DNA from: a virus
Lineage: Duplodnaviria; Heunggongvirae; Uroviricota; Caudoviricetes
Length of the DNA stretch: 28,514 bases
Reading direction: 5' to 3' (one strand)
IMG/VR virus record: IMGVR_UViG_2534682329_000006
Both the position numbers and the translations under genes were made by a program. Of this stretch, positions 1 through 28,514 are shown one piece after another (positions within the stretch are counted from its first letter, which is position 1; each line of letters begins with the position of its first letter). The notes under the pieces are model-generated. The model made no database searches, had not been told where the DNA came from, and was given only the letters and a program-made list of their open reading frames with translations.

Positions 1-1064
1 CCTTCTCCCAAACCAAGGTATGTGAGAAGACCAGTTACATCCTTTCCACTCAAATTAGTCAGCGTATTGTCCAGCGGTTGTTTACCTGCCAGTGCATTAA
101 GCATTGTCGTGGCAAAGTTCGGGTCATTCCCCAGCGCCGCCGCCAGTTCGTTCAGTGTATCCAGTGCCGCAGGTGCAGAACCCACCATTGCCGCAATCGC
201 CGATTTCACAAATGCCGTGGTGGCAATTTGTGTATTGTTGACCGACTGTGCCGCAGTAGGTGCGGTTGGCGTTCCGGTGAGTGCCGGACTCGACAGCGGC
301 GCTTTCAGTGCCAGCGCATTGTTAATGGTGGTACTGAATTTCGGATCATTGTTAATGGCTGCGGCTATTTCTTTCAGCGTGTCCAGCGTGGCTGGCGCAC
401 CATTAATAAGAGCCGTCAGAGCCGCCTGAACAAACTCGGTGGTCGCAATCTGCGTGGTGTTATTCCCTGCTGCTGGCGTTGGAGCTTTGGGTGTCCCGGT
501 AAACGTCGGACTTTCTTTGGGTGCATACTGTGAATGCGGGTCCGGTGCGGCAAGATGTTTTGCCATCTGATCATCCGCGTACACCTTCAGCTCCAGTGCC
601 TTGTCATCCACATACTTGCGGGTTGCCAGCACTACAGCAGGGTCGATTTTCAGGGTGATATTGTCCGTGCTGCTGGTAATCAGCACCATGCGCACGGTCT
701 GAGTGCGCCCGCTACCTTCAGCCAGTTGCGGCTTATAGCTTTCCGGGCAGTTGCCCACGGCAATCAATGCCCCGGACTCATCAAACAAGCCCACTTCACG
801 TATCCACCAACCGCCCTCGTTTTCAGGGATCACCTGTTCGGCAATAATCTGACTGCTGTTCTGCGGGTCGATATAGAGCATATTCAGCGCAGCCCGGCGT
901 TTCTCATTTACCAGTGCAGTCTGCTTTGAGTCTGGCGTTGGCAATACTCCGCCGCCATCGCCGACCGCCATATGGGTAATTTTTAGCGGCACACCGAGCG
1001 CGGCGGCGCTGGCAAGTTTCGCCGCGCCAATATCCGTCAGCAGGGTATAAAATTTTGTGCTCAT
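1..1064 (-). CDS. H: Tail fibre protein gpH, N-terminal part (partial; 3' end of gene is left of the window)
   Basis: My minus-strand translation from the ATG at 1064..1062 gives MSTKFYTLLTDIGAAKLA...MAVGDGGG...ESYKP.LAEGSGR.QT.RMV, closely resembling the P2 gpH N-terminus; frame stays open to position 1; start overlaps the gpI stop (ATGA). Not in the ORF track because it has no stop inside the window. Confidence 0.85.
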   Translation of the reverse strand, partial: MSTKFYTLLTDIGAAKLASAAALGVPLKITHMAVGDGGGVLPTPDSKQTALVNEKRRAALNMLYIDPQNSSQIIAEQVIPENEGGWWIREVGLFDESGALIAVGNCPESYKPQLAEGSGRTQTVRMVLITSSTDNITLKIDPAVVLATRKYVDDKALELKVYADDQMAKHLAAPDPHSQYAPKESPTFTGTPKAPTPAAGNNTTQIATTEFVQAALTALINGAPATLDTLKEIAAAINNDPKFSTTINNALALKAPLSSPALTGTPTAPTAAQSVNNTQIATTAFVKSAIAAMVGSAPAALDTLNELAAALGNDPNFATTMLNALAGKQPLDNTLTNLSGKDVTGLLTYLGLGE

Positions 1065-1666
1065 GGATTCACTCTCATTGTGTCAATAACATGGACCGCC
1101 CCGCCTTCATGCGCGGTGCCGCCAGAAATAATTGTTTCGTTGATATACGGATAGATCGTGATTTCTTCGCCAAGATAGCTGGCGGTCCCCACCCAATGCG
1201 GACCGCTGGTCTGCAGATTGATGGACATGCCGATCATGTGACGGCTACATGGTTTGGCATCGCTTATCAGCCGCTCAAGTTCCAGATAGGTATCTTCAGT
1301 GATGCCCTGGTCCTGCACGCCGATATCCAGGCGAAACGTGCCCGGTGTTTCTCCGGTCTGCCACCACTCAATAATGCGGATCAGGAATCCGAACGGTTCC
1401 ACCACCCGCCGCACGGCACTGGTAGTTCCTTTATGCTGATGAATATAAAAAGCATCCTTCACTACCTGGCGTTTGACGCTTTCTGTCCAGCCCTCGTCCC
1501 AGCGATCCACAGAGAACGCCCAGGCGAGATAAGGCAGGAAGCTGACCGGACAGGTAGCCGGATTCCACAAGTCACGCAGCGGCACCTGCAGATCAGAAAT
1601 CCCGCTACAGGTTTGCGCCAGTCGGCGCTCCAGTGAAGTTGAACCCGGTGGCAGCAGACTATTCAT
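1061..1666 (-). CDS. I: Baseplate assembly protein gpI
   Basis: 201-aa ORF; N-terminus (LLPPGS..L....AQTC..I.DL.VPLR.LWNP.TCP...LPYLAWAFSVDRWDE) matches P2 gpI; position between J and H. Confidence 0.85.
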   Translation of the reverse strand: MNSLLPPGSTSLERRLAQTCSGISDLQVPLRDLWNPATCPVSFLPYLAWAFSVDRWDEGWTESVKRQVVKDAFYIHQHKGTTSAVRRVVEPFGFLIRIIEWWQTGETPGTFRLDIGVQDQGITEDTYLELERLISDAKPCSRHMIGMSINLQTSGPHWVGTASYLGEEITIYPYINETIISGGTAHEGGAVHVIDTMRVNP

Positions 1667-2567
1667 CCGTTCCTCCGTTGGTTACGCTCCACTGCGTACA
1701 TGATGCCGCCTGTGTTTTGTTCAGGACCACATCCGCCAGCGGAGAAGCCAGTTCCACACGTTGAACACCCTCAACATGCAGAGCAGCAAAGATGGCGCTA
1801 CGGCGAATATCCCGACCAAGCCTCGTCTGGCTGGCAATGTACTTCTGCAGACTGGCTTTTGCCGCTGCCATTACCGGCTCTGCTTCCGGTCCCGGATAGA
1901 GAAAAATGGTGGCTTCCACGCGATACGGGATGATTTCTGCGCTGCGAACCGTAAGACGGTCAGCCACCGGGCGGACGTTCTCACTGTTCAGAGCTTTTTC
2001 CACCACGTCCAGCAGGTCTTTTTCTGCAGTTCCATCGCCTTCGCGGCTAAGGACAGTCAGCACCACCTCTGCAGGTGCCGGGCTGGTTGCACTGGCATCC
2101 GCTACCCGACCGTCGGCGCTTCGGGCATGAAATTCATAAGCTGCAGTTGGCCCCGCAACAGAAAGCCCTTCAAAGGCTGCAGGCACACGCAGGCGTAACG
2201 CTTCATCGCTTTCCATCACAGCTGCAACGGGCGGCACAGCATCATTATCAGCAGGCGTCACCGTCAGGCGTGTCACGTTGTAGTTGGCAGCGAGCTGGTC
2301 AAGATCGCCGCCCATCGCGTAAGCCACCATCACCGCCTGCGCGGCTTCGTTAATGCGCTGGCGCAGAAGCAACTCACGGTAAGCGTTCTCCTGCAACAAT
2401 TTAGTGACGGGTTCAGATTCCAGTTCCAGCGTGCGGATCACGGCTTCCTGCTCATCTTTCGGATGAAGCGCAACAAATTGGGCCTTGCGTTCGGCAAGCA
2501 GCGTCTCAAAGTCCGGCACATCCACAATCTGCGGTGCAGGCAACTGCGAAAGGTCAATCACTGCCAT
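1659..2567 (-). CDS. J: Baseplate assembly protein gpJ
   Basis: Strong match to P2 gpJ beginning at the internal Met (MAVIDLSQLPAP...), which is preceded by an AGGAG Shine-Dalgarno; the track ORF extends 13 codons further upstream to 2606. Confidence 0.88.
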   Translation of the reverse strand: MAVIDLSQLPAPQIVDVPDFETLLAERKAQFVALHPKDEQEAVIRTLELESEPVTKLLQENAYRELLLRQRINEAAQAVMVAYAMGGDLDQLAANYNVTRLTVTPADNDAVPPVAAVMESDEALRLRVPAAFEGLSVAGPTAAYEFHARSADGRVADASATSPAPAEVVLTVLSREGDGTAEKDLLDVVEKALNSENVRPVADRLTVRSAEIIPYRVEATIFLYPGPEAEPVMAAAKASLQKYIASQTRLGRDIRRSAIFAALHVEGVQRVELASPLADVVLNKTQAASCTQWSVTNGGTDE

Positions 2568-2913
2568 TCTCTGCTCCTGTTGATACGGAAAGGGACACAG
2601 GCACACCGTTATTCCGCCGCCCGGTCAGCTCCACCACCATAGAACCGTCAAAGTTGCTGTTGATGGTGATGGAATCCAGCGTCAGCCGTGGCTCCCAGCG
2701 ACTCAGCGCCACATACACTGCCGACATGACCTGCAGGCGTAATGCCGGATTTTGTGGCTGATCTATTAAAACCGACAGGAGGGAACCATATTCCCGGCGG
2801 GCAATGCGGCTACCCTGCGGTGTCAGCAGAATGTCCCGCACCGACTGGCGCAGATGATCAATATCAGTAATGACTTTGCCGCTGGTATTGTTCATCCCGC
2901 TATAAAGCGTCAT
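2554..2913 (-). CDS. W: Baseplate protein gpW
   Basis: 119-aa ORF resembling P2 gpW (…DILLTP.GSR..RR.YGSLL...IDQPQ.PAL…); synteny between V and J. Confidence 0.85.
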   Translation of the reverse strand: MTLYSGMNNTSGKVITDIDHLRQSVRDILLTPQGSRIARREYGSLLSVLIDQPQNPALRLQVMSAVYVALSRWEPRLTLDSITINSNFDGSMVVELTGRRNNGVPVSLSVSTGAENGSD

Positions 2914-3488
2914 ACCGGGCCTCCGGTTGTATCGCCGCCTTTCAGGACGCCAGTATGCTGATGCGCATCAACCACAATCCCGTTAGAGCTCATCGCTCCG
3001 CCACCCTGGGTAACGCCACCATTGATCACCACTTCGCTGTTAATACGCGTGCGGTCAGCCTCCAGCACAAACTCACTGGTTTTCAGGGTGATATTGTCAG
3101 CGGCCTCAATGACCATTGATTTGATGCCCCTGACATACCAGCGCCCGGTGGCGGGTTCGTATTCAAACCAGCCGCCGTCCGGGTATTCCGTCACGTTGCC
3201 GTCCTCAGAGCCTGAAGGTGGCGGAAACTGGTTTGAGTAGACCGCAGGCAGGGCAAACGCGGTTTCCAGATTGCCGCCAAGGCTGAACAGCACAACCTGC
3301 TCACCCACAGACGGTTTCCACCAGGTGCGCGATTTGCCCGCGCGCAGTGTCAGCCAGTTAATCCAGTTGGTTTCGAGGTCGCCCGTTTTCACCCGACACA
3401 GCCAGTTTGCCCTGTCCACTTCGGTGACTACACCTGTGCGGATCAGGTTGGTGATAAGGCGCATGATTTCGGTTAATTGTGCGTTCAT
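2910..3488 (-). CDS. V: Baseplate spike/hub protein gpV
   Basis: 192-aa ORF; N-terminus (…IRTG.V.E.D....CRV.TG...T.W..WLT.RAG.SRTWW.PSVGEQV) matches P2 gpV. Confidence 0.85.
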   Translation of the reverse strand: MNAQLTEIMRLITNLIRTGVVTEVDRANWLCRVKTGDLETNWINWLTLRAGKSRTWWKPSVGEQVVLFSLGGNLETAFALPAVYSNQFPPPSGSEDGNVTEYPDGGWFEYEPATGRWYVRGIKSMVIEAADNITLKTSEFVLEADRTRINSEVVINGGVTQGGGAMSSNGIVVDAHQHTGVLKGGDTTGGPV

Positions 3489-3534
3489 AGGGAAAGGTTG
3501 CCATCAGGGGAAGAAAGGCGGCAGTGCTGCAACT

Positions 3535-3552
3535 TGTATCAGTGCTGATACA
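3535..3552. promoter_or_regulatory. Candidate late-promoter activator site (Ogr/Delta type, TGT-N12-ACA) upstream of V
   Basis: TGTATCAGTGCTGATACA, a near-perfect inverted repeat fitting the TGT-N12-ACA consensus used by P2-family late activators, in the S-V intergenic region. Confidence 0.45.
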
Positions 3553-3556
3553 AAAA

Positions 3557-4003
3557 TCACCCCGCCAGCCATTGCAGAATCATGTCGCGGGTCATTGCCT
3601 CAACATCATCATTTACACCCAGAAGGCGACGCTCTGCGTAACGGACCTCAGGTCCTTTGCGACTGACGCGATCGCGCAAGCCGTAATGGTGAACACGGGC
3701 AATGCGCTGCACCTTACCTTCAAACTGCACGCTGGCAGAGTCGGCGCTGGCGGCAGTTTTCAGGTATTTTGTGGTGCGAAGTTTTGTAAACATCTGCCGT
3801 TTGATACGGCCTTTTTTACTGCGTGCTGTTACTCGCCTCGGTTCATAGCTGCTGCCATCAGGATTGCGTTGCATCCTGATGTTCTGCTGCTGTGTCCGGC
3901 GCAGTTCCTGCGCCAGCTGGCGCATCATGCGGCTTCTGGCGGCTGGTTCCAGATTCGCCAGCAAGGCACTCAGCCAGTCGTCCACTTTCTGCAGTTCAGC
4001 CAC
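3557..4003 (-). CDS. S: Tail completion protein gpS
   Basis: 148-aa ORF in the P2 S position (P2 gpS about 150 aa); synteny. Confidence 0.8.
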   Translation of the reverse strand: MAELQKVDDWLSALLANLEPAARSRMMRQLAQELRRTQQQNIRMQRNPDGSSYEPRRVTARSKKGRIKRQMFTKLRTTKYLKTAASADSASVQFEGKVQRIARVHHYGLRDRVSRKGPEVRYAERRLLGVNDDVEAMTRDMILQWLAG

Positions 4004-4448
4004 GTTTCACCGTCCACATTTCTTCAGGTTCATCAGGTTCCGCTATAGCTTCAACACTCGACACACTACCGTCAGTGCTGACCAGCACACGCTCCGTCAG
4101 TTGCAGGTTCAGGCTGATATCACAGACATCGTTGCGCAGAATATCCACCTCAAAGGTGAATAGTTTTTCCCGTAACGCCGGGTTATTGATGGCATCGGGC
4201 TGGTTATCCCTCAGCCACAGCAAAACCGGGGCCATCAGCAGATTCTGGTCGCCGCTGAAATCCTCAATCACCGCGTTCAGGGTGTAACGGTACTCCCACG
4301 ACATGGAGCTGGCCCCCGTGGCAACCAGCGAACCGTTATCCACAAACAGATGCAGTTTGTCTGGGTTATTGCGGACATAAGGCACCGCTTTATTGAGGGC
4401 GTGGCGCAGGGATTGTGGTTTGTTCACTGTTTCGCTCCTGACACGCAA
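3996..4448 (-). CDS. R: Tail completion protein gpR
   Basis: 150-aa ORF in the P2 R position; synteny and size. Confidence 0.8.
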   Translation of the reverse strand: MRVRSETVNKPQSLRHALNKAVPYVRNNPDKLHLFVDNGSLVATGASSMSWEYRYTLNAVIEDFSGDQNLLMAPVLLWLRDNQPDAINNPALREKLFTFEVDILRNDVCDISLNLQLTERVLVSTDGSVSSVEAIAEPDEPEEMWTVKRG

Positions 4449-4680
4449 TAATCATGTCCACTTTGTCTGCACAGACCGCCCAGGCGGCCTCCGTTTCATC
4501 CAACAACGCGTTCAGATCACCGTTAGTGCGTGGCGCTGCCTGATCCAGCCGACACGGTGTCACTCGCGGACAACCACTGACGATAAGCTGCACCTCCGGT
4601 GAGCGTCGGACGTTCCCGCAGCCGGATAATGTCAGCAGGCAAAGGAGTATCAGCCCAGCGGCGTAAATCCTCGTTCTCAC
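4390..4680 (-). CDS. lysC: LysC, Rz1-like outer-membrane lipoprotein (o-spanin), embedded out of frame in lysB and overlapping R
   Basis: 96-aa ORF with a lipoprotein signal and lipobox (LLTLSGC); embedded/overlapping arrangement as in P2 lysB/lysC. Confidence 0.7.
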   Translation of the reverse strand: MRTRIYAAGLILLCLLTLSGCGNVRRSPEVQLIVSGCPRVTPCRLDQAAPRTNGDLNALLDETEAAWAVCADKVDMIIACQERNSEQTTIPAPRPQ

Positions 4681-4951
4681 GTTTCAGTTCCTCGATCCGG
4701 TGTTGTCGTTGTCTCAGCAGCGCGCTGGTCTGTTCTGCTTCGGCATAGAGCCGCGCCTGCTCCCGGTTATTGGTTTCAGTCAGAATGGACAGGCTGATAA
4801 GCTGGCTGTTGCTCTTTGCCAGTGCCTGGCTTTTGCTCTGCAGCTCGTCTGCCTGCGTGCTAATGGTCTGGCTGGCATCAGCCAGCCGCCACGTCTGCCA
4901 GCCCAGCGCCGCCAGTAATAACGCCAGCACAACCAGCAGCAACCGGTTCAT
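4523..4951 (-). CDS. lysB: LysB, Rz-like inner-membrane spanin (i-spanin)
   Basis: 142-aa ORF with N-terminal TM segment then a charged coiled-coil-like region (…EELKRENEDLRRW…); P2 lysB position. Confidence 0.8.
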   Translation of the reverse strand: MNRLLLVVLALLLAALGWQTWRLADASQTISTQADELQSKSQALAKSNSQLISLSILTETNNREQARLYAEAEQTSALLRQRQHRIEELKRENEDLRRWADTPLPADIIRLRERPTLTGGAAYRQWLSASDTVSAGSGSATH

Positions 4952-5325
4952 GCTGCTACCTGTTGCGCCATCTGATTACGGGTGATCCAGAAGGCAATAA
5001 CGGTCAGTAGATAAAAGACCAGGGTAATAGCCCACCCCGTCCAGCCGAGACTTACAACAATCAGCAATCGCATCACCCAACTGATAAATACGTTTTCTTT
5101 TCGGGTAATTGTCTTCAGTAAAGATGCCCTTAACTCCTGCCAGAGCGGGCCATTCTTAATTAACGCAGCCAGTGCTACCGGAATTACCGCCCATGTCAGC
5201 AAACAGGCTACCCAAACGCCGGACGCTGCCAGTACCGGAAAAATCCCCTGCGGATACACCATTGCTGCGATTAACAGCGCCATCCATAACATCAGAAACA
5301 GTCCGCTGATTAATTTCTTTTTCAT
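4948..5325 (-). CDS. lysA: LysA-like membrane protein (lysis timing/antiholin-like)
   Basis: Multi-TM hydrophobic protein; likely start at the internal Met (MKKKLISGLFLMLWMALLIAAMVY…) immediately after the endolysin stop; the track ORF extends to 5397. Confidence 0.65.
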   Translation of the reverse strand: MKKKLISGLFLMLWMALLIAAMVYPQGIFPVLAASGVWVACLLTWAVIPVALAALIKNGPLWQELRASLLKTITRKENVFISWVMRLLIVVSLGWTGWAITLVFYLLTVIAFWITRNQMAQQVAA

Positions 5326-5326
5326 T

Positions 5327-5839
5327 TCAGTTTGCTCCCTGTAAACACCAGGCCATCTCCCGCGCACGGCGGTTATCCAGCCCCTGATTAAACACACCTT
5401 TTACATAAACCCAGCGCGGCAACTGTCGGCACGCATCCGCCCAGCGCCGCTGATTGAGCAATTTCACCAGCGTGGAGCTGCAGGCATTGCCCGTCCCCAC
5501 GTTGAAGGCAAACGACACCGTAGCGTCATACACCTTCTGTGGTGGCAGTTGCTTCACACACCTTTCCAGTACCCGCTCCACACGCAGCACGTTGGAGATC
5601 AGCCCTTCTGCTGCCTGTCGTTCCGTGATTGTTTTGCCGGGAATGACGCCCGATGTATTACCAATGCCGTCGGTCCATACACCCGCGCTGCACTGATACG
5701 GCTGCAGACGACAGCCTTCGTAATCAGCAATCAGTTTCAGCCCCTCCACGGAGGTGTGAAGCTGCTGAAACCCCGGCAGCGTGGCAGCAATAGCCAGCAC
5801 GGCCCCGACAAGGCAGCGTTTAACGATTGATGGATTCAT
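5327..5839 (-). CDS. SAR-type endolysin (T4-lysozyme-like/GH24 fold with N-terminal signal-arrest-release domain)
   Basis: N-terminal hydrophobic G/A-rich segment (VGAVLAIAATLPG) followed by lysozyme motifs (…YEGCRLQPY…GVWTDGIGNT…FNVGTGN...STL); resembles phage 21 R21-type SAR endolysins rather than P2 gpK. Confidence 0.8.
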   Translation of the reverse strand: MNPSIVKRCLVGAVLAIAATLPGFQQLHTSVEGLKLIADYEGCRLQPYQCSAGVWTDGIGNTSGVIPGKTITERQAAEGLISNVLRVERVLERCVKQLPPQKVYDATVSFAFNVGTGNACSSTLVKLLNQRRWADACRQLPRWVYVKGVFNQGLDNRRAREMAWCLQGAN

Positions 5840-6035
5840 AGTCCTCCCGCGAGATCTGCCCGTCGCGCAGAAGCTGGTAGGCTTTGTGTTTGTAGTACCA
5901 GTTGATAGCCAGCATCAGTACACCAATCATCAGGCCGCCCAGCGTTGAGGCATCCTTGATAGACAAATCGCCCAGCCAGGCCAGCACGACGGCGATGCAA
6001 TACGTGATAAAGGCGCTGATTCGCTCAAGCGTCAT
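5820..6035 (-). CDS. Holin (small two-TM, pinholin-like)
   Basis: 71-aa protein with two hydrophobic helices and a charged C-terminus, directly upstream of the endolysin in the P2 Y position. Confidence 0.7.
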   Translation of the reverse strand: MTLERISAFITYCIAVVLAWLGDLSIKDASTLGGLMIGVLMLAINWYYKHKAYQLLRDGQISREDYESINR

Positions 6036-6038
6036 AAT

Positions 6039-6242
6039 TCAGTCCCATAGCTGGACGGTCTGCACGGTGGTGGTTGTCGGAATGTCCGGCAGCTCCACCT
6101 GCAGCCCGTGAGGTAAAAAGGGGCCGTATTCGGCAAGCCCCGGATTTGCCTTCAGTACCTGCTCCGTGACACCCTGCGTGCGCCCGTAATGACGCCAGCA
6201 AAGCGCGTCCACCGTGTCATACTGATGCGCACGCACTTTCAT
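6039..6242 (-). CDS. X: Tail protein gpX
   Basis: 67-aa ORF, same size and position as P2 gpX. Confidence 0.75.
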   Translation of the reverse strand: MKVRAHQYDTVDALCWRHYGRTQGVTEQVLKANPGLAEYGPFLPHGLQVELPDIPTTTTVQTVQLWD

Positions 6243-6769
6243 CAGATAAGCTCCACTGTGCAGTGCGGCGCATCCTGCACCCGGCTGATGGCCCAGCGGG
6301 CGTCACGCCACAAATCACCGCTTGCTTCCGCCAGTTCCTCGCCCCGCTTCACACCGGACGCCGTGGCGTCATAGTCCTGGTATCGTTCGTTGAGCATGGC
6401 GCGTGCCCAGCAGTAAACCGCGTTGAAATAGTGCTGAATGCGCTCACTTTTGCCGTCCAGCTGTTCCGCCGGAACTTCTGCCAGCGAGGCATACCCCAGC
6501 ATCTGCTGGCGTCTGCGAAACTCATACAGCTCTGCGTTGACCTCCGAAATTGCCGACAGCGCAACCTGCTTTAAACGCGGCTGCGTCACCGTGCCGTCAG
6601 TGCGCATCACGCTGCGAAACTCCGACAGGTCCACATCAGGCCAGAACGGCGTATTCCTGATGATTTCCGCCTGTTCCGGTGCCTGTTCTGGCGCAACAAA
6701 CTTCATGCTGCTTTCTCCTGAAATAGAGGGCGGTGGACGGGGTTTTGATGTGGCAGTGCCTTTCGCCAC
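6242..6769 (-). CDS. L: Head completion/stabilisation protein gpL
   Basis: 175-aa ORF in the P2 L position (P2 gpL 169 aa); synteny. Confidence 0.8.
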   Translation of the reverse strand: MAKGTATSKPRPPPSISGESSMKFVAPEQAPEQAEIIRNTPFWPDVDLSEFRSVMRTDGTVTQPRLKQVALSAISEVNAELYEFRRRQQMLGYASLAEVPAEQLDGKSERIQHYFNAVYCWARAMLNERYQDYDATASGVKRGEELAEASGDLWRDARWAISRVQDAPHCTVELI

Positions 6770-6801
6770 CCCGTGCCGCCCGTGCGCGGGGGCACGTTCT
6801 G

Positions 6802-7452
6802 TCAGCGGCTGTCATTGCGCAGTCTGCGCTCCAGCTGCTGTTTGTCTTTTTTCACGCCACAGCGAGGATCGAGCTGTAACGCATGGTTGAGATGATTAAG
6901 GGCGGAAGCCGGGTTGCTTTCACTCAGGACAGCGCCAATCGCTTTATGCAGACGCGCCCGTGACTGGTCCGGCATATCCAGACCGTCTGTCAGCTCCAGC
7001 GTCTGCAGCAACAGATCGGCATCAAAGCCGGTGGCGGCAAGCATTGCGCTCTGCGCCGCGTCTGCCATTTCCTCTGCCAGCACGGTCTGCACGTTGCGGT
7101 TACCCAGCGGCATCACCCAGCCATGACGCAGGGCATGACGCCCGATCTCCAGCGCCCCTGCATAATCTCCGGCATCAATGCGCCACAGCATCACGTACAT
7201 CAGCACGTCATCCTGTTGAGCGCCTCCGGCAGCCAGAACGCCCTCCGCCCAGGCGGCATATTTCGGCAGCAGCTCCACCTTGATTTCCGCTTTTTTGACC
7301 GTGGACTGAACGCCCTTGAGACGGCGGCGGTCTTCCGCCAGTTGCAGCAGCATCAGGTCATAGCCCGACGCGTGGCGAACACTGCCACCCTCGCGAGCGG
7401 CCTGTTCAGCCTGAACGCGCAGGCGATGCTGCCGTGCGGGACTCAGGCTCAT
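6802..7452 (-). CDS. M: Terminase endonuclease/small subunit gpM
   Basis: 216-aa ORF between L and N as in P2; synteny and size. Confidence 0.8.
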   Translation of the reverse strand: MSLSPARQHRLRVQAEQAAREGGSVRHASGYDLMLLQLAEDRRRLKGVQSTVKKAEIKVELLPKYAAWAEGVLAAGGAQQDDVLMYVMLWRIDAGDYAGALEIGRHALRHGWVMPLGNRNVQTVLAEEMADAAQSAMLAATGFDADLLLQTLELTDGLDMPDQSRARLHKAIGAVLSESNPASALNHLNHALQLDPRCGVKKDKQQLERRLRNDSR

Positions 7453-7455
7453 GAA

Positions 7456-8514
7456 TTACGCTCCGGTTTCTGCTGCGGCGGCGCTGAAGTCACCAATCTG
7501 GATGTTTTCCACCAGTGCAGCGCAGCGATAGTCCTCAACCACATAGGCTTCGTTAACGGATTCAAAATTTTCAATCCGGTCACGTTTCGGGTTGTCGATA
7601 ACTGAACGGCGGCGGGTATCTTCCTGCCAGTAGATGGACAGGTTATCCAGACGGGTGATCAGCAGCGCATTCGGCGGGAAGAACGGCGCACGCACCGCCT
7701 GCAGGCCACCCATGCGTTTCTGACTGATGATCATATCGGCAGCCAGTTTTTCACTGTTTTCCTGCTCTTTGTTGACCAGCGGGAAATACTTGTCAGACAG
7801 CAGTTCACGACCGCAAATCACCACCAGATCGTCATCGTCCTGGTAGACCACATCGATAAGCTCATTGACGGCATCCATCACTACGGCGTCCAGGTTGGCA
7901 TATTCGCCACCTTTCCCGACTTTCACCGCGCCCGGTGTGGTTTCACCGCCCGTGGTGGTGCTGCCCATGACGTGATCCGGTGCATCCTCACGGATTTTCT
8001 GCAGCCAGCCTTTGTTCACATCCTGCAGCAGCGGGTTTTCGCTACGGTTGGAGGTTTTCGCACGCTTCACGCCGTTAAAGCCGATCATGATGCGGTCCAG
8101 TGCCTGACGTTTCACGATGGCGTTACGGATACGCACCTGGAAATCCTGAAACTTCGCCCACAGGTCCAGCTTCGCGTAGGTCAGCACCGTGTCAAAGTTG
8201 GTCTGTTCGCATTTGTATTCCACATCGACCATCAGCGTCGGATCGACAGGTTCTCGCTCTTTCGCGGTGGTATCAGTGGTTCCGGCAATGGTGCTGCCAA
8301 CACCCAGCCCCAGCAACTGACCAGACTGCTCAGTCACTGGCGTGACGTTAATCAGCGTCAGGAAAGAGGCGGACTGCTGGATCTGGTCTTCCAGCGTCTG
8401 CTGCACGGACGGCTCTACGGTGAACTTGCTGGACAGTTCTTCAACTGCCACACCGTTCAGACGCGCCAGCTGCTGCAGGTAAGCGTTAAAAGCAAAGCGG
8501 GTATTCTTCTTCAT
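7456..8514 (-). CDS. N: Major capsid protein gpN
   Basis: 352-aa ORF (P2 gpN 357 aa) between scaffold and terminase M. Confidence 0.88.
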   Translation of the reverse strand: MKKNTRFAFNAYLQQLARLNGVAVEELSSKFTVEPSVQQTLEDQIQQSASFLTLINVTPVTEQSGQLLGLGVGSTIAGTTDTTAKEREPVDPTLMVDVEYKCEQTNFDTVLTYAKLDLWAKFQDFQVRIRNAIVKRQALDRIMIGFNGVKRAKTSNRSENPLLQDVNKGWLQKIREDAPDHVMGSTTTGGETTPGAVKVGKGGEYANLDAVVMDAVNELIDVVYQDDDDLVVICGRELLSDKYFPLVNKEQENSEKLAADMIISQKRMGGLQAVRAPFFPPNALLITRLDNLSIYWQEDTRRRSVIDNPKRDRIENFESVNEAYVVEDYRCAALVENIQIGDFSAAAAETGA

Positions 8515-8530
8515 CGGGTTTTGTGCTCCA

Positions 8531-9364
8531 TCAGCAATTGGTCAGAGTGTCAGCGGGGGCGTTACCGCCTGTTGCACGCTGGCGGTAGTCCTGGCGGCTG
8601 TCTTCATGACTCAGCTTATTCACCAGTTCGTTAAAGGCGGTCTGCTGTGCCTGCAGGGCAGTCTCCAGCTCAGACAGACGTTCTTCCTGCTCAGACAGGG
8701 ATTTTTCGGTGCGTGCGCTCAGGTTTTGCTGCTCAGTGGCGACCAGCTCCACGGCCTTATGCACATCAGAGAACCGGGCATCGTCGGACTGCTCTTTTTT
8801 GGTAAACAGCGCCGTGACACGGGCAAACAGGGACGGTTTGTCCTCCTGGATTTCTTCCAGTTCGATCACCGTTTCCTCTGCGGCGGTAAAGAGATTGGCG
8901 GGATTCTGCTTGCGGTTTGCCAGCGGGTTATGGGCTGCACTGGCGCTGAATGTCAGCATTTCCGTACCCAAACTGGCAGGGTCATCAGTGGCAGCCAGGC
9001 CGACCAGGTAGGCTTTGCCCGTATCAGCGAACTTCGGGCTGACTTCCATAGAGGTGAATAATTTCTGGCCTTTTTTCACCAATTCCACCAGGGACTCCGT
9101 TGGCTCAACGTCGGCATACAGCGCCATCTTGCCTGCCAGCGGGCCTTCCGTGATTTCTTCAGCAAACAGCGCCGTCACCTTGCCGTAACGGTTAAAGGTG
9201 CTGTCCGGGAGATAAGACTTGATGTGCTCAAGGTTAATCAGCGCGGTATACACCGCCGGGTTGTAGCTGGCTGCCATCTGTTCCAGCCATTCACGCTGGA
9301 TTTCGCGTCCGTCGGTGGTGGCACCTTCCACCCCGATGCGAAAACGCTTTGCTTTCACTGTCAT
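8531..9364 (-). CDS. O: Capsid scaffolding protein gpO
   Basis: 277-aa acidic, coiled-coil-rich ORF (P2 gpO 284 aa), divergent from P. Confidence 0.85.
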   Translation of the reverse strand: MTVKAKRFRIGVEGATTDGREIQREWLEQMAASYNPAVYTALINLEHIKSYLPDSTFNRYGKVTALFAEEITEGPLAGKMALYADVEPTESLVELVKKGQKLFTSMEVSPKFADTGKAYLVGLAATDDPASLGTEMLTFSASAAHNPLANRKQNPANLFTAAEETVIELEEIQEDKPSLFARVTALFTKKEQSDDARFSDVHKAVELVATEQQNLSARTEKSLSEQEERLSELETALQAQQTAFNELVNKLSHEDSRQDYRQRATGGNAPADTLTNC

Positions 9365-9442
9365 GAGCCGTGCTCCGTTAGAAATAACTTACTGGAGCCT
9401 TATGGTTGCGGTGATGGGGGCAGTGAAACAATGCGCGGTATT

Positions 9443-9460
9443 TGTACCGACAACCACACA
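9443..9460. promoter_or_regulatory. Candidate late-promoter activator site (TGT-N12-ACA) in the divergent O/P promoter region
   Basis: TGTACCGACAACCACACA between the divergent O and P starts, where P2 has its divergent late promoters. Confidence 0.45.
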
Positions 9461-9506
9461 AACCGCAGGCGGGGAAAGCCTTCATTCAAGGCTGTAGGTT
9501 TGTGCC

Positions 9507-11273
9507 ATGAACACCACACTGACATCCGCAGATCTCGATCCCCGTCGGCAGGCCATGCTGCTGTACTTTCAGGGATACCGCGTAGCCCGCATTGCTGAAA
9601 TGCTGGGCGAGAAAGTTGCAACCGTTCACAGCTGGAAGAAACGCGACAAGTGGGGTGACTATGGGCCGCTGGATCAGATGCAGCTCACCACCGCCGCACG
9701 TTACTGCCAGCTCATTATGAAGGAGCACAAAGAAGGGAAAGATTTCAAAGAAATTGACCTGCTGGCGCGCCAGTCGGAGCGCCACGCGCGGATCGGCAAG
9801 TTTAACAATGGCGGCAACGAAGCCGACTTAAACCCTAACGTCGCCAACCGCAACAAAGGCCCGCGCCGTCAGCCGGAAAAGAATGTTTTCACCGATGAAC
9901 AGATAGATAAACTGGAAGAAATCTTCCATTCCTCCATGTTCAACTACCAGCGCCACTGGTGGGAAGCCGGAAAAACCAACCGCATCCGCAACCTGCTGAA
10001 GTCACGCCAGATCGGCGCGACCTTTTACTTTGCCCGTGAAGCCCTGATTGACGCCCTGCTTACCGGACGTAACCAGATTTTCCTTTCTGCCAGTAAGGCA
10101 CAGGCTCACGTCTTTAAGCAGTACATCATCGACTTCGCCAAAGAAGTCGAGGTGGAGCTGAAAGGCGATCCGATGGTGCTTCCTAACGGGGCCACGCTTT
10201 ACTTCCTCGGCACCAATGCCCGCACGGCGCAGAGTTACCACGGCAACCTGTATCTGGATGAATATTTCTGGATACCGAAATTCCAGGAGTTGCGCAAAGT
10301 GGCTTCCGGTATGGCTATTCACAAGAAATGGCGACAAACCTATTTTTCCACGCCATCCAGCCTGACCCACAGTGCTTATCCGTTCTGGTCCGGTGCGCTG
10401 TTCAACCGTGGACGCAACAAAGCTGACAAGGTGGACATCGACCTGTCCCACAGCAATCTGGCCCCCGGCCTACTGTGCGCAGACGGGCAATACCGCCAGA
10501 TAGTCACCGTGGAAGATGCGGTGCGCGGCGGCTGTAACCTGTTCGACCTCGACCAGCTGCGCATGGAGTACAGCCCGGACGAATACCAGAACCTGCTGAT
10601 GTGCGAGTTCGTGGACGATCTCGCGTCCGTGTTCCCGCTCAGCGAACTGCAGGCGTGCATGGTGGACAGCTGGGAAGTCTGGACCGACTTTCATGCACTG
10701 GCCCTGCGCCCGTTTGGCTGGCGCGAAGTGTGGATCGGTTATGACCCGGCAAAAGGTACGCAGAACGGCGACAGTGCCGGATGCGTGGTGGTGGCTCCGC
10801 CAGCCGTGCCGGGTGGTAAGTTCCGCATTCTTGAGCGTCACCAGTGGCGCGGGATGGACTTCCGCGCCCAGGCTGACGCCATCAAAAAACTGACCGAACA
10901 GTATAACGTGACCTATATCGGTATCGACTCGACCGGCGTCGGTCACGGGGTTTACGAGAACGTGAAAGCGTTTTTTCCTGCCGTCAGGGAGTTTGTCTAC
11001 AACCCCAACGTTAAAAACGCCCTGGTACTCAAGGCCTACGACATTATCAGCCACCGCCGTCTGGAGTTTGACGCCGGGCACACCGACATTGCGCAGTCAT
11101 TTATGGCAATCCGTCGCGCTACCACTGCCAGTGGCAACCGCCCGACCTATGAAGCAAGCCGCAGCGAAGAAGCCAGCCATGCCGATCTGGCCTGGGCAAC
11201 AATGCACGCACTGTTTAACGAACCGCTGCAGGGCGAGTCCGCCAATACCAGCAATATTGTGGAGATTTTTTGA
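9507..11273 (+). CDS. P: Terminase ATPase/large subunit gpP
   Basis: 588-aa ORF (P2 gpP 590 aa); divergent from O and followed by Q as in P2. Confidence 0.9.
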   Translation: MNTTLTSADLDPRRQAMLLYFQGYRVARIAEMLGEKVATVHSWKKRDKWGDYGPLDQMQLTTAARYCQLIMKEHKEGKDFKEIDLLARQSERHARIGKFNNGGNEADLNPNVANRNKGPRRQPEKNVFTDEQIDKLEEIFHSSMFNYQRHWWEAGKTNRIRNLLKSRQIGATFYFAREALIDALLTGRNQIFLSASKAQAHVFKQYIIDFAKEVEVELKGDPMVLPNGATLYFLGTNARTAQSYHGNLYLDEYFWIPKFQELRKVASGMAIHKKWRQTYFSTPSSLTHSAYPFWSGALFNRGRNKADKVDIDLSHSNLAPGLLCADGQYRQIVTVEDAVRGGCNLFDLDQLRMEYSPDEYQNLLMCEFVDDLASVFPLSELQACMVDSWEVWTDFHALALRPFGWREVWIGYDPAKGTQNGDSAGCVVVAPPAVPGGKFRILERHQWRGMDFRAQADAIKKLTEQYNVTYIGIDSTGVGHGVYENVKAFFPAVREFVYNPNVKNALVLKAYDIISHRRLEFDAGHTDIAQSFMAIRRATTASGNRPTYEASRSEEASHADLAWATMHALFNEPLQGESANTSNIVEIF

Positions 11274-12310
11274 TGGGAAAGAGTAAAAAAAAATGCGCTG
11301 CGGCGACGAACCAGATCCAGCATAAAAGCCAAGCTTCAGCCGAAGCATTCAGCTTCGGTGATCCCATTCCAGTACTTGACCGCCGCGAACTGCTGGACTA
11401 TGTGGAATGCGTACAGACAGATCGCTGGTATGAACCTCCCGTCAGCTTTGACGGACTGGCGCGCACCTTCCGCGCTGCCGTGCATCACAGTTCACCAATT
11501 GCAGTGAAATGCAACATTCTGACCAGCACCTACATCCCTCACCCGCTGCTCAGCCAGCAGGCTTTTTCGCGTTTTGTGCAGGACTATCTGGTTTTTGGTA
11601 ACGCCTACCTGGAGAAACGCACGAACCGCTTCGGTGAAGTTATCGCCCTTGAGCCTGCACTGGCAAAATACACCCGACGCGGGTTAGACCTGGATACCTA
11701 CTGGTTTGTGCAATACGGTATGACAACCCAGCCGTATCAGTTCACGAAAGGCAGCATTTTTCATCTGATGGAACCGGACATTAACCAGGAGATCTACGGC
11801 CTGCCCGGTTATCTTTCTGCCATTCCGTCAGCTCTGCTCAACGAGTCCGCCACGCTGTTCCGCCGCAAGTATTACATTAACGGCAGTCATGCAGGCTTCA
11901 TCATGTACATGACCGATGCTGCGCAGAACCAGGAGGATGTGAACAACCTCCGCAATGCGATGAAAAGCGCCAAAGGTCCTGGTAACTTCCGTAACCTGTT
12001 TATGTACTCGCCTAACGGTAAAAAGGACGGGCTTCAGATTATCCCGTTGTCAGAAGTGGCGGCGAAGGATGAGTTCCTGAATATCAAGAACGTGAGCCGG
12101 GACGACATGATGGCGGCGCATCGTGTGCCGCCACAAATGATGGGGATAATGCCTAATAATGTCGGGGGGTTTGGGGATGTGGAGAAGGCTAGTCGAGTGT
12201 TTGTCCGCAATGAACTGATGCCACTGCAAAAGCGGCTGCAAGAGCTGAACAACTGGCTAGGTGAAAAAGTGATTTGTTTTGAATCTTACAACTTAGATAT
12301 TTCTGAGTAA
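11270..12310 (+). CDS. Q: Portal protein gpQ
   Basis: 346-aa ORF (P2 gpQ 344 aa); start overlaps the P stop; last gene before the cos region. Confidence 0.88.
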   Translation: MMGKSKKKCAAATNQIQHKSQASAEAFSFGDPIPVLDRRELLDYVECVQTDRWYEPPVSFDGLARTFRAAVHHSSPIAVKCNILTSTYIPHPLLSQQAFSRFVQDYLVFGNAYLEKRTNRFGEVIALEPALAKYTRRGLDLDTYWFVQYGMTTQPYQFTKGSIFHLMEPDINQEIYGLPGYLSAIPSALLNESATLFRRKYYINGSHAGFIMYMTDAAQNQEDVNNLRNAMKSAKGPGNFRNLFMYSPNGKKDGLQIIPLSEVAAKDEFLNIKNVSRDDMMAAHRVPPQMMGIMPNNVGGFGDVEKASRVFVRNELMPLQKRLQELNNWLGEKVICFESYNLDISE

Positions 12311-12314
12311 ATTA

Positions 12315-12350
12315 AAGCGCCTGCATTTGCAGGCATTCTATTATTCTTTA
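12315..12350. terminator. Bidirectional rho-independent terminator between convergent Q and the 98-aa ORF
   Basis: Hairpin GCCTGC-ATTT-GCAGGC (12319..12334) flanked by T-rich sequence on both strands, directly after the Q stop codon. Confidence 0.55.
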
Positions 12351-12637
12351 ATTAGTGCCCCCCATACGGAGTCCATATCAACTTCCTCAACTACAATGCA
12401 AATGGAGCAATGAACATGACCATCAGCAATGCGTAGGTAATTGAAAAGCCTTGTTTTCACCCGCCCATCAAATTGAGCACGCCCACCCTTATTCGTAATT
12501 GTTACGTAGTCTCCCACATTTGGAAGCATCAAAAGCGAGTTGTCTTCTGAATTACACCCTACAACCTCTCCATCATCATCAGGGCGATCCTGACCTTTGC
12601 GCATATATTGAAAATCATAGCTATAAGTAGTTTTCAT
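12341..12637 (-). CDS. Hypothetical small protein (98 aa) between Q and cos
   Basis: Open reading frame only; no motif recognised; weak Shine-Dalgarno; AT-rich relative to flanking core genes. Confidence 0.35.
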   Translation of the reverse strand: MKTTYSYDFQYMRKGQDRPDDDGEVVGCNSEDNSLLMLPNVGDYVTITNKGGRAQFDGRVKTRLFNYLRIADGHVHCSICIVVEEVDMDSVWGALIKE

Positions 12638-12842
12638 AAATGTCTTACTATTCCAATTTTTAACTAACCCAGAAGTTATATCTTAGACCTAAACTGTCTC
12701 AGTCACCGTTAACTTCATCACAACGATTTAACACATCCTGCATGCCTATCTAACGTGAGAGCCGTTTATACCTACAAAACTAACTACGTTCCTGAGCCAG
12801 TAAATTGCGGTGGATTTTGACCATTTTACCCCAGAGTGCGCG

Positions 12843-12861
12843 CTCGTATCCCCGCCACGCC
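12843..12861 (-). other. Candidate cos site (cohesive-end sequence)
   Basis: Minus strand reads GGCGTGGCGGGGATACGAG; the first 13 nt fit the P2/186 cohesive-end sequence as I remember it (GGCG[A/T]GGCGGGGA…); lies where cos is expected, between Q and the accessory/A region. Confidence 0.45.
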
Positions 12862-12902
12862 TGCCCGCTTTATGTAGCAGTTTTCATGCGCCTGCATGAC
12901 AT

Positions 12903-12930
12903 AAGCAAAAGCCCGCCATTCCTGGCGGGC
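12903..12930 (-). terminator. Rho-independent terminator of the accessory operon (minus strand)
   Basis: 8-bp GC-rich stem GCCCGCCA/TGGCGGGC with a 4-nt loop (12911..12930), followed on the minus strand by TTTTGCTTAT; about 100 nt downstream of the HIRAN gene stop. Confidence 0.6.
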
Positions 12931-13031
12931 CTCAGCTAAAACGATCATCAAACGATCATGCGGATTTATGCGGCATAGACATGCACTAAATCAAGAGCAC
13001 CTTATTACCGGCAAGCATGAATAAACATGCT

Positions 13032-13736
13032 TCACCGAACGGATACTTTTGCATAAATCAAAGGCCTATCCGAAGAGCCATTTTTACGTACGACCACTCC
13101 ACTGACATCATGGTTTTTACTTAGATCACGTAATGCGGCGCACAATGCCTTGTTGACATATCCGAGATGATTGTCGTTTTTCGTAACCAATATGGCCAGC
13201 GGATCAACCGTATTGGTATCTTCATTCCGCAATATGACTTCATCACCAATTGATATCTCATCAAGCGCTAGACGCCCTTCCTTGATCATGTGCCTCGTTC
13301 CAGCGACCTCCATGACGTAATCGAAAGGTGGCCGAACAGAAGACAAGTCTGGGACAAAATAAAAACCATCACTAGCAACTTTTCCGCCAGTACATGCGAG
13401 CAAAACGAAGTCATTCTCTCTAAAATCAGCAGGAAGACGAAACGTCAGCAAGTAATCGTCAAAATCTTCTCTTTTCCTGGAGGGTAACCTTCTTGAAAAG
13501 GTTTGCATAACGTCTTTGCGATGAGTCGCAACTTTTATATCAAAAGCAGGAAAACCGCGAAAGCCGTTATCCCTAGCTTTAGCAAAATCTTTGCTATCAG
13601 TAAGATAATTAAACTCGTAGCCTTCAGACTCATCTTGAAGAAGCTCACCAACGACATAGCGAGAGCCTCCGTCAACCGGTTGCCATGTCAGTAAGAGCCT
13701 ACTGGGCATGGGAATGTTTTCTATTAAGATAGTCAT
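13032..13736 (-). CDS. HIRAN-domain protein (unknown N-terminal domain plus C-terminal HIRAN-like domain)
   Basis: C-terminal segment (…GDEVILRNEDTNTVDPLAILVTKNDNHLGYVNKALCAALRDL…) fits the HIRAN pattern (L.RE..N..D.NAI.V....LGY…A..L); start overlaps the kinase stop (ATGA coupling). Confidence 0.6.
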   Translation of the reverse strand: MTILIENIPMPSRLLLTWQPVDGGSRYVVGELLQDESEGYEFNYLTDSKDFAKARDNGFRGFPAFDIKVATHRKDVMQTFSRRLPSRKREDFDDYLLTFRLPADFRENDFVLLACTGGKVASDGFYFVPDLSSVRPPFDYVMEVAGTRHMIKEGRLALDEISIGDEVILRNEDTNTVDPLAILVTKNDNHLGYVNKALCAALRDLSKNHDVSGVVVRKNGSSDRPLIYAKVSVR

Positions 13737-14644
13737 GAAGTAACACCTTTAATCAGTTCAATACGCATGTTTGTTACACGAACAATCCATGCAGCACGTT
13801 CTCTAGTCAGCGGAACAGGGCAGTTTATTTCCGTCAACTCCGCAAAAGTTGACTCCCAAAAATCATGGTTCAAAAGAGCCAGTTTTTCAGCTACCCGCTG
13901 TTTTAATGCTTCTTTTTTATCACAAAGTTCTTTGATGAACTCTAAATGACCTAATCTCTGATACTCATCTTTGCCCAGAGTCTTACGCAAATGATGCCTT
14001 CCCCGGCCAACATGCTCCCTGAGTCTATGATCGGTCCAATCGGCAACATGCTCCGGAAAGCGTTCGTAACATAAGCTCGTACCATTATCGAAAAATGGTG
14101 CAAGCTGACACTCGCTGGCTAAAGGTGAAAAGACAAACCCCCAATTTTCTTGATGTCTATCTGTATTACCTATCACAGCGTCAAAGAGAGCCATGTCCTC
14201 CAACCACTCAACATAGTCAACTTTAAGAGCTTTCGCGATAATCCTCAGCCCTTCAAGGGAATGCTGAGCTCCTTTCTCGCGATCAAAATTTGGATCTCTT
14301 CGGACAAAGTAATCACCAGCGGGAGCAAATTTCTCATAATCTTTATGATGAAACCACTCAATGAGGGCCCCGCAAAACGTATGCCCCAAATCATTAGTCT
14401 TTACCGATGGAACTGCTTTGGGGACATCAAAACCAAGCTTCAATCCAATCCTGTAGGCAACGATCTCACACCAAAATTGATCTGGATACTTTTTAATACT
14501 TCTCTTAAAAAGATACGGCCACGATGCTTTGATACCATGGGGTGCTACATCAGGGGAAATAACCAATGCCTTAGAGCGAGCACCAACAGGATATTGTGCG
14601 AAAACATCTAGCTCAGTCCAATTGGTTACATCTAAGCAATCCAT
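13733..14644 (-). CDS. HipA-family serine/threonine kinase, short form (303 aa, lacks the HipA N-terminal subdomain)
   Basis: Catalytic-loop motif FDAVIGNTDRHQENWGF matches the HipA/CtkA signature (…IGNTD.H..N…); about 300 aa versus about 440 for E. coli HipA. Confidence 0.7.
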   Translation of the reverse strand: MDCLDVTNWTELDVFAQYPVGARSKALVISPDVAPHGIKASWPYLFKRSIKKYPDQFWCEIVAYRIGLKLGFDVPKAVPSVKTNDLGHTFCGALIEWFHHKDYEKFAPAGDYFVRRDPNFDREKGAQHSLEGLRIIAKALKVDYVEWLEDMALFDAVIGNTDRHQENWGFVFSPLASECQLAPFFDNGTSLCYERFPEHVADWTDHRLREHVGRGRHHLRKTLGKDEYQRLGHLEFIKELCDKKEALKQRVAEKLALLNHDFWESTFAELTEINCPVPLTRERAAWIVRVTNMRIELIKGVTS

Positions 14645-14659
14645 AGCTAAGTCCTATAT

Positions 14660-15220
14660 TTATTTTTTATTTAAATTCATATAGATATGAGAAACCAGTG
14701 CGATCTGAAATAAAACATCATCGAATGCTGTGTGCCTGATGCCAGTGAACTTTTTGTCAGCATGAGAAAAAATTCCTTTGCTTTCACCAAGCGCTAAGAT
14801 GGTTCTGACGTCAAGAGTATCTCTGAATGACCATGGGCACTCCAGACCTGCCTGTGACAGGGCATGATGCATGATAGTGCAGTCGAACTCTTTCCCGTTT
14901 CCCCACACTTTTACTCGGCCATTACGATTATGAAGAACAAACGCCACAAATTCATTCAGAACGTCTAAAAGGTCCTTAGTGCCACCAAAATTTTCGTTTT
15001 TAGCTTCAGAACTTTGATACATCCACCACTTTACAGTGGAGGGGGCAATGGTTCTGCCTGCTTGTTCATGATCAAGCGAAATAACTTGATAGAAACCCGG
15101 ACCAACCTCGCCAGTCTCCGGCACGAAGAAAGCCGCACCAACCGAAAGGATATAAGCCGTTTTTTCAACATCCAATGTTTCTATATCTAACATTACATGA
15201 TTCATAACAAGCATTTGCAA
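14660..15220 (-). CDS. DEDDh-type (DnaQ-like) 3'-5' exonuclease
   Basis: Exo I motif MLDIETLD near the N-terminus and Exo III motif HTAFDD near the C-terminus; about 185 aa. The track start is TTG; in-frame ATGs follow at 15214, 15205 and 15193. Confidence 0.7.
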   Translation of the reverse strand: MQMLVMNHVMLDIETLDVEKTAYILSVGAAFFVPETGEVGPGFYQVISLDHEQAGRTIAPSTVKWWMYQSSEAKNENFGGTKDLLDVLNEFVAFVLHNRNGRVKVWGNGKEFDCTIMHHALSQAGLECPWSFRDTLDVRTILALGESKGIFSHADKKFTGIRHTAFDDVLFQIALVSHIYMNLNKK

Positions 15221-15361
15221 CCATTTAGTAAAAATTGAACGCCATTACCACATTAGGGTATGGCAGGTTCGTTTGTGAACGAAAACGAGTGTTCTGATTG
15301 TAACCCAAGTTAAAAGTTCAAGCGTCGTAACTTTCACTCGGTTGTTTTCAGCTTTGAAAAA

Positions 15362-15550
15362 CTAACCAGGAAGATCCATTGAGCGGTTGTATTCATGAGC
15401 GCGAATCTTCGCCATAAGCTCATCGGTCAACTCCGAAACCCACTGGATAGCCAGCCGCTTTTCTTCGTCGTTACACTCACTAGCCGCTACAAGCTTAATA
15501 AAAAAATCAATGCGCTGGAGCTTCAACGACTCCAAAAGATAGTCCTGCAT
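15362..15550 (-). CDS. Small hypothetical protein (about 62 aa) downstream of the LexA box; possible SOS-induced regulator (Tum-like antirepressor is a guess)
   Basis: In-frame ATG at 15550 is preceded by a strong Shine-Dalgarno (GGAGGG); the longer track ORF (to 15667) would run through the LexA box and promoter. No sequence motif recognised. Confidence 0.4.
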   Translation of the reverse strand: MQDYLLESLKLQRIDFFIKLVAASECNDEEKRLAIQWVSELTDELMAKIRAHEYNRSMDLPG

Positions 15551-15599
15551 CTTCCCTCCTATCACGACCACGGACACACGATAGCTGTATGCATGCATA

Positions 15600-15615
15600 C
15601 TGTATATATATACAG
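15600..15615. promoter_or_regulatory. LexA operator (SOS box)
   Basis: CTGTATATATATACAG is a perfect match to the LexA consensus CTGT-N8-ACAG with an ideal AT-rich spacer; lies about 50 nt upstream of the small ORF and inside a promoter-like AT-rich region (TTGACG on the minus strand upstream). Confidence 0.75.
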
Positions 15616-15712
15616 TACACCCCTGGTATTCAAATGTAAAATATTTTTTATCCGTCAATGAGAACACTCTGGCGCAGAGTCGTTAAGAGCATGAATTGTT
15701 AAAGCCTTGCTG

Positions 15713-18106
15713 TCAGTACCACTGCCGCCATTTGTCATCTTCCTGCAGCCGGTGTTTGCGGTAAAAAATACGCAGCCCGGCACCTGACGGAATGCTGCCG
15801 CCACGTAAAAGTAGATCCACTTCAGCATCGCTTGCATTAAATCCCCGGGAGCTGAGTTCTGCCTCAAGCTGCAGGCGCTGTTGCTCCGAAATACTCTGTA
15901 TGTATGCTTTTTTCCGCTTCGGTTTTACCAGTCTCAACCTGGCTGTCAGCTCCCGGCGTTCCTTCTGGCCCATATTGTGTAGGTAATCCTGCAGTTCCTG
16001 CTCATTCATGGTTTTAATATCGGGCAGCTCCCCCCCTGTCTGGTTCAAATTTTCAACAGGGGGACAGTTATTGCCACGAGTCCAAGGGGCGCAAGCGCCC
16101 TGGTCGGCTGCCGCCTCCTGAACGTCAACGGCTTTACGAACCATTTTCCACTTCACTGCATGAGTGCAGATCTTGCCCTCTGCAATGGGTGACCAGATGC
16201 CATAAATACGAATGCCGTGATCGCCATAGGCGGTCGGCTCTTCGTTGATTTCATAAGCGGTTCTGATGAGGTGATATTTACGGGGTACCAGTACGCCGCC
16301 CTGCTTCATGATGTAGGTGGCAAAACAACCAGCATCAGCAGCAGCCAGAATGGCATCAAGACGCGGGTTATCCAGTACCGGCGCACCTGCTTTTTTGTCA
16401 CCCTGTTGCCTTGCCGCCTGACCAGCCAGCAAGCGAAGTTCACGGTAAGCCTGACGCCCCGGAATACCAAAGAAGCGGAATTGCTGAACACGATGCAGAG
16501 ACGCCCAGGCATTCACGTATTCAGCGTTATCACGCAGAGATTTACCCGTTTCCTTGCTGATCTCGCCAGCCAGACCACGACCGTCAATGTTCTTACTGAT
16601 ATATTTCGCGATGTAGCTTGTCGGCGTTCCTTTGCGCGGGTTAATCAACTCAGACTTAAAGCGCGGCCCAGTGTTATTGCCCAGCTCCTCGCGGTCTTCA
16701 CGGATGGCAAACTTACGCAGTAATGCAGTGATGGCACGGCGGTCTTTTTTGCGCATGAAACACAACAGGTGCCAGTGAACTGTGCCATCATGATGCGGCT
16801 CAGCCACCCGCACGCCATACCAGCGCAACCCGGCTTTGTGCATCGCCTTACGAAATGCAGCAAACATGCCGACCAGATAATCGCTGCTTTGTCTTACCGT
16901 CGCGTTTGTCCAGGTCGGGTTTGGTCTGCCGTTATTTAGCGTGGAATGGAAACGCGACGGACAGGTGATAGTGTAGAAAACGGCGCAGTCACCGCGCATT
17001 TCCGCGATAAGCTCCAGACCTTTAACACAGGCCATCATCTCATTGCGGCGATGCGCAGGGTTGCTGCTGCTGGCGTTTACCACATCCTCCATGTCCAGCG
17101 TGTCGCCGTCTTCGTTCACCAGTTCATGAGAACGGAAAAACTCCAGCGACTTACGGCGCTGCTCACGTTTATGCATCACGGCTTCATAGCTGACATAAGG
17201 AGATGCTTTTTTGCTGACCAGGCAAACAGCGCGCAACTGCTCTTCCCGCCATTCGCAACGCATCTTCCATAATTTCCGATACCACCAGTCGGCGCACAAC
17301 ATACGCGCCAGCGAACCCGGAATGAGTTCATAGGGCACGGGTTTACGGCGGTTTCTTTTCCGACGGAGTTGCTCAAACGCAGGTGGGATGACATCCAGAC
17401 GCAGGGTTTCCGCTGCCACCTTTTCCCATGTCTTGCGGATTTCTTCTGGCTTAACGTCATCGGTGGCATACAAATCACCACAAGCTGCATCAAGGCACAT
17501 ACTCATATGCGCAGCTACCAGGGTGGACAGGCGTTTCACCTGATCCTGACTCATTTCAGGCAGGATCAGCAGGCCGTCCAGCCCTTCATGGCTTGCCATA
17601 AAGCGAAAAGATGCAGATAGCTGACTGTCGCGTACATGCTCCAGTCGTTCCAGACATGGCTTAATCGTCTCACGTAAATAGCGGGAATAAGCCTTTGGCC
17701 TGCCCAGGCTGCTGAAGTATTTAATACGTTGCATCAGCGGCTTGCTGATATGGGAAGGCTGAGCGTTGACATCCGCCAGAATGACCATGTCCGGATTAAA
17801 ACGCTGCTGCTCATGCGCCAGCTTTGCCCGGCTAATTAGCTTATCCTGCTCCATTTCGCGCTGGACAGGATCACGGGATTCATTAAAGAAATAACGCTCC
17901 CAGACCTGATCACTCAGTGCCTCGCGGCGCAGTTGTTCCTGCTCGTTATCGGCAGCGTACAGAGTGATCAGGTTTGAAAGCGCAGAAACCGGCGCAACTT
18001 CCGCCGGGTCCAGATAAGGGTTAATGGCCTTTTTCGGGCTGTTCCATGAGAATGCTGCGGCAGCCTCGTTAAAGCCGCAGCAGTTGTTCATATCGGCATG
18101 ACTCAT
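15713..18106 (-). CDS. A: Replication initiation protein gpA (rolling-circle HUH endonuclease)
   Basis: 797-aa ORF (P2 gpA 761 aa) with the HUH motif (…[10 protein letters not shown]…); start overlaps the dam stop. Confidence 0.88.
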
Positions 18107-18960
18107 GCACGTACTCCGTACACGGCAGAACTGTCCACGCCACGCGAATAATCAAATCCCACCCAGCAGCGCGGCCCGGAAACAGCAATGATTTCTGTTG
18201 CTGATTTACCCTCGCCAGCTGCCACACCGATGCTGCGTTTTGCCTTGATGTAGTGGTGAGTAAAATTGCGATACAGCGAACGGATCAGGGATGTGTCACT
18301 GTTAGAAACAATGACCGGATGTCCTTCTGATGACCGATGTTCAAGAACAGATGCCAGGTGATACTGGTCATCTTCAGTGAAGCCGTCAGTGTGATAGCCG
18401 GAAAACGTACCGTCATACGGCGGATCGCAATACACCACATCCCCCGCCTTCAACATCGCCAGCGTTTCATCAAAGCTGGCGCAGATAAACGTTGCTCGCT
18501 GGGCCTTTTCTGCAAATGCGCGAATTTCTTTTTCAGGGAAATACGGATTTTTATAATTACCGTAGGGAATGTTGAAATGCCCGCTCTTGTTATAGCGACA
18601 TAAACCACGGTAACCGTGACGATTGAGATACAGGAAATATACCGCTTTCATGAAATCAGTAATTTCAGTGGAGTAATTAAACTCCTGCCTTATGTTGTAA
18701 TAAGCCACCTCCCTGTTTGCTTCCTCAAATAAAGCTCTGGCACGAGATATAAACGCCTCACAATCAGCAGCAACCTTTTTATAGAGGTTGATTAAATCAG
18801 GATTAATATCCGCAACAAGATAGCTGGGGTAATCCGTCTCCATCATCACTGCACAGGAACCCGCGAAAGGTTCAACCAGTCGCGGGCCAGCAGGAAGATG
18901 CTTTTTCAGTTCGGACATTATGGCGGTTTTATTTCCCGCCCATTTCAGGATGGTGCTCAT
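18103..18960 (-). CDS. dam: DNA adenine methyltransferase (Dam-like N6-adenine MTase)
   Basis: Motif I (EPFAGSCAV) and motif IV (DPPY); likely start at the internal Met ([11 protein letters not shown]…) overlapping the upstream zinc-finger ORF stop; the track ORF extends to 19020. Confidence 0.8.
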
Positions 18961-19184
18961 ACAGCACCTCCGTTGTAATGTTTGCCTTTCAGCTCTGCGA
19001 TTTCCTGACAGGTAATGCAAAGCTGCACACCCGGAATGGCACGGCGGCGTGCTGGCGGAATTGGCGCTTCACACTCAACGCAAAGCACGCGGGACACGCC
19101 CGGCGTTTTGGCACGGGCAGCACGGATATGGCGCTGGCGTTCTTCTTCAACGCGCTGCTGTACGAGATCCATTGCATCAGCCAT
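18957..19184 (-). CDS. TraR/DksA-type C4 zinc-finger protein
   Basis: CVEC…17 aa…CITC four-cysteine motif in a 75-aa protein; position equivalent to the small zinc-finger ORF upstream of A in P2-like phages. Confidence 0.65.
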   Translation of the reverse strand: MADAMDLVQQRVEEERQRHIRAARAKTPGVSRVLCVECEAPIPPARRRAIPGVQLCITCQEIAELKGKHYNGGAV

Positions 19185-19423
19185 TAGTGGATCTCCTGCG
19201 CTTCGTTCTGGATTGCTTCAGCGGTCACACGCAGCAGTTCTGCCGCTTCGACGTGGTTTAGCTGGCGGGATGTGATATGACACGCAAGACTATCAAGGCG
19301 GGCAGCCATTGCTTCAGCCCTTGCCCGGCGTTCTTCCAGACGAGCCTCTGTCAGTAAAAGATTAAGCCCTGCATCATCCGGTCCGGTTTTAGTGGCGCGG
19401 GTTTCAATATTACGCATTGTCAA
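19184..19423 (-). CDS. Hypothetical early-operon protein (79 aa)
   Basis: ORF translationally coupled within the early operon; no motif recognised. Confidence 0.45.
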   Translation of the reverse strand: MTMRNIETRATKTGPDDAGLNLLLTEARLEERRARAEAMAARLDSLACHITSRQLNHVEAAELLRVTAEAIQNEAQEIH

Positions 19424-19484
19424 TTCTCCTGAATTTAGATAAAGGGATGCCCGGCGGGTTTACGCCATGAATTTCATTAGTTGG

Positions 19485-19826
19485 TTAATTCGGCATGGTT
19501 AGCCGTCTGGGAAATAAGCTCACCACTGCACGAAAATGATTCATTGCTTTAATCAACTCCCGCTTTTCGTCAGTGGTCAGCTCATTAATGCTGATGCTAT
19601 GACGTTCAGCTGGAATTTTTGCCATAAAGAATATGGCAGCCAGTGCCCGTTTATTTTGTTCGCTATTAATATCCCGTGGATCACGCATATCTTTAATAAA
19701 CCGCTCAAGCTCTGACTCAATATTCATGCCAAAAACTTTCGCCCTTAACTCCGCAATGTGATTAAGTCCATTCAGGCGTTCACCGGGGCTTAATGGAACA
19801 GTTGCTGCAGCGCCATTAATTGCCAT
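19485..19826 (-). CDS. Hypothetical early-operon protein (113 aa)
   Basis: ORF in the early operon between cII and A; no motif recognised. Confidence 0.45.
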   Translation of the reverse strand: MAINGAAATVPLSPGERLNGLNHIAELRAKVFGMNIESELERFIKDMRDPRDINSEQNKRALAAIFFMAKIPAERHSISINELTTDEKRELIKAMNHFRAVVSLFPRRLTMPN

Positions 19827-19848
19827 ACTTCATATCCCCCAAACGCAG

Positions 19849-20073
19849 CTATCGTTCTTTGTTCTTACGGTAACGCTCAAGAGGAGATACATTTTTTCGT
19901 ATCGTCTCTTTAACCTGCTCTCCCCGTAAAAACGTCCCATCCTTTAACGTGAAAAAGTAACTGCCATCGCCCGACAATGACGGATAGCAACAGAGCAAAT
20001 CATCTTCAGGTACTGAATAACTCTCCCCTCTGTAACGAAACTGATAAACCACTTCACTTTCTGCCGCATACAT
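19849..20073 (-). CDS. Hypothetical early-operon protein (74 aa)
   Basis: ORF with a GGAG Shine-Dalgarno upstream of the ATG; no motif recognised. An overlapping alternative ORF (19944..20270) exists in another frame. Confidence 0.4.
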   Translation of the reverse strand: MYAAESEVVYQFRYRGESYSVPEDDLLCCYPSLSGDGSYFFTLKDGTFLRGEQVKETIRKNVSPLERYRKNKER

Positions 20074-20247
20074 TTGGACTTTCTCCGTTTCCTCGTGGTC
20101 AATTCAGACAGCAATTCATCTTGTGAATGACATGGATGCCAGCGTTTTCCATCCTCACCCGTGATCCAGCCGTGACCGTAGTGCATTGCCGGACTTTGTT
20201 TTACCAGCAGCGACGCAAATGATGGTTCTTTCGTCAGCATAAGCACC

Positions 20248-20757
20248 TCACAGCAAACCGAATGAAGCACCGAGGCCAGTCACAGTATCAACTGCACTCG
20301 CCATCGCAGGGTTAGCCTGTAAACGGGCCTGCAATGAAACAGCCGCCAGCGCCATCAGTCGTGTTACAGAATTAATGCTGCTGATGGCATCACGACGACC
20401 GGCACTGGTTTTTACATCGCCAGATACCGCACCTGCAGCAACACGCCCGATCTCTGCGGTTGCACTCATGACGTAATGCGGCAGTTTCTCTTTTGCTACC
20501 TCATTAATCGGTACACATGGCAGGCAGTGAATCTGTGCCAGAAAACCATCTATCAGCGTTGAATCTTCAGTCAGATCGGTAAGCAGCCAGATTTCTGGCG
20601 CATTGAGCTGATGCGGTTGATCTGGGTTGAGTTTGTTTCGCAGAGTCTGGACATTCATTCCTGCACGTTCTGCCAGCTTCGCCATATTGTGACGAAGTGC
20701 AAAAGCTCTACAGGCTTCATCAAAATGCGGGTGTTTGGAAATCTTATAATCAAACAT
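20248..20757 (-). CDS. cII: CII-like transcriptional activator (phage 186 CII type)
   Basis: 169-aa protein with N-terminal HTH (…NMAKLAERAGMNVQTLRNKLNP…), same length as 186 CII, directly downstream of apl. Confidence 0.7.
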   Translation of the reverse strand: MFDYKISKHPHFDEACRAFALRHNMAKLAERAGMNVQTLRNKLNPDQPHQLNAPEIWLLTDLTEDSTLIDGFLAQIHCLPCVPINEVAKEKLPHYVMSATAEIGRVAAGAVSGDVKTSAGRRDAISSINSVTRLMALAAVSLQARLQANPAMASAVDTVTGLGASFGLL

Positions 20758-20789
20758 GCTACCCCCTTAGAAAGTTCTCATAATTGAAC

Positions 20790-21032
20790 TTACTTACCAA
20801 CAATGACGCGGAAGTTGGAATGACCGAGGGATTCACGGACCTGATCGGTTTTGTACATTAAATAACGCAGGCTTACGCGGCCTTTGTTTTTTTCTTTCTT
20901 GACCATGTATTTAGCAAGCTGACCATGGTGAATTTTTTGATACACGGAGCCGCGGGAGATACCTTCCCATTCCGCGAACTCTGCAGGCGTAGCCATCTCT
21001 TTTGGTACACGAATTGAAATATCAGTGCTCAT
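20790..21032 (-). CDS. apl: Apl/Cox-like excisionase and transcriptional regulator
   Basis: 80-aa basic HTH protein (…EFAEWEGISRGSVYQKIHHGQL…), first gene of the lytic operon facing the repressor gene. Confidence 0.7.
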   Translation of the reverse strand: MSTDISIRVPKEMATPAEFAEWEGISRGSVYQKIHHGQLAKYMVKKEKNKGRVSLRYLMYKTDQVRESLGHSNFRVIVGK

Positions 21033-21151
21033 AGTGCAGTATCTCCCGATTAAGGTTTGGTTTACGTCGTTTTATCTCGTTTTACTTGATTCAATATTTG
21101 ATACATCGAGATACTACGATCCAATATTTGATACGTCAACAGGATTAAAAA
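21033..21151. promoter_or_regulatory. Immunity switch region (lytic and lysogenic promoters, candidate operators)
   Basis: Intergenic region between divergently oriented apl and cI; contains two direct repeats CAATATTTGATAC (21092..21104 and 21122..21134, 30 bp apart) and an inverted pair ATCTCG/CGAGAT. Confidence 0.55.
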
Positions 21152-21784
21152 ATGATACATGTAAAGGTTGGAGAGAATACAGGGGGAAGAGAGGCTATCC
21201 ATAGACTAATGGCAGCCTATGATTTCAAGTCCAGACAGCAACTTTGCGATCACTTAGGCGCATCAAAAAGCACCATGGCAAACAGATACTTAAGAGATAG
21301 TTTTCCTGCAGAGTGGGTGATTCAGTGCGCCTTGGAAACAGGAGTTTCTTTACTGTGGCTAACCACCGGACAGGGGGAGCCAGGTTCAAACATTGAACCC
21401 CAAAAAAATATCAATTCCGTGAACTCCAGCAAGGTTATACCTCTTTCTGAACTAGTATCTCCTGAAATTGACAAGGCGACTCTCAACGGTGGTTTATTGA
21501 TCGATGCTGGAAAAGCAATCATTGATAGCAGCATACTCCCCTCAGACTCAAGCAACCTACTGCTGGTGACTACTTCTGGTGATTCTTATTTAATAGATCG
21601 CAACCAAACACCACCAGTAAATGGTATGTGGTTAGTCGATATCGACGGGATAAAAAGCATTGTTAAATTGACTCGACTCCCGGGAAACAAATTAGTAGTA
21701 CATCAGGATGATTCATCGTTTGAGTGTGGCCTAGATGACATTGAGGTAGTAGGCCGCGCACTGAAAATCATTAAGAGCCTTTGA
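21152..21784 (+). CDS. cI: CI immunity repressor (phage 186 type)
   Basis: N-terminal region (…YDFKSRQQLCDHLGASKSTMANRYLR…CALETGVSLLWLTTGQGE…) follows the 186 CI pattern; AGGA Shine-Dalgarno; immediately upstream of int. Confidence 0.75.
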   Translation: MIHVKVGENTGGREAIHRLMAAYDFKSRQQLCDHLGASKSTMANRYLRDSFPAEWVIQCALETGVSLLWLTTGQGEPGSNIEPQKNINSVNSSKVIPLSELVSPEIDKATLNGGLLIDAGKAIIDSSILPSDSSNLLLVTTSGDSYLIDRNQTPPVNGMWLVDIDGIKSIVKLTRLPGNKLVVHQDDSSFECGLDDIEVVGRALKIIKSL

Positions 21785-21785
21785 T

Positions 21786-22802
21786 ATGACCATCAGAAAA
21801 CAGCCGAACGGAAAATGGTTGTGTGAGTGCTATCCCAATGGACGCAATGGTAAGCGCGTGCGTAAGCAATTTGCTACGAAAGGCGAAGCCATTGCTTTTG
21901 AAAGCTTCACAATGGAAGAAGTGAATAAAAAACCGTGGTTGGGTGAAAAGGATGATCGGCGACGCCTATCAGAATTAATTGAGCTTTGGTATTCCCTGTA
22001 TGGTCAGACACTCGCAGACCCCAAGCGCCTCATGGCGAAACTTAGAATTATCTGTAATGGTCTAGGCGACCCCATCGCCTCAGAACTGACAGCCGGTGAC
22101 TTTACGAAATACCGCGAAGCACGGTTAAAAGGTGACGTTCGTAACGAAGACGGCACACTAATGTCGCCAGTAAAACCACGCACGGTGAATCTTGAGCAAC
22201 GTAACCTATCATCGGTTTTCGGCACATTGAAAAAACTAGGCCACTGGTCAGCACCAAATCCTCTCGCCGGGCTGCCAACATTTAAAATCGCTGAGGGGGA
22301 ACTGGCGTTCCTGACCTCGGAAGAAATTAAACGTCTGCTAGATGCCTGCGCTGATTCTCAAAACCCCAGTCTGCTTTTGATTGCAAAAATATGCCTGGCC
22401 ACCGGCGCACGCTGGAGTGAAGCCGAAAACCTGCAGGGCCATCAGTTATCTAAATACCGCATCACTTATACCAAGACGAAGGGTAAGAAAAACCGCACCG
22501 TGCCGATATCTCAAGATCTGTATGACGAACTCCCCAAGAACAGAGGGAAGCTATTCACCCCGTGCAGAAAAGCCTTTGAACGAGCAGTAAAGCGAGCTGG
22601 CATCGAGCTGCCAGAGGGCCAATGCACTCACGTGCTACGTCATACATTCGCCAGCCATTTTATGATGAATGGCGGAAACATACTGGTGCTACGCGATATT
22701 CTGGGCCATGCCGATATAAAAATGACGATGATCTATTCTCATTTTTCACCAGAACACTTAGAAGATGCAGTAACTAAGAATCCTTTAAATTATATTGAGT
22801 GA
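21786..22802 (+). CDS. int: Tyrosine integrase (P2-type site-specific recombinase)
   Basis: 338-aa protein with the catalytic H-x-x-R box (HVLRHTFASH) and C-terminal tyrosine region (IKMTMIYSHF); last core phage gene before att. Confidence 0.88.
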   Translation: MTIRKQPNGKWLCECYPNGRNGKRVRKQFATKGEAIAFESFTMEEVNKKPWLGEKDDRRRLSELIELWYSLYGQTLADPKRLMAKLRIICNGLGDPIASELTAGDFTKYREARLKGDVRNEDGTLMSPVKPRTVNLEQRNLSSVFGTLKKLGHWSAPNPLAGLPTFKIAEGELAFLTSEEIKRLLDACADSQNPSLLLIAKICLATGARWSEAENLQGHQLSKYRITYTKTKGKKNRTVPISQDLYDELPKNRGKLFTPCRKAFERAVKRAGIELPEGQCTHVLRHTFASHFMMNGGNILVLRDILGHADIKMTMIYSHFSPEHLEDAVTKNPLNYIE

Positions 22803-23869
22803 AAATCATGTTAAGTGATACTTGTTATACAGTGATTTATATTACAGCAATCGTTTTATTAGTATTTATTACAATAGTAAAAAAATGGTACATACTTGAT
22901 AAAAGAAATTTATTTCGTCAGAAATTATTTTGGATTTCAGTTTTAACACCTTTATTTTCCTTTATCTATTTTGTTTTTTTCACATGGTGGGGAAAAGAAC
23001 CAGTACTCTCCGCACATGGCTATTCAAGATTTTACGAAATAAGCAAATTCCCTCTACTATTGCTAGCTAGTGCAGTTCCTTTGGCTTCGATCGTCAACAA
23101 TATACATCGCACTATACAAACCGAAGCTCAGATCAACACCGCTGAAACGAAAAATGCAGTCGATAGATATTTAGCACATGAGAAAAACTTTATTGAGAAA
23201 ACAAAGGAAATATTCGCCTACAATCTTCAAAGCGCGAGAGGCTCAGATGGAAACCTCATTAAATTCAATGGCGAACCAAATATCACTTTGTTTACAGCAG
23301 ATGAAATTAAAATTTCCAACCCATATCTTTTATATACAAAAATATACAACAAATCAACTATAGAGACCACATCTAACTTCACCGCAAACCCTGATTTTTT
23401 AGTGCAATTAAAGGAGTACTTAAACACAATTAATAATACTCTGTCGGTTCAACACTCTATAGATGAATATAATCCATTAAGTTACATGATTCGACTTAAC
23501 ACTTTGTCATATAATACAGCCTCGTTATTAGACCTGATATGTACATCCCCCATATCTCATGTATACTGTTTGATAAAATATGATGGGTATCAATTAAAAA
23601 CATTTACACTTGAAGAACAAGTATTCGCCGATATTTTAGAAATATCATATCTTCTATCAAGAAAACTAATTCGTTTGATATATAATGAAGATATACCACA
23701 TTACGACAACATTTATAATTACTTATATGTTGGTAAGTTGAGGTTTAAATTCAGAAAACACGCCTATTCTTTACAAGCATTTTCTTCGCAGGAATGGGCT
23801 GATTACGTTTCTGAAGCACTAACTCTAGTTCCTAACGAAGTTGGCGGCACTTTGGCGGCAGCGCATTAA
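22799..23869 (+). CDS. Hypothetical membrane protein, AT-rich cargo gene between int and att
   Basis: About 355-aa ORF with two N-terminal TM helices then an N/Y/I/K-rich domain with no recognised motif; visibly AT-rich; start (GTG at 22799 or ATG at 22808) overlaps or abuts the int stop. Confidence 0.55.
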   Translation: MKIMLSDTCYTVIYITAIVLLVFITIVKKWYILDKRNLFRQKLFWISVLTPLFSFIYFVFFTWWGKEPVLSAHGYSRFYEISKFPLLLLASAVPLASIVNNIHRTIQTEAQINTAETKNAVDRYLAHEKNFIEKTKEIFAYNLQSARGSDGNLIKFNGEPNITLFTADEIKISNPYLLYTKIYNKSTIETTSNFTANPDFLVQLKEYLNTINNTLSVQHSIDEYNPLSYMIRLNTLSYNTASLLDLICTSPISHVYCLIKYDGYQLKTFTLEEQVFADILEISYLLSRKLIRLIYNEDIPHYDNIYNYLYVGKLRFKFRKHAYSLQAFSSQEWADYVSEALTLVPNEVGGTLAAAH

Positions 23870-23955
23870 AAATTAGTAAAATGGACAAACACTACATAAC
23901 AATAACGCACTGTTTTTAAATGCAAACTACTGTTTTTGCTATAGTAAAAATGGTA

Positions 23956-23992
23956 TGTAGGAATTTCGGACGCGGGTTCAACTCCCGCCAGC
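23956..23992 (+). other. att core: fragment matching the 3' end of ssrA (tmRNA), marking the prophage/chromosome junction
   Basis: TGTAGGAATTTCGGACGCGGGTTCAACTCCCGCCAGC matches the 3'-terminal T-arm/acceptor region of E. coli tmRNA as I remember it, but the upstream 300+ nt of ssrA and the final TCCACCA are absent, so it is a partial copy, not the gene. Confidence 0.6.
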
Positions 23993-24122
23993 CCAATCAT
24001 GATTGGACGGTGTAAGGACAACACCAACAAAAACAGGAAGTTAGAAGTCTCAGCAAAACACCGACCAGACGGTGAGGAGACATAAAAGGATACGCAAAGG
24101 AGCCGCGGCTCCTGGTAACATG

Positions 24123-24146
24123 AAAGCCCACAGATGTGGGCTTTTT
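24123..24146 (+). terminator. Rho-independent terminator (plus-strand T-tract; may also act on the convergent autotransporter gene)
   Basis: Hairpin GCCCACA-GA-TGTGGGC followed by TTTTT, about 10 nt beyond the autotransporter stop. Confidence 0.6.
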
Positions 24147-24155
24147 CGTTGATGG

Positions 24156-27100
24156 TCAGAACGACCAGTTCACACCAGCTACCGCGTTCCACGGGGATTC
24201 CACACCGGCACTATGGCTATACCCCACCCCAAGATGCCCGCTTAACGTACTGCTGAATGAGGCTTTAATACCTGCCTGGTATATTCCACGTCTGCCCGAC
24301 AAATAATTGACGAAATTACCGTCACTATTCACTTTCACCCGGTTATCATCGACAAATTCTTTGCGCACAGCCGGCTCAACTTCCATACCGTTCCCCAGAC
24401 GCATGTTGTAACTCAGCGTTGCGCCCAGTTCACGATATATACTGCGGGTATCGACTGATTTCGATTTCATGCCATTGGATAAATGATATTCGGGGTTATC
24501 AGCGGTGAACCCCGTTAACGATGCATACGGCGTCAGGTTCCAGTTACCATCGGTAAATCGCATCCCGGTTTCAATGTGACCGCCCAGCCCGTTGCTGTGG
24601 TAACTGCCATTGGCGGCTCCACCGCTGCTCATTTTACCTGCTACGTTACTTTTAAAACGGTTCAGCTTCACGACACCGTCCAGATAGAAACCACTTTCAT
24701 GTTCCCAACTGGCATAGCCGCCCAGAGAATAACTGCCCACACTGCCATGTCCTCCGCGATCAAAACCGATATGTGAATGGGAATAGCCCATAAAAGCGCC
24801 TAGCGTGGTAATTCCTTCAGGAATATCATTACGGCTGTCGATCCCCACTGTCATTCCGGTCAGCGTCTGCTCAAACCCGGCACCCGCATCGGTGGTGACA
24901 TTATTACGGGTGTTATACGTCGCCCCCCAGACATTATTGTTGTGTGGACTCGCTTTCATTATGTTCAACCGCTCGCGAATACTGTTTAGCTCAGCATCAA
25001 ATACCAACGGTAATGTTGCTGCCATATTGAGTACGGCTGCCGTAGAAGGCGTAATGCGTTTCTCCGGAACGGGTGTCGGCGTTGGATCGGGAGTAGGGTC
25101 TGGTTTTGGATTTGGGTCTGGCTTTGGATCGGGTTTTGGGTCTGGCTTTGGATTTGGGATGGGGTCCGGGTTGGGTTTGACATCATTGGTCAGGTTCCAG
25201 TTGCTGTTGCCGTCACTTTTCAGGACATACTCATAGGTCCCAAGATCAACGAAACCGCCGGTATTGCCCAGCGTAAACGAAGCATCCCCTCCCCCTGTTT
25301 TCACCAGCGTCATCGCGTCGTCAGACTGTGGGCTGACGCCGGTATCCTGAACAAAGATTTTAAAATTACCAGTGGCGTTGTTGTTGACGACCAGTTGATC
25401 GCCCCGGGAGCCTGCAACGTTGGTATGCAGGTAGAAATTACCGCTACCGGAAAGTTCATTGGTTGTCAGCGTATTGTAGATACCGTTAGTTGTGGCAGGC
25501 GCTGCTGTTTGTGCTGACAAATAAACATCACCGTCGTTGAGTAGCAAACTGTTTACTCTATATTCGCAGTTGCTGGTACCTGCACAGGAATTATTGCTGT
25601 TAAGCCAGACACTGCCCCGGCTGGCAGCCGTCAGGTCGGCAAGCGTGGTATCGACGCCATTTCCCAGAGTCAATGTCGCGCTATCGGTAATCCGGACCGC
25701 CCCTTCGAGTTTAACTGGCGTAACATTATCCCGTGGCGTCATTAACGACAGGCTTCCTGTCGCGCCACTGACCGATGCATCCGCCAGCGTACCTGCGTAG
25801 ACGATTGCCGTACCGCCAGCGACCTGGAGATCTTCTGCCCGGGCCAGAGCCTGAAACTCATCTTTTGACCGCCCAAGGGTATATTGCCCGCCAGAGTTAA
25901 CCTTTGTGGCGGAGTCCTGACCCAGGTTTTGCATTGCCCCACCCTTGCCAACCGTGGAGTCGCGAGCTTCGGTACCTGCTAATACCAATAAATTACCGCC
26001 ATTTTCCAGCAACATATTGGTCGCTAAATTGCCGGAAATGGAAAAAGTACCGTACTGGTGAGTACCGCTGATTTCAATACCGTTAGCCGTGCTCGTCTGG
26101 AGAGCGGCACCGCTGTTCTGGACGATATCTGTCGCTTTGCCATTATCGTTGACTGTCAGCGTACCGCCTTCATTGATCTTTGTTTTTATTGCCTCTCCGT
26201 TAGCTGAAACTGTTTGTATTCCGCCGTCGTTAATTGTTGTCTCATTCGCCACACCCTCGACAATTTGTTCACCGCCGGTGAGCGTCGTGCCTGTCGCAGT
26301 GGCTTTTGTTTTGACGATCTCCCGTCCGCCCATATTGACCTGTGTTTTGTCAGAAGAGGTGTCTGACTCCACGGTTAACACGCCGCCATTTGCCAGCAGG
26401 ATATTGTTCGCCGCACCCTGCTCGATGCTGAACGCGACGCCATCCGCGCGTGTTCCTGTGACCCGCGTCGCCCTGGTGGTTGCAACCAAAGCGCCCTGGC
26501 TACTCTGCTGTATCCCCGTTGCGCTGCCTTTCTCCCGCACATCGAGTGTGCCGCCGTCATTAAGCACCGAGTTTTCAGCCAGACCGCCCTCATTAACTAC
26601 CTGTGAACCCCCATTAATAATGGAATCTTCCGCTGTCCCGTTTGCCATAATTTGTTGTAGGCCAGAGACGATATCGGTATTGATCGCCTTACCATAATTC
26701 TGAACGGTTTGCGTGCCACCATTGATGTGTGTTTTATCTGTTGACCCACCATCAACAATTTGTTCACCACTTTCGATATTTGCCTCAGTGGCTAAACCAT
26801 ATACCGTTTGCTTGCCACCTTTGATATTTGCTTTATCAGAAGTGGCACTGGCATATATTGTTTGGGTGCCAGAACTATTAAGTACAGTGCCAACATCTTT
26901 TCCATAAACATCCATTTTGCCGTTGGCATTAATAATCGTATCAACTGCCCGGGAACCAGTGACGACTGTTAATGAGCCAGCGTTTTCCAGCACTACATTT
27001 TTAGCTTCTGAATTCCTGATGTAGAAAGCATCACCATAACTGTTGGTTCCTTCGATAAGTGTTCCGGAAGTCGTGGAAGCAATTAATGCGCCGCCGGATT

Positions 27101-28514
27101 GTTGCTCTACATGCTTAGCCTCTCCACCGTCCTGAACCTCCAGAATGCCGCCATTGTTAAGTCTGGTGGTATCTGTTTTGGCCTCCTTCTGGACGATCAG
27201 TTTACCGCCAGCATCAACGGTGGTATTTTTCACCGAGGTTTTAGCCACTACCGTCAGTTCGCCGGTATTTTCCAGCACAACATAATTAGCCTCCCCTCCG
27301 GTAATAGTGAAGTGAGAGAGCTTGTTGTATCCTTCGATATCAGTCCCTGCGCCCGTGTTGGCAACTAAAGCACTGCCCGTCTCCTGGTTAACCCCATGTG
27401 CAATACCGCCGGTATAGACAATCAGCGAGCCTCCGGCGCTAATATTGCTGCCAATTGCCGTACCATCTTTCTCAACAACCTGCCGGCTCCCGGAGGATAT
27501 AATTGTTGTGTCAGCTTTCCCGCCGCTTTTGATATTTTGCGTTACGCTGTTGATATTGGTGCCTGTGGCTATGCCATAATTATTAATATTCTGTGTGCCA
27601 CCATTAATTATGATATTTGTCGCGTTTCCTGCAACATCCATAACCCCGCCATTATCTATTCGGGTCGCATCAGCTTTACCATTGGTTAAAACTGACATTG
27701 TTCCTTTATCTTTAATAATCGTCTTGTTTGCGGAATGAGATACTTCTAAATGGCCTCCATTTTTCAGCAACACATTGTCTGCCACTTTATTGTGGATGGA
27801 GAATGCACCTTCACTATTCGTACCGCTCACCGTCGTACCGTTAGTGTTAGTTTTTAAAATTGCACCATCGTGCTGGGTAACATTTGTTGCCGTACCACCA
27901 CTAACATCAAGCACGCCACCAGAATAAACTTCAATAACATCCGAGGTGCTGGTGTTATCAACAATTTGCGTGCCACCAGAATAGATATGCGTATTTTTTG
28001 CCGTTGACTTACTATTCAGAGACTGAGTTCCGCCTTCAATCGTCGTGTCCAGCGCACGGCTCTCATATACTCTTTGCTCACCGCCATTTTTAATGGTGGT
28101 TGTTTCTACTGTGCTCTGTTCAACATACTGTCGACCACCATTTATGGTTGTGTTCGTTGCCAGACTTCCTTGCGTGATGTCCTGAGAGCCAGACTTATTT
28201 ATCGTTGTACTGTCGACATGCCCCTGAGTTGTTACTCGTTGGCTGCCACCATCAATGATTGTTCCATTCGCAGTCCCCCCCTCTATGCGTGAAGTACCAC
28301 CCTTAATTGTCGTGTCATTGCTGGTACCACCTTTATGAACATATTGATTGCCACTTTCGATTATCGTGCCAGTAGAAATTCCTCCGTACTCAATTGACTG
28401 TCTGCCTCCATTAATGGTTGTATTATTAGCTTGCCCGTTAATATCGGCATGGATTGATACTAGTTGCTCGCCACCAGTTTCAATAATACTACTATTAGAT
28501 ATCCCACCATAGAC
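24156..28514 (-). CDS. Autotransporter adhesin (AIDA-I/YpjA-like), partial; N-terminus lies right of the window
   Basis: C-terminal beta-barrel translocator ending …VAGVNWSF; proline-rich PDPKPDPKP linker; long beta-helical passenger with repeated NGG/T/S-rich units. The frame stays open upstream of the track start (27914) with no start codon, so the gene continues beyond the window. An ssrA-proximal island followed by such a gene resembles the E. coli K-12 ypjA locus. Confidence 0.8.
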   Translation of the reverse strand, partial: VYGGISNSSIIETGGEQLVSIHADINGQANNTTINGGRQSIEYGGISTGTIIESGNQYVHKGGTSNDTTIKGGTSRIEGGTANGTIIDGGSQRVTTQGHVDSTTINKSGSQDITQGSLATNTTINGGRQYVEQSTVETTTIKNGGEQRVYESRALDTTIEGGTQSLNSKSTAKNTHIYSGGTQIVDNTSTSDVIEVYSGGVLDVSGGTATNVTQHDGAILKTNTNGTTVSGTNSEGAFSIHNKVADNVLLKNGGHLEVSHSANKTIIKDKGTMSVLTNGKADATRIDNGGVMDVAGNATNIIINGGTQNINNYGIATGTNINSVTQNIKSGGKADTTIISSGSRQVVEKDGTAIGSNISAGGSLIVYTGGIAHGVNQETGSALVANTGAGTDIEGYNKLSHFTITGGEANYVVLENTGELTVVAKTSVKNTTVDAGGKLIVQKEAKTDTTRLNNGGILEVQDGGEAKHVEQQSGGALIASTTSGTLIEGTNSYGDAFYIRNSEAKNVVLENAGSLTVVTGSRAVDTIINANGKMDVYGKDVGTVLNSSGTQTIYASATSDKANIKGGKQTVYGLATEANIESGEQIVDGGSTDKTHINGGTQTVQNYGKAINTDIVSGLQQIMANGTAEDSIINGGSQVVNEGGLAENSVLNDGGTLDVREKGSATGIQQSSQGALVATTRATRVTGTRADGVAFSIEQGAANNILLANGGVLTVESDTSSDKTQVNMGGREIVKTKATATGTTLTGGEQIVEGVANETTINDGGIQTVSANGEAIKTKINEGGTLTVNDNGKATDIVQNSGAALQTSTANGIEISGTHQYGTFSISGNLATNMLLENGGNLLVLAGTEARDSTVGKGGAMQNLGQDSATKVNSGGQYTLGRSKDEFQALARAEDLQVAGGTAIVYAGTLADASVSGATGSLSLMTPRDNVTPVKLEGAVRITDSATLTLGNGVDTTLADLTAASRGSVWLNSNNSCAGTSNCEYRVNSLLLNDGDVYLSAQTAAPATTNGIYNTLTTNELSGSGNFYLHTNVAGSRGDQLVVNNNATGNFKIFVQDTGVSPQSDDAMTLVKTGGGDASFTLGNTGGFVDLGTYEYVLKSDGNSNWNLTNDVKPNPDPIPNPKPDPKPDPKPDPNPKPDPTPDPTPTPVPEKRITPSTAAVLNMAATLPLVFDAELNSIRERLNIMKASPHNNNVWGATYNTRNNVTTDAGAGFEQTLTGMTVGIDSRNDIPEGITTLGAFMGYSHSHIGFDRGGHGSVGSYSLGGYASWEHESGFYLDGVVKLNRFKSNVAGKMSSGGAANGSYHSNGLGGHIETGMRFTDGNWNLTPYASLTGFTADNPEYHLSNGMKSKSVDTRSIYRELGATLSYNMRLGNGMEVEPAVRKEFVDDNRVKVNSDGNFVNYLSGRRGIYQAGIKASFSSTLSGHLGVGYSHSAGVESPWNAVAGVNWSF
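25078..25178. repeat. Short in-frame tandem repeat encoding the PDPKPDPKPDPNPKPDPTPDP linker
   Basis: Repeating GGnTTTGGnTCTGG-type units on the plus strand (antisense of the Pro-Asp-Pro-Lys codons). Confidence 0.6.

Follow-up and report, generated by a model that had tools for sequence, protein, structure and literature searches.

The window, a stretch of 28,514 nucleotides from a member of the Caudoviricetes, carries three neighbouring minus-strand genes for an exonuclease, a HipA-family kinase and a HIRAN-domain protein, which the initial annotation took for a candidate novel three-gene defence or abortive-infection system. This raises the question of which of the genes belong together, which known systems they resemble, and whether they serve anti-phage defence. 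In our assessment, the cassette is a good, although not unprecedented, candidate anti-phage module and, with a probability of roughly 60%, an SOS-wired, HIRAN-gated kinase toxin-antitoxin or abortive-infection module accompanied by a lineage-specific DexA-like exonuclease accessory.

Layout of the locus and the A-cos cargo slot

The three open reading frames are located on the minus strand at 14660..15220 (186 aa if read from TTG), 13733..14644 (303 aa) and 13032..13736 (234 aa), and are referred to below as exo, the kinase gene and hipN. The stop codon of exo is separated from the ATG of the kinase gene by 15 nt, while the kinase stop and the hipN start share the tetranucleotide ATGA. With GC contents of 0.419 (exo), 0.432 (kinase) and 0.437 (HipN), as opposed to 0.533 for gene A and 0.512 for the portal gene, the trio is AT-rich compared with the phage core, and exo has the low GC content of the kinase and hipN, i.e. 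it is cargo-like and unlike the backbone. The co-orientation, the tight spacing, the base composition and the position between gene A and cos, all described in the initial annotation, were confirmed: gene A (15713..18106) lies on one side of the cassette, and the portal gene (11270..12310) and the cos-like 19-mer GGCGTGGCGGGGATACGAG (12843..12861, minus strand), which marks the edge of the cargo slot, lie on the other. This 19-mer, which we take to be cos, judging from the cohesive-end sequences of 186 and P2, is part of a segment of approximately 150 nt that is 85-91% conserved in Fels-2-like phages of Klebsiella, Salmonella and E. coli. A strong terminator at the end of the operon had also been noted; it exists, but its position is approximately 100 nt beyond the hipN stop codon, where GCCCGCC-AGGAAT-GGCGGGC followed by TTTTGCTT (12903..12930, minus strand; stem 12911-12930, T-run 12903-12910, folding z = -4.3 for the region) forms an intrinsic terminator that closes the unit before cos. 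A scan of the whole window against Rfam gave no match.

Upstream of the cassette, the unit includes a fourth element that had previously been overlooked, namely a LexA box together with a small backbone ORF. The LexA (SOS) box TACTGTATATATATACAGTA (15598..15617, no strand assigned) lies in the promoter region between gene A and the leader ORF and corresponds to the perfect CTG-N10-CAG consensus, with 20 of 20 positions matching and 0 mismatches. The leader ORF (15362..15550, minus strand; phrog_698) encodes 62 aa, has an AGGAGG Shine-Dalgarno sequence 5 nt before its ATG at 15550 and opens the predicted SOS unit as its first gene, and it does not count as cargo; among the 66 Fels-2-like phage records having it, 58 show 80-93% conservation, whatever cargo they carry. 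A 101-aa ORF 5' of exo, considered as a further cassette member, proved to be an over-extension through the LexA box, the real gene being the 62-aa ORF. LexA boxes are found at the equivalent position in SopEPhi, MLG42 and E. coli SF-173, and the LexA-controlled p95/tum (DinI-like) unit of coliphage 186 presumably has a comparable box after A.

The content of the slot differs between related phages, as expected of variable cargo: SopEPhi carries DinI and two unrelated ORFs, MLG42 carries DinI and otherwise small ORFs only, and the Klebsiella relatives contain almost nothing. The initial annotation had referred to the A-cos region of P2-like phages as a hotspot for anti-phage systems, and this is documented (Rousset 2022, PMC9122126), with no mention of HipA or HIRAN in the main text of that study or of the 2026 P2/P4 hotspot paper. 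The A-cos position and the interchangeable cargo are common to the tin/old hotspot of P2 and the slot in the window, whereas the P2/186 cargo Tin, Old, Tum and DinI is unrelated to the genes found here. The nuclease and kinase system of P4 called 'Bandua' is probably different from the window cassette as well, because PADLOC reportedly does not recognise it. The best explanation of the window, which we consider rather probable, is the right end of a 186/Fels-2-type prophage with a four-gene SOS-controlled unit composed of a LexA-box promoter, the 62-aa backbone ORF, an imported cassette of 2.2 kb, the terminator and cos.

Domain identities and relation to known HipA systems

Profile searches, PDB profiles and fold comparison upheld all three domain calls of the initial annotation. 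The exo product (14660..15205, minus strand; approximately 181 aa) is a DEDDh 3'-5' exonuclease of the Rv2179c-like/DexA-like type, which matched PF16473 (Rv2179c-like) with 8.5e-51 and has an RNase-H-like DEDD fold with the Exo I (D-x-E), Exo II (D) and Exo III (H-x4-D) residues. The motifs DIETLD (D12, E14) and HTAFDD (H163, D168), already recognised as Exo I and Exo III, are invariant among the homologs, as is FD (D113). Although the reading frame extends up to TTG 15220, the most likely start is ATG 15205 (MNHVMLDIETLD, as in all homologs) or the PGAP-style start at 15193 (177 aa). A PDB search with the single sequence alone yielded a spurious match, so that profile and fold searches were required for this protein. 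T4 DexA, Rv2179c of M. tuberculosis, RNase T and Cap18 share this fold and the full set of five catalytic residues; however, none of these enzymes is known to be coupled to a kinase.

The second gene (13733..14644, minus strand) encodes a small HipA-family Ser/Thr kinase of the HipI type, a predicted toxin without the N-subdomain 1 of HipA. It matched PF07804 (HipA_C) with 6.3e-10, which is over the curated cut-off, and the PADLOC model PDC-M03A with 1.6e-34 over residues 1-298. The HipA catalytic loop IGNTDRHQENWG is present as initially described, and in an alignment of 24 kinases its residues D162 and N167 are invariant together with FDNGTS (D186) and K47, i.e. the catalytic core is intact. 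The nearest solved relatives of the kinase profile in the PDB are CtkA (6e-13) and HipT (1e-4), with which the core could be aligned.

The third protein, HipN, matched PF08797 (HIRAN) over the cut-off with 6.9e-8 at residues 140-220 and the B models of PDC-M03 with 5.8e-37. Its reading as a HIRAN sensor was correct with regard to the C-terminal HIRAN domain (residues ~138-234 plus stop codon, 13032..13325, minus strand), a predicted sensor of DNA 3' ends, but incomplete, as fold comparison revealed a HipS-like domain at the N-terminus of the same protein (residues ~1-135, 13332..13736, minus strand), a predicted kinase-neutralising antitoxin module. Both folds were verified in a HipN model with a pLDDT of 95, while the sequence profile of HipN matched PDB entries in the HIRAN half alone, the HipS-like half needing structure prediction. 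The presence of the HipS-like domain makes the suggested toxin-antitoxin logic concrete.

By their architecture and the PADLOC models, on which the assignment of the kinase rests, the kinase gene and hipN together belong to the hipIN family (HipI + HipN) and match the candidate system PDC-M03. The hipIN and the fused HipL kinases were defined by phylogeny in a purely bioinformatic study, which covers bicistronic and monocistronic forms and describes no upstream exonuclease, phage-slot context or LexA control (Gerdes, Baerentsen & Brodersen 2021, PMC8262856). In hipIN, as in the window, a small HipA-homologous kinase gene lies immediately upstream of, and overlaps, a gene for a partner with a HipS-like N-domain as well as a HIRAN domain at the C-terminus, in one operon. 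PDC-M03 is a HipA + HIRAN defence candidate obtained by 'guilt-by-embedding' (Payne et al. 2024); its A and B models are both matched by the window proteins and its embedding in restriction-modification (R-M) loci was seen independently here, but it is a two-gene candidate without an exonuclease model, in contrast to the exo-preceded cassette of the window. In the literature, we found no experimental test of any hipIN or PDC-M03 member.

HipBST from E. coli O127 and Legionella is likewise a split HipA with a small kinase and a separate HipS-fold protein, and HipS neutralises HipT by occupying its Gly-rich loop and active site (HipBST structure paper). The window cassette differs from it by the kinase-first order, the fusion of the HipS-like domain to HIRAN and the lack of a HipB/HTH gene: no HTH protein is encoded between the LexA box and the terminator, and the 62-aa ORF gave no HTH match in Pfam or NCBIfam. 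The relation between the window kinase and HipT is also a distant one (profile E ~1e-4). A kinase with a non-HipB partner is found in HipAD/DS-6, in which a HipA-family kinase is paired with a DUF3037/DUF1829 protein and whose validated anti-phage activity requires the catalytic residue of the kinase (DefensePredictor, PMC13092281); its partner, however, is unrelated to HipN, with neither a HipS-like nor a HIRAN domain, and it includes no exonuclease. A parallel in terms of gene neighbourhood is offered by the diDNase-HipA-HIRAN clusters on mobile elements of Actinomycetes and Clostridia, in which a small DEDD 3'-5' nuclease directly adjoins HipA/HIRAN genes (NAR 2025, PMC11706625), as exo does in the window; this is the case in approximately one third of the 93 Gram-positive diDNase loci. 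However, the diDNases belong to a different DEDD subfamily (DEDDy, NrnC-type deoxydinucleotidases), and the DEDDh enzyme of the window has neither the DEDDy signature nor the NrnC-like fold and dimer. The initial view of the gene combination as unknown therefore has to be corrected, since the kinase with its HipS-HIRAN partner corresponds to hipIN (2021) and PDC-M03, and DEDD nucleases beside HipA/HIRAN genes had already been reported in Gram-positives.

Conserved kinase-HipN core and linkage of the exonuclease

In approximately 140 of 144 loci (80 species-level genome and 64 viral loci), the kinase is followed by the HipS-like and HIRAN partner; the two genes are overlapping or translationally coupled in most loci and fused in 26. 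Within a search range of 6 kb, by contrast, exo is present in 4/80 genome loci and 28/64 viral loci and absent from the other 76 and 36, and the loci that bear it are almost all in the same A-cos phage slot. One P2-like phage contains the kinase-HipN pair without exo. No other conserved upstream partner was found in the exo-less loci, only recurrent HsdS neighbours: in 12 loci of bacterial genomes, the specificity gene of a type I R-M system directly precedes the pair, and type I methylases are among the flanking genes. The 'three-gene system' of the initial annotation thus does not hold as a general description, as the conserved core consists of two genes and exo, confined to one lineage and context, is a lineage-specific accessory and not a general component.

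Where the linkage exists, it is tight. In all 33 linked loci, which represent 21 unique cassettes with protein identities down to ~40%, exo lies 9-23 nt upstream of the kinase gene on the same strand, in keeping with the operon-like arrangement proposed for the window. The linked exonucleases form two separate lineages, their monophyly being recovered in 0/100 NJ bootstraps; in 98/100, the window type clusters with stand-alone chromosomal exonucleases of Serratia and Gibbsiella (45-49% identity to the window exonuclease). A single origin of the linkage was not supported, given this non-monophyly in 100/100 bootstraps, and a repeated or ancient union is therefore implied. The pairwise identities of exonucleases and kinases are correlated (r 0.96-0.98), which, because the linked exonucleases are non-monophyletic, reflects co-divergence within the lineages and is not proof of one ancient cassette.

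The two-gene hipIN pair alone could also be the system, with exo as a phage gene in its own right (a DexA-like enzyme of nucleotide salvage or recombination, or a DinI-like SOS-regulated moron) that ends the same SOS or early unit and behind which hipIN was inserted. The exo-less majority of hipIN loci fits this explanation, and so do the abundance of the exo family on its own (609 INPHARED records and at least 576 IMG/VR stretches, with 77 of the 80 nearest viral relatives lacking a kinase), its occurrence adjoining A within the early operon of other P2-like phages, the stand-alone chromosomal relatives that are nearer to the window exonuclease than the phage-899-type enzymes, the LexA box directly upstream of exo in phage 899, and the lack of a match between exo and any PADLOC model. 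We nevertheless consider it doubtful, since exo never occurs without the kinase in this slot among the samples examined, is absent from backbone relatives sharing A and the leader ORF, keeps a constant gap to the kinase gene and shares the GC content of the cargo. In addition, one trio cassette lies beside an IS3 element outside any detectable P2 phage context, and two exo lineages as well as the DEDDy diDNases have each been joined to HipA/HIRAN genes. It is very improbable that exo is a counter-defence or signal-degrading enzyme of the phage, directed for example at oligonucleotide second messengers or other DNA/RNA immunity signals and functionally unrelated to the kinase pair, as the operonic coupling and the shared divergence with the pair in each lineage would be unexpected for an unrelated anti-defence gene, and fold similarity among DEDDh enzymes is generic.

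Predicted SOS control and proposed mode of action

Upstream of exo, 25 of the 27 unique exo-linked cassettes have a LexA box, compared with 0/100 exo-less loci, and the box is accordingly a backbone feature of the phage slot and not of the hipIN family. In the window, it marks the predicted SOS-controlled promoter region of the slot, with the cassette located downstream. A simple sigma-70 scan detected no consensus promoter upstream of exo or at the LexA box, and a relaxed scan gave weak candidates only, so that expression of the cassette in the lysogen is putative.

In the HIRAN-gated module favoured here, the hipIN pair would be the functional core and the HipI kinase the toxin, which, by analogy with HipA and HipT, may phosphorylate an essential translation factor and thereby arrest growth. 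HipN's HipS-like domain would keep the kinase inactive in the way HipS blocks the Gly-rich loop and active site of HipT, while the HIRAN domain may bind short DNA fragments or ssDNA ends with a free 3'-OH, ligands that could arise when the phage replicates or when DNA is degraded or damaged. Once bound, they would release the HipS clamp or change its position, and the activated kinase would then lead to abortive infection or growth arrest. By trimming 3' ssDNA ends or oligonucleotides, the exonuclease could set the trigger threshold or reset the signal, which is perhaps especially needed because of SOS expression and the phage's own nick-primed rolling-circle replication. A defence context is supported by the variable A-cos cargo slot, the R-M neighbours, the embedding origin of PDC-M03 and the HipAD/DS-6 precedent, whereas the exo-less majority of loci, the frequency of the exo family on its own, the P2-like phage with the pair alone and the missing sigma-70 consensus count against the model.

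The LexA control could also mean that the purpose of the cassette lies in induction or in the response to DNA damage and not in defence. It would then act as a prophage addiction toxin-antitoxin, or as an SOS-linked growth arrest serving prophage induction, in which HIRAN senses DNA damage and host translation is halted (persistence or checkpoint). Both the perfect LexA box with its counterparts in the linked cassettes and the SOS modulator DinI in the same slot of relatives are in line with such a role; in eukaryotes, HIRAN domains operate where DNA is damaged or stalled, and HipA kinases are the classical persistence toxins (PMC8262856, PMC11706625), and the anti-phage role of the cassette is itself inferred. 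However, the box belongs to the slot, bacterial family members are embedded in R-M loci, and the slot is a known reservoir of anti-phage systems, so that we regard a primarily non-defensive role as unlikely, bearing in mind that such roles and defence are not mutually exclusive.

A more far-reaching and quite tentative proposal is that a DEDD exonuclease sets the level of the HIRAN ligand (3'-OH ssDNA ends or short fragments) that unlocks a HipA-type kinase, in a three-component immune or checkpoint module assembled independently at least two or three times, from two DEDDh lineages of the Rv2179c/DexA type in P2/186-type phages of proteobacteria and from NrnC-type DEDDy diDNases in Gram-positives, with the phage versions under LexA control and armed by DNA damage. 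If true, the sensing of DNA 3' ends or breakdown products by HIRAN would join the infection signals of bacteria, the recurrence of two unrelated DEDD nucleases beside HipA/HIRAN genes would be explained, and cargo of the 186/Fels-2 A-cos slot would be shown to be SOS-wired; if the model fails, a catalogued candidate pair adjoining an ordinary phage exonuclease would remain. Predictions of HIRAN-coupled Hip kinases date from 2021 and their listing as defence candidates from 2024, and the window cassette offers a compact and native example from E. coli/enterobacteria that lends itself to direct cloning. Natural comparisons are offered by cassettes with split or fused kinase and HipN, with or without exo, and with or without LexA control; the fused kinase-HipS-HIRAN versions occur in sister cassettes, for example in phage 899.

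Cassette anatomy and identity of the kinase-HipN pair

The three minus-strand ORFs proposed in the initial annotation were recovered, namely the DEDDh exonuclease (14660..15220), the small HipA-family kinase (13733..14644) and the HIRAN protein, here called HipN (13032..13736), with 15 nt between exonuclease stop and kinase start and an ATGA overlap between kinase stop and HipN start. The exonuclease ORF is open to TTG 15220, but judging from its homologs the true start is most probably ATG 15205. The claimed AT-richness also holds, with a GC content of 0.42-0.44 for the cassette genes as opposed to 0.53 for replication gene A and 0.51 for the portal gene. All three domain calls exceeded the curated Pfam thresholds (Rv2179c-like DEDDh exonuclease, 8.5e-51; HipA_C, 6.3e-10; HIRAN, 6.9e-8). 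The quoted exonuclease and kinase motifs are present and correspond to conserved catalytic positions in the family alignments, in which the catalytic Asp, the Asn and the Mg-binding Asp of the kinase are all invariant, and the kinase profile aligns with the catalytic core of CtkA and HipT. The strong terminator was found at 12903-12930 (minus strand), with a 7-bp GC core, 11 bp when folded, followed by TTTTGCTT; beyond it lies a cos-like 19-mer (12843-12861, minus strand). The observation is confirmed and its first interpretation partly supported.

The combination had been described as not known, which does not apply to the kinase and HipN, since the cassette is a member of hipIN/PDC-M03, an already predicted family. 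In PADLOC, the kinase matched the PDC-M03 A model (1.6e-34) and the HIRAN protein the B model (5.8e-37). PDC-M03 originates from a “guilt-by-embedding” screen as a predicted candidate system, while hipIN was defined phylogenetically as a small HipI kinase followed by HipN, which combines a HipS-like part with HIRAN; HipL is the monocistronic kinase-HipN fusion (Gerdes et al., 2021, PMC8262856). Our literature search yielded no experimental study of hipIN or HipL. HipAD/DS-6, a distinct HipA-kinase pair, has been validated as a defence system (PMC13092281). The present variant additionally has a DexA-like DEDDh exonuclease and lies in a phage cargo slot under predicted LexA control, and it would be a convenient object on which to test putatively HIRAN-gated Hip kinases experimentally for the first time.

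HipN proteins form a real, if fairly small, family, with 238 clusters at 50% identity (E<=1e-30, among 1.84 billion representatives), and the kinase has at least 318 relatives in 185,579 species genomes. Around these relatives, 80 bacterial and 64 viral loci were scanned with iterated HMMs. The order kinase-then-HipN is essentially universal, with two separate, usually overlapping genes in 115 loci and a single fused gene in 26; PHROG 26212 also represents the fused form (547 aa). Sister cassettes with about 40% identity occur in Escherichia phage 899 (L001, PV533660, 5274-7638) and in L013, L015, L091 and L099-L111, where kinase and HipN form one protein of ~520-550 aa (HipL architecture) with the exonuclease 9-18 nt upstream. 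In 12 bacterial loci (L016, L021, L022, L025, L026, L035, L037, L044, L051, L054, L057, L058), the pair lies immediately 3' of a type I R-M specificity (HsdS-like) gene and is thus R-M-embedded. L021 contains a second HipN-like gene without a kinase (8552-9247), ~1 kb downstream of the first, and in L011 a second, weakly kinase-like fragment lies on the other strand (8554-9147). A gene for an A-like replication endonuclease closely follows an exonuclease-less pair in some loci from Vibrio, Zhongshania and viruses (L009, 8789-10639; L020, 7783-9531; L092, 3020-4870), which suggests that the pair is also carried, at a different place, by other P2-related or satellite-like elements.

Linkage of the exonuclease and a possible mechanism

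The proposed three-gene operon is present here, but the exonuclease is not a general component, as it was found in 4 of the 80 genome loci and 28 of the 64 viral loci. Linked exonucleases end 9-23 nt ahead of the kinase start. Apart from a Shewanella contig, in which the trio adjoins an IS3 transposase and groEL, every such locus is a P2-like prophage in which A and the portal gene flank the cassette. In the P2-like phage L117, the pair adjoins the portal gene without an exonuclease. In the neighbour-joining tree, the exonuclease-linked kinases all fall into a single 30-tip clade from Gammaproteobacteria, where they are intermixed with 10 exonuclease-less marine members. The linked exonucleases themselves are non-monophyletic: the window type clusters with solitary chromosomal exonucleases from Serratia and Gibbsiella (98/100 bootstraps) that adjoin dadX/dadA without a kinase, and the phage 899 type forms a separate group (93/100 bootstraps). 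Among the 80 nearest exonuclease relatives in IMG/VR, a kinase was present at three. In another group of P2-like viral contigs (L157, L171 and L214), only 4 nt separate an exonuclease of the same family (~3970-4549) from the downstream A-like replication gene (4550-7690, 1000 aa); the two belong to the early operon, and no kinase is close by. In Gram-positive bacteria, diDNase genes directly adjoin HipA and HIRAN genes in about one third of 93 diDNase loci (PMC11706625, 2025), so non-orthologous DEDD nucleases have joined the kinase/HIRAN pair in distant phyla. Tight spacing, matched GC content, shared divergence within lineages, the copy beside an IS element and the recurrence of the association have to be set against the majority of hipIN loci, which lack the exonuclease; on balance, we put the probability of a functional coupling to the kinase-HipN pair at roughly 0.6.

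HipS of the HipBST system occludes the Gly-rich loop and active site of HipT, and the natural fusions argue for direct contact between kinase and HipN. HIRAN domains bind 3' DNA ends. Most HipN proteins keep the DNA-contacting motifs, while the Phe for duplex binding is mostly absent (Gerdes et al., PMC8262856), which points to ssDNA as the ligand; the N-x2-D-x2-A motif is conserved in the HipN of the window. Beyond domain presence and linkage, we infer each step of the most economical model, in which 3'-OH ssDNA ends or DNA fragments, resulting from an infecting phage or DNA damage, would engage HIRAN, relieve the HipS clamp and allow the kinase to arrest growth. The exonuclease might remove such ends or fragments and so set the threshold or reset the switch, and its confinement to the putatively SOS-controlled slot of rolling-circle phages would fit a need to prevent self-triggering.

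LexA box and leader ORF

A perfect consensus LexA box (15598-15617) lies between gene A and a leader ORF of 62 aa (15362-15550, minus strand; phrog_698) with a strong AGGAGG Shine-Dalgarno sequence. A mechanically called ORF of 101 aa (15362-15667) was rejected as an over-extension of this gene. The leader ORF is a conserved backbone gene, found as “hypothetical” in 66 Fels-2-like phage records, and by its position could encode a Tum-like antirepressor. Upstream of the exonuclease, a LexA box (>=16/20 positions) was found in 25 of 27 unique exonuclease-linked regions at a distance of 150-740 nt, including a near-perfect one 160 nt before the exonuclease of phage 899, as opposed to none upstream of the kinase in 100 exonuclease-less loci. 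The backbones of SopEPhi, MLG42 and E. coli SF-173 carry a box at the corresponding position too, so the cargo of the slot appears to be under SOS control. No terminator-like site was found between leader ORF and exonuclease, which together with the box makes it most likely that the cassette belongs to an SOS-controlled unit, with predicted LexA binding and read-through into the cassette. The arrangement is similar to the tum/DinI-like unit of phage 186, likewise under LexA control. The 140-nt spacer between leader ORF and exonuclease contains a small perfect palindrome (TTCGTT-CACA-AACGAA, 15268-15283, minus strand), which was ruled out as a terminator because it lacks a T-run; it may instead act as an operator or form an RNA hairpin.

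Phage type, cargo slot and further AT-rich ORFs

The phage is of the 186 type, with a CI repressor containing a CI_C domain, CII/CP76 and an integrase. Comparison with relatives that have both A and the small ORF after it bears out the cassette as variable cargo: the slot contains DinI and two unknown ORFs in SopEPhi, DinI and small ORFs in MLG42, and is almost empty in Klebsiella relatives. The cassette is rare, with five complete copies and one partial copy in 5,426 complete E. coli genomes (~95% identity), whose products are annotated just as a HipA-domain protein, a HIRAN-domain protein and a 3'-5' exonuclease.

An AT-rich ORF of 98 aa (12341-12637, minus strand, GC 0.42; phrog_12676), with no Pfam or PADLOC match, separates the portal gene from cos; in SopEPhi and E. 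coli SF-173 this interval is occupied by other genes, so it looks like a second small variable slot. A very AT-rich ORF of 356 aa (22799-23869, GC ~0.35) overlaps the end of the integrase gene and gave a weak, sub-threshold DUF3810 match and none in PADLOC. It is followed on the other strand by an AIDA/pertactin autotransporter of 1252 aa (24156-27914), which is probably the prophage/host boundary or a further cargo gene beside int.

What the first reader, a model, noticed from the sequence alone, without database searches (positions are those of the whole stretch)
13733..14644. The HipA-like kinase is a truncated, HipT-like form with no cognate HipB-type antitoxin nearby
Seen in sequence: the kinase is about 300 aa, missing roughly the N-terminal third of canonical HipA, and no small HTH antitoxin gene (HipB-like) is adjacent. 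Instead it is translationally coupled to the HIRAN protein, whose N-terminal ~110 aa have no recognisable motif. Established knowledge: in HipBST systems the HipA N-terminal domain is encoded separately (HipS) and acts as the antitoxin; I recall, without being sure of the details, that bioinformatic surveys of HipA homologues have reported families associated with HIRAN domains. Inference: the N-terminal part of the HIRAN protein or the exonuclease may act as the neutralising partner.
Basis: partly seen in the sequence, partly recalled or inferred. Interest (0 to 1): 0.6.

Follow-up and report, generated by a model that had tools for sequence, protein, structure and literature searches.

The report
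Phage-borne short HipA kinase with HipS-HIRAN partner
A prophage carries a short HipA-type protein kinase whose missing front domain is encoded in the next gene, fused to a DNA-end-binding HIRAN domain; this gene pair is already catalogued as a toxin-antitoxin and candidate anti-phage module but has never been tested.

Summary
A 303-aa HipA_C kinase (13733-14644, minus strand) lacks about 130 N-terminal residues of HipA. An in-frame stop four codons upstream rules out a longer form. It overlaps by ATGA a 234-aa gene with a C-terminal HIRAN domain, and no HTH gene is adjacent.

This is the hipIN module described by Gerdes et al. 2021, listed in PADLOC as candidate PDC-M03. The pair is adjacent in 77 of 80 related loci; the other three are cut by contig ends. 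In many Enterobacterales the two genes are fused into one ~550-aa protein.

The cassette is a low-GC island between gpA and the portal gene of a P2-like prophage, a known defence hotspot.

The upstream 3'-5' exonuclease (DEDDh, best solved match an 'Exodeoxyribonuclease') occurs in only 6 of 82 sources. It is therefore an accessory gene, not the neutraliser.

Kinase neutralisation, DNA-end sensing and abortive infection are all inferred. I found no experimental paper on this module.

Verdict: new member of a known, untested kind; moderate interest.

The parts
13733..14644 (-). Short HipA-superfamily Ser/Thr kinase (HipI-type, PADLOC PDC-M03A), 303 aa, with no N-subdomain-1
   Evidence: ORF. 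Pfam HipA_C 6.3e-10. PDC-M03A 1.6e-34. Best solved sequence match is CtkA 3akj at 4.6e-7 across the catalytic loop. Invariant G21, R23, K25, K47, D162, H164, N167, D186 in 33 homologues. In-frame TAG four codons upstream of the start.
13332..13736 (-). HipS-like domain (aa 1 to about 135) of the HipN-type protein; proposed kinase-binding and regulatory domain
13032..13331 (-). HIRAN domain (aa about 136-234, plus stop codon) of the HipN-type protein
13733..13736 (-). ATGA overlap of the kinase stop codon and the HipN start codon (geometry of translational coupling)
   Evidence: Read directly from the sequence. In most of the 80 related loci the two ORFs abut or overlap, although the mechanically called starts make exact spacings uncertain. 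In three loci the two genes are fused in frame.
14660..15220 (-). DEDDh 3'-5' exonuclease (Rv2179c-like). The ORF can start as far up as TTG 15220; the likely start is ATG 15205, as in the RefSeq homologue. Accessory first gene of the cassette.
   Evidence: Pfam PF16473 8.5e-51. phrog_255 'exonuclease' 1.5e-60. Profile against PDB: 8kel/8ken 'Exodeoxyribonuclease' 1.4e-20, then DnaQ and Orn. H163 is invariant; D12, E14, D113 and D168 are at least 90% conserved. Fifteen nt separate its stop from the kinase ATG. Directly upstream of the kinase only in the window, L001 and L010-L013.
12903..12930 (-). Probable intrinsic terminator that closes the cassette: GCCCGCC-AGGAAT-GGCGGGC followed by TTTTGCTT
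   Evidence: Sequence. RNA fold of 12895-13040 gives -54.5 kcal/mol, z -4.28, with this hairpin in both the MFE and centroid structures. The simple scan did not list it.
15713..18106 (-). P2-type replication endonuclease gpA; one border of the variable hotspot
   Evidence: Pfam Phage_GPA 2.3e-128. The same gene borders the cassette in L001, phage 899 and Klebsiella prophages.
11270..12310 (+). Portal protein; the other border of the hotspot
   Evidence: Pfam Phage_portal 2e-18. Annotated as portal in L001. GC falls from about 55% in the backbone to about 43% across 12.3-15.5 kb.

Best explanation
What it is. This is a hipIN-type kinase module (PADLOC candidate PDC-M03) carried as horizontally acquired cargo in the gpA-portal variable hotspot of a P2-like prophage. 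It is preceded in the same operon by an accessory 3'-5' exonuclease.

Shown here:
1. The kinase has an intact HipA-type active site but lacks HipA N-subdomain-1.
2. The next gene encodes that missing subdomain, with a HipS-like fold, fused to a HIRAN domain.
3. The two genes are inseparable across Proteobacteria and are repeatedly found fused into one polypeptide.

Inferred mechanism. The HipS-like domain docks on the kinase and holds it inactive, as HipS does to HipT. Split and covalently fused versions coexist in the same clade and in the same phage hotspot. Control therefore cannot depend on selective degradation of a labile antitoxin and must be conformational. The likeliest trigger is binding of free 3'-OH DNA ends or short single-stranded DNA to the HIRAN domain during infection by another phage, as Gerdes et al. 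proposed. That would release the kinase to phosphorylate an essential host protein (for HipA and HipT, an aminoacyl-tRNA synthetase). Translation would stop and the infection would abort, protecting the lysogen population.

Role of the exonuclease. It is not the neutraliser. Most likely it trims or removes 3' ends or oligonucleotides and so tunes the signal. That last step is speculative.
For: Identity:
- Pfam HipA_C and HIRAN; PADLOC PDC-M03A at 1.6e-34 and PDC-M03B at 5.8e-37.
- The architecture matches the published hipIN description.

Obligate pairing:
- 76 of 80 genome loci have a complete HipN gene directly downstream of the kinase, and one more has a partial gene cut by the contig end.
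- The remaining three end at the kinase.

Fusions:
- L010, L011 and L013 are fused in frame.
- About 35 fused clusters of 534-555 aa come from Proteus, Yersinia, Klebsiella, Pantoea, Serratia, Aeromonas and others.
- PHROG 26212 is a 547-position profile of the fused form.
- The fused model has pTM 0.89, which indicates a defined arrangement of its three domains. Its Gly-rich loop is the only segment of three or more residues with pLDDT below 50.
- The kinase core matches CtkA, HipT and HipA; the middle domain matches HipS; the C-terminus matches HIRAN.

Defence context:
- The cassette is a 43% GC island in a 55% GC P2-like backbone, between gpA and the portal gene.
- That interval is a described hotspot of antiviral systems (PMC9122126).
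- The adjacent slot of the same interval holds an Old-like ATP-dependent nuclease, a PIN_12 protein or a DUF4145 protein in relatives.
- 19 of 80 related loci have type I R-M hsdS or hsdM-like methylase genes within 5 kb, often directly abutting the pair. MmeI-type, type ISP and SNF2 genes also occur.

Other:
- HIRAN DNA-end-binding motifs are conserved.
- No conserved HTH partner appears in relatives.
Against: - No experiment on hipIN, HipL or PDC-M03 was found. Toxicity, neutralisation, DNA binding and defence are all untested.
- Sequence-level similarity of the HipN N-domain to HipA is marginal: hhalign E 0.057 over 22 residues, and no PDB sequence match. The homology rests on a predicted structure.
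- The kinase-HipS interface could not be inspected. No complex prediction was possible, and the tools return no coordinates or PAE.
- The window's own kinase was not modelled; a 43%-identical fused relative was.
- The kinase family has no conserved Ser/Thr at the positions of HipA S150 or HipT S57/S59 (F/Y and V/Q instead). Regulation may therefore differ from the HipA and HipT paradigms.
- The kinase substrate is unknown.
- No promoter was found for the cassette.
Confidence: 0.6

Rival explanations
1. It is a plain addiction or stabilisation toxin-antitoxin module with no anti-phage role. The kinase is the toxin and HipN the antitoxin. The pair merely stabilises the prophage or island that carries it, and the HIRAN domain serves as the DNA-binding autoregulator in place of HipB.
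For: - The hip family was first defined as TA modules, and Gerdes et al. classify hipIN as a putative TA.
- No HipB or HTH gene is present, so some other domain would have to autoregulate; HIRAN binds DNA.
- The ATGA overlap is typical of TA pairs.
Against: - Natural in-frame fusions of kinase and HipN are hard to reconcile with a labile-antitoxin addiction mechanism.
- From what I know of HLTF, HIRAN domains recognise 3' DNA ends rather than operator sequences.
- The module sits in a phage defence hotspot and inside R-M operons, which is the signature of defence genes.
- TA and defence roles are not mutually exclusive.
Confidence: 0.15
2. The HipS-like domain is not an inhibitor but an obligatory structural complement that completes a HipA-like enzyme. 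The HIRAN domain then recruits the active kinase to DNA ends, so that it phosphorylates DNA-bound proteins such as replication or recombination proteins of an invading or resident phage, rather than a translation factor.
For: - In HipA the N-subdomain is an integral part of the enzyme.
- Fused forms are common, and the fused model is compact with pTM 0.89.
- The kinase family lacks the autophosphorylation serines of HipA and HipT.
Against: - In the one characterised split system, HipBST, the separate HipS domain is the antitoxin (established knowledge; cited).
- Nothing here distinguishes activation from inhibition.
Confidence: 0.15
3. The exonuclease is an unrelated neighbouring phage gene, an independent accessory nuclease that happens to sit next to the kinase pair. 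It is not a functional component of the system.
For: - 74 of the 80 related loci lack it.
- An Aeromonas fused gene at another prophage site has none.
- PADLOC's PDC-M03 has only two genes, and the exonuclease matches no PADLOC model.
- The family is very large (10,327 cluster representatives).
- It is common in lambdoid, Vibrio and jumbo phages that have no kinase: 179 phage records against 3.
Against: - Where present it is always immediately upstream on the same strand, 3-17 nt from the kinase, in both split and fused forms and across Escherichia, Klebsiella, Serratia, Atlantibacter and Shewanella.
- This exonuclease allele occurs in 6 of 5,426 E. coli genomes. Five of them hold the full cassette; in the sixth the record start cuts the match inside the kinase gene, and no kinase or HIRAN feature is annotated under it.
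- A different DEDD family (NrnC-like diDNases) lies next to HipA plus HIRAN genes in about a third of 93 Gram-positive genomes (PMC11706625). That looks like an independent recruitment of the same activity.
Confidence: 0.3
4. The exonuclease is the kinase's antitoxin or neutralising partner.
For: It is adjacent, co-oriented and apparently co-transcribed.
Against: - It is absent from the great majority of loci that encode an equally intact kinase.
- It has conserved DEDDh catalytic residues, so it looks like an active enzyme rather than a binding protein.
- The HipS-like domain provides a far better candidate.
Confidence: 0.03

Closest known systems
hipIN modules (HipI kinase plus HipN), Gerdes, Baerentsen and Brodersen 2021, mBio (PMC8262856)
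   Same: - A short kinase of about 280-320 aa that lacks N-subdomain-1, so the Gly-rich loop lies near the N-terminus.
[quoted passage not shown]
- No HipB.
- A proteobacterial subclade exists.
All of these were seen here.
   Different: - Here the pair is preceded by a DEDDh exonuclease and sits in a P2-like prophage hotspot.
[quoted passage not shown] In this subfamily only 4 of 33 have Ser at position 24, and none has Ser or Thr at the HipA S150 or HipT S57/S59 positions.
- Placement in their tree was not tested.
HipL kinases (kinase, HipS-like and HIRAN domains in one protein), same paper
   Same: Same three domains in the same order. Fused relatives, 43% identical to the window's kinase, occupy the same gpA-portal hotspot with the same upstream exonuclease.
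   Different: The window's version is split into two genes with an ATGA overlap. A rough NJ tree puts split and fused forms in one gammaproteobacterial clade (no support values).
HipBST (E. coli O127, Legionella)
   Different: - No HipB gene.
- The HipS-like domain is fused to HIRAN.
- It is encoded after the kinase rather than before it.
- The autophosphorylation serines of HipT are absent.
- Gerdes et al. place it in a different phylogenetic clade (XI rather than III).
Canonical HipBA (E. coli K-12)
   Same: Same kinase superfamily and the same catalytic motifs.
   Different: HipA is 440 aa with the N-subdomain in cis and is neutralised by the HTH protein HipB. Neither feature is present here.
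PADLOC-DB candidate system PDC-M03
   Same: Both proteins match its A and B models nearly end to end.
   Different: PDC-M03 is a computational candidate with no described mechanism, and it has no third (exonuclease) gene.
diDNase-HipA-HIRAN gene clusters of Actinomycetes and Clostridia (PMC11706625)
   Same: A small DEDD-superfamily 3'-5' nuclease directly beside a HipA-domain gene and a HIRAN-domain gene.
   Different: Those nucleases are NrnC-like DEDDy enzymes specific for DNA dinucleotides. The one here is DEDDh and Rv2179c-like. The association therefore seems to have arisen independently.
CtkA (JHP0940) of Helicobacter pylori
   Different: CtkA is described as a stand-alone secreted pro-inflammatory kinase. 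No HipS-HIRAN partner is known to me.

Membership tests
HipA-superfamily kinase | Pfam HipA_C match above the gathering score | tested here: met
   39.5 bits against a cut-off of 30.5, E 6.3e-10, aa 21-208.
HipA-superfamily kinase | Core motifs: Gly-rich loop with Lys, ATP-binding Lys, catalytic D-x-H-x-x-N, Mg-binding Asp | tested here: met
   G21-A-R-S-K25, K47, D162-R-H-Q-E-N167 and D186-N-G are invariant in 33 homologues. The catalytic loop aligns with CtkA, with Shewanella HipA and with E. coli HipA 298-333.
HipA-superfamily kinase | HipA/HipT-like kinase fold | tested here: inconclusive
HipA-superfamily kinase | Ser/Thr kinase activity and growth arrest on expression | not testable with these tools
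   Needs an experiment.
hipIN module (Gerdes 2021) | Short kinase lacking N-subdomain-1 | tested here: met
   303 aa. GARSK at residues 21-25 against HipA GAQEK at 153-157. Upstream in-frame stop. Listed homologues are mostly about 300-330 aa.
hipIN module (Gerdes 2021) | [quoted passage not shown] | tested here: met
hipIN module (Gerdes 2021) | The same downstream protein carries a C-terminal HIRAN domain | tested here: met
   Pfam HIRAN 6.9e-8. Profile and fold matches to HLTF, lp_0118 and Rad5 HIRAN.
hipIN module (Gerdes 2021) | [quoted passage not shown] | not tested
   No reference HipI sequences from the paper's Table S1 were available to place it.
hipIN module (Gerdes 2021) | HipN neutralises the kinase | not testable with these tools
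   Only indirect support: invariant adjacency and natural fusions.
HipBST | Tricistronic operon with an HTH HipB | tested here: not met
   No HTH gene in the island. No conserved HTH gene next to relatives.
HipBST | Free-standing HipS of about 100 aa encoded upstream of the kinase | tested here: not met
   The HipS-like domain is fused to HIRAN and encoded downstream of the kinase.
PADLOC PDC-M03 | Adjacent genes matching both the PDC-M03A and PDC-M03B models | tested here: met
   1.6e-34 (residues 1-298 on profile 1-272 of 280) and 5.8e-37 (residues 11-225 on profile 5-218 of 250).
Anti-phage defence system | Located in defence islands or hotspots | tested here: met
   P2 gpA-portal hotspot. 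R-M neighbours in 19 of 80 loci.
Anti-phage defence system | Reduces phage plating or burst | not testable with these tools
   No experimental report found.
DEDDh 3'-5' exonuclease (Rv2179c-like) | Family match plus the DEDD and His catalytic residues | tested here: met
   PF16473 8.5e-51. H163 invariant, and D12, E14, D113 and D168 at least 90% conserved. Profile match to 8kel 'Exodeoxyribonuclease' at 1.4e-20.

The most novel reading that the evidence does not exclude
The cassette is a three-part nucleic-acid-sensing switch rather than a toxin-antitoxin pair. HipN's HIRAN domain would sense free 3'-OH DNA ends or short DNA oligonucleotides made during phage attack, and would allosterically release the kinase from the HipS-like domain. 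The small 3'-5' exonuclease would clear such ends or oligonucleotides in uninfected cells, setting the activation threshold and preventing autoimmunity.

Two unrelated DEDD nuclease families are found next to kinase-HipS-HIRAN modules: the DEDDh Rv2179c-like family in enterobacterial P2-like phages, and NrnC-like DEDDy dinucleotide DNases in Gram-positive bacteria. Under this reading that is convergent evidence that short 3'-OH DNA is the signal. The coexistence of split and fused forms would show that control is conformational, not proteolytic.
Probability: 0.2. Interest if true: 0.75.

Novelty: new member of a known kind. Interest (0 to 1): 0.4.

Why it matters
hipIN and HipL modules are widespread. 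They are catalogued as toxin-antitoxin and defence candidates, yet I found no experimental paper on them.

This copy is a compact 2.2-kb, three-gene cassette. It is native to an Escherichia-type P2-like prophage and sits in a hotspot where other cargo has been shown to block phages. That makes it a convenient model for three open questions:
- How does a HIRAN domain, a eukaryotic replication-fork 3'-end reader, control a bacterial kinase?
- Does a HipS-like domain inhibit the kinase without proteolysis?
- Why do small 3'-5' exonucleases keep turning up next to these kinases?

As it stands, the finding mostly re-identifies a published architecture.

Tried and rejected
1. Longer kinase under another start codon: rejected, because an in-frame TAG lies four codons upstream.
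2. HipB-like gene nearby: none in the island. Small upstream ORFs in relatives were read by eye and one was Pfam-scanned; they show no HTH and are not conserved (DUF3037, an HsdS fragment, others).
3. Sequence-level link of the HipN N-domain to HipS or HipA: phmmer and a profile against PDB found nothing. hhalign against E. coli HipA gave only E 0.057 over 22 residues. Only fold comparison worked.
This was solved by retrieving fused proteins with a third protein search.
5. The kinase-HipS interface could not be examined, because the tools return no coordinates, no PAE and no multimer prediction.
6. Exonuclease against PDB by single sequence gave only a spurious immunoglobulin match. A profile was needed.
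7. The exonuclease as one of the published diDNases: rejected. Those are NrnC-like DEDDy enzymes; this one is DEDDh.
8. [quoted passage not shown] No supplement text is held to check.
9. Literature searches for HipN/HipI/HipL, PDC-M03 and HIRAN with anti-phage gave no experimental work. Several hits were the surname 'Hirano' or hip surgery papers.
10. A sigma-70 promoter upstream of the exonuclease: none was found by the consensus scan.
11. Escherichia phage vB_EcoM-720R4 was checked as a possible P2-like phage with a lone exonuclease. Its neighbouring genes (YfdP, YfdQ, EaE) do not look P2-like to me, so it was uninformative.
12. Look-up of the closest non-E. coli kinase (Yersinia ruckeri, P0063) found no contig on record.
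Full report
**1. What is in the sequence**

Three co-oriented genes lie on the minus strand:
- a 186-aa ORF at 14660-15220;
- a 303-aa ORF at 13733-14644;
- a 234-aa ORF at 13032-13736.

The first and second are separated by 15 nt. The second and third overlap as ATGA. A strong GC-rich hairpin followed by TTTTGCTT lies about 100 nt after the third gene, at 12903-12930.

The three genes form a roughly 43% GC island in a roughly 55% GC backbone. The backbone is a P2-like prophage:
- capsid scaffold, terminase (9507-11273) and portal (11270-12310) on one side;
- replication endonuclease gpA (15713-18106), a Dam-type methylase, and further away a CI-type repressor homologue (by synteny with L001) and an integrase-like ORF on the other side.

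The gpA-portal interval of P2-like phages is a published hotspot of antiviral cargo (PMC9122126).

**2. Check of the observation**

The kinase matches Pfam HipA_C above threshold. It has every core motif: G21-A-R-S-K25, K47, D162-R-H-Q-E-N167 and D186-N-G.

- Its catalytic loop aligns with HipA 298-333.
- By eye, its Gly-rich loop corresponds to HipA 153-157.
- So about 130 N-terminal residues of HipA have no counterpart.
- A TAG four codons upstream of the ATG excludes a longer reading.

The downstream protein has a HIRAN domain at aa 140-220 and no Pfam match before it. No HTH gene is in the island.

This is not a truncated copy. Almost all of the 120 best homologues listed are about 300-330 aa.

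**3. The HIRAN protein's N-terminal domain**

Thirty-four homologues show that residues 1 to about 135 are the better-conserved half of the protein. An AlphaFold2 model built on that alignment is confident (pLDDT 94.9, pTM 0.90).

| Comparison | C-terminal half | N-terminal half |
|---|---|---|
| Foldseek against PDB | HLTF HIRAN, E 2e-5 | Legionella HipS 8ezr_A, E 0.02, target TM 0.72 |

At sequence level the link is only marginal (hhalign E 0.057). However, some fused relatives carry a precomputed PF13657 match, which I know as Couple_hipA.

So the missing N-subdomain of the kinase is encoded in the next gene, fused to HIRAN. This is exactly the hipIN architecture of Gerdes et al. 2021. Both proteins also match PADLOC's candidate system PDC-M03 nearly end to end.

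**4. How tight the pair is**

A scan of one genome per species returned 80 loci with kinase relatives at 34-47% identity, nearly all Proteobacteria.

- In 76 loci a HipN gene follows the kinase directly, usually overlapping or abutting it.
- In one more locus it runs off the contig end.
- The other three contigs end at the kinase.
- The neighbours are otherwise heterogeneous, so the two-gene pair is the conserved unit.
- No HTH partner is conserved.

In L010, L011 (Serratia) and L013 (Atlantibacter) the two genes are one in-frame ORF of about 550 aa, with the HipN methionine retained at the junction. A protein search with that fusion found about 35 fused clusters of 534-555 aa in Proteus, Yersinia, Kluyvera, Klebsiella, Pantoea, Pectobacterium, Raoultella, Serratia, Arsenophonus and Aeromonas. 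PHROG 26212 is a profile of this fused form. This is the HipL architecture.

- the C-terminus matches HIRAN.

A rough NJ tree places the window's kinase on a long branch beside a gammaproteobacterial clade that contains both split and fused forms (no support values, so treat with caution).

**5. Defence context**

The same cassette, in split or fused form, occupies the gpA-portal interval in:
- E. coli N1420 and four other E. coli genomes;
- Escherichia phage 899 and Yersinia phage GMG73;
- Klebsiella prophages.

The slot next to it holds an Old-like ATP-dependent nuclease, a PIN_12 protein or a DUF4145 protein in those relatives. The window has a 98-aa ORF there.

In Betaproteobacteria the pair often sits directly after hsdS or hsdM-like methylase genes. 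It also occurs next to MmeI-type, type ISP or SNF2 genes, and 19 of 80 loci have hsdS or hsdM-like genes within 5 kb. An Aeromonas fused gene lies between the repressor and the integrase of another P2-like prophage.

All of this is the genomic signature of an anti-phage gene. I found no experimental paper.

**6. The exonuclease**

It is a DEDDh enzyme:
- Pfam Rv2179c-like, 8.5e-51;
- H163 invariant, with D12, E14, D113 and D168 at least 90% conserved;
- best solved relative a 227-aa 'Exodeoxyribonuclease' (8kel, 1.4e-20), which I believe is T4 DexA, followed by DnaQ and Orn.

The family is very large and common in phages that have no kinase. Next to the kinase it occurs only in the window, L001 and L010-L013, that is 6 of 82 sources, plus the phage and Klebsiella copies. 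It cannot be the general neutraliser.

Where present, however, it is always immediately upstream, 3-17 nt away. This allele is found in 6 of 5,426 E. coli genomes. Five of those hold the full cassette; in the sixth the record start cuts the match inside the kinase gene.

Independently, a 2025 study found NrnC-like DEDDy 'diDNases' next to HipA plus HIRAN genes in about a third of 93 Gram-positive genomes (PMC11706625). Two unrelated DEDD families beside the same module suggest a functional link. This is an inference.

**7. Likely mechanism**

Shown:
- an intact kinase active site;
- the missing subdomain supplied by the partner gene;
- obligate adjacency and repeated fusion;
- conserved HIRAN end-binding motifs (N175, D178, A181, R148, Y193);
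- a defence-type location.

Inferred:
- The HipS-like domain binds and silences the kinase, as HipS silences HipT.
- Because covalent fusions work in the same niche, release must be conformational rather than by antitoxin degradation.
- HIRAN binding to 3'-OH DNA ends or short ssDNA during infection is the probable trigger, as Gerdes et al. suggested.
- The kinase then blocks an essential host process and aborts the infection.

This kinase family lacks Ser or Thr at the positions of HipA S150 and HipT S57/S59. Autophosphorylation control as in those systems is therefore unlikely.

The exonuclease may tune the pool of 3' ends. That is the most speculative step.

**8. Verdict**

- Its main inference, that the HIRAN protein's N-terminus is a HipS-like partner, is supported by fold evidence and by the literature it half-remembered.
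- Its alternative, the exonuclease as neutraliser, is not supported.
- The module is a new member of a known but experimentally untouched kind.
- The exonuclease linkage and the split/fused interchange within one phage hotspot are the parts that go beyond what I found published.

Noticed in passing
window 12341-12637 (- strand): A 98-aa ORF lies between the portal gene and the kinase cassette. It matches phrog_12676 (unknown function, 4.8e-52) and has no Pfam or PADLOC match. In relatives the same slot holds an Old-like ATP-dependent nuclease (E. coli N1420), a PIN_12 protein or a DUF4145 protein (Klebsiella). It may be a second, independent hotspot cargo gene.
   Followed up: partly
window 12838-12988: A stretch of about 150 bp downstream of the cassette is 90% identical in many Klebsiella, Escherichia and Salmonella P2-like phages, where nothing is annotated under it. 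It contains the strong terminator-like hairpin at 12903-12930. It may be a conserved boundary or terminator element of the hotspot.
   Followed up: partly
window 22799-23869 (+ strand): A 356-aa ORF in a 35% GC stretch starts at a GTG that overlaps the end of the integrase gene. It has a hydrophobic N-terminus, no PADLOC match and only a sub-threshold DUF3810 match. It looks like unexplained cargo at the prophage end.
   Followed up: partly
window 24156-27914 (- strand): A 1252-aa AIDA/pertactin-type autotransporter adhesin lies just outside the prophage (AIDA repeats 5e-126, autotransporter beta-domain 3e-41).
   Followed up: partly
window 18103-19020 (- strand): A Dam-like orphan adenine methyltransferase inside the prophage replication module (PADLOC orphan MTase 8e-112) is translationally coupled to gpA. 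It could protect phage DNA from restriction.
   Followed up: no
window 15362-15667 (- strand): A small conserved P2-backbone ORF lies between gpA and the cassette (phrog_698, unknown function). RefSeq annotates only a 56-aa version in E. coli N1420. The cassette's promoter should lie in the 140 nt after it, but no sigma-70 consensus was found there.
   Followed up: partly
L014, L023, L024, L033, L035, L052, L055, L056 (genes ending just before the kinase); L024:6634-7608, L025:3984-4958, L056:3408-4355: In many betaproteobacterial genomes the kinase-HipN pair is inserted inside type I R-M operons, directly after hsdS. It is often accompanied by a DUF5655 protein with a weak NucS-like nuclease match.
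   Followed up: partly
L005:4571-5002: In a Rheinheimera MAG a DUF3037 protein (1.6e-20) overlaps the start of the kinase gene. This may be another accessory partner in some lineages.
   Followed up: no
L086:6001-7617: In an Aeromonas salmonicida P2-like prophage the fused kinase-HipS-HIRAN gene sits between the CI-type repressor and the integrase, with no exonuclease. The module therefore uses at least two different cargo slots of P2-like phages.
   Followed up: partly

What the first reader, a model, noticed from the sequence alone, without database searches (positions are those of the whole stretch)
15550..15670. Perfect LexA box in the promoter upstream of the accessory locus, implying SOS control
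Seen in sequence: CTGTATATATATACAG at 15600..15615 is a perfect LexA consensus, embedded in an AT-rich promoter-like stretch and overlapped by a second palindrome (TATGCATGCATA). About 50 nt downstream on the minus strand is a well-initiated small ORF (GGAGGG Shine-Dalgarno), then after a 141-nt gap with its own possible -10 (TACAAT) comes the exonuclease-kinase-HIRAN operon. Established knowledge: phage 186 carries a LexA-repressed promoter in the equivalent right-end region that drives the Tum antirepressor for SOS-dependent induction. Inference: the small ORF may be a Tum-like inducer, and the downstream cargo may also be expressed on DNA damage or prophage induction.
Basis: partly seen in the sequence, partly recalled or inferred. 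Interest (0 to 1): 0.68.

Follow-up and report, generated by a model that had tools for sequence, protein, structure and literature searches.

The report
LexA-controlled Tum antirepressor promoter of prophage
This is the DNA-damage switch of a 186/Fels-2-type prophage of E. coli: a perfect LexA site sits on the promoter of a small antirepressor gene (tumA). That circuit is already well known, but here the same promoter probably also feeds a three-gene exonuclease, kinase and HIRAN cargo module.

Summary
TACTGTATATATATACAGTA (15598-15617) is a 20/20 match to the E. coli LexA consensus and the only LexA-like site in the window.

It overlaps the -10 of a promoter (TTTACA, 17 nt, TACTGT) that aligns with the LexA-repressed p95 promoter of phage 186.

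The 62-aa ORF downstream (15550-15362, minus strand) is a TumA antirepressor:
- It matches the same PHROG profiles as the N-terminal half of 186 Tum.
- It is syntenic with PSP3 tumA and Fels-2 STM2728.
- It is 85% identical to the E. coli HS 'tum' gene. Deleting that gene, or using lexA(Ind-), abolishes mitomycin induction.
- A 186-type CI repressor, the target of Tum, is present in the window.

All 31 assessable species-level relatives keep a LexA box at this position.

The 'second palindrome' fills the slot of a second, overlapping LexA box. Most relatives, and colicin operons, have that box; here it has decayed to 11/20.

The usual DinI-like tumB gene is missing. An exonuclease-HipI kinase-HipN(HIRAN) module follows with no strong terminator until after HipN. 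In true P2-type phages, which lack tum, the same module carries its own LexA box. SOS control of the cargo is therefore plausible but unproven.

Verdict: a known circuit and a new member of it, with a modestly novel link to the cargo.

The parts
15598..15617 (-). LexA (SOS) box 1, TACTGTATATATATACAGTA, a perfect 20/20 match to the consensus. It overlaps the -10 hexamer.
   Evidence: A box at the same position is found in 31 of 31 assessable species-level relatives and in 186, PSP3, Fels-2, SopEPhi and E. coli HS.
15583..15602 (-). Slot of the second, overlapping LexA box (CAGTATGCATGCATACAGCT, 11/20). It contains the 14-nt palindrome GTATGCATGCATAC (15587-15600). The distal half-site ATACAG is kept; the proximal CTG is lost.
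   Evidence: Relatives have CAGTGG(A/T)TATAT(A/G)TACAGT here, scoring at least 14/20 in 22 of 31 loci. The same tandem architecture occurs in colicin and cloacin operators.
15635..15640 (-). Putative -35 hexamer TTTACA of the tum promoter
   Evidence: Conserved as TTTACA/TTCACA in the alignment with the 186 p95 -35 (TTCACA).
15612..15617 (-). Putative -10 hexamer TACTGT, 17 nt from the -35. It is the first 6 nt of LexA box 1.
   Evidence: Same hexamer and same overlap as the annotated p95 -10 and LexA site of phage 186.
15554..15560 (-). Shine-Dalgarno sequence AGGAGGG of tumA
   Evidence: Conserved in relatives.
15362..15550 (-). tumA: a 62-aa antirepressor, homologous to the N-terminal half of 186 Tum
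   Evidence: PHROG cross-hits. 85% identical to the experimentally deleted E. coli HS tum. Synteny with PSP3 tumA and Fels-2 STM2728.
15206..15361 (-). Leader between tumA and the exonuclease gene. There is no DinI-like gene and no canonical terminator. One hairpin (15270-15237, -13.3 kcal/mol) followed by AAUUUUU could terminate some transcripts. TTCACA-18-TAATGT is a weak internal promoter candidate.
   Evidence: The hairpin is not conserved in the E. coli N1420 orthologue.
14660..15205 (-). Rv2179c-like 3'-5' exonuclease, first cargo gene. The start is ambiguous: 15220, 15214, 15205 or 15193.
   Evidence: Pfam PF16473, 8.5e-51. N-terminus matches that of homologues.
13733..14644 (-). Short HipA-family kinase (HipI-like; PADLOC PDC-M03A)
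   Evidence: Pfam HipA_C. PADLOC, 1.6e-34. Architecture as described in PMC8262856.
13032..13736 (-). HIRAN-domain protein (HipN-like putative antitoxin; PADLOC PDC-M03B). Overlaps the kinase gene by 4 nt.
   Evidence: Pfam HIRAN. PADLOC, 5.8e-37.
12903..12930 (-). Strong intrinsic terminator (GCCCGCC-AGGAAT-GGCGGGC, then UUUUGCUU). Probable 3' end of the tumA-cargo transcript.
   Evidence: -20 to -25 kcal/mol, z = -4.7. The same terminator follows the divergent module in L070.
21152..21784 (+). 186-type CI immunity repressor, the expected target of TumA
   Evidence: Pfam Phage_CI_repr and Phage_CI_C. 44% identical to the E. coli HS prophage CI.
15713..18106 (-). Replication endonuclease gene A, immediately upstream. 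A small hairpin lies at 15680-15666.
   Evidence: Pfam Phage_GPA..

Best explanation
The site is the operator of the SOS promoter of a 186/Fels-2-type P2-family prophage of E. coli.

In a lysogen, host LexA binds the perfect box that covers the -10 (TACTGT) and the start region of the promoter TTTACA-17-TACTGT, and keeps it shut. DNA damage leads to RecA-stimulated self-cleavage of LexA. The promoter then fires and the 62-aa TumA is made. TumA binds the 186-type CI repressor (21152-21784) and stops it binding its operators, so the prophage switches to lytic growth.

This lineage has a single, maximal-affinity box. Its relatives have a colicin-like pair of overlapping, weaker boxes; the second box here has decayed into the GTATGCATGCATAC palindrome.

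The DinI-like second gene of the operon (tumB) has been lost. The transcript probably continues, at least in part, through a 156-nt leader into the exonuclease-HipI kinase-HipN(HIRAN) module, and ends at the strong terminator at 12930-12903. If so, the cargo is also raised by DNA damage.

Basis of each step:
- Shown by sequence: the box, the promoter homology, TumA homology, the presence of CI, the absence of dinI, and the terminator map.
- Shown experimentally only in relatives (186, E. coli HS, PSP3): LexA control and antirepressor function.
- Inferred: read-through into the cargo.
For: - Box: 20/20 match, unique in the window, and 0 of 100 shuffles give such a site.
- Promoter: same box-on--10 arrangement as the annotated p95 promoter and LexA site of 186.
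- Conservation: a box is kept upstream of tumA in 31 of 31 assessable species-level loci across Enterobacterales while the flanks diverge.
- TumA homology: the window ORF hits PHROG 698 (3e-36), 8554 (4e-9) and 1993 (1e-3). 186 Tum residues 1-61 hit 1993 (1e-22), 8554 (1e-11) and 698 (3e-5).
- Annotation and literature: PSP3 annotates tumA/tumB. PMC3121763 states that tum is split in Fels-2 and PSP3 and that the upstream gene is the antirepressor.
- Genetics in an orthologue: in E. coli HS, delta-tum and lexA(Ind-) block MMC induction. The deleted ORF is 53/62 identical to this one and sits behind the same kind of operator.
- Target: a 186-type CI and CII are present.
- Host: the host flank is E. 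coli ypjA at 99% identity, so the E. coli LexA consensus applies.
- Cargo read-through, terminators: no canonical terminator lies between tumA and hipN, and a strong one follows hipN.
- Cargo read-through, association: all 21 P2-family loci with this module, including versions only about 40% identical, have a LexA box upstream on the same strand.
- Cargo read-through, own box: in P2-type phages without tum, the box (18/20) lies inside the variable segment, 140 nt before the exonuclease gene. P2 and L-413C, which carry other cargo, have none.
- Precedent: in 186 the p95 'SOS operon' also reads past a partial terminator into the cargo gene orf97.
Against: - No binding or transcript data exist for this locus.
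- Pairwise BLASTP between the ORF and 186 Tum finds nothing. The homology is detectable only at profile level.
- The -10 hexamer TACTGT is weak, and the consensus scanner did not call the promoter.
- For the cargo: a -13.3 kcal/mol hairpin followed by AAUUUUU in the leader (15270-15237) could terminate part of the transcripts.
- Weak internal promoter candidates exist: TTCACA-18-TAATGT, and TACAAT, which is TATAAT in N1420.
- The P2-type leader has a conserved TTGGAA-16-TAGAAT downstream of its LexA box. LexA-independent expression of the module is therefore possible.
- The association between the module and LexA boxes is confounded by position, because this hotspot always lies downstream of the tum promoter in inducible P2-family phages.
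Confidence: 0.82

Rival explanations
1. The LexA box controls tumA only. The exonuclease-HipI-HipN cargo is a separate unit, expressed constitutively in the lysogen from its own promoter in the leader, like other cargo of this P2 hotspot such as old and tin.
For: - A hairpin followed by AAUUUUU lies in the leader.
- Candidate internal promoters exist: TTCACA-18-TAATGT, and TACAAT (TATAAT in N1420).
- A conserved TTGGAA-16-TAGAAT lies downstream of the box in the P2-type version.
- A toxin-antitoxin or defence module is expected to be present before an infection (established knowledge; PMC8262856).
Against: - No canonical terminator lies in the leader, and the hairpin is not conserved in the N1420 orthologue.
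- No promoter in the gap reaches the scanner's threshold.
- P2-type phages place a LexA box directly in front of the module, inside the variable segment.
- The module always has the same orientation as tum.
Confidence: 0.4
2. The GTATGCATGCATAC palindrome is the operator of a second, unknown repressor that 'double-locks' the tum promoter, rather than a decayed LexA box.
For: - It is a perfect 14-nt palindrome at about +5 to +20 of the predicted transcript.
- The whole lineage with this TumA allele keeps it unchanged.
- From my own knowledge, not checked here: colicin promoters are known to be co-repressed by a second protein.
Against: - It is unique in the window, so it is not a repeated phage operator.
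- A palindrome of this size is expected by chance.
- Its right half, GCATACAG, is inherited from the ancestral second LexA box (compare N1420 and 500465).
- The lineage is nearly clonal, so its invariance says little.
Confidence: 0.08
3. The box is a chance AT-rich palindrome with no regulatory role, and the small ORF is not expressed or is not an antirepressor.
For: CTGT-N8-ACAG alone occurs by chance in 26% of shuffled windows. No Pfam family matches the ORF.
Against: - The 20/20 match was never seen in shuffles.
- The position is conserved in every relative examined.
- An orthologue has been validated genetically.
- PHROG profiles link the ORF to 186 Tum.
Confidence: 0.02

Closest known systems
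Phage 186 p95 promoter and tum (LexA-repressed antirepressor, the 'SOS operon')
   Same: - Same genome position, just after replication gene A at the right end.
- The LexA box covers the -10 hexamer TACTGT (186: TACTGTATGTTTATACAGTA).
- The product's N-terminal domain is homologous at profile level.
- The target is a 186-type CI.
- The operon continues into a cargo gene (orf97) past a partial terminator.
   Different: - 186 Tum is one 146-aa protein with a DinI-like C-terminal half. Here only the 62-aa N-terminal homologue exists and no DinI-like sequence follows.
- The 186 box lies 20 nt from the start codon; here it is 49 nt away, and there is a slot for a second box.
Split tum operons: PSP3 tumA/tumB, Fels-2 STM2728/DinI, and the E. 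coli HS P2-like prophage tum
   Same: - A 60-62-aa tumA gene lies behind a LexA operator.
- The ORF is 85-90% identical to the Fels-2, SopEPhi and HS proteins.
- HS tum and cleavable LexA are both required for mitomycin C induction.
   Different: - Those phages have a DinI-like gene 10-12 nt after tumA. Here, and in 13 of 33 species-level loci, it is absent.
- Those operators are tandem (box 1 15-18/20, box 2 14-17/20). Here box 1 is 20/20 and box 2 is 11/20.
Tandem overlapping SOS boxes of colicin and cloacin operons
   Same: - Fels-2-type tum operators (TACTGTAAATATAAACAGTGGTTATATGTACAGTA) are about 90% identical over 42 nt to the operators in front of colicin-like bacteriocin genes on Col plasmids (TACTGTATATAAAACCAGTGGTTATATGTACAGTA).
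- Two overlapping boxes bind two LexA dimers and give very tight repression (PMC2994835).
   Different: In this window the second box has lost its CTG half-site, so the tandem architecture is probably not functional. Repression would rest on one consensus box.
HipIN-type HipA-family kinase modules (Gerdes et al. 2021) / PADLOC candidate PDC-M03
   Same: A short HipA_C kinase is followed by a protein with a C-terminal HIRAN domain. In P2-type phages the two are fused, giving a HipL-like architecture.
   Different: - That work did not describe an upstream Rv2179c-like 3'-5' exonuclease, a P2-hotspot location or a link to LexA boxes (no 'prophage' and no relevant 'exonuclease' hit).
- No function has been tested for this family.
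Gifsy prophage LexA-controlled antirepressors (GfoA, GftA)
   Same: A LexA-repressed operon encodes a small antirepressor together with a DinI homologue (PMC3121763).
   Different: The proteins are unrelated and the gene order is reversed. Those are lambdoid phages.

Membership tests
E. coli LexA (SOS) box | Match to the 20-nt consensus TACTG(TA)5CAGTA, i.e. CTGT-N8-ACAG | tested here: met
   20/20 at 15598-15617.
E. coli LexA (SOS) box | Overlaps a promoter so that bound LexA blocks RNA polymerase | tested here: met
   The box covers the -10 hexamer TACTGT of TTTACA-17-TACTGT, which aligns with the annotated p95 -35, -10 and LexA site of 186. The promoter itself has not been mapped here.
E. 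coli LexA (SOS) box | Conserved at the orthologous position in related genomes | tested here: met
   31 of 31 assessable species-level loci, plus 186, PSP3, Fels-2, SopEPhi, ESSI-2 and E. coli HS.
E. coli LexA (SOS) box | LexA binding and DNA-damage induction demonstrated | not testable with these tools
   Shown only for relatives: 186 and E. coli HS.
Tum/TumA antirepressor of 186-type P2-family phages | Sequence homology to the N-terminal half of 186 Tum and to PSP3 TumA | tested here: met
   Reciprocal PHROG profile hits (698, 8554, 1993). Pairwise BLASTP is negative, so the homology is detectable only at profile level. The ORF is 85-90% identical to the Fels-2, SopEPhi and HS TumA proteins.
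Tum/TumA antirepressor of 186-type P2-family phages | First gene after replication gene A, behind a LexA-controlled promoter | tested here: met
Tum/TumA antirepressor of 186-type P2-family phages | A cognate 186-type CI repressor in the same prophage | tested here: met
   Pfam Phage_CI_repr and Phage_CI_C at 21152-21784; CII at 20248-20757. 44% identical to the HS CI.
Tum/TumA antirepressor of 186-type P2-family phages | Binds CI and prevents operator binding; required for SOS induction | not testable with these tools
   A genetic requirement has been shown for the 85%-identical HS orthologue.
DinI-like TumB (second half of tum) | A DinI-family ORF directly after tumA, or fused to it | tested here: not met
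   tblastn with Fels-2 DinI finds nothing in 12000-16000. The 156-nt leader has no such ORF.
Colicin-type tandem overlapping SOS boxes | A second box sharing one base with the first and keeping TG...CAG (at least about 14/20) | tested here: not met
   The slot at 15583-15602 scores 11/20 and lacks the proximal CTG. Relatives score 14-17/20.
HipIN module / PADLOC PDC-M03 | A short HipA_C kinase followed by a protein with a C-terminal HIRAN domain | tested here: met
   Pfam; PADLOC PDC-M03A 1.6e-34 and PDC-M03B 5.8e-37.
HipIN module / PADLOC PDC-M03 | A HipS-like N-terminal domain in the HIRAN protein | tested here: inconclusive
   Pfam at E <= 0.01 reports only the HIRAN domain, residues 140-220. 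No dedicated comparison was made.
HipIN module / PADLOC PDC-M03 | Kinase toxicity neutralised by the partner; anti-phage activity | not testable with these tools
   Untested in the literature that was found.

The most novel reading that the evidence does not exclude
The exonuclease-HipI kinase-HipN(HIRAN) trio may be a cargo module that is natively under LexA control. Wherever it occurs in P2-family phages it is transcribed from an SOS promoter: it shares the tum promoter in inducible phages and brings its own LexA box in non-inducible P2-type phages. That would make it a HipA-family kinase system triggered by DNA damage or by prophage induction. Its DNA-end-binding HIRAN domain and 3'-5' exonuclease would act during the SOS response. 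It would therefore not be a constitutively expressed defence system.
Probability: 0.4. Interest if true: 0.55.

Novelty: new member of a known kind. Interest (0 to 1): 0.35.

Why it matters
The LexA-Tum circuit tells us that this E. coli prophage should be inducible by DNA-damaging agents, including antibiotics such as quinolones. That matters for phage release and gene transfer, but the circuit itself has been textbook knowledge for phage 186 since the 1990s.

Two side results go a little further.

1. Operator evolution. Fels-2-type tum operators are colicin-type double LexA boxes. This lineage has replaced the pair with one perfect box, which gives a natural experiment on how operator architecture sets the induction threshold.

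2. The cargo. An uncharacterised HipA-family kinase/HIRAN module with an exonuclease is consistently wired to LexA boxes. This gives a concrete, testable condition (the SOS response) under which to look for its function.

Tried and rejected
- Pairwise BLASTP of the ORF against 186 Tum found no alignment. Homology had to be shown with PHROG profiles.
- Pfam and PADLOC have no model for the small ORF.
- An exact search for the window-type operator (31 nt) in one genome per species found nothing, so the variant is strain-level. It is present in many NCBI E. coli assemblies, found through the exact protein.
- An alignment-based locus search failed because the alignment had no sufficiently conserved stretch. 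A single-protein search was used instead.
- TACAAT as a -10 for the cargo is rejected as a standard sigma-70 promoter. The only nearby -35-like hexamer (TTGAAC) is 13 nt away, and no hexamer at 15-19 nt fits.
- I tested whether the window's leader is homologous to the leader of the P2-type module and holds a decayed copy of its LexA box. The local alignment score is no better than shuffles (26/500 and 176/500 reach it), so this is rejected.
- The palindrome as a repeated phage operator is rejected, because it is unique in the window.
- No known RNA family lies in the leader or 5' UTR: Rfam finds nothing in the window.
- The whole leader does not fold better than shuffles (z = -0.99). Only the local hairpin at 15270-15237 stands out.
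- Bunny et al. 2002 (Fels-2 and lexA lethality) could not be read because it is not held. It is cited only through PMC3121763.
- The scrambled operator in E. coli EC101 was not interpreted, because that assembly has frameshifts in neighbouring genes.

Full report
**1. What is in the sequence**

The window is an E. coli prophage of the P2 family, 186/Fels-2 type, lying in reverse orientation.
- Gene content: portal and terminase (9507-12310), replication gene A (15713-18106, minus strand), Dam methylase, CII (20248-20757, minus strand), a 186-type CI (21152-21784, plus strand) and integrase.
- Host: the flank beyond the integrase is E. coli ypjA at 99% identity, so the E. coli LexA consensus applies.
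- Box: CTGTATATATATACAG is at 15600-15615. With its flanks it reads TACTGTATATATATACAGTA (15598-15617), a 20/20 match to the consensus.
- Chance: the loose pattern CTGT-N8-ACAG is not rare (0.33 expected per window). The 20-mer with up to 3 mismatches never appeared in 100 shuffles, and nothing else in the window reaches 14/20.
- Small ORF: on the minus strand the box is followed, 49 nt later, by AGGAGGG, a 3-nt spacer and ATG (15550), opening a 62-aa ORF that ends at 15362.

**2. The promoter**

Phage 186 is annotated with p95 (-35 TTCACA, -10 TACTGT) and a LexA site, TACTGTATGTTTATACAGTA, that begins with the -10 hexamer. The window aligns to this as TTTACA (15640-15635), 17 nt, TACTGT (15617-15612). 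The generic promoter scanner missed it because TACTGT matches TATAAT at only 3 of 6 positions. The assignment therefore rests on homology to p95, not on the strength of the consensus match.

**3. The small ORF is TumA**
- Pairwise BLASTP against 186 Tum finds nothing.
- Profile searches link the two. The ORF hits PHROG 698 (3e-36), 8554 (4e-9) and 1993 (1e-3). Residues 1-61 of 186 Tum hit 1993 (1e-22), 8554 (1e-11) and 698 (3e-5).
- PSP3 annotates the equivalent pair as tumA ('similar to 5' end 186 tum; UV induction of prophage') and tumB (DinI-like).
- In E. coli HS, deleting 'tum' or making LexA non-cleavable abolishes mitomycin C induction of the P2-like prophage (PMC11195241).
- I mapped that paper's deletion primers onto the HS genome. 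They remove exactly the 62-aa ORF at 924619-924807, which is 53/62 identical to the window ORF and sits behind the same kind of operator.
- The window CI is 44% identical to the HS CI.

**4. Conservation, and the 'second palindrome'**

A search of one genome per species returned 33 loci from Citrobacter, Klebsiella, Enterobacter, Pantoea, Serratia, Erwinia and others.
- All 31 assessable loci have a LexA box upstream of tumA (median 17/20, maximum 19/20).
- 22 of the 31 have a second box overlapping the first by one base: TACTGT-N8-ACAGTGG-N8-TACAGT.
- This tandem operator is about 90% identical to the operators of colicin and cloacin genes on Col plasmids (1206 plasmid records; two examples checked). 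Those operators are known to bind two LexA dimers and give very tight repression (PMC2994835).
- In the window the second slot (15583-15602) reads CAGTATGCATGCATACAGCT. It keeps the distal ATACAG but has lost the proximal TG, and scores 11/20.

It is unique in the window and is not statistically unusual. This lineage thus has one perfect box where its relatives have two good ones. Whether the two arrangements are functionally equivalent is not known.

**5. What follows tumA**
- In 20 of 33 species-level loci a DinI-like gene follows within about 12 nt. In 13 loci, and in the window, it is absent.
- Homology to the dinI-carrying relatives stops 13 nt before the tumA stop codon, so the variable hotspot begins there.
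- The cargo is an Rv2179c-like 3'-5' exonuclease, a short HipA_C kinase and a HIRAN protein.
- The last two match the PADLOC candidate PDC-M03A/B and the hipIN architecture of Gerdes et al. (PMC8262856). No functional data were found.
- The exact TumA allele is always linked to this trio in the ten NCBI places shown, except the defective EC101 prophage.

**6. Is the cargo under SOS control?**

Evidence for:
- There is no canonical terminator between tumA and hipN. A strong one (-20 to -25 kcal/mol) lies 100 nt after hipN, at 12930-12903.
- Versions of the trio only about 40% identical occur in other P2-family viral contigs, always on the tum strand and always with a LexA box upstream. The arrangements are tumA-trio, tumA-dinI-trio and 186-like tum-trio. 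In L070 there is no terminator between dinI and the trio, and the same strong terminator follows it.
- In true P2-type phages (Escherichia phage 899 and relatives), which lack tum, a LexA box (18/20) sits 140 nt before the exonuclease gene. Backbone homology to P2 and L-413C ends about 34 nt before that box. P2 and L-413C, with other cargo, have no box.
- Two P2-type lineages only 84% identical keep the box while their flanks differ.
- In 186 the p95 transcript also reads through a partial terminator into the cargo gene orf97.

Evidence against:
- The window leader has a hairpin (15270-15237, -13.3 kcal/mol, z = -3.8) followed by AAUUUUU that could act as a partial terminator. It is not conserved in the 88%-identical N1420 leader.
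- Weak internal promoters cannot be excluded.
- The P2-type leader has a conserved TTGGAA-16-TAGAAT downstream of its box.

I put SOS-responsive cargo expression at roughly even odds.

**7. Comparison with the known, and verdict**

The LexA box, promoter and tumA meet every sequence-testable criterion of the 186/PSP3/Fels-2 SOS-antirepressor circuit. Biochemical criteria are met only through relatives. The locus is not a complete 'tum' in the 186 sense, because the DinI half is absent. Its operator is not a functional colicin-type tandem.

The finding is real and correctly interpreted, but it rediscovers a known circuit, so the interest is low to moderate. The part that could be new is the consistent wiring of the exonuclease-HipI-HipN module to LexA boxes.

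Noticed in passing
L015 (CP159309.1) 2060-3951; equivalent to window 15597/15598: In one genome a group II intron (Rfam RF02005, 187 bits; it encodes a 495-aa reverse transcriptase) is inserted in the sense orientation exactly between LexA box 1 and the palindrome (...ATACAGT|GTGCG...CGCGAC|ATGCATGC...). This is in the predicted 5' UTR of tumA, so the intron would itself be transcribed only during the SOS response.
   Followed up: partly
L009/L020 (E. coli EC101, CP196707.1), operator region: In an otherwise 98.5%-identical prophage the 38-nt operator is heavily altered (TACTGTCTGTGTATTTACGGTATAGTGAGTACCG) while the flanks are identical. Gene A and the exonuclease gene are frameshifted. This is either a decaying prophage or a sequencing artefact at an AT-rich palindrome.
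   Followed up: no
L005 (E. coli N1420) and the four other complete genomes: A 90%-identical copy of the same cargo sits behind a Fels-2-type tandem operator. Its tumA is cut to 56 aa by a TAG codon, and the candidate -10 in its leader reads TATAAT instead of TACAAT.
   Followed up: partly
L064/L081 (Escherichia phage 899, PV533660) 2995-4638: In P2-type phages the kinase and the HIRAN protein are fused into one 547-aa protein (HipL-like architecture), preceded by the exonuclease gene with a strong ribosome-binding site.
   Followed up: partly
window 12903-12940 and L070 4713-4750: The terminator after the HIRAN gene and the bases after it are almost identical in the window and in L070, although the cargo proteins are only about 40% identical. 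Different versions of the module therefore seem to be exchanged between conserved flanks.
   Followed up: no
L021, L022 and 1206 plasmid records: The Fels-2-type tum operator is about 90% identical over 42 nt to the double SOS box in front of colicin- and cloacin-like bacteriocin genes on small Col plasmids. This points to common ancestry or strong convergence of the whole 35-nt operator.
   Followed up: partly
window 12341-12637 (minus strand) and 12318-12335: A further 98-aa cargo ORF (PHROG 12676, function unknown; no Pfam or PADLOC hit) lies between the terminator and the portal gene. It is followed by a two-way hairpin, GCCTGCATTTGCAGGC.
   Followed up: no
window 22799-23869 (plus strand): A 356-aa ORF between the integrase gene and host ypjA has only a sub-threshold DUF3810 hit. 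In most E. coli genomes homology to the ypjA flank starts about 940 nt into the query (query 22900-28514, i.e. about 23842), so this ORF is probably prophage cargo at the att end.
   Followed up: no
window 15237-15270 (minus strand): A local RNA hairpin in the tumA-exonuclease leader (-13.3 kcal/mol, z = -3.8) is followed by AAUUUUU. It could be a partial terminator or attenuator like t95a of phage 186, but it is absent from the N1420 orthologue.
   Followed up: partly

What the first reader, a model, noticed from the sequence alone, without database searches (positions are those of the whole stretch)
22799..23869. AT-rich membrane-protein cargo gene wedged between integrase and the att site
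Seen in sequence: an approximately 355-codon ORF begins at the int stop codon and ends about 85 nt before the ssrA-like att core. It is strikingly AT-rich compared with int and encodes two N-terminal transmembrane helices followed by an Asn/Tyr/Ile/Lys-rich domain with no motif I recognise. Established knowledge: the P2 integrase normally abuts attP; genes inserted at prophage termini are typically morons conferring lysogenic conversion, superinfection exclusion or abortive infection. Inference: a horizontally acquired accessory gene of unknown function, co-expressed with the lysogenic cI-int transcript.
Basis: partly seen in the sequence, partly recalled or inferred. Interest (0 to 1): 0.6.

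Follow-up and report, generated by a model that had tools for sequence, protein, structure and literature searches.

The report
Membrane-protein cargo gene in prophage hotspot
This is a real, selected gene for an uncharacterised inner-membrane protein, carried as a swappable cassette between the integrase and the attachment site of a Fels-2-like E. coli prophage, where sibling phages carry known anti-phage genes, so it is a good but untested candidate for a new phage-defence protein.

Summary
The ORF is real: 22799 (GTG) or 22808 (ATG) to 23869, 31% GC against 49% for int. It belongs to a large family with no assigned function (PHROG 17460; at least 1060 clusters at 50% identity; no Pfam, NCBIfam, PADLOC, PDB or BFVD match). 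The prophage is Fels-2-like and sits in ssrA. In Fels-2 itself int is followed after 5 nt by two direct repeats (TGGCGGCA), which I read as arm-type Int sites, then the att core. In the window about 1.04 kb is inserted exactly between int and those repeats. The ORF's last 8 codons (GGTLAAAH) and its stop codon are the repeat DNA itself. All 12 sampled E. coli sibling prophages fill this slot: this family (3), anti-phage dCTP deaminase (3), dCTP-deaminase-domain protein plus ThyX (1), RES-like proteins (4), another membrane protein (1). The protein has three N-terminal hydrophobic helices, not two. It has a nearly invariant membrane-proximal helix (NNIHRTIQTExQI…KN..D…H.K) and a hypervariable, probably cytoplasmic α/β domain. 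The core is under purifying selection. The most likely role is lysogen-expressed phage exclusion or abortive infection. This rests on context and architecture only and is not demonstrated.

The parts
21152..21784 (+). 186-type CI repressor, first gene of the lysogenic operon
   Evidence: Pfam Phage_CI_repr 5.4e-31 and Phage_CI_C 6.4e-28
21786..22802 (+). Tyrosine integrase of the Fels-2 / SopEPhi type (ssrA-specific)
   Evidence: Pfam Int_N 1.8e-29 and Phage_integrase 1.6e-24. 92% identical to Fels-2 Int and 91% to SopEPhi Int.
22799..23869 (+). Cassette ORF of 356 aa from GTG 22799, or 353 aa from ATG 22808; residue numbers used here count from the ATG
   Evidence: PHROG 17460, E=1.9e-43. 103 and 1060 homologues. 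Purifying selection.
22811..22879 (+). Hydrophobic helix 1 (residues 2-24)
   Evidence: Kyte-Doolittle peak 2.59; AF2 helix 2-24
22922..22987 (+). Hydrophobic helix 2 (residues 39-60), preceded by a Lys/Arg-rich loop (residues 25-38)
   Evidence: Across the family loop 1 has net charge +1.4 and loop 2 has -0.5.
23039..23095 (+). Hydrophobic helix 3 (residues 78-96), with Pro82 conserved in 100% and Pro91 in 90% of 218 family sequences
23096..23185 (+). Family signature on the helix that continues from helix 3: NNIHRTIQTExQI..x.KN..D...H.K (H100, R101, T102, Q104, Q108, K115, N116, D119, H124, K126 each conserved in at least 96% of 218 sequences)
   Evidence: It is the most conserved stretch, at about 3.2-3.3 bits per column.
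23198..23839 (+). Hypervariable α/β domain (residues 131-344), predicted cytoplasmic; the only conserved island is P172-x-x-L175-Y176
   Evidence: Where the core is 82% identical to the query this domain is 39%; where the core is 57% it is 18%. The order of secondary-structure elements is the same in two divergent subfamilies.
23841..23860 (+). Direct repeat TTGGCGGCA-N2-TTGGCGGCA, taken as arm-type Int-binding sites of attP; it encodes the protein tail GGTLAA
   Evidence: The repeat sits at the same position relative to the core (repeat start ~132 nt upstream of GGGTTCAA) in most of the ~80 loci carrying this Int clade, whether inside or outside an ORF. It is also present on the other arm beside intact ssrA (L001 2190 and 2201). 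It follows the int stop directly in Fels-2. A different repeat occupies the same place where Int is only 64-69% identical.
23955..23992 (+). attR core: a 38-nt copy of the ssrA 3' end
   Evidence: Identical to the 3' end of intact ssrA in L001. No complete tmRNA is present in the window.

Best explanation
The ORF is phage cargo. It is one of several interchangeable, AT-rich cassettes that sit between the int stop codon and the arm-type Int sites of attP in Fels-2-like (186/P2-type) prophages integrated in ssrA.

It encodes an inner-membrane protein with three N-terminal transmembrane helices (N-terminus out, C-terminus in). A nearly invariant polar helix emerges from the third transmembrane helix, followed by a hypervariable cytoplasmic α/β domain of about 220 residues.

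I propose that it is transcribed in the lysogen as the third gene of the cI-int message and protects the lysogen against other phages. In this model the variable cytoplasmic domain recognises a phage-derived cue. The conserved membrane and membrane-proximal core then acts, by perturbing the membrane or blocking a membrane step, to abort or exclude the infection.

Shown here:
- the gene is real and under purifying selection;
- it is a cassette, with defined boundaries;
- its slot is a variable hotspot that also carries a RefSeq-annotated anti-phage gene;
- divergence is strongly asymmetric between the core and the C-terminal domain.

Inferred only: topology, co-transcription, the defence role, and the sensor/effector division of labour.
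For: - **Cassette status.** Fels-2 provides an empty site, and the window is colinear with it from the repeats to the core.
- **Slot occupancy.** All 12 sampled E. coli prophages with this int carry something in the slot: this family in 3, 'anti-phage dCTP deaminase' in 3, dCTP-deaminase-domain protein plus ThyX in 1, RES-like proteins in 4, another TM protein in 1. Those measured (10 cassette genes) are 32-35% GC.
- **Published context.** The int-att hotspot is reported in PMC13586616.
- **Phage origin.** The repeats occur on both arms, so the gene lies inside attP and travels with the phage.
- **Gene order.** cI-int-gene is seen in 78 of 80 viral contigs and in Citrobacter, Klebsiella, Salmonella and Enterobacter genomes, with no conserved partner gene.
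- **Selection.** Core pN is 0.08-0.13 against pS 0.67-0.92.
- **Asymmetric divergence.** The order of secondary-structure elements is the same in a subfamily whose C-terminal part BLAST no longer aligns to the query (alignment ends at query residue 194).
- **Topology.** The charge bias of the loops supports N-out/C-in. 186 of 208 members have no hydrophobic segment after the motif.
- **Expression.** The start overlaps or adjoins the int stop, and no promoter or terminator is predicted between the genes.
Against: - There is no experimental datum.
- There is no similarity to any characterised defence, exclusion or toxin protein: PADLOC gave none, Pfam and NCBIfam none, and PDB and BFVD nothing significant by sequence or fold.
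- Guilt by association in a hotspot is only probabilistic.
- Synonymous sites are saturated, so positive selection on the variable domain cannot be shown. Its variability could reflect relaxed constraint.
- The third hydrophobic segment is short (about 16-19 residues, with two prolines). If it does not span the membrane, the variable domain is periplasmic and an entry-blocking (Sie) mechanism becomes more likely.
- The window allele has Val at position 56, where 88% of the family has Gly.
Confidence: 0.5

Rival explanations
1. Superinfection exclusion. The protein sits in the inner membrane and blocks genome entry of incoming phages, in the way of P22 SieA, T4 Imm, HK97 gp15 or lactococcal Sie2009. 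The variable domain would contact the ejection or tape-measure proteins of particular phages.
For: It is a membrane protein encoded in the lysogeny module next to int, which is the classical place for Sie genes (established knowledge, recalled from memory). It is a single gene with no partner. Its hypervariable domain would suit recognition of variable phage proteins.
Against: At 353 aa it is much larger than known Sie proteins. The charge bias puts the variable domain in the cytoplasm. No known Sie family was matched in Pfam, PHROGs or PADLOC, and tblastn against 50,697 phage records found only two weak hits.
Confidence: 0.22
2. A non-defence lysogenic-conversion or phage-physiology factor: a membrane protein that alters host envelope, transport or stress physiology, or that serves the prophage's own life cycle.
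For: Prophage-end cargo genes include many non-defence functions. One sibling cassette, dCTP-deaminase-domain protein plus ThyX, could equally be nucleotide metabolism. No defence model matches this protein.
Against: There are no hits to Gtr, Oac or other envelope-modifying enzymes or to transporters. The few Acyl_transf_3 and DctQ hits are weak, E>=4e-4, seen in 2-4 of 74 members and attributable to transmembrane composition. Extreme divergence of one domain alongside a frozen core is more typical of conflict systems. The same slot repeatedly carries a RefSeq-annotated anti-phage gene.
Confidence: 0.15
3. A selfish addiction or toxin module, or a decaying remnant, that gives no benefit to host or phage.
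For: It is AT-rich. All six polymorphisms among near-identical alleles are nonsynonymous. The window allele carries G56V at a conserved glycine.
Against: The core is under strong purifying selection across deeply diverged alleles. Full-length copies occur in many genera. Six of six nonsynonymous changes is not significant (P about 0.2 by my estimate). V56 is also present in an 82%-identical allele.
Confidence: 0.08
4. A random open frame in AT-rich DNA, not a gene.
For: None beyond the absence of annotation.
Against: 356 stop-free codons at 31% GC. More than 1000 homologous clusters. pN is far below pS in the core. The AF2 model is confident (pLDDT 78.5, and 85-94 in most of the C-terminal domain).
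Confidence: 0.01

Closest known systems
PHROG 17460 (phage protein family, function unknown)
   Same: Direct sequence membership: E=1.9e-43 over residues 10-294.
   Different: The family has no name, function, Pfam model or solved structure, so membership says nothing about mechanism.
Other cassettes of the same int-attP slot: anti-phage dCTP deaminase, and the RES-like 397-403-aa protein (orfY of SopEPhi, gp01 of RE-2010, 'putative RES protein' of phage Cartapus)
   Same: Same position, same low GC, same flanks (int on the left, arm repeats on the right), single-gene units. Some also read into the arm repeats and end in ...GGTLAAE[HS].
   Different: Unrelated in sequence (the family HMM gives no hit). 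They are soluble enzymes or other folds, not 3-TM proteins.
Membrane effectors of abortive-infection systems (lambda RexB, CBASS and Pycsar TM effectors, retron Ec48 2TM protein)
   Same: Works-like analogy only: a small bundle of transmembrane helices that could collapse membrane integrity on activation, encoded by prophages or defence islands.
   Different: No significant similarity; the only hits are PycTM, 4TM effector and KwaA at E of 2e-3 to 9e-3 in 1-2 of 74 members. Those effectors need a separate sensor or signal-generating partner, whereas this is a single gene with its own large soluble domain.
Superinfection-exclusion membrane proteins (P22 SieA, T4 Imm, HK97 gp15, lactococcal Sie2009)
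   Same: Prophage-encoded, expressed in lysogens, membrane-located, and often next to the int/repressor genes (recalled from memory).
   Different: Much shorter proteins. No sequence match was found. The variable domain here is predicted to be cytoplasmic.
Fused sensor-effector single-protein defences such as CapRel(SJ46) (recalled from memory)
   Same: A conserved 'business' half joined to a hypervariable half that could set phage specificity; prophage-borne single gene.
   Different: No homology. CapRel is a soluble pyrophosphokinase toxin. No catalytic domain is recognisable here.

Membership tests
PHROG 17460 / the 'NIHRTIQT' 3-TM family defined here | Significant full-length profile match, plus the signature H100-R101-T102-x-Q104 ... 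Q108 ... K115-N116 ... D119 ... H124-x-K126 after the third hydrophobic helix | tested here: met
   PHROG E=1.9e-43. Every signature residue is present in the window protein and each is conserved in at least 96% of 218 relatives.
Prophage hotspot cassette (int-attP slot of Fels-2-like phages) | Lies inside the attP boundaries; absent from an otherwise colinear relative; replaced by unrelated genes in siblings; atypical GC | tested here: met
   Arm repeats occur on both arms. Fels-2 is an empty site. Twelve of 12 siblings are occupied, by five unrelated kinds of cassette. GC is 0.31 against 0.49 for int.
Known anti-phage defence systems (PADLOC-DB v2.0.0) | Significant match to a system component model | tested here: not met
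   No hit for the window protein. Among 129 relatives scanned there were only E>=1.6e-3 hits to transmembrane models and AbiEii, in 1-2 members each. Databases newer than 2023, DefenseFinder and DefensePredictor could not be run.
HEPN RNases (Pfam HEPN_RiboL-PSP) | R-x(4-6)-H catalytic motif in a four-helix bundle, and a profile score above the gathering threshold | tested here: not met
   There is one hit in 55 members (P0093, 25.1 bits, below the 28.4 cut-off). Its RNAIAH motif is not conserved even within its own subfamily and is absent from the window protein.
Superinfection-exclusion proteins (SieA, Imm, gp15, Sie2009) | Sequence relationship to a characterised Sie protein; block of DNA entry | tested here: inconclusive
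   Sequence: PHROGs gave only family 17460, with no function assigned, and there were only two weak tblastn hits in 50,697 phage records. The functional criterion cannot be tested with these tools.
O-antigen / envelope-modifying conversion genes (GtrABC, Oac), typical int-att cargo in P22- and Sf-type phages | GtrA, glycosyltransferase or acyltransferase-3 domains; many transmembrane helices | tested here: not met
   No such Pfam hit for the window protein. Acyl_transf_3 appears only at E=1.2e-3 in 2 of 74 relatives. There are only 3 transmembrane helices.

The most novel reading that the evidence does not exclude
The family would be a new class of single-protein, membrane-anchored abortive-infection or exclusion system with an orphan fold. 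The frozen core (TM2, TM3 and the H-R-T-x-Q-T...K-N...D...H helix) would be a previously undescribed membrane-acting effector or gate. The hypervariable cytoplasmic domain would be a directly phage-sensing specificity module, exchanged between Fels-2-like phages as a cassette bounded by int and the attP arm sites.
Probability: 0.3. Interest if true: 0.7.

Novelty: new variant of a known kind. Interest (0 to 1): 0.45.

Why it matters
If the family is a defence or exclusion system, it adds a widespread single-gene membrane mechanism with no recognisable relatives to the bacterial immune repertoire. It has at least 1060 clusters at 50% identity and was found here in Enterobacterales (including Xenorhabdus) and in one Pseudomonas genome.

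Natural allelic series (conserved core, hypervariable domain) are ready-made material for mapping what sets phage specificity.

The precise anatomy of the slot also explains how such cargo is swapped and stacked. Cassettes lie between the int stop and the attP arm sites, and ORFs borrow their last codons from the arm sites. That anatomy gives a simple rule for harvesting further candidates from Fels-2-like prophages.

If the gene has no phenotype, the finding reduces to an ordinary hypothetical cargo gene.

Tried and rejected
- **Profile and structure searches.** Pfam, NCBIfam and PADLOC on the query and on 129 relatives gave only sub-threshold hits driven by transmembrane composition (DUF3810, DctQ, PycTM, KwaA). 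PDB profile searches with three alignments found nothing beyond coiled-coil and 14-3-3 noise.
- **HEPN lead.** The hit in P0093 was followed up and rejected because the motif is not conserved.
- **C-terminal tail.** I first took the conserved tail GG.LAAEH for a degron or ssrA-tag mimic. I rejected this because the same DNA occurs outside ORFs, at the end of unrelated proteins, and directly after int in Fels-2. It is attP arm DNA.
- **Arm region as a decayed copy of the int 3' end.** This is not supported in the window (local alignment score 12 against 13.7±2.3 for shuffles). A true hybrid junction exists only in two-cassette loci (L102).
- **Positive selection on the variable domain.** It cannot be assessed because synonymous sites are saturated.
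- **Literature.** Searches for the PHROG number and the RefSeq protein accessions returned nothing.
- **ypjA.** A suspected truncation of the neighbouring ypjA gene was a listing artefact; the frame is open to the end of the window.
Full report
**Observation.** The + strand carries an open frame from 22799 to 23869. The GTG at 22799 overlaps the int stop codon (GTGA). An in-frame ATG lies at 22808 and is the start used by RefSeq for the identical gene in five complete E. coli genomes. In homologues the start overlaps the int stop by 4 nt, so translational coupling is plausible with either start.

GC falls from 0.47-0.51 in int to 0.27-0.36 in the ORF and rises again at the att core. The stop is 85 nt upstream of a 38-nt copy of the ssrA 3' end (23955-23992). 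ARAGORN and Rfam find no complete tmRNA in the window, so this is the attR-side duplicate. There are three N-terminal hydrophobic helices rather than two. The ORF runs into attP rather than ending short of it (see below).

**Is it a gene?** Yes.
- One search returned 103 homologues from E. coli, Salmonella, Klebsiella, Enterobacter, Citrobacter, Cronobacter, Pectobacterium, Serratia, Erwinia, Rahnella and others, all called 'hypothetical'.
- An exhaustive profile search of 1.84 billion cluster representatives found 1060 at E<=1e-3 and 222 at E<=1e-30.
- Relatives also occur in Pseudomonas chlororaphis and Xenorhabdus.
- Between deeply diverged alleles, the conserved core (residues 27-130) has pN 0.08-0.13 against pS 0.67-0.92. 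This is clear purifying selection on the protein.
- AlphaFold2 gives a confident model (mean pLDDT 78.5, and 85-94 over most of the C-terminal domain).

**Context.** The window is a 186/P2-type prophage. Upstream lie CII and Apl/Rha-like genes on the minus strand, then cI (21152-21784) and int (21786-22802) on the plus strand. The host autotransporter gene ypjA/ehaD lies downstream. Int is 92% identical to that of Fels-2 and 91% to that of SopEPhi. Both are recalled from memory to integrate into ssrA; the Fels-2 record's att core matches the ssrA 3' end.

In the Fels-2 record the int stop is followed 5 nt later by TGGCGGCATTTTGGCGGCAGGGCAC, and the att core follows from there. The window aligns colinearly with Fels-2 from its own copy of that repeat (23841-23860) to the core. 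It carries about 1.04 kb extra between int and the repeat. This is an empty-site versus filled-site pair, and it shows that the ORF is an inserted cassette.

**The repeat and the protein tail.**
- The element TGGCGRCA-N3-TGGCGRCAG.GCATTAAAAA lies at a fixed position (repeat start ~132 nt upstream of the GGGTTCAA of the core) in most of the ~80 loci whose Int is at least about 90% identical.
- A second copy in the same orientation lies about 48 nt beyond the end of intact ssrA at the other prophage end (L001 2190 and 2201).
- Loci whose Int is only 64-69% identical carry a different repeat at the same place (TGTCCACA-like).
- Two direct repeats on each arm that co-vary with the integrase are what is expected of arm-type Int-binding sites. 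This is an inference. The resemblance of the second motif to the P2 arm consensus TGTGGACA is from memory.
- In the window the repeat is read as the last codons of the ORF (V-GGTLAAAH-stop).
- The same tail closes many otherwise unalignable family members. It also closes unrelated proteins in the same slot, namely a 222-aa membrane protein ending CSGGTLAAES and a truncated RES-like protein ending SGGTLAAEH.
- In other loci the preceding gene stops just before the repeat.
- The 'conserved tail' is therefore attP DNA borrowed as coding sequence, not a protein motif. It marks the right-hand boundary of the cassette.

**The slot is a hotspot.** Of 219 complete E. coli genomes with this int, I inspected 12 taken at even steps down the ranking. 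All 12 have cargo between int and the repeats:

| Cargo | Loci (of 12) |
|---|---|
| This family | 3 (one of them followed by a RES-like gene) |
| 'Anti-phage dCTP deaminase' (RefSeq name) | 3 |
| dCTP-deaminase-domain protein plus ThyX | 1 |
| RES-like 397-401-aa protein, or a fragment of it | 4 |
| Another membrane protein | 1 |

All cassettes measured are 32-35% GC. SopEPhi (orfY), RE-2010 and phage Cartapus carry the RES-like cassette. A 2026 survey reports int-att as a minor defence hotspot of P2-like phages, holding 3% of their systems (PMC13586616).

Among 80 viral contigs that encode a relative of the ORF, 78 show cI-int-gene; in the other two the match lies within ~850 nt of the locus start, so the upstream region is not held. 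No partner gene is conserved. One Serratia copy stands alone in a different island, and the Xenorhabdus copy is next to another integrase.

**The protein** (numbering from the ATG).
- Helices are at residues 2-24, 39-60 and 78-96. The third continues without a break to about residue 135.
- Across 218 relatives the loop before helix 2 is net positive (+1.4) and the loop after it net negative (-0.5). 186 of 208 sequences have no hydrophobic segment after the signature.
- By the positive-inside rule this gives N-out/C-in, with the large domain in the cytoplasm. This is an inference.
- Conservation peaks at residues 71-126 (about 3 bits per column). H100, R101, T102, Q104, Q108, K115, N116, D119, H124, K126 and P82 are each present in at least 96% of sequences. 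The spacing 100-104-108-115-119-126 puts most of them on one face of the helix (my reading).
- Beyond residue 130 conservation collapses, apart from P172-x-x-L175-Y176. Relatives whose core is 82% identical to the query are 39% identical in the C-terminal domain. At 57% core identity the C-terminal domain is at 18%.
- A second AF2 model, of a subfamily whose C-terminal part BLAST no longer aligns to the query (alignment ends at query residue 194), has the same order of secondary-structure elements. The domain has therefore diverged in place rather than been swapped for a different fold.
- Int stays 90-96% identical while the neighbouring ORF drops to 33-50%. Synonymous sites of the ORF are saturated. 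Old allelic lineages are therefore being exchanged between closely related phages.

**Comparison with known families.**
- Only PHROG 17460 (unknown function) matches.
- Pfam, NCBIfam and PADLOC give nothing significant for the query or for 129 relatives.
- A sub-threshold HEPN_RiboL-PSP hit in one member depends on an RNAIAH motif that is not conserved in its own subfamily and is absent from the window protein.
- tblastn against 50,697 phage records finds only two weak hits.

**Interpretation.** The best-supported reading is a lysogen-expressed, phage-borne membrane protein that excludes or aborts infection by other phages. The reasons are:
- its place in a slot that repeatedly carries a RefSeq-annotated anti-phage gene;
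- its single-gene, AT-rich cassette nature;
- the frozen core joined to a hypervariable domain, as expected of a conflict system;
- its position as third gene of the lysogenic operon, with no predicted promoter or terminator in between.

I favour a cytoplasmic sensor with a membrane effector, that is abortive infection, over a block to DNA entry (Sie), because of the predicted topology. That preference rests on one short transmembrane segment, and nothing here is experimental. Non-defence conversion and selfish or decaying readings remain possible. A chance ORF is excluded.

**Verdict.** The kind of thing, a hotspot cargo gene of a P2-like prophage, is known. The family itself is uncharacterised and has no detectable structural relatives, which makes it a reasonable candidate for a new defence protein. 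Interest is moderate.

Noticed in passing
window 23841-23860; L001 2190-2208; L110 (Fels-2) 2058-2076: The direct repeat TGGCGGCA-N3-TGGCGGCA occurs on both sides of the ssrA att core and co-varies with the integrase clade, so these are probably arm-type Int sites. Several unrelated cassette genes read through it, which gives them all a ...GG(T/K)LAAE(H/S) C-terminus.
   Followed up: yes
L102 4040-4110 (also L096/L006, end of the 375-aa gene): In two-cassette loci the first gene ends in a hybrid of the arm-like repeat fused to a copy of the int 3' end. Protein P0089 therefore ends ...LAAEHLEDVVTKNPLFNL, matching the Int C-terminus (alignment score 46 against 14±2 for shuffles). This suggests cassettes are stacked by recombination between the arm element and the int 3' end.
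   Followed up: partly
window 13032-14644 (- strand): The classical gpA-gpQ hotspot of this prophage carries a HipA_C-like kinase (13733-14644) and a HIRAN-domain protein (13032-13736). They match the PADLOC candidate system PDC-M03A/B (E=6e-34 and 6e-37).
   Followed up: partly
window 14660-15220 (- strand): An Rv2179c-like 3'-5' exoribonuclease gene (Pfam E=8e-51) lies next to the hotspot. A 98-aa ORF at 12341-12637 has no match.
   Followed up: no
L096 5699-6892; L097 4527-5732; L098 4534-5727; L102 4127-5338; phages SopEPhi orfY, RE-2010 gp01, Cartapus gp33: A 397-403-aa soluble protein is the commonest alternative cargo of the same slot. It has only a faint RES-domain hit (E=0.05), although it is annotated 'putative RES protein' in phage Cartapus. 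It is another uncharacterised defence candidate.
   Followed up: partly
L001 2250-4516 (E. coli NMBU-W12E19): In the genome with the closest copy of the ORF the prophage is a remnant (VgrG/Pvc8-family and cII pseudogenes). It has a reverse-transcriptase gene (RVT_1, E=2e-21) and an IS421 next to ssrA, yet cI-int-ORF is intact.
   Followed up: no
window 22808-23866 compared with L001, L002, L015-L017: Near-identical alleles differ at six sites, all nonsynonymous, while cI plus int differ at 1 of 1651 nt. The window allele has Val56 where 88% of the family has Gly.
   Followed up: partly
window 23660-23633 (- strand): The best sigma-70-like match in the region (10 of 12 positions) is antisense and lies inside the ORF. 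This is probably a by-product of AT-richness; promoter-like sites are not enriched over shuffles.
   Followed up: no
window 23988-24005: After ...CCCGCCAGC the attR copy reads CCAATCATG, where intact ssrA reads TCCACCA. Sibling loci show several variants at this point, so the crossover or remnant end is polymorphic.
   Followed up: no

Follow-up and report, generated by a model that had tools for sequence, protein, structure and literature searches.

The probable attR junction of a Fels-2-group prophage in Escherichia coli ssrA, with an eroded ssrA copy and the displaced native trailer of the gene

Phages and islands in the 3' end of ssrA

The integration of P2-family phages and of islands into ssrA, the partial repeat that is left at the far end of such elements and the erosion of U357 in that repeat have all been documented. 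Chromosome-side ssrA ends are collected in Table 1 of Onodera et al. 2022 (PMC10107115), which draws on Williams 2003 and on other sources. In the part of that table used here, the end reads CGCCAGC-CCACCA for CP4-57, for CP4So and for a P2-integrase prophage of Shewanella, and CCCCAGC----CCA for an island of Yersinia pestis; an end reduced to -----CA is tabulated as well, and the ends of Fels-2, SopE-phi and SpaX are given as intact (CGCCAGCTCCACCA). The excision of CP4-57 writes the deletion of T357 into ssrA, by which the G3-U357 pair, on which alanyl-tRNA synthetase depends, is destroyed and tagging is abolished (Onodera et al. 2022, PMC10107115). The same study found that delta-U357 derepresses ArfA and is lethal without arfA, and that other tabulated alleles, when placed into E. 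coli tmRNA, likewise result in inactive tmRNA and derepressed ArfA (PMC10107115). CP4So in Shewanella behaves like CP4-57 (PMC5148205).

The locus described here lies at the right end of the window, by which we mean the whole stretch of 28,514 nucleotides that was analysed. With Fels-2 and SopE-phi of Salmonella, the prophage in the window has in common the phage family, the gene order and the integrase type, as well as the target in the ssrA 3' end, a long core that restores the gene and 186-type arm repeats on both sides. It differs from them in its host, E. coli, and in the phage itself, which is closest to Elveevirus cartapus. Moreover, as far as the tabulated ends go, Fels-2, SopE-phi and SpaX keep CGCCAGCTCCACCA, whereas the chromosome-side copy in the window reads CGCCAGC----CCA. 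The attR of CP4-57 in K-12, known as psaA, occupies the same position between the island end and ypjA, is followed by the identical trailer and, like the window, lacks T357 in the chromosome-side ssrA end. However, CP4-57 is a P4-type island with an att identity of about 16 nt and with an extra C missing, whereas the window holds a P2-family phage with an identity of 38 nt, and the allele in the window has lost three nucleotides more than that of CP4-57, which corresponds to one CCA unit. The transfer of the lesion to ssrA at excision is experimental for CP4-57, whereas it is predicted for the window prophage. Finally, the Ype11X junction of Yersinia pestis CO92, as it stands in the table, shows the same loss pattern as the window (----CCA after CCAGC), but differs in species, in integrase type (P4) and in the preceding base (CCCCAGC versus CGCCAGC).

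The attR junction itself is a further example of known biology. Two aspects differ from the published cases, namely that the chromosome-side ssrA end is eroded beside an E. coli Fels-2-group prophage, and that the E. coli population contains a nested series of such alleles. The conserved structured trailer that follows the displaced ssrA end is the sole element that may be new.

The junction between prophage and chromosome

We think it very likely that the right end of the window is the attR, i.e. the int-proximal junction, of a Fels-2-group prophage of the P2 family in the 3' end of ssrA, that the displaced ssrA copy at this junction is eroded and that both palindromes beyond it are hairpin-forming parts of the native ssrA trailer, with a consequence for excision that we infer. 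The features are listed in Table 1. The window begins inside the prophage, and the intact ssrA at attL was seen in relatives.

Table 1. Features around the int-proximal prophage end, in window coordinates
Feature	Position	Strand	Basis and remarks
CI repressor	21152-21784		Gene adjoining that of the integrase
Tyrosine integrase, 186/Fels-2 type	21786-22802	+	Pfam Int_N 1.8e-29 (102.9 bits), Phage_integrase 1.6e-24 (87 bits)
Variable cargo ORF, located after int and before the attachment site	22799-23869	+	GC 0.35; no assigned function
Phage P arm at attR	23842-23954	+	Common to prophages with different cargo; aligns side by side with the P arm of the Cartapus attP
Two direct arm-type integrase repeats, TGGCGGCA	23842 and 23853 (span 23842-23860)	+	11-bp spacing; reverse complement TGCCGCCA
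Exact 38-nt ssrA copy, attachment-site core	23955-23992	+	ATGTAGGAATTTCGGACGCGGGTTCAACTCCCGCCAGC, positions 319-356 of the 363-nt E. coli ssrA; spans the T arm and the beginning of the acceptor 3' strand
Residual CCA of the eroded ssrA 3' end	23993-23995	+	Native TCCACCA reduced to CCA, as judged against empty sites and further attR alleles
Native ssrA 3' trailer with own terminator, displaced by the prophage	23996-24146 (end about 24146)	+	Directly 3' of intact ssrA in 2,528 E. coli genomes, in other genera and in metagenome contigs
Palindrome 1, CCAATCATGATTGG	23993-24006	+	CCA end of ssrA plus first 11 nt of the native trailer; in island-free genomes
Trailer hairpin GGUGU-AAGGACA-ACACC, conserved AGGACA loop	24009-24025	+	Two covarying pairs: GC 44 / AU 33; UA 39 / AU 20 / CG 18
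Central hairpin GUCUC...GAGAC enclosing CACCG-ACCAGA-CGGUG	24047-24081	+	Nearly invariant; region partly a search anchor, so that the invariance is partly by construction
Palindrome 2, GGAGCCGCGGCTCC; hairpin GGAGCCGCGGCUCC	24099-24112	+	Trailer hairpin by folding
Intrinsic terminator AAAGCCCAC-AGAU-GUGGGCUUU with T-run	24123-24146	+	Native ssrA terminator, just past the ypjA stop; folds; present in empty sites
ypjA 3' part, chromosomal autotransporter gene	24156-28514	-	Annotation of matching genomes; frame open, no internal stop to the window end; runs off the window

Over positions 1-24000 the window is 94-96% identical to phages and prophages of the Peduoviridae, including the sequenced phage Cartapus of the genus Elveevirus, and these relatives are annotated with the full P2-type set of capsid, terminase, tail, gpA, cI and int genes. 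Among complete E. coli genomes, the best match extends over 87% of the window's prophage part. The integrase contains Int_N, the N-terminal arm-binding domain, and about 28 phage records have integrases with 90-95% identity to it; its identity to those of the P2/L-413C type is approximately 39-41%. For the cargo ORF behind it, Pfam gave a sub-threshold match to DUF3810 alone and PADLOC gave no match. Relatives carry GapS1 (L003), a RES-domain protein (Cartapus) or another hypothetical protein (L002) in the same slot, and similarity to prophages with other cargo resumes exactly at 23842, with the P arm. The pair of TGGCGGCA repeats found there occurs also on the P' arm at the attL of a relative (L001, 13289 and 13300) as well as on each arm of the Cartapus attP, and its reverse complement TGCCGCCA agrees with the arm consensus tgccGCCActt that has been published for the 186-type integrases of P2-like phages (PMC3448106). 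An ORF of 108 aa on the minus strand (23866-24192) straddles phage and host DNA and was discarded as spurious.

The P arm is followed by the copy of the ssrA 3' end. In E-value mode, the Rfam tmRNA model (RF00023) matched here with 28.9 bits (E=5e-10; gathering score 47), and the alignment is confident over the last approximately 45 positions alone, which comprise the T arm and the acceptor 3' strand. ARAGORN and Rfam at its gathering threshold reported no tmRNA in the window, as expected of a fragment, and what lies at 23955-23992 is a tmRNA fragment and not a gene. An earlier interpretation made from the letters of this DNA, the sequence-only reading, had estimated the identity to the tmRNA 3' end at about 37 nt and had described it as ending abruptly before the expected TCCACCA. 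The match is real and slightly longer, with 38 exact nucleotides, and nucleotides are indeed lost at its end, but the fragment does not stop abruptly, as it continues to a residual CCA. At the unoccupied site, ...GCCAGCTCCACCA is directly followed by ATCATGATTGG, compared with GCCAGC----CCA and then ATCATGATTGG in the window, from which the 4 nt TCCA are lost. This loss includes U357, so that the chromosome-side att copy lacks the T357 of the G3-U357 pair that is present in the native GCCAGCTCCACCA. The terminator and the chromosomal autotransporter gene that had been noted further downstream were both recovered, the former as a hairpin with T-run that folds, and the latter as ypjA from the annotation of near-identical genomes.

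The phage form of the site can be seen in Cartapus, the attP of which consists, in this order, of the P arm, the complete ssrA 319-363 (...GCCAGCTCCACCA), AATAAATCAAGGGG with the sequence up to the phage's own terminator, and the P' arm. At the attL of two relatives (L001 and L006) an intact ssrA is found, which is completed by exactly that phage sequence. Because the intact ssrA of the relatives sits at the far end of the element and is finished by attP sequence, we assign the feature in the window to attR. The proposal of the sequence-only reading that this is the distal att junction of a P2/186-like prophage with the ssrA 3' end as attB has thus held up: it agrees with the 186-type integrase, the P arm and the arm-type repeats in the window, with the same P arm and the full 45-nt ssrA end in the Cartapus attP, and with the intact ssrA at the other end of the relatives.

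In the integration as we propose it, the attP would contribute the two arms, P and P', and between them a copy of the ssrA 3' end of 45-46 nt followed by the terminator of the phage itself, and the 186-type tyrosine integrase would bind the paired arm repeats (TGCCGCCA) and the core and recombine attP with ssrA. After integration, the ssrA at attL would be finished by the phage-borne 3' end and terminator, and the chromosome's own ssrA 3' end together with the native trailer would be shifted by the length of the prophage to its present place beside ypjA.

Erosion of the displaced ssrA end and its bearing on excision

An ssrA copy that has been displaced in this manner would no longer be needed, and the copy in the window has eroded at the acceptor-stem end. 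When allele-specific 44-mers were compared with 5,426 complete E. coli genomes, a T>C allele was found in 7 of them, a delta-T allele in 650, the delta-4 allele of the window (delta-TCCA) in 88 and a delta-5 allele in 551. Approximately 1,300 of the 5,426 genomes bear one of four nested eroded alleles, compared with 2,528 that have an unoccupied site, and the metagenome contigs display the same spectrum. Three relatives with the same P arm have different ends, namely an intact ssrA end (L003), T>C (GCCAGCCCCACCA, L002) and delta-T (GCCAGCCCACCA, L001), and in K-12 the delta-T allele adjoins CP4-57, the fragment there bearing the annotation of a pseudogene, psaA. Erosion would proceed through CTCCACCA, CCCCACCA, CCCACCA and CCCA, by a substitution and then by slippage in the C-run and in the CCA repeat. 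The alleles, with CCA as the last member, nest in this way, and one substitution followed by such slippage would explain them all, with the order of the steps being read from the shapes of the alleles. As the published ends of Fels-2, SopE-phi and SpaX are intact, erosion does not characterise this phage group as such.

It may be asked whether the eroded end is older than the prophage that now adjoins it. It would then be the scar of an earlier occupant of the ssrA hotspot, for example a CP4-57-like island, and the prophage would have gained it by integrating beside that element or through a tandem-att recombination that deleted the older one. There is a case for such a history, since delta-T occurs beside CP4-57 in K-12 as well as beside a P2-type remnant (L001), since delta-4 occurs beside a lambdoid-type prophage (L007) and a P4-like satellite (L009), and since just 14 of the 88 delta-4 genomes match the full 44-mer including the T arm. 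Tandem occupancy also exists, as in strain 573, which has the same phage and then a second integrase island. However, the nearest relative of the junction, which shares its cargo gene and P arm and matches it with 99.4% identity along 677 nt, reads CCACCA where the window has CCA. As the two differ by one CCA unit, the last step of erosion occurred with this prophage type in place. Furthermore, the loss of one unit from CCACCA is an easy and recurrent slippage, and shared alleles need not imply shared ancestry. We therefore consider it unlikely that the end predates the prophage. For the earlier steps, the flank may have been inherited through successive occupants, a possibility that stays because the alleles are shared with the junctions of unrelated elements. 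The suggestion that successive integrations have reworked the junction consequently stands in part: eroded alleles do adjoin unrelated elements, but the one-unit difference from the nearest relative points to slippage in place and not to a second element. Strain A36, which has an exact match to the delta-4 44-mer, is uninformative about this phage; it carries an unrelated prophage and lacks ypjA.

What the lesion would mean for excision depends on where the strands cross over. The lesion is preceded on its 5' side by the 38 nt of perfect identity, and a crossover there would rebuild an ssrA ending in GCCAGCCCAAUCA, without the G3-U357 alanine identity pair and without a proper CCA. With the lesion carried over in this way, ssrA would read GCCAGCCCAATCATG, and with a crossover 3' of the lesion it would read GCCAGCTCCACCA. 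In the former case tmRNA activity would be lost and ArfA would take over the rescue of ribosomes. Should the strand exchange take place in the last 7 nt of the core, the loss of 4 nt would instead block or hinder excision. By analogy with CP4-57, and with a crossover assumed within the 38 identical nucleotides, excision of the prophage probably leaves an inactive tmRNA behind. Curing or induction in this strain may consequently result in cells that lack functional tmRNA and rely on ArfA, which bears on the stability of the prophage and on the engineering of such strains.

The native trailer of ssrA

The origin of the sequence beyond the residual CCA was traced with an empty-site query, in which the last 141 nt of ssrA were joined to positions 23996-24160 of the window, and which was searched in the 5,426 complete E. 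coli genomes. The two parts, ssrA and the trailer, are contiguous in 2,528 of these, with 100% identity among the top matches listed, and the matches are annotated with ssrA and then directly with ypjA. The native sequence is ...GCCAGCTCCACCA followed by ATCATGATTGGACGG..., and it comprises both of the perfect 14-bp palindromes that had been noticed in the window at the positions of Table 1, where they are confirmed.

For these palindromes it had been suggested that they are binding sites of recombination proteins, which would mean the integrase core, excisionase or IHF, or else relics of another mobile element. Palindrome 1 does abut the core identity, and the core sites of tyrosine recombinases are inverted repeats. 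In addition, there are two perfect 14-bp palindromes inside 120 bp, whereas shuffled sequences led to an expectation of 1.7 for the entire window; 5 were counted in the window, a number reached by 8 of 300 shuffles, and a single palindrome of this length is unremarkable by count alone. However, both palindromes belong to chromosomal DNA that adjoins ssrA in the 2,528 E. coli genomes without an island; they occur base for base after ssrA in island-free genomes as well as in other genera, and a comparison with the prophage-free ssrA-ypjA interval found them already there without any island. The sequence that follows the CCA end in the Cartapus attP is different, and neither palindrome belongs to attP. 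Palindrome 2 also lies approximately 105 bp past the core, and its G-U and compensatory changes are typical of an RNA stem on the plus strand, whereas palindrome 1 is wholly lost at some occupied sites (L014, L016 and L075). As the palindromes are native in empty sites and the phage attP is unrelated after CCA, the suggestion that they are phage sites or relics is ruled out, with a very small residual probability. We regard both palindromes as hairpin-forming parts of the trailer.

The trailer is not confined to E. coli. Exact 20-mers from within it, a mode of search that inflates the apparent conservation, retrieved homologues from Escherichia albertii, E. ruysiae, E. whittamii, two Citrobacter species, Pseudenterobacter and one unnamed bacterium, as well as from 115 metagenome contigs, in many of which it comes straight after an intact tmRNA gene; among these genes is a variant with a GGGGG/CCCCC T-stem. 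In contigs with an ssrA that shares 94% identity with that of E. coli, the identity of the trailer is approximately 85%, compared with 58% upstream of ssrA and 48% after the terminator. In E. coli itself the trailer exists in two haplotypes, which show compensatory differences in palindrome 2 (GGAGCCGCGGCTCC versus GGAGTCGCGACTCC in haplotype B) and in the terminator stem.

These differences fit the folding of the trailer on the plus strand. Over six helices and 80 distinct variants, 97.6% of the cells are paired, compared with 38-48% when the partners are slid. Besides the hairpin with the AGGACA loop, the terminator stem covaries (GC 61 / AU 16 in 80 variants), and in palindrome 2, with 98.5% of the cells paired, G-C has changed to G-U in 13 variants and two double changes are found, for example GGAGTCGCGACTCC. 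The U-A to U-G variants of the central hairpin fit the plus strand alone, as the G-U variants of the trailer helices in general do. Palindrome 1 is paired in 95% of the cells and is thus conserved as a possible RNA hairpin, yet no compensatory change occurs in it among the 80 variants. A simple terminator scan did not flag the plus-strand terminator at 24123-24146, which is supported by folding and covariation. An ORF of 28 codons that starts at ATG 23999 was rejected: stop codons cut it short in E. coli haplotype B as well as in Citrobacter, and its ATG is GTG in E. albertii.

Could the trailer, 23996-24146, be a functional RNA element? Island-free strains would then produce it as the 3' external part of pre-tmRNA, and occupied ones as the 3' end of island transcripts, and its regularly spaced AGGA motifs would make it a candidate for CsrA binding. 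This interpretation draws on the identity of approximately 85% where ssrA has 94% and the flanks have 48-58%, the pairing far above the controls, the covariation in three helices and the G-U changes that suit one strand. The trailer has no matching Rfam family, and a limited search of open-access text with sequence strings and keywords found no description of it. On the other hand, internal 20-mers favour conserved sequences, and the shuffle controls for the trailer treat related sequences as independent. The tmRNA also works in K-12, where sequence of CP4-57 replaces the trailer. As the K-12 tmRNA is functional without the adjacent trailer, the trailer is not needed for tmRNA maturation. Taking these points together, a functional element is a tentative proposal, to which we give slightly less than even chances. 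We hold with the same reserve that the trailer represents an undescribed, widely conserved structured RNA of Enterobacterales, which strains without an island would transcribe as the 3' tail of pre-tmRNA. Each ssrA island carries the trailer away from ssrA, and this may be the reason why it went unnoticed in K-12.

As a structured segment that follows a stable RNA gene, ends in an intrinsic terminator and contains AGGA repeatedly, once within the loop of a hairpin, the trailer resembles 3' external transcribed spacer RNAs and CsrB/CsrC. It differs from CsrB, CsrC and the Rsm RNAs in having 6-7 GGA motifs only and in the lack of any sequence or model similarity. The models of CsrB, CsrC and RsmY/Z had no match in the trailer at E values up to 10, which speaks against membership in these families. 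Weak matches to isrB, rsmX and asX2 (E 0.7-2.5), of which the one to rsmX has E=1 and extends over 24121-24200, were discarded, since they are on the opposite strand and reach from the terminator into ypjA.

If the trailer is functional, it would be a new RNA element tied to the most heavily used integration hotspot of the enterobacteria, and if it binds CsrA or another protein, the insertion and excision of islands at ssrA would rewire its expression. The regular spacing of the AGGA motifs suggests putative binding of CsrA or of another RNA-binding protein. In 127 nt of the trailer there are seven GGA (P = 0.04) and six AGGA, compared with 1.4 AGGA expected in shuffles (P = 0.001). The GGA are found at trailer positions 10, 21, 41, 61, 81, 93 and 104; one AGGA is part of the conserved loop in the hairpin that covaries, and others overlap partly with stems.

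Conservation and haplotypes of the ssrA trailer

The trailer, i.e. the native sequence 3' of ssrA that the prophage has moved away from its gene, is kept across Escherichia, Citrobacter and Pseudenterobacter as well as metagenome taxa (loci L008, L011-L019 and L021-L135 of the compared genomes and contigs). Covarying hairpins are found on its plus strand, and AGGA motifs recur along it at regular spacing. No Rfam family matches it, and a limited search of the open-access literature found no account of it.

Within E. coli, two deeply diverged haplotypes of the trailer exist (L008, L009 and L007 compared with window 23996-24170): a ypjA-linked one, and one linked to glaH in strains without ypjA. 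Over the first 175 nt of the comparison, 32 differences separate them.

Relatives at the ssrA hotspot

The nearest relative of the window junction is a degraded prophage in strain NMBU-W12E19 (L001), from which most late genes are deleted and which carries a retron-like reverse-transcriptase gene and IS421 between ssrA and ogr. In E. coli strain 573 (L006), a second integrase island directly follows a prophage of the window's type, and the attR of this prophage, the int-proximal junction, therefore adjoins the ssrA-end copy of another element and not the native trailer; the ssrA hotspot of this strain is thus occupied by a tandem array.

In E. coli DTU-1, a laboratory strain, the annotated ssrA itself ends in delta-T357 (hit H116), the eroded end lacking U357 that is found beside the CP4-57 island in K-12. 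Such an ssrA would be expected in a genome after CP4-57 loss.

Cargo genes and a second pair of palindromes

The HIRAN-domain protein and the HipA_C-like kinase of the low-GC block match PDC-M03 (B 5.8e-37, A 1.6e-34), a two-gene candidate defence system in PADLOC, and they are adjoined by an Rv2179c-like 3'-5' exoribonuclease. The cargo ORF next to int was assigned to no family in Pfam domain and PADLOC searches, and its final codons overlap the integrase arm repeats. As related prophages carry different genes between int and attR, namely GapS1, a RES-domain protein or others, this slot is a variable hotspot.

Downstream of the replication endonuclease gene, about 100 bp past its stop, two more perfect 14-bp palindromes, GTATGCATGCATAC and TGTATATATATACA, directly abut each other.

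Coordinates of the features discussed
Feature	Sequence	Position	Strand	GC	Location
Low-GC cargo block	window	13032-14644 (minus), plus 14660-15220 and 12341-12637		0.43	between portal gene and replication genes
Palindrome pair	window	15587-15614			
Replication endonuclease gene	window	15713-18106	minus		
Cargo ORF	window	22799-23869		0.35	between int and attR
ssrA trailer	window	23996-24146	plus		
Region of the degraded prophage	L001	13349-16618			
Tandem array with second integrase island	L006	36497-38023			
ssrA end with delta-T357	NZ_CP026612.1	4278429-4278472
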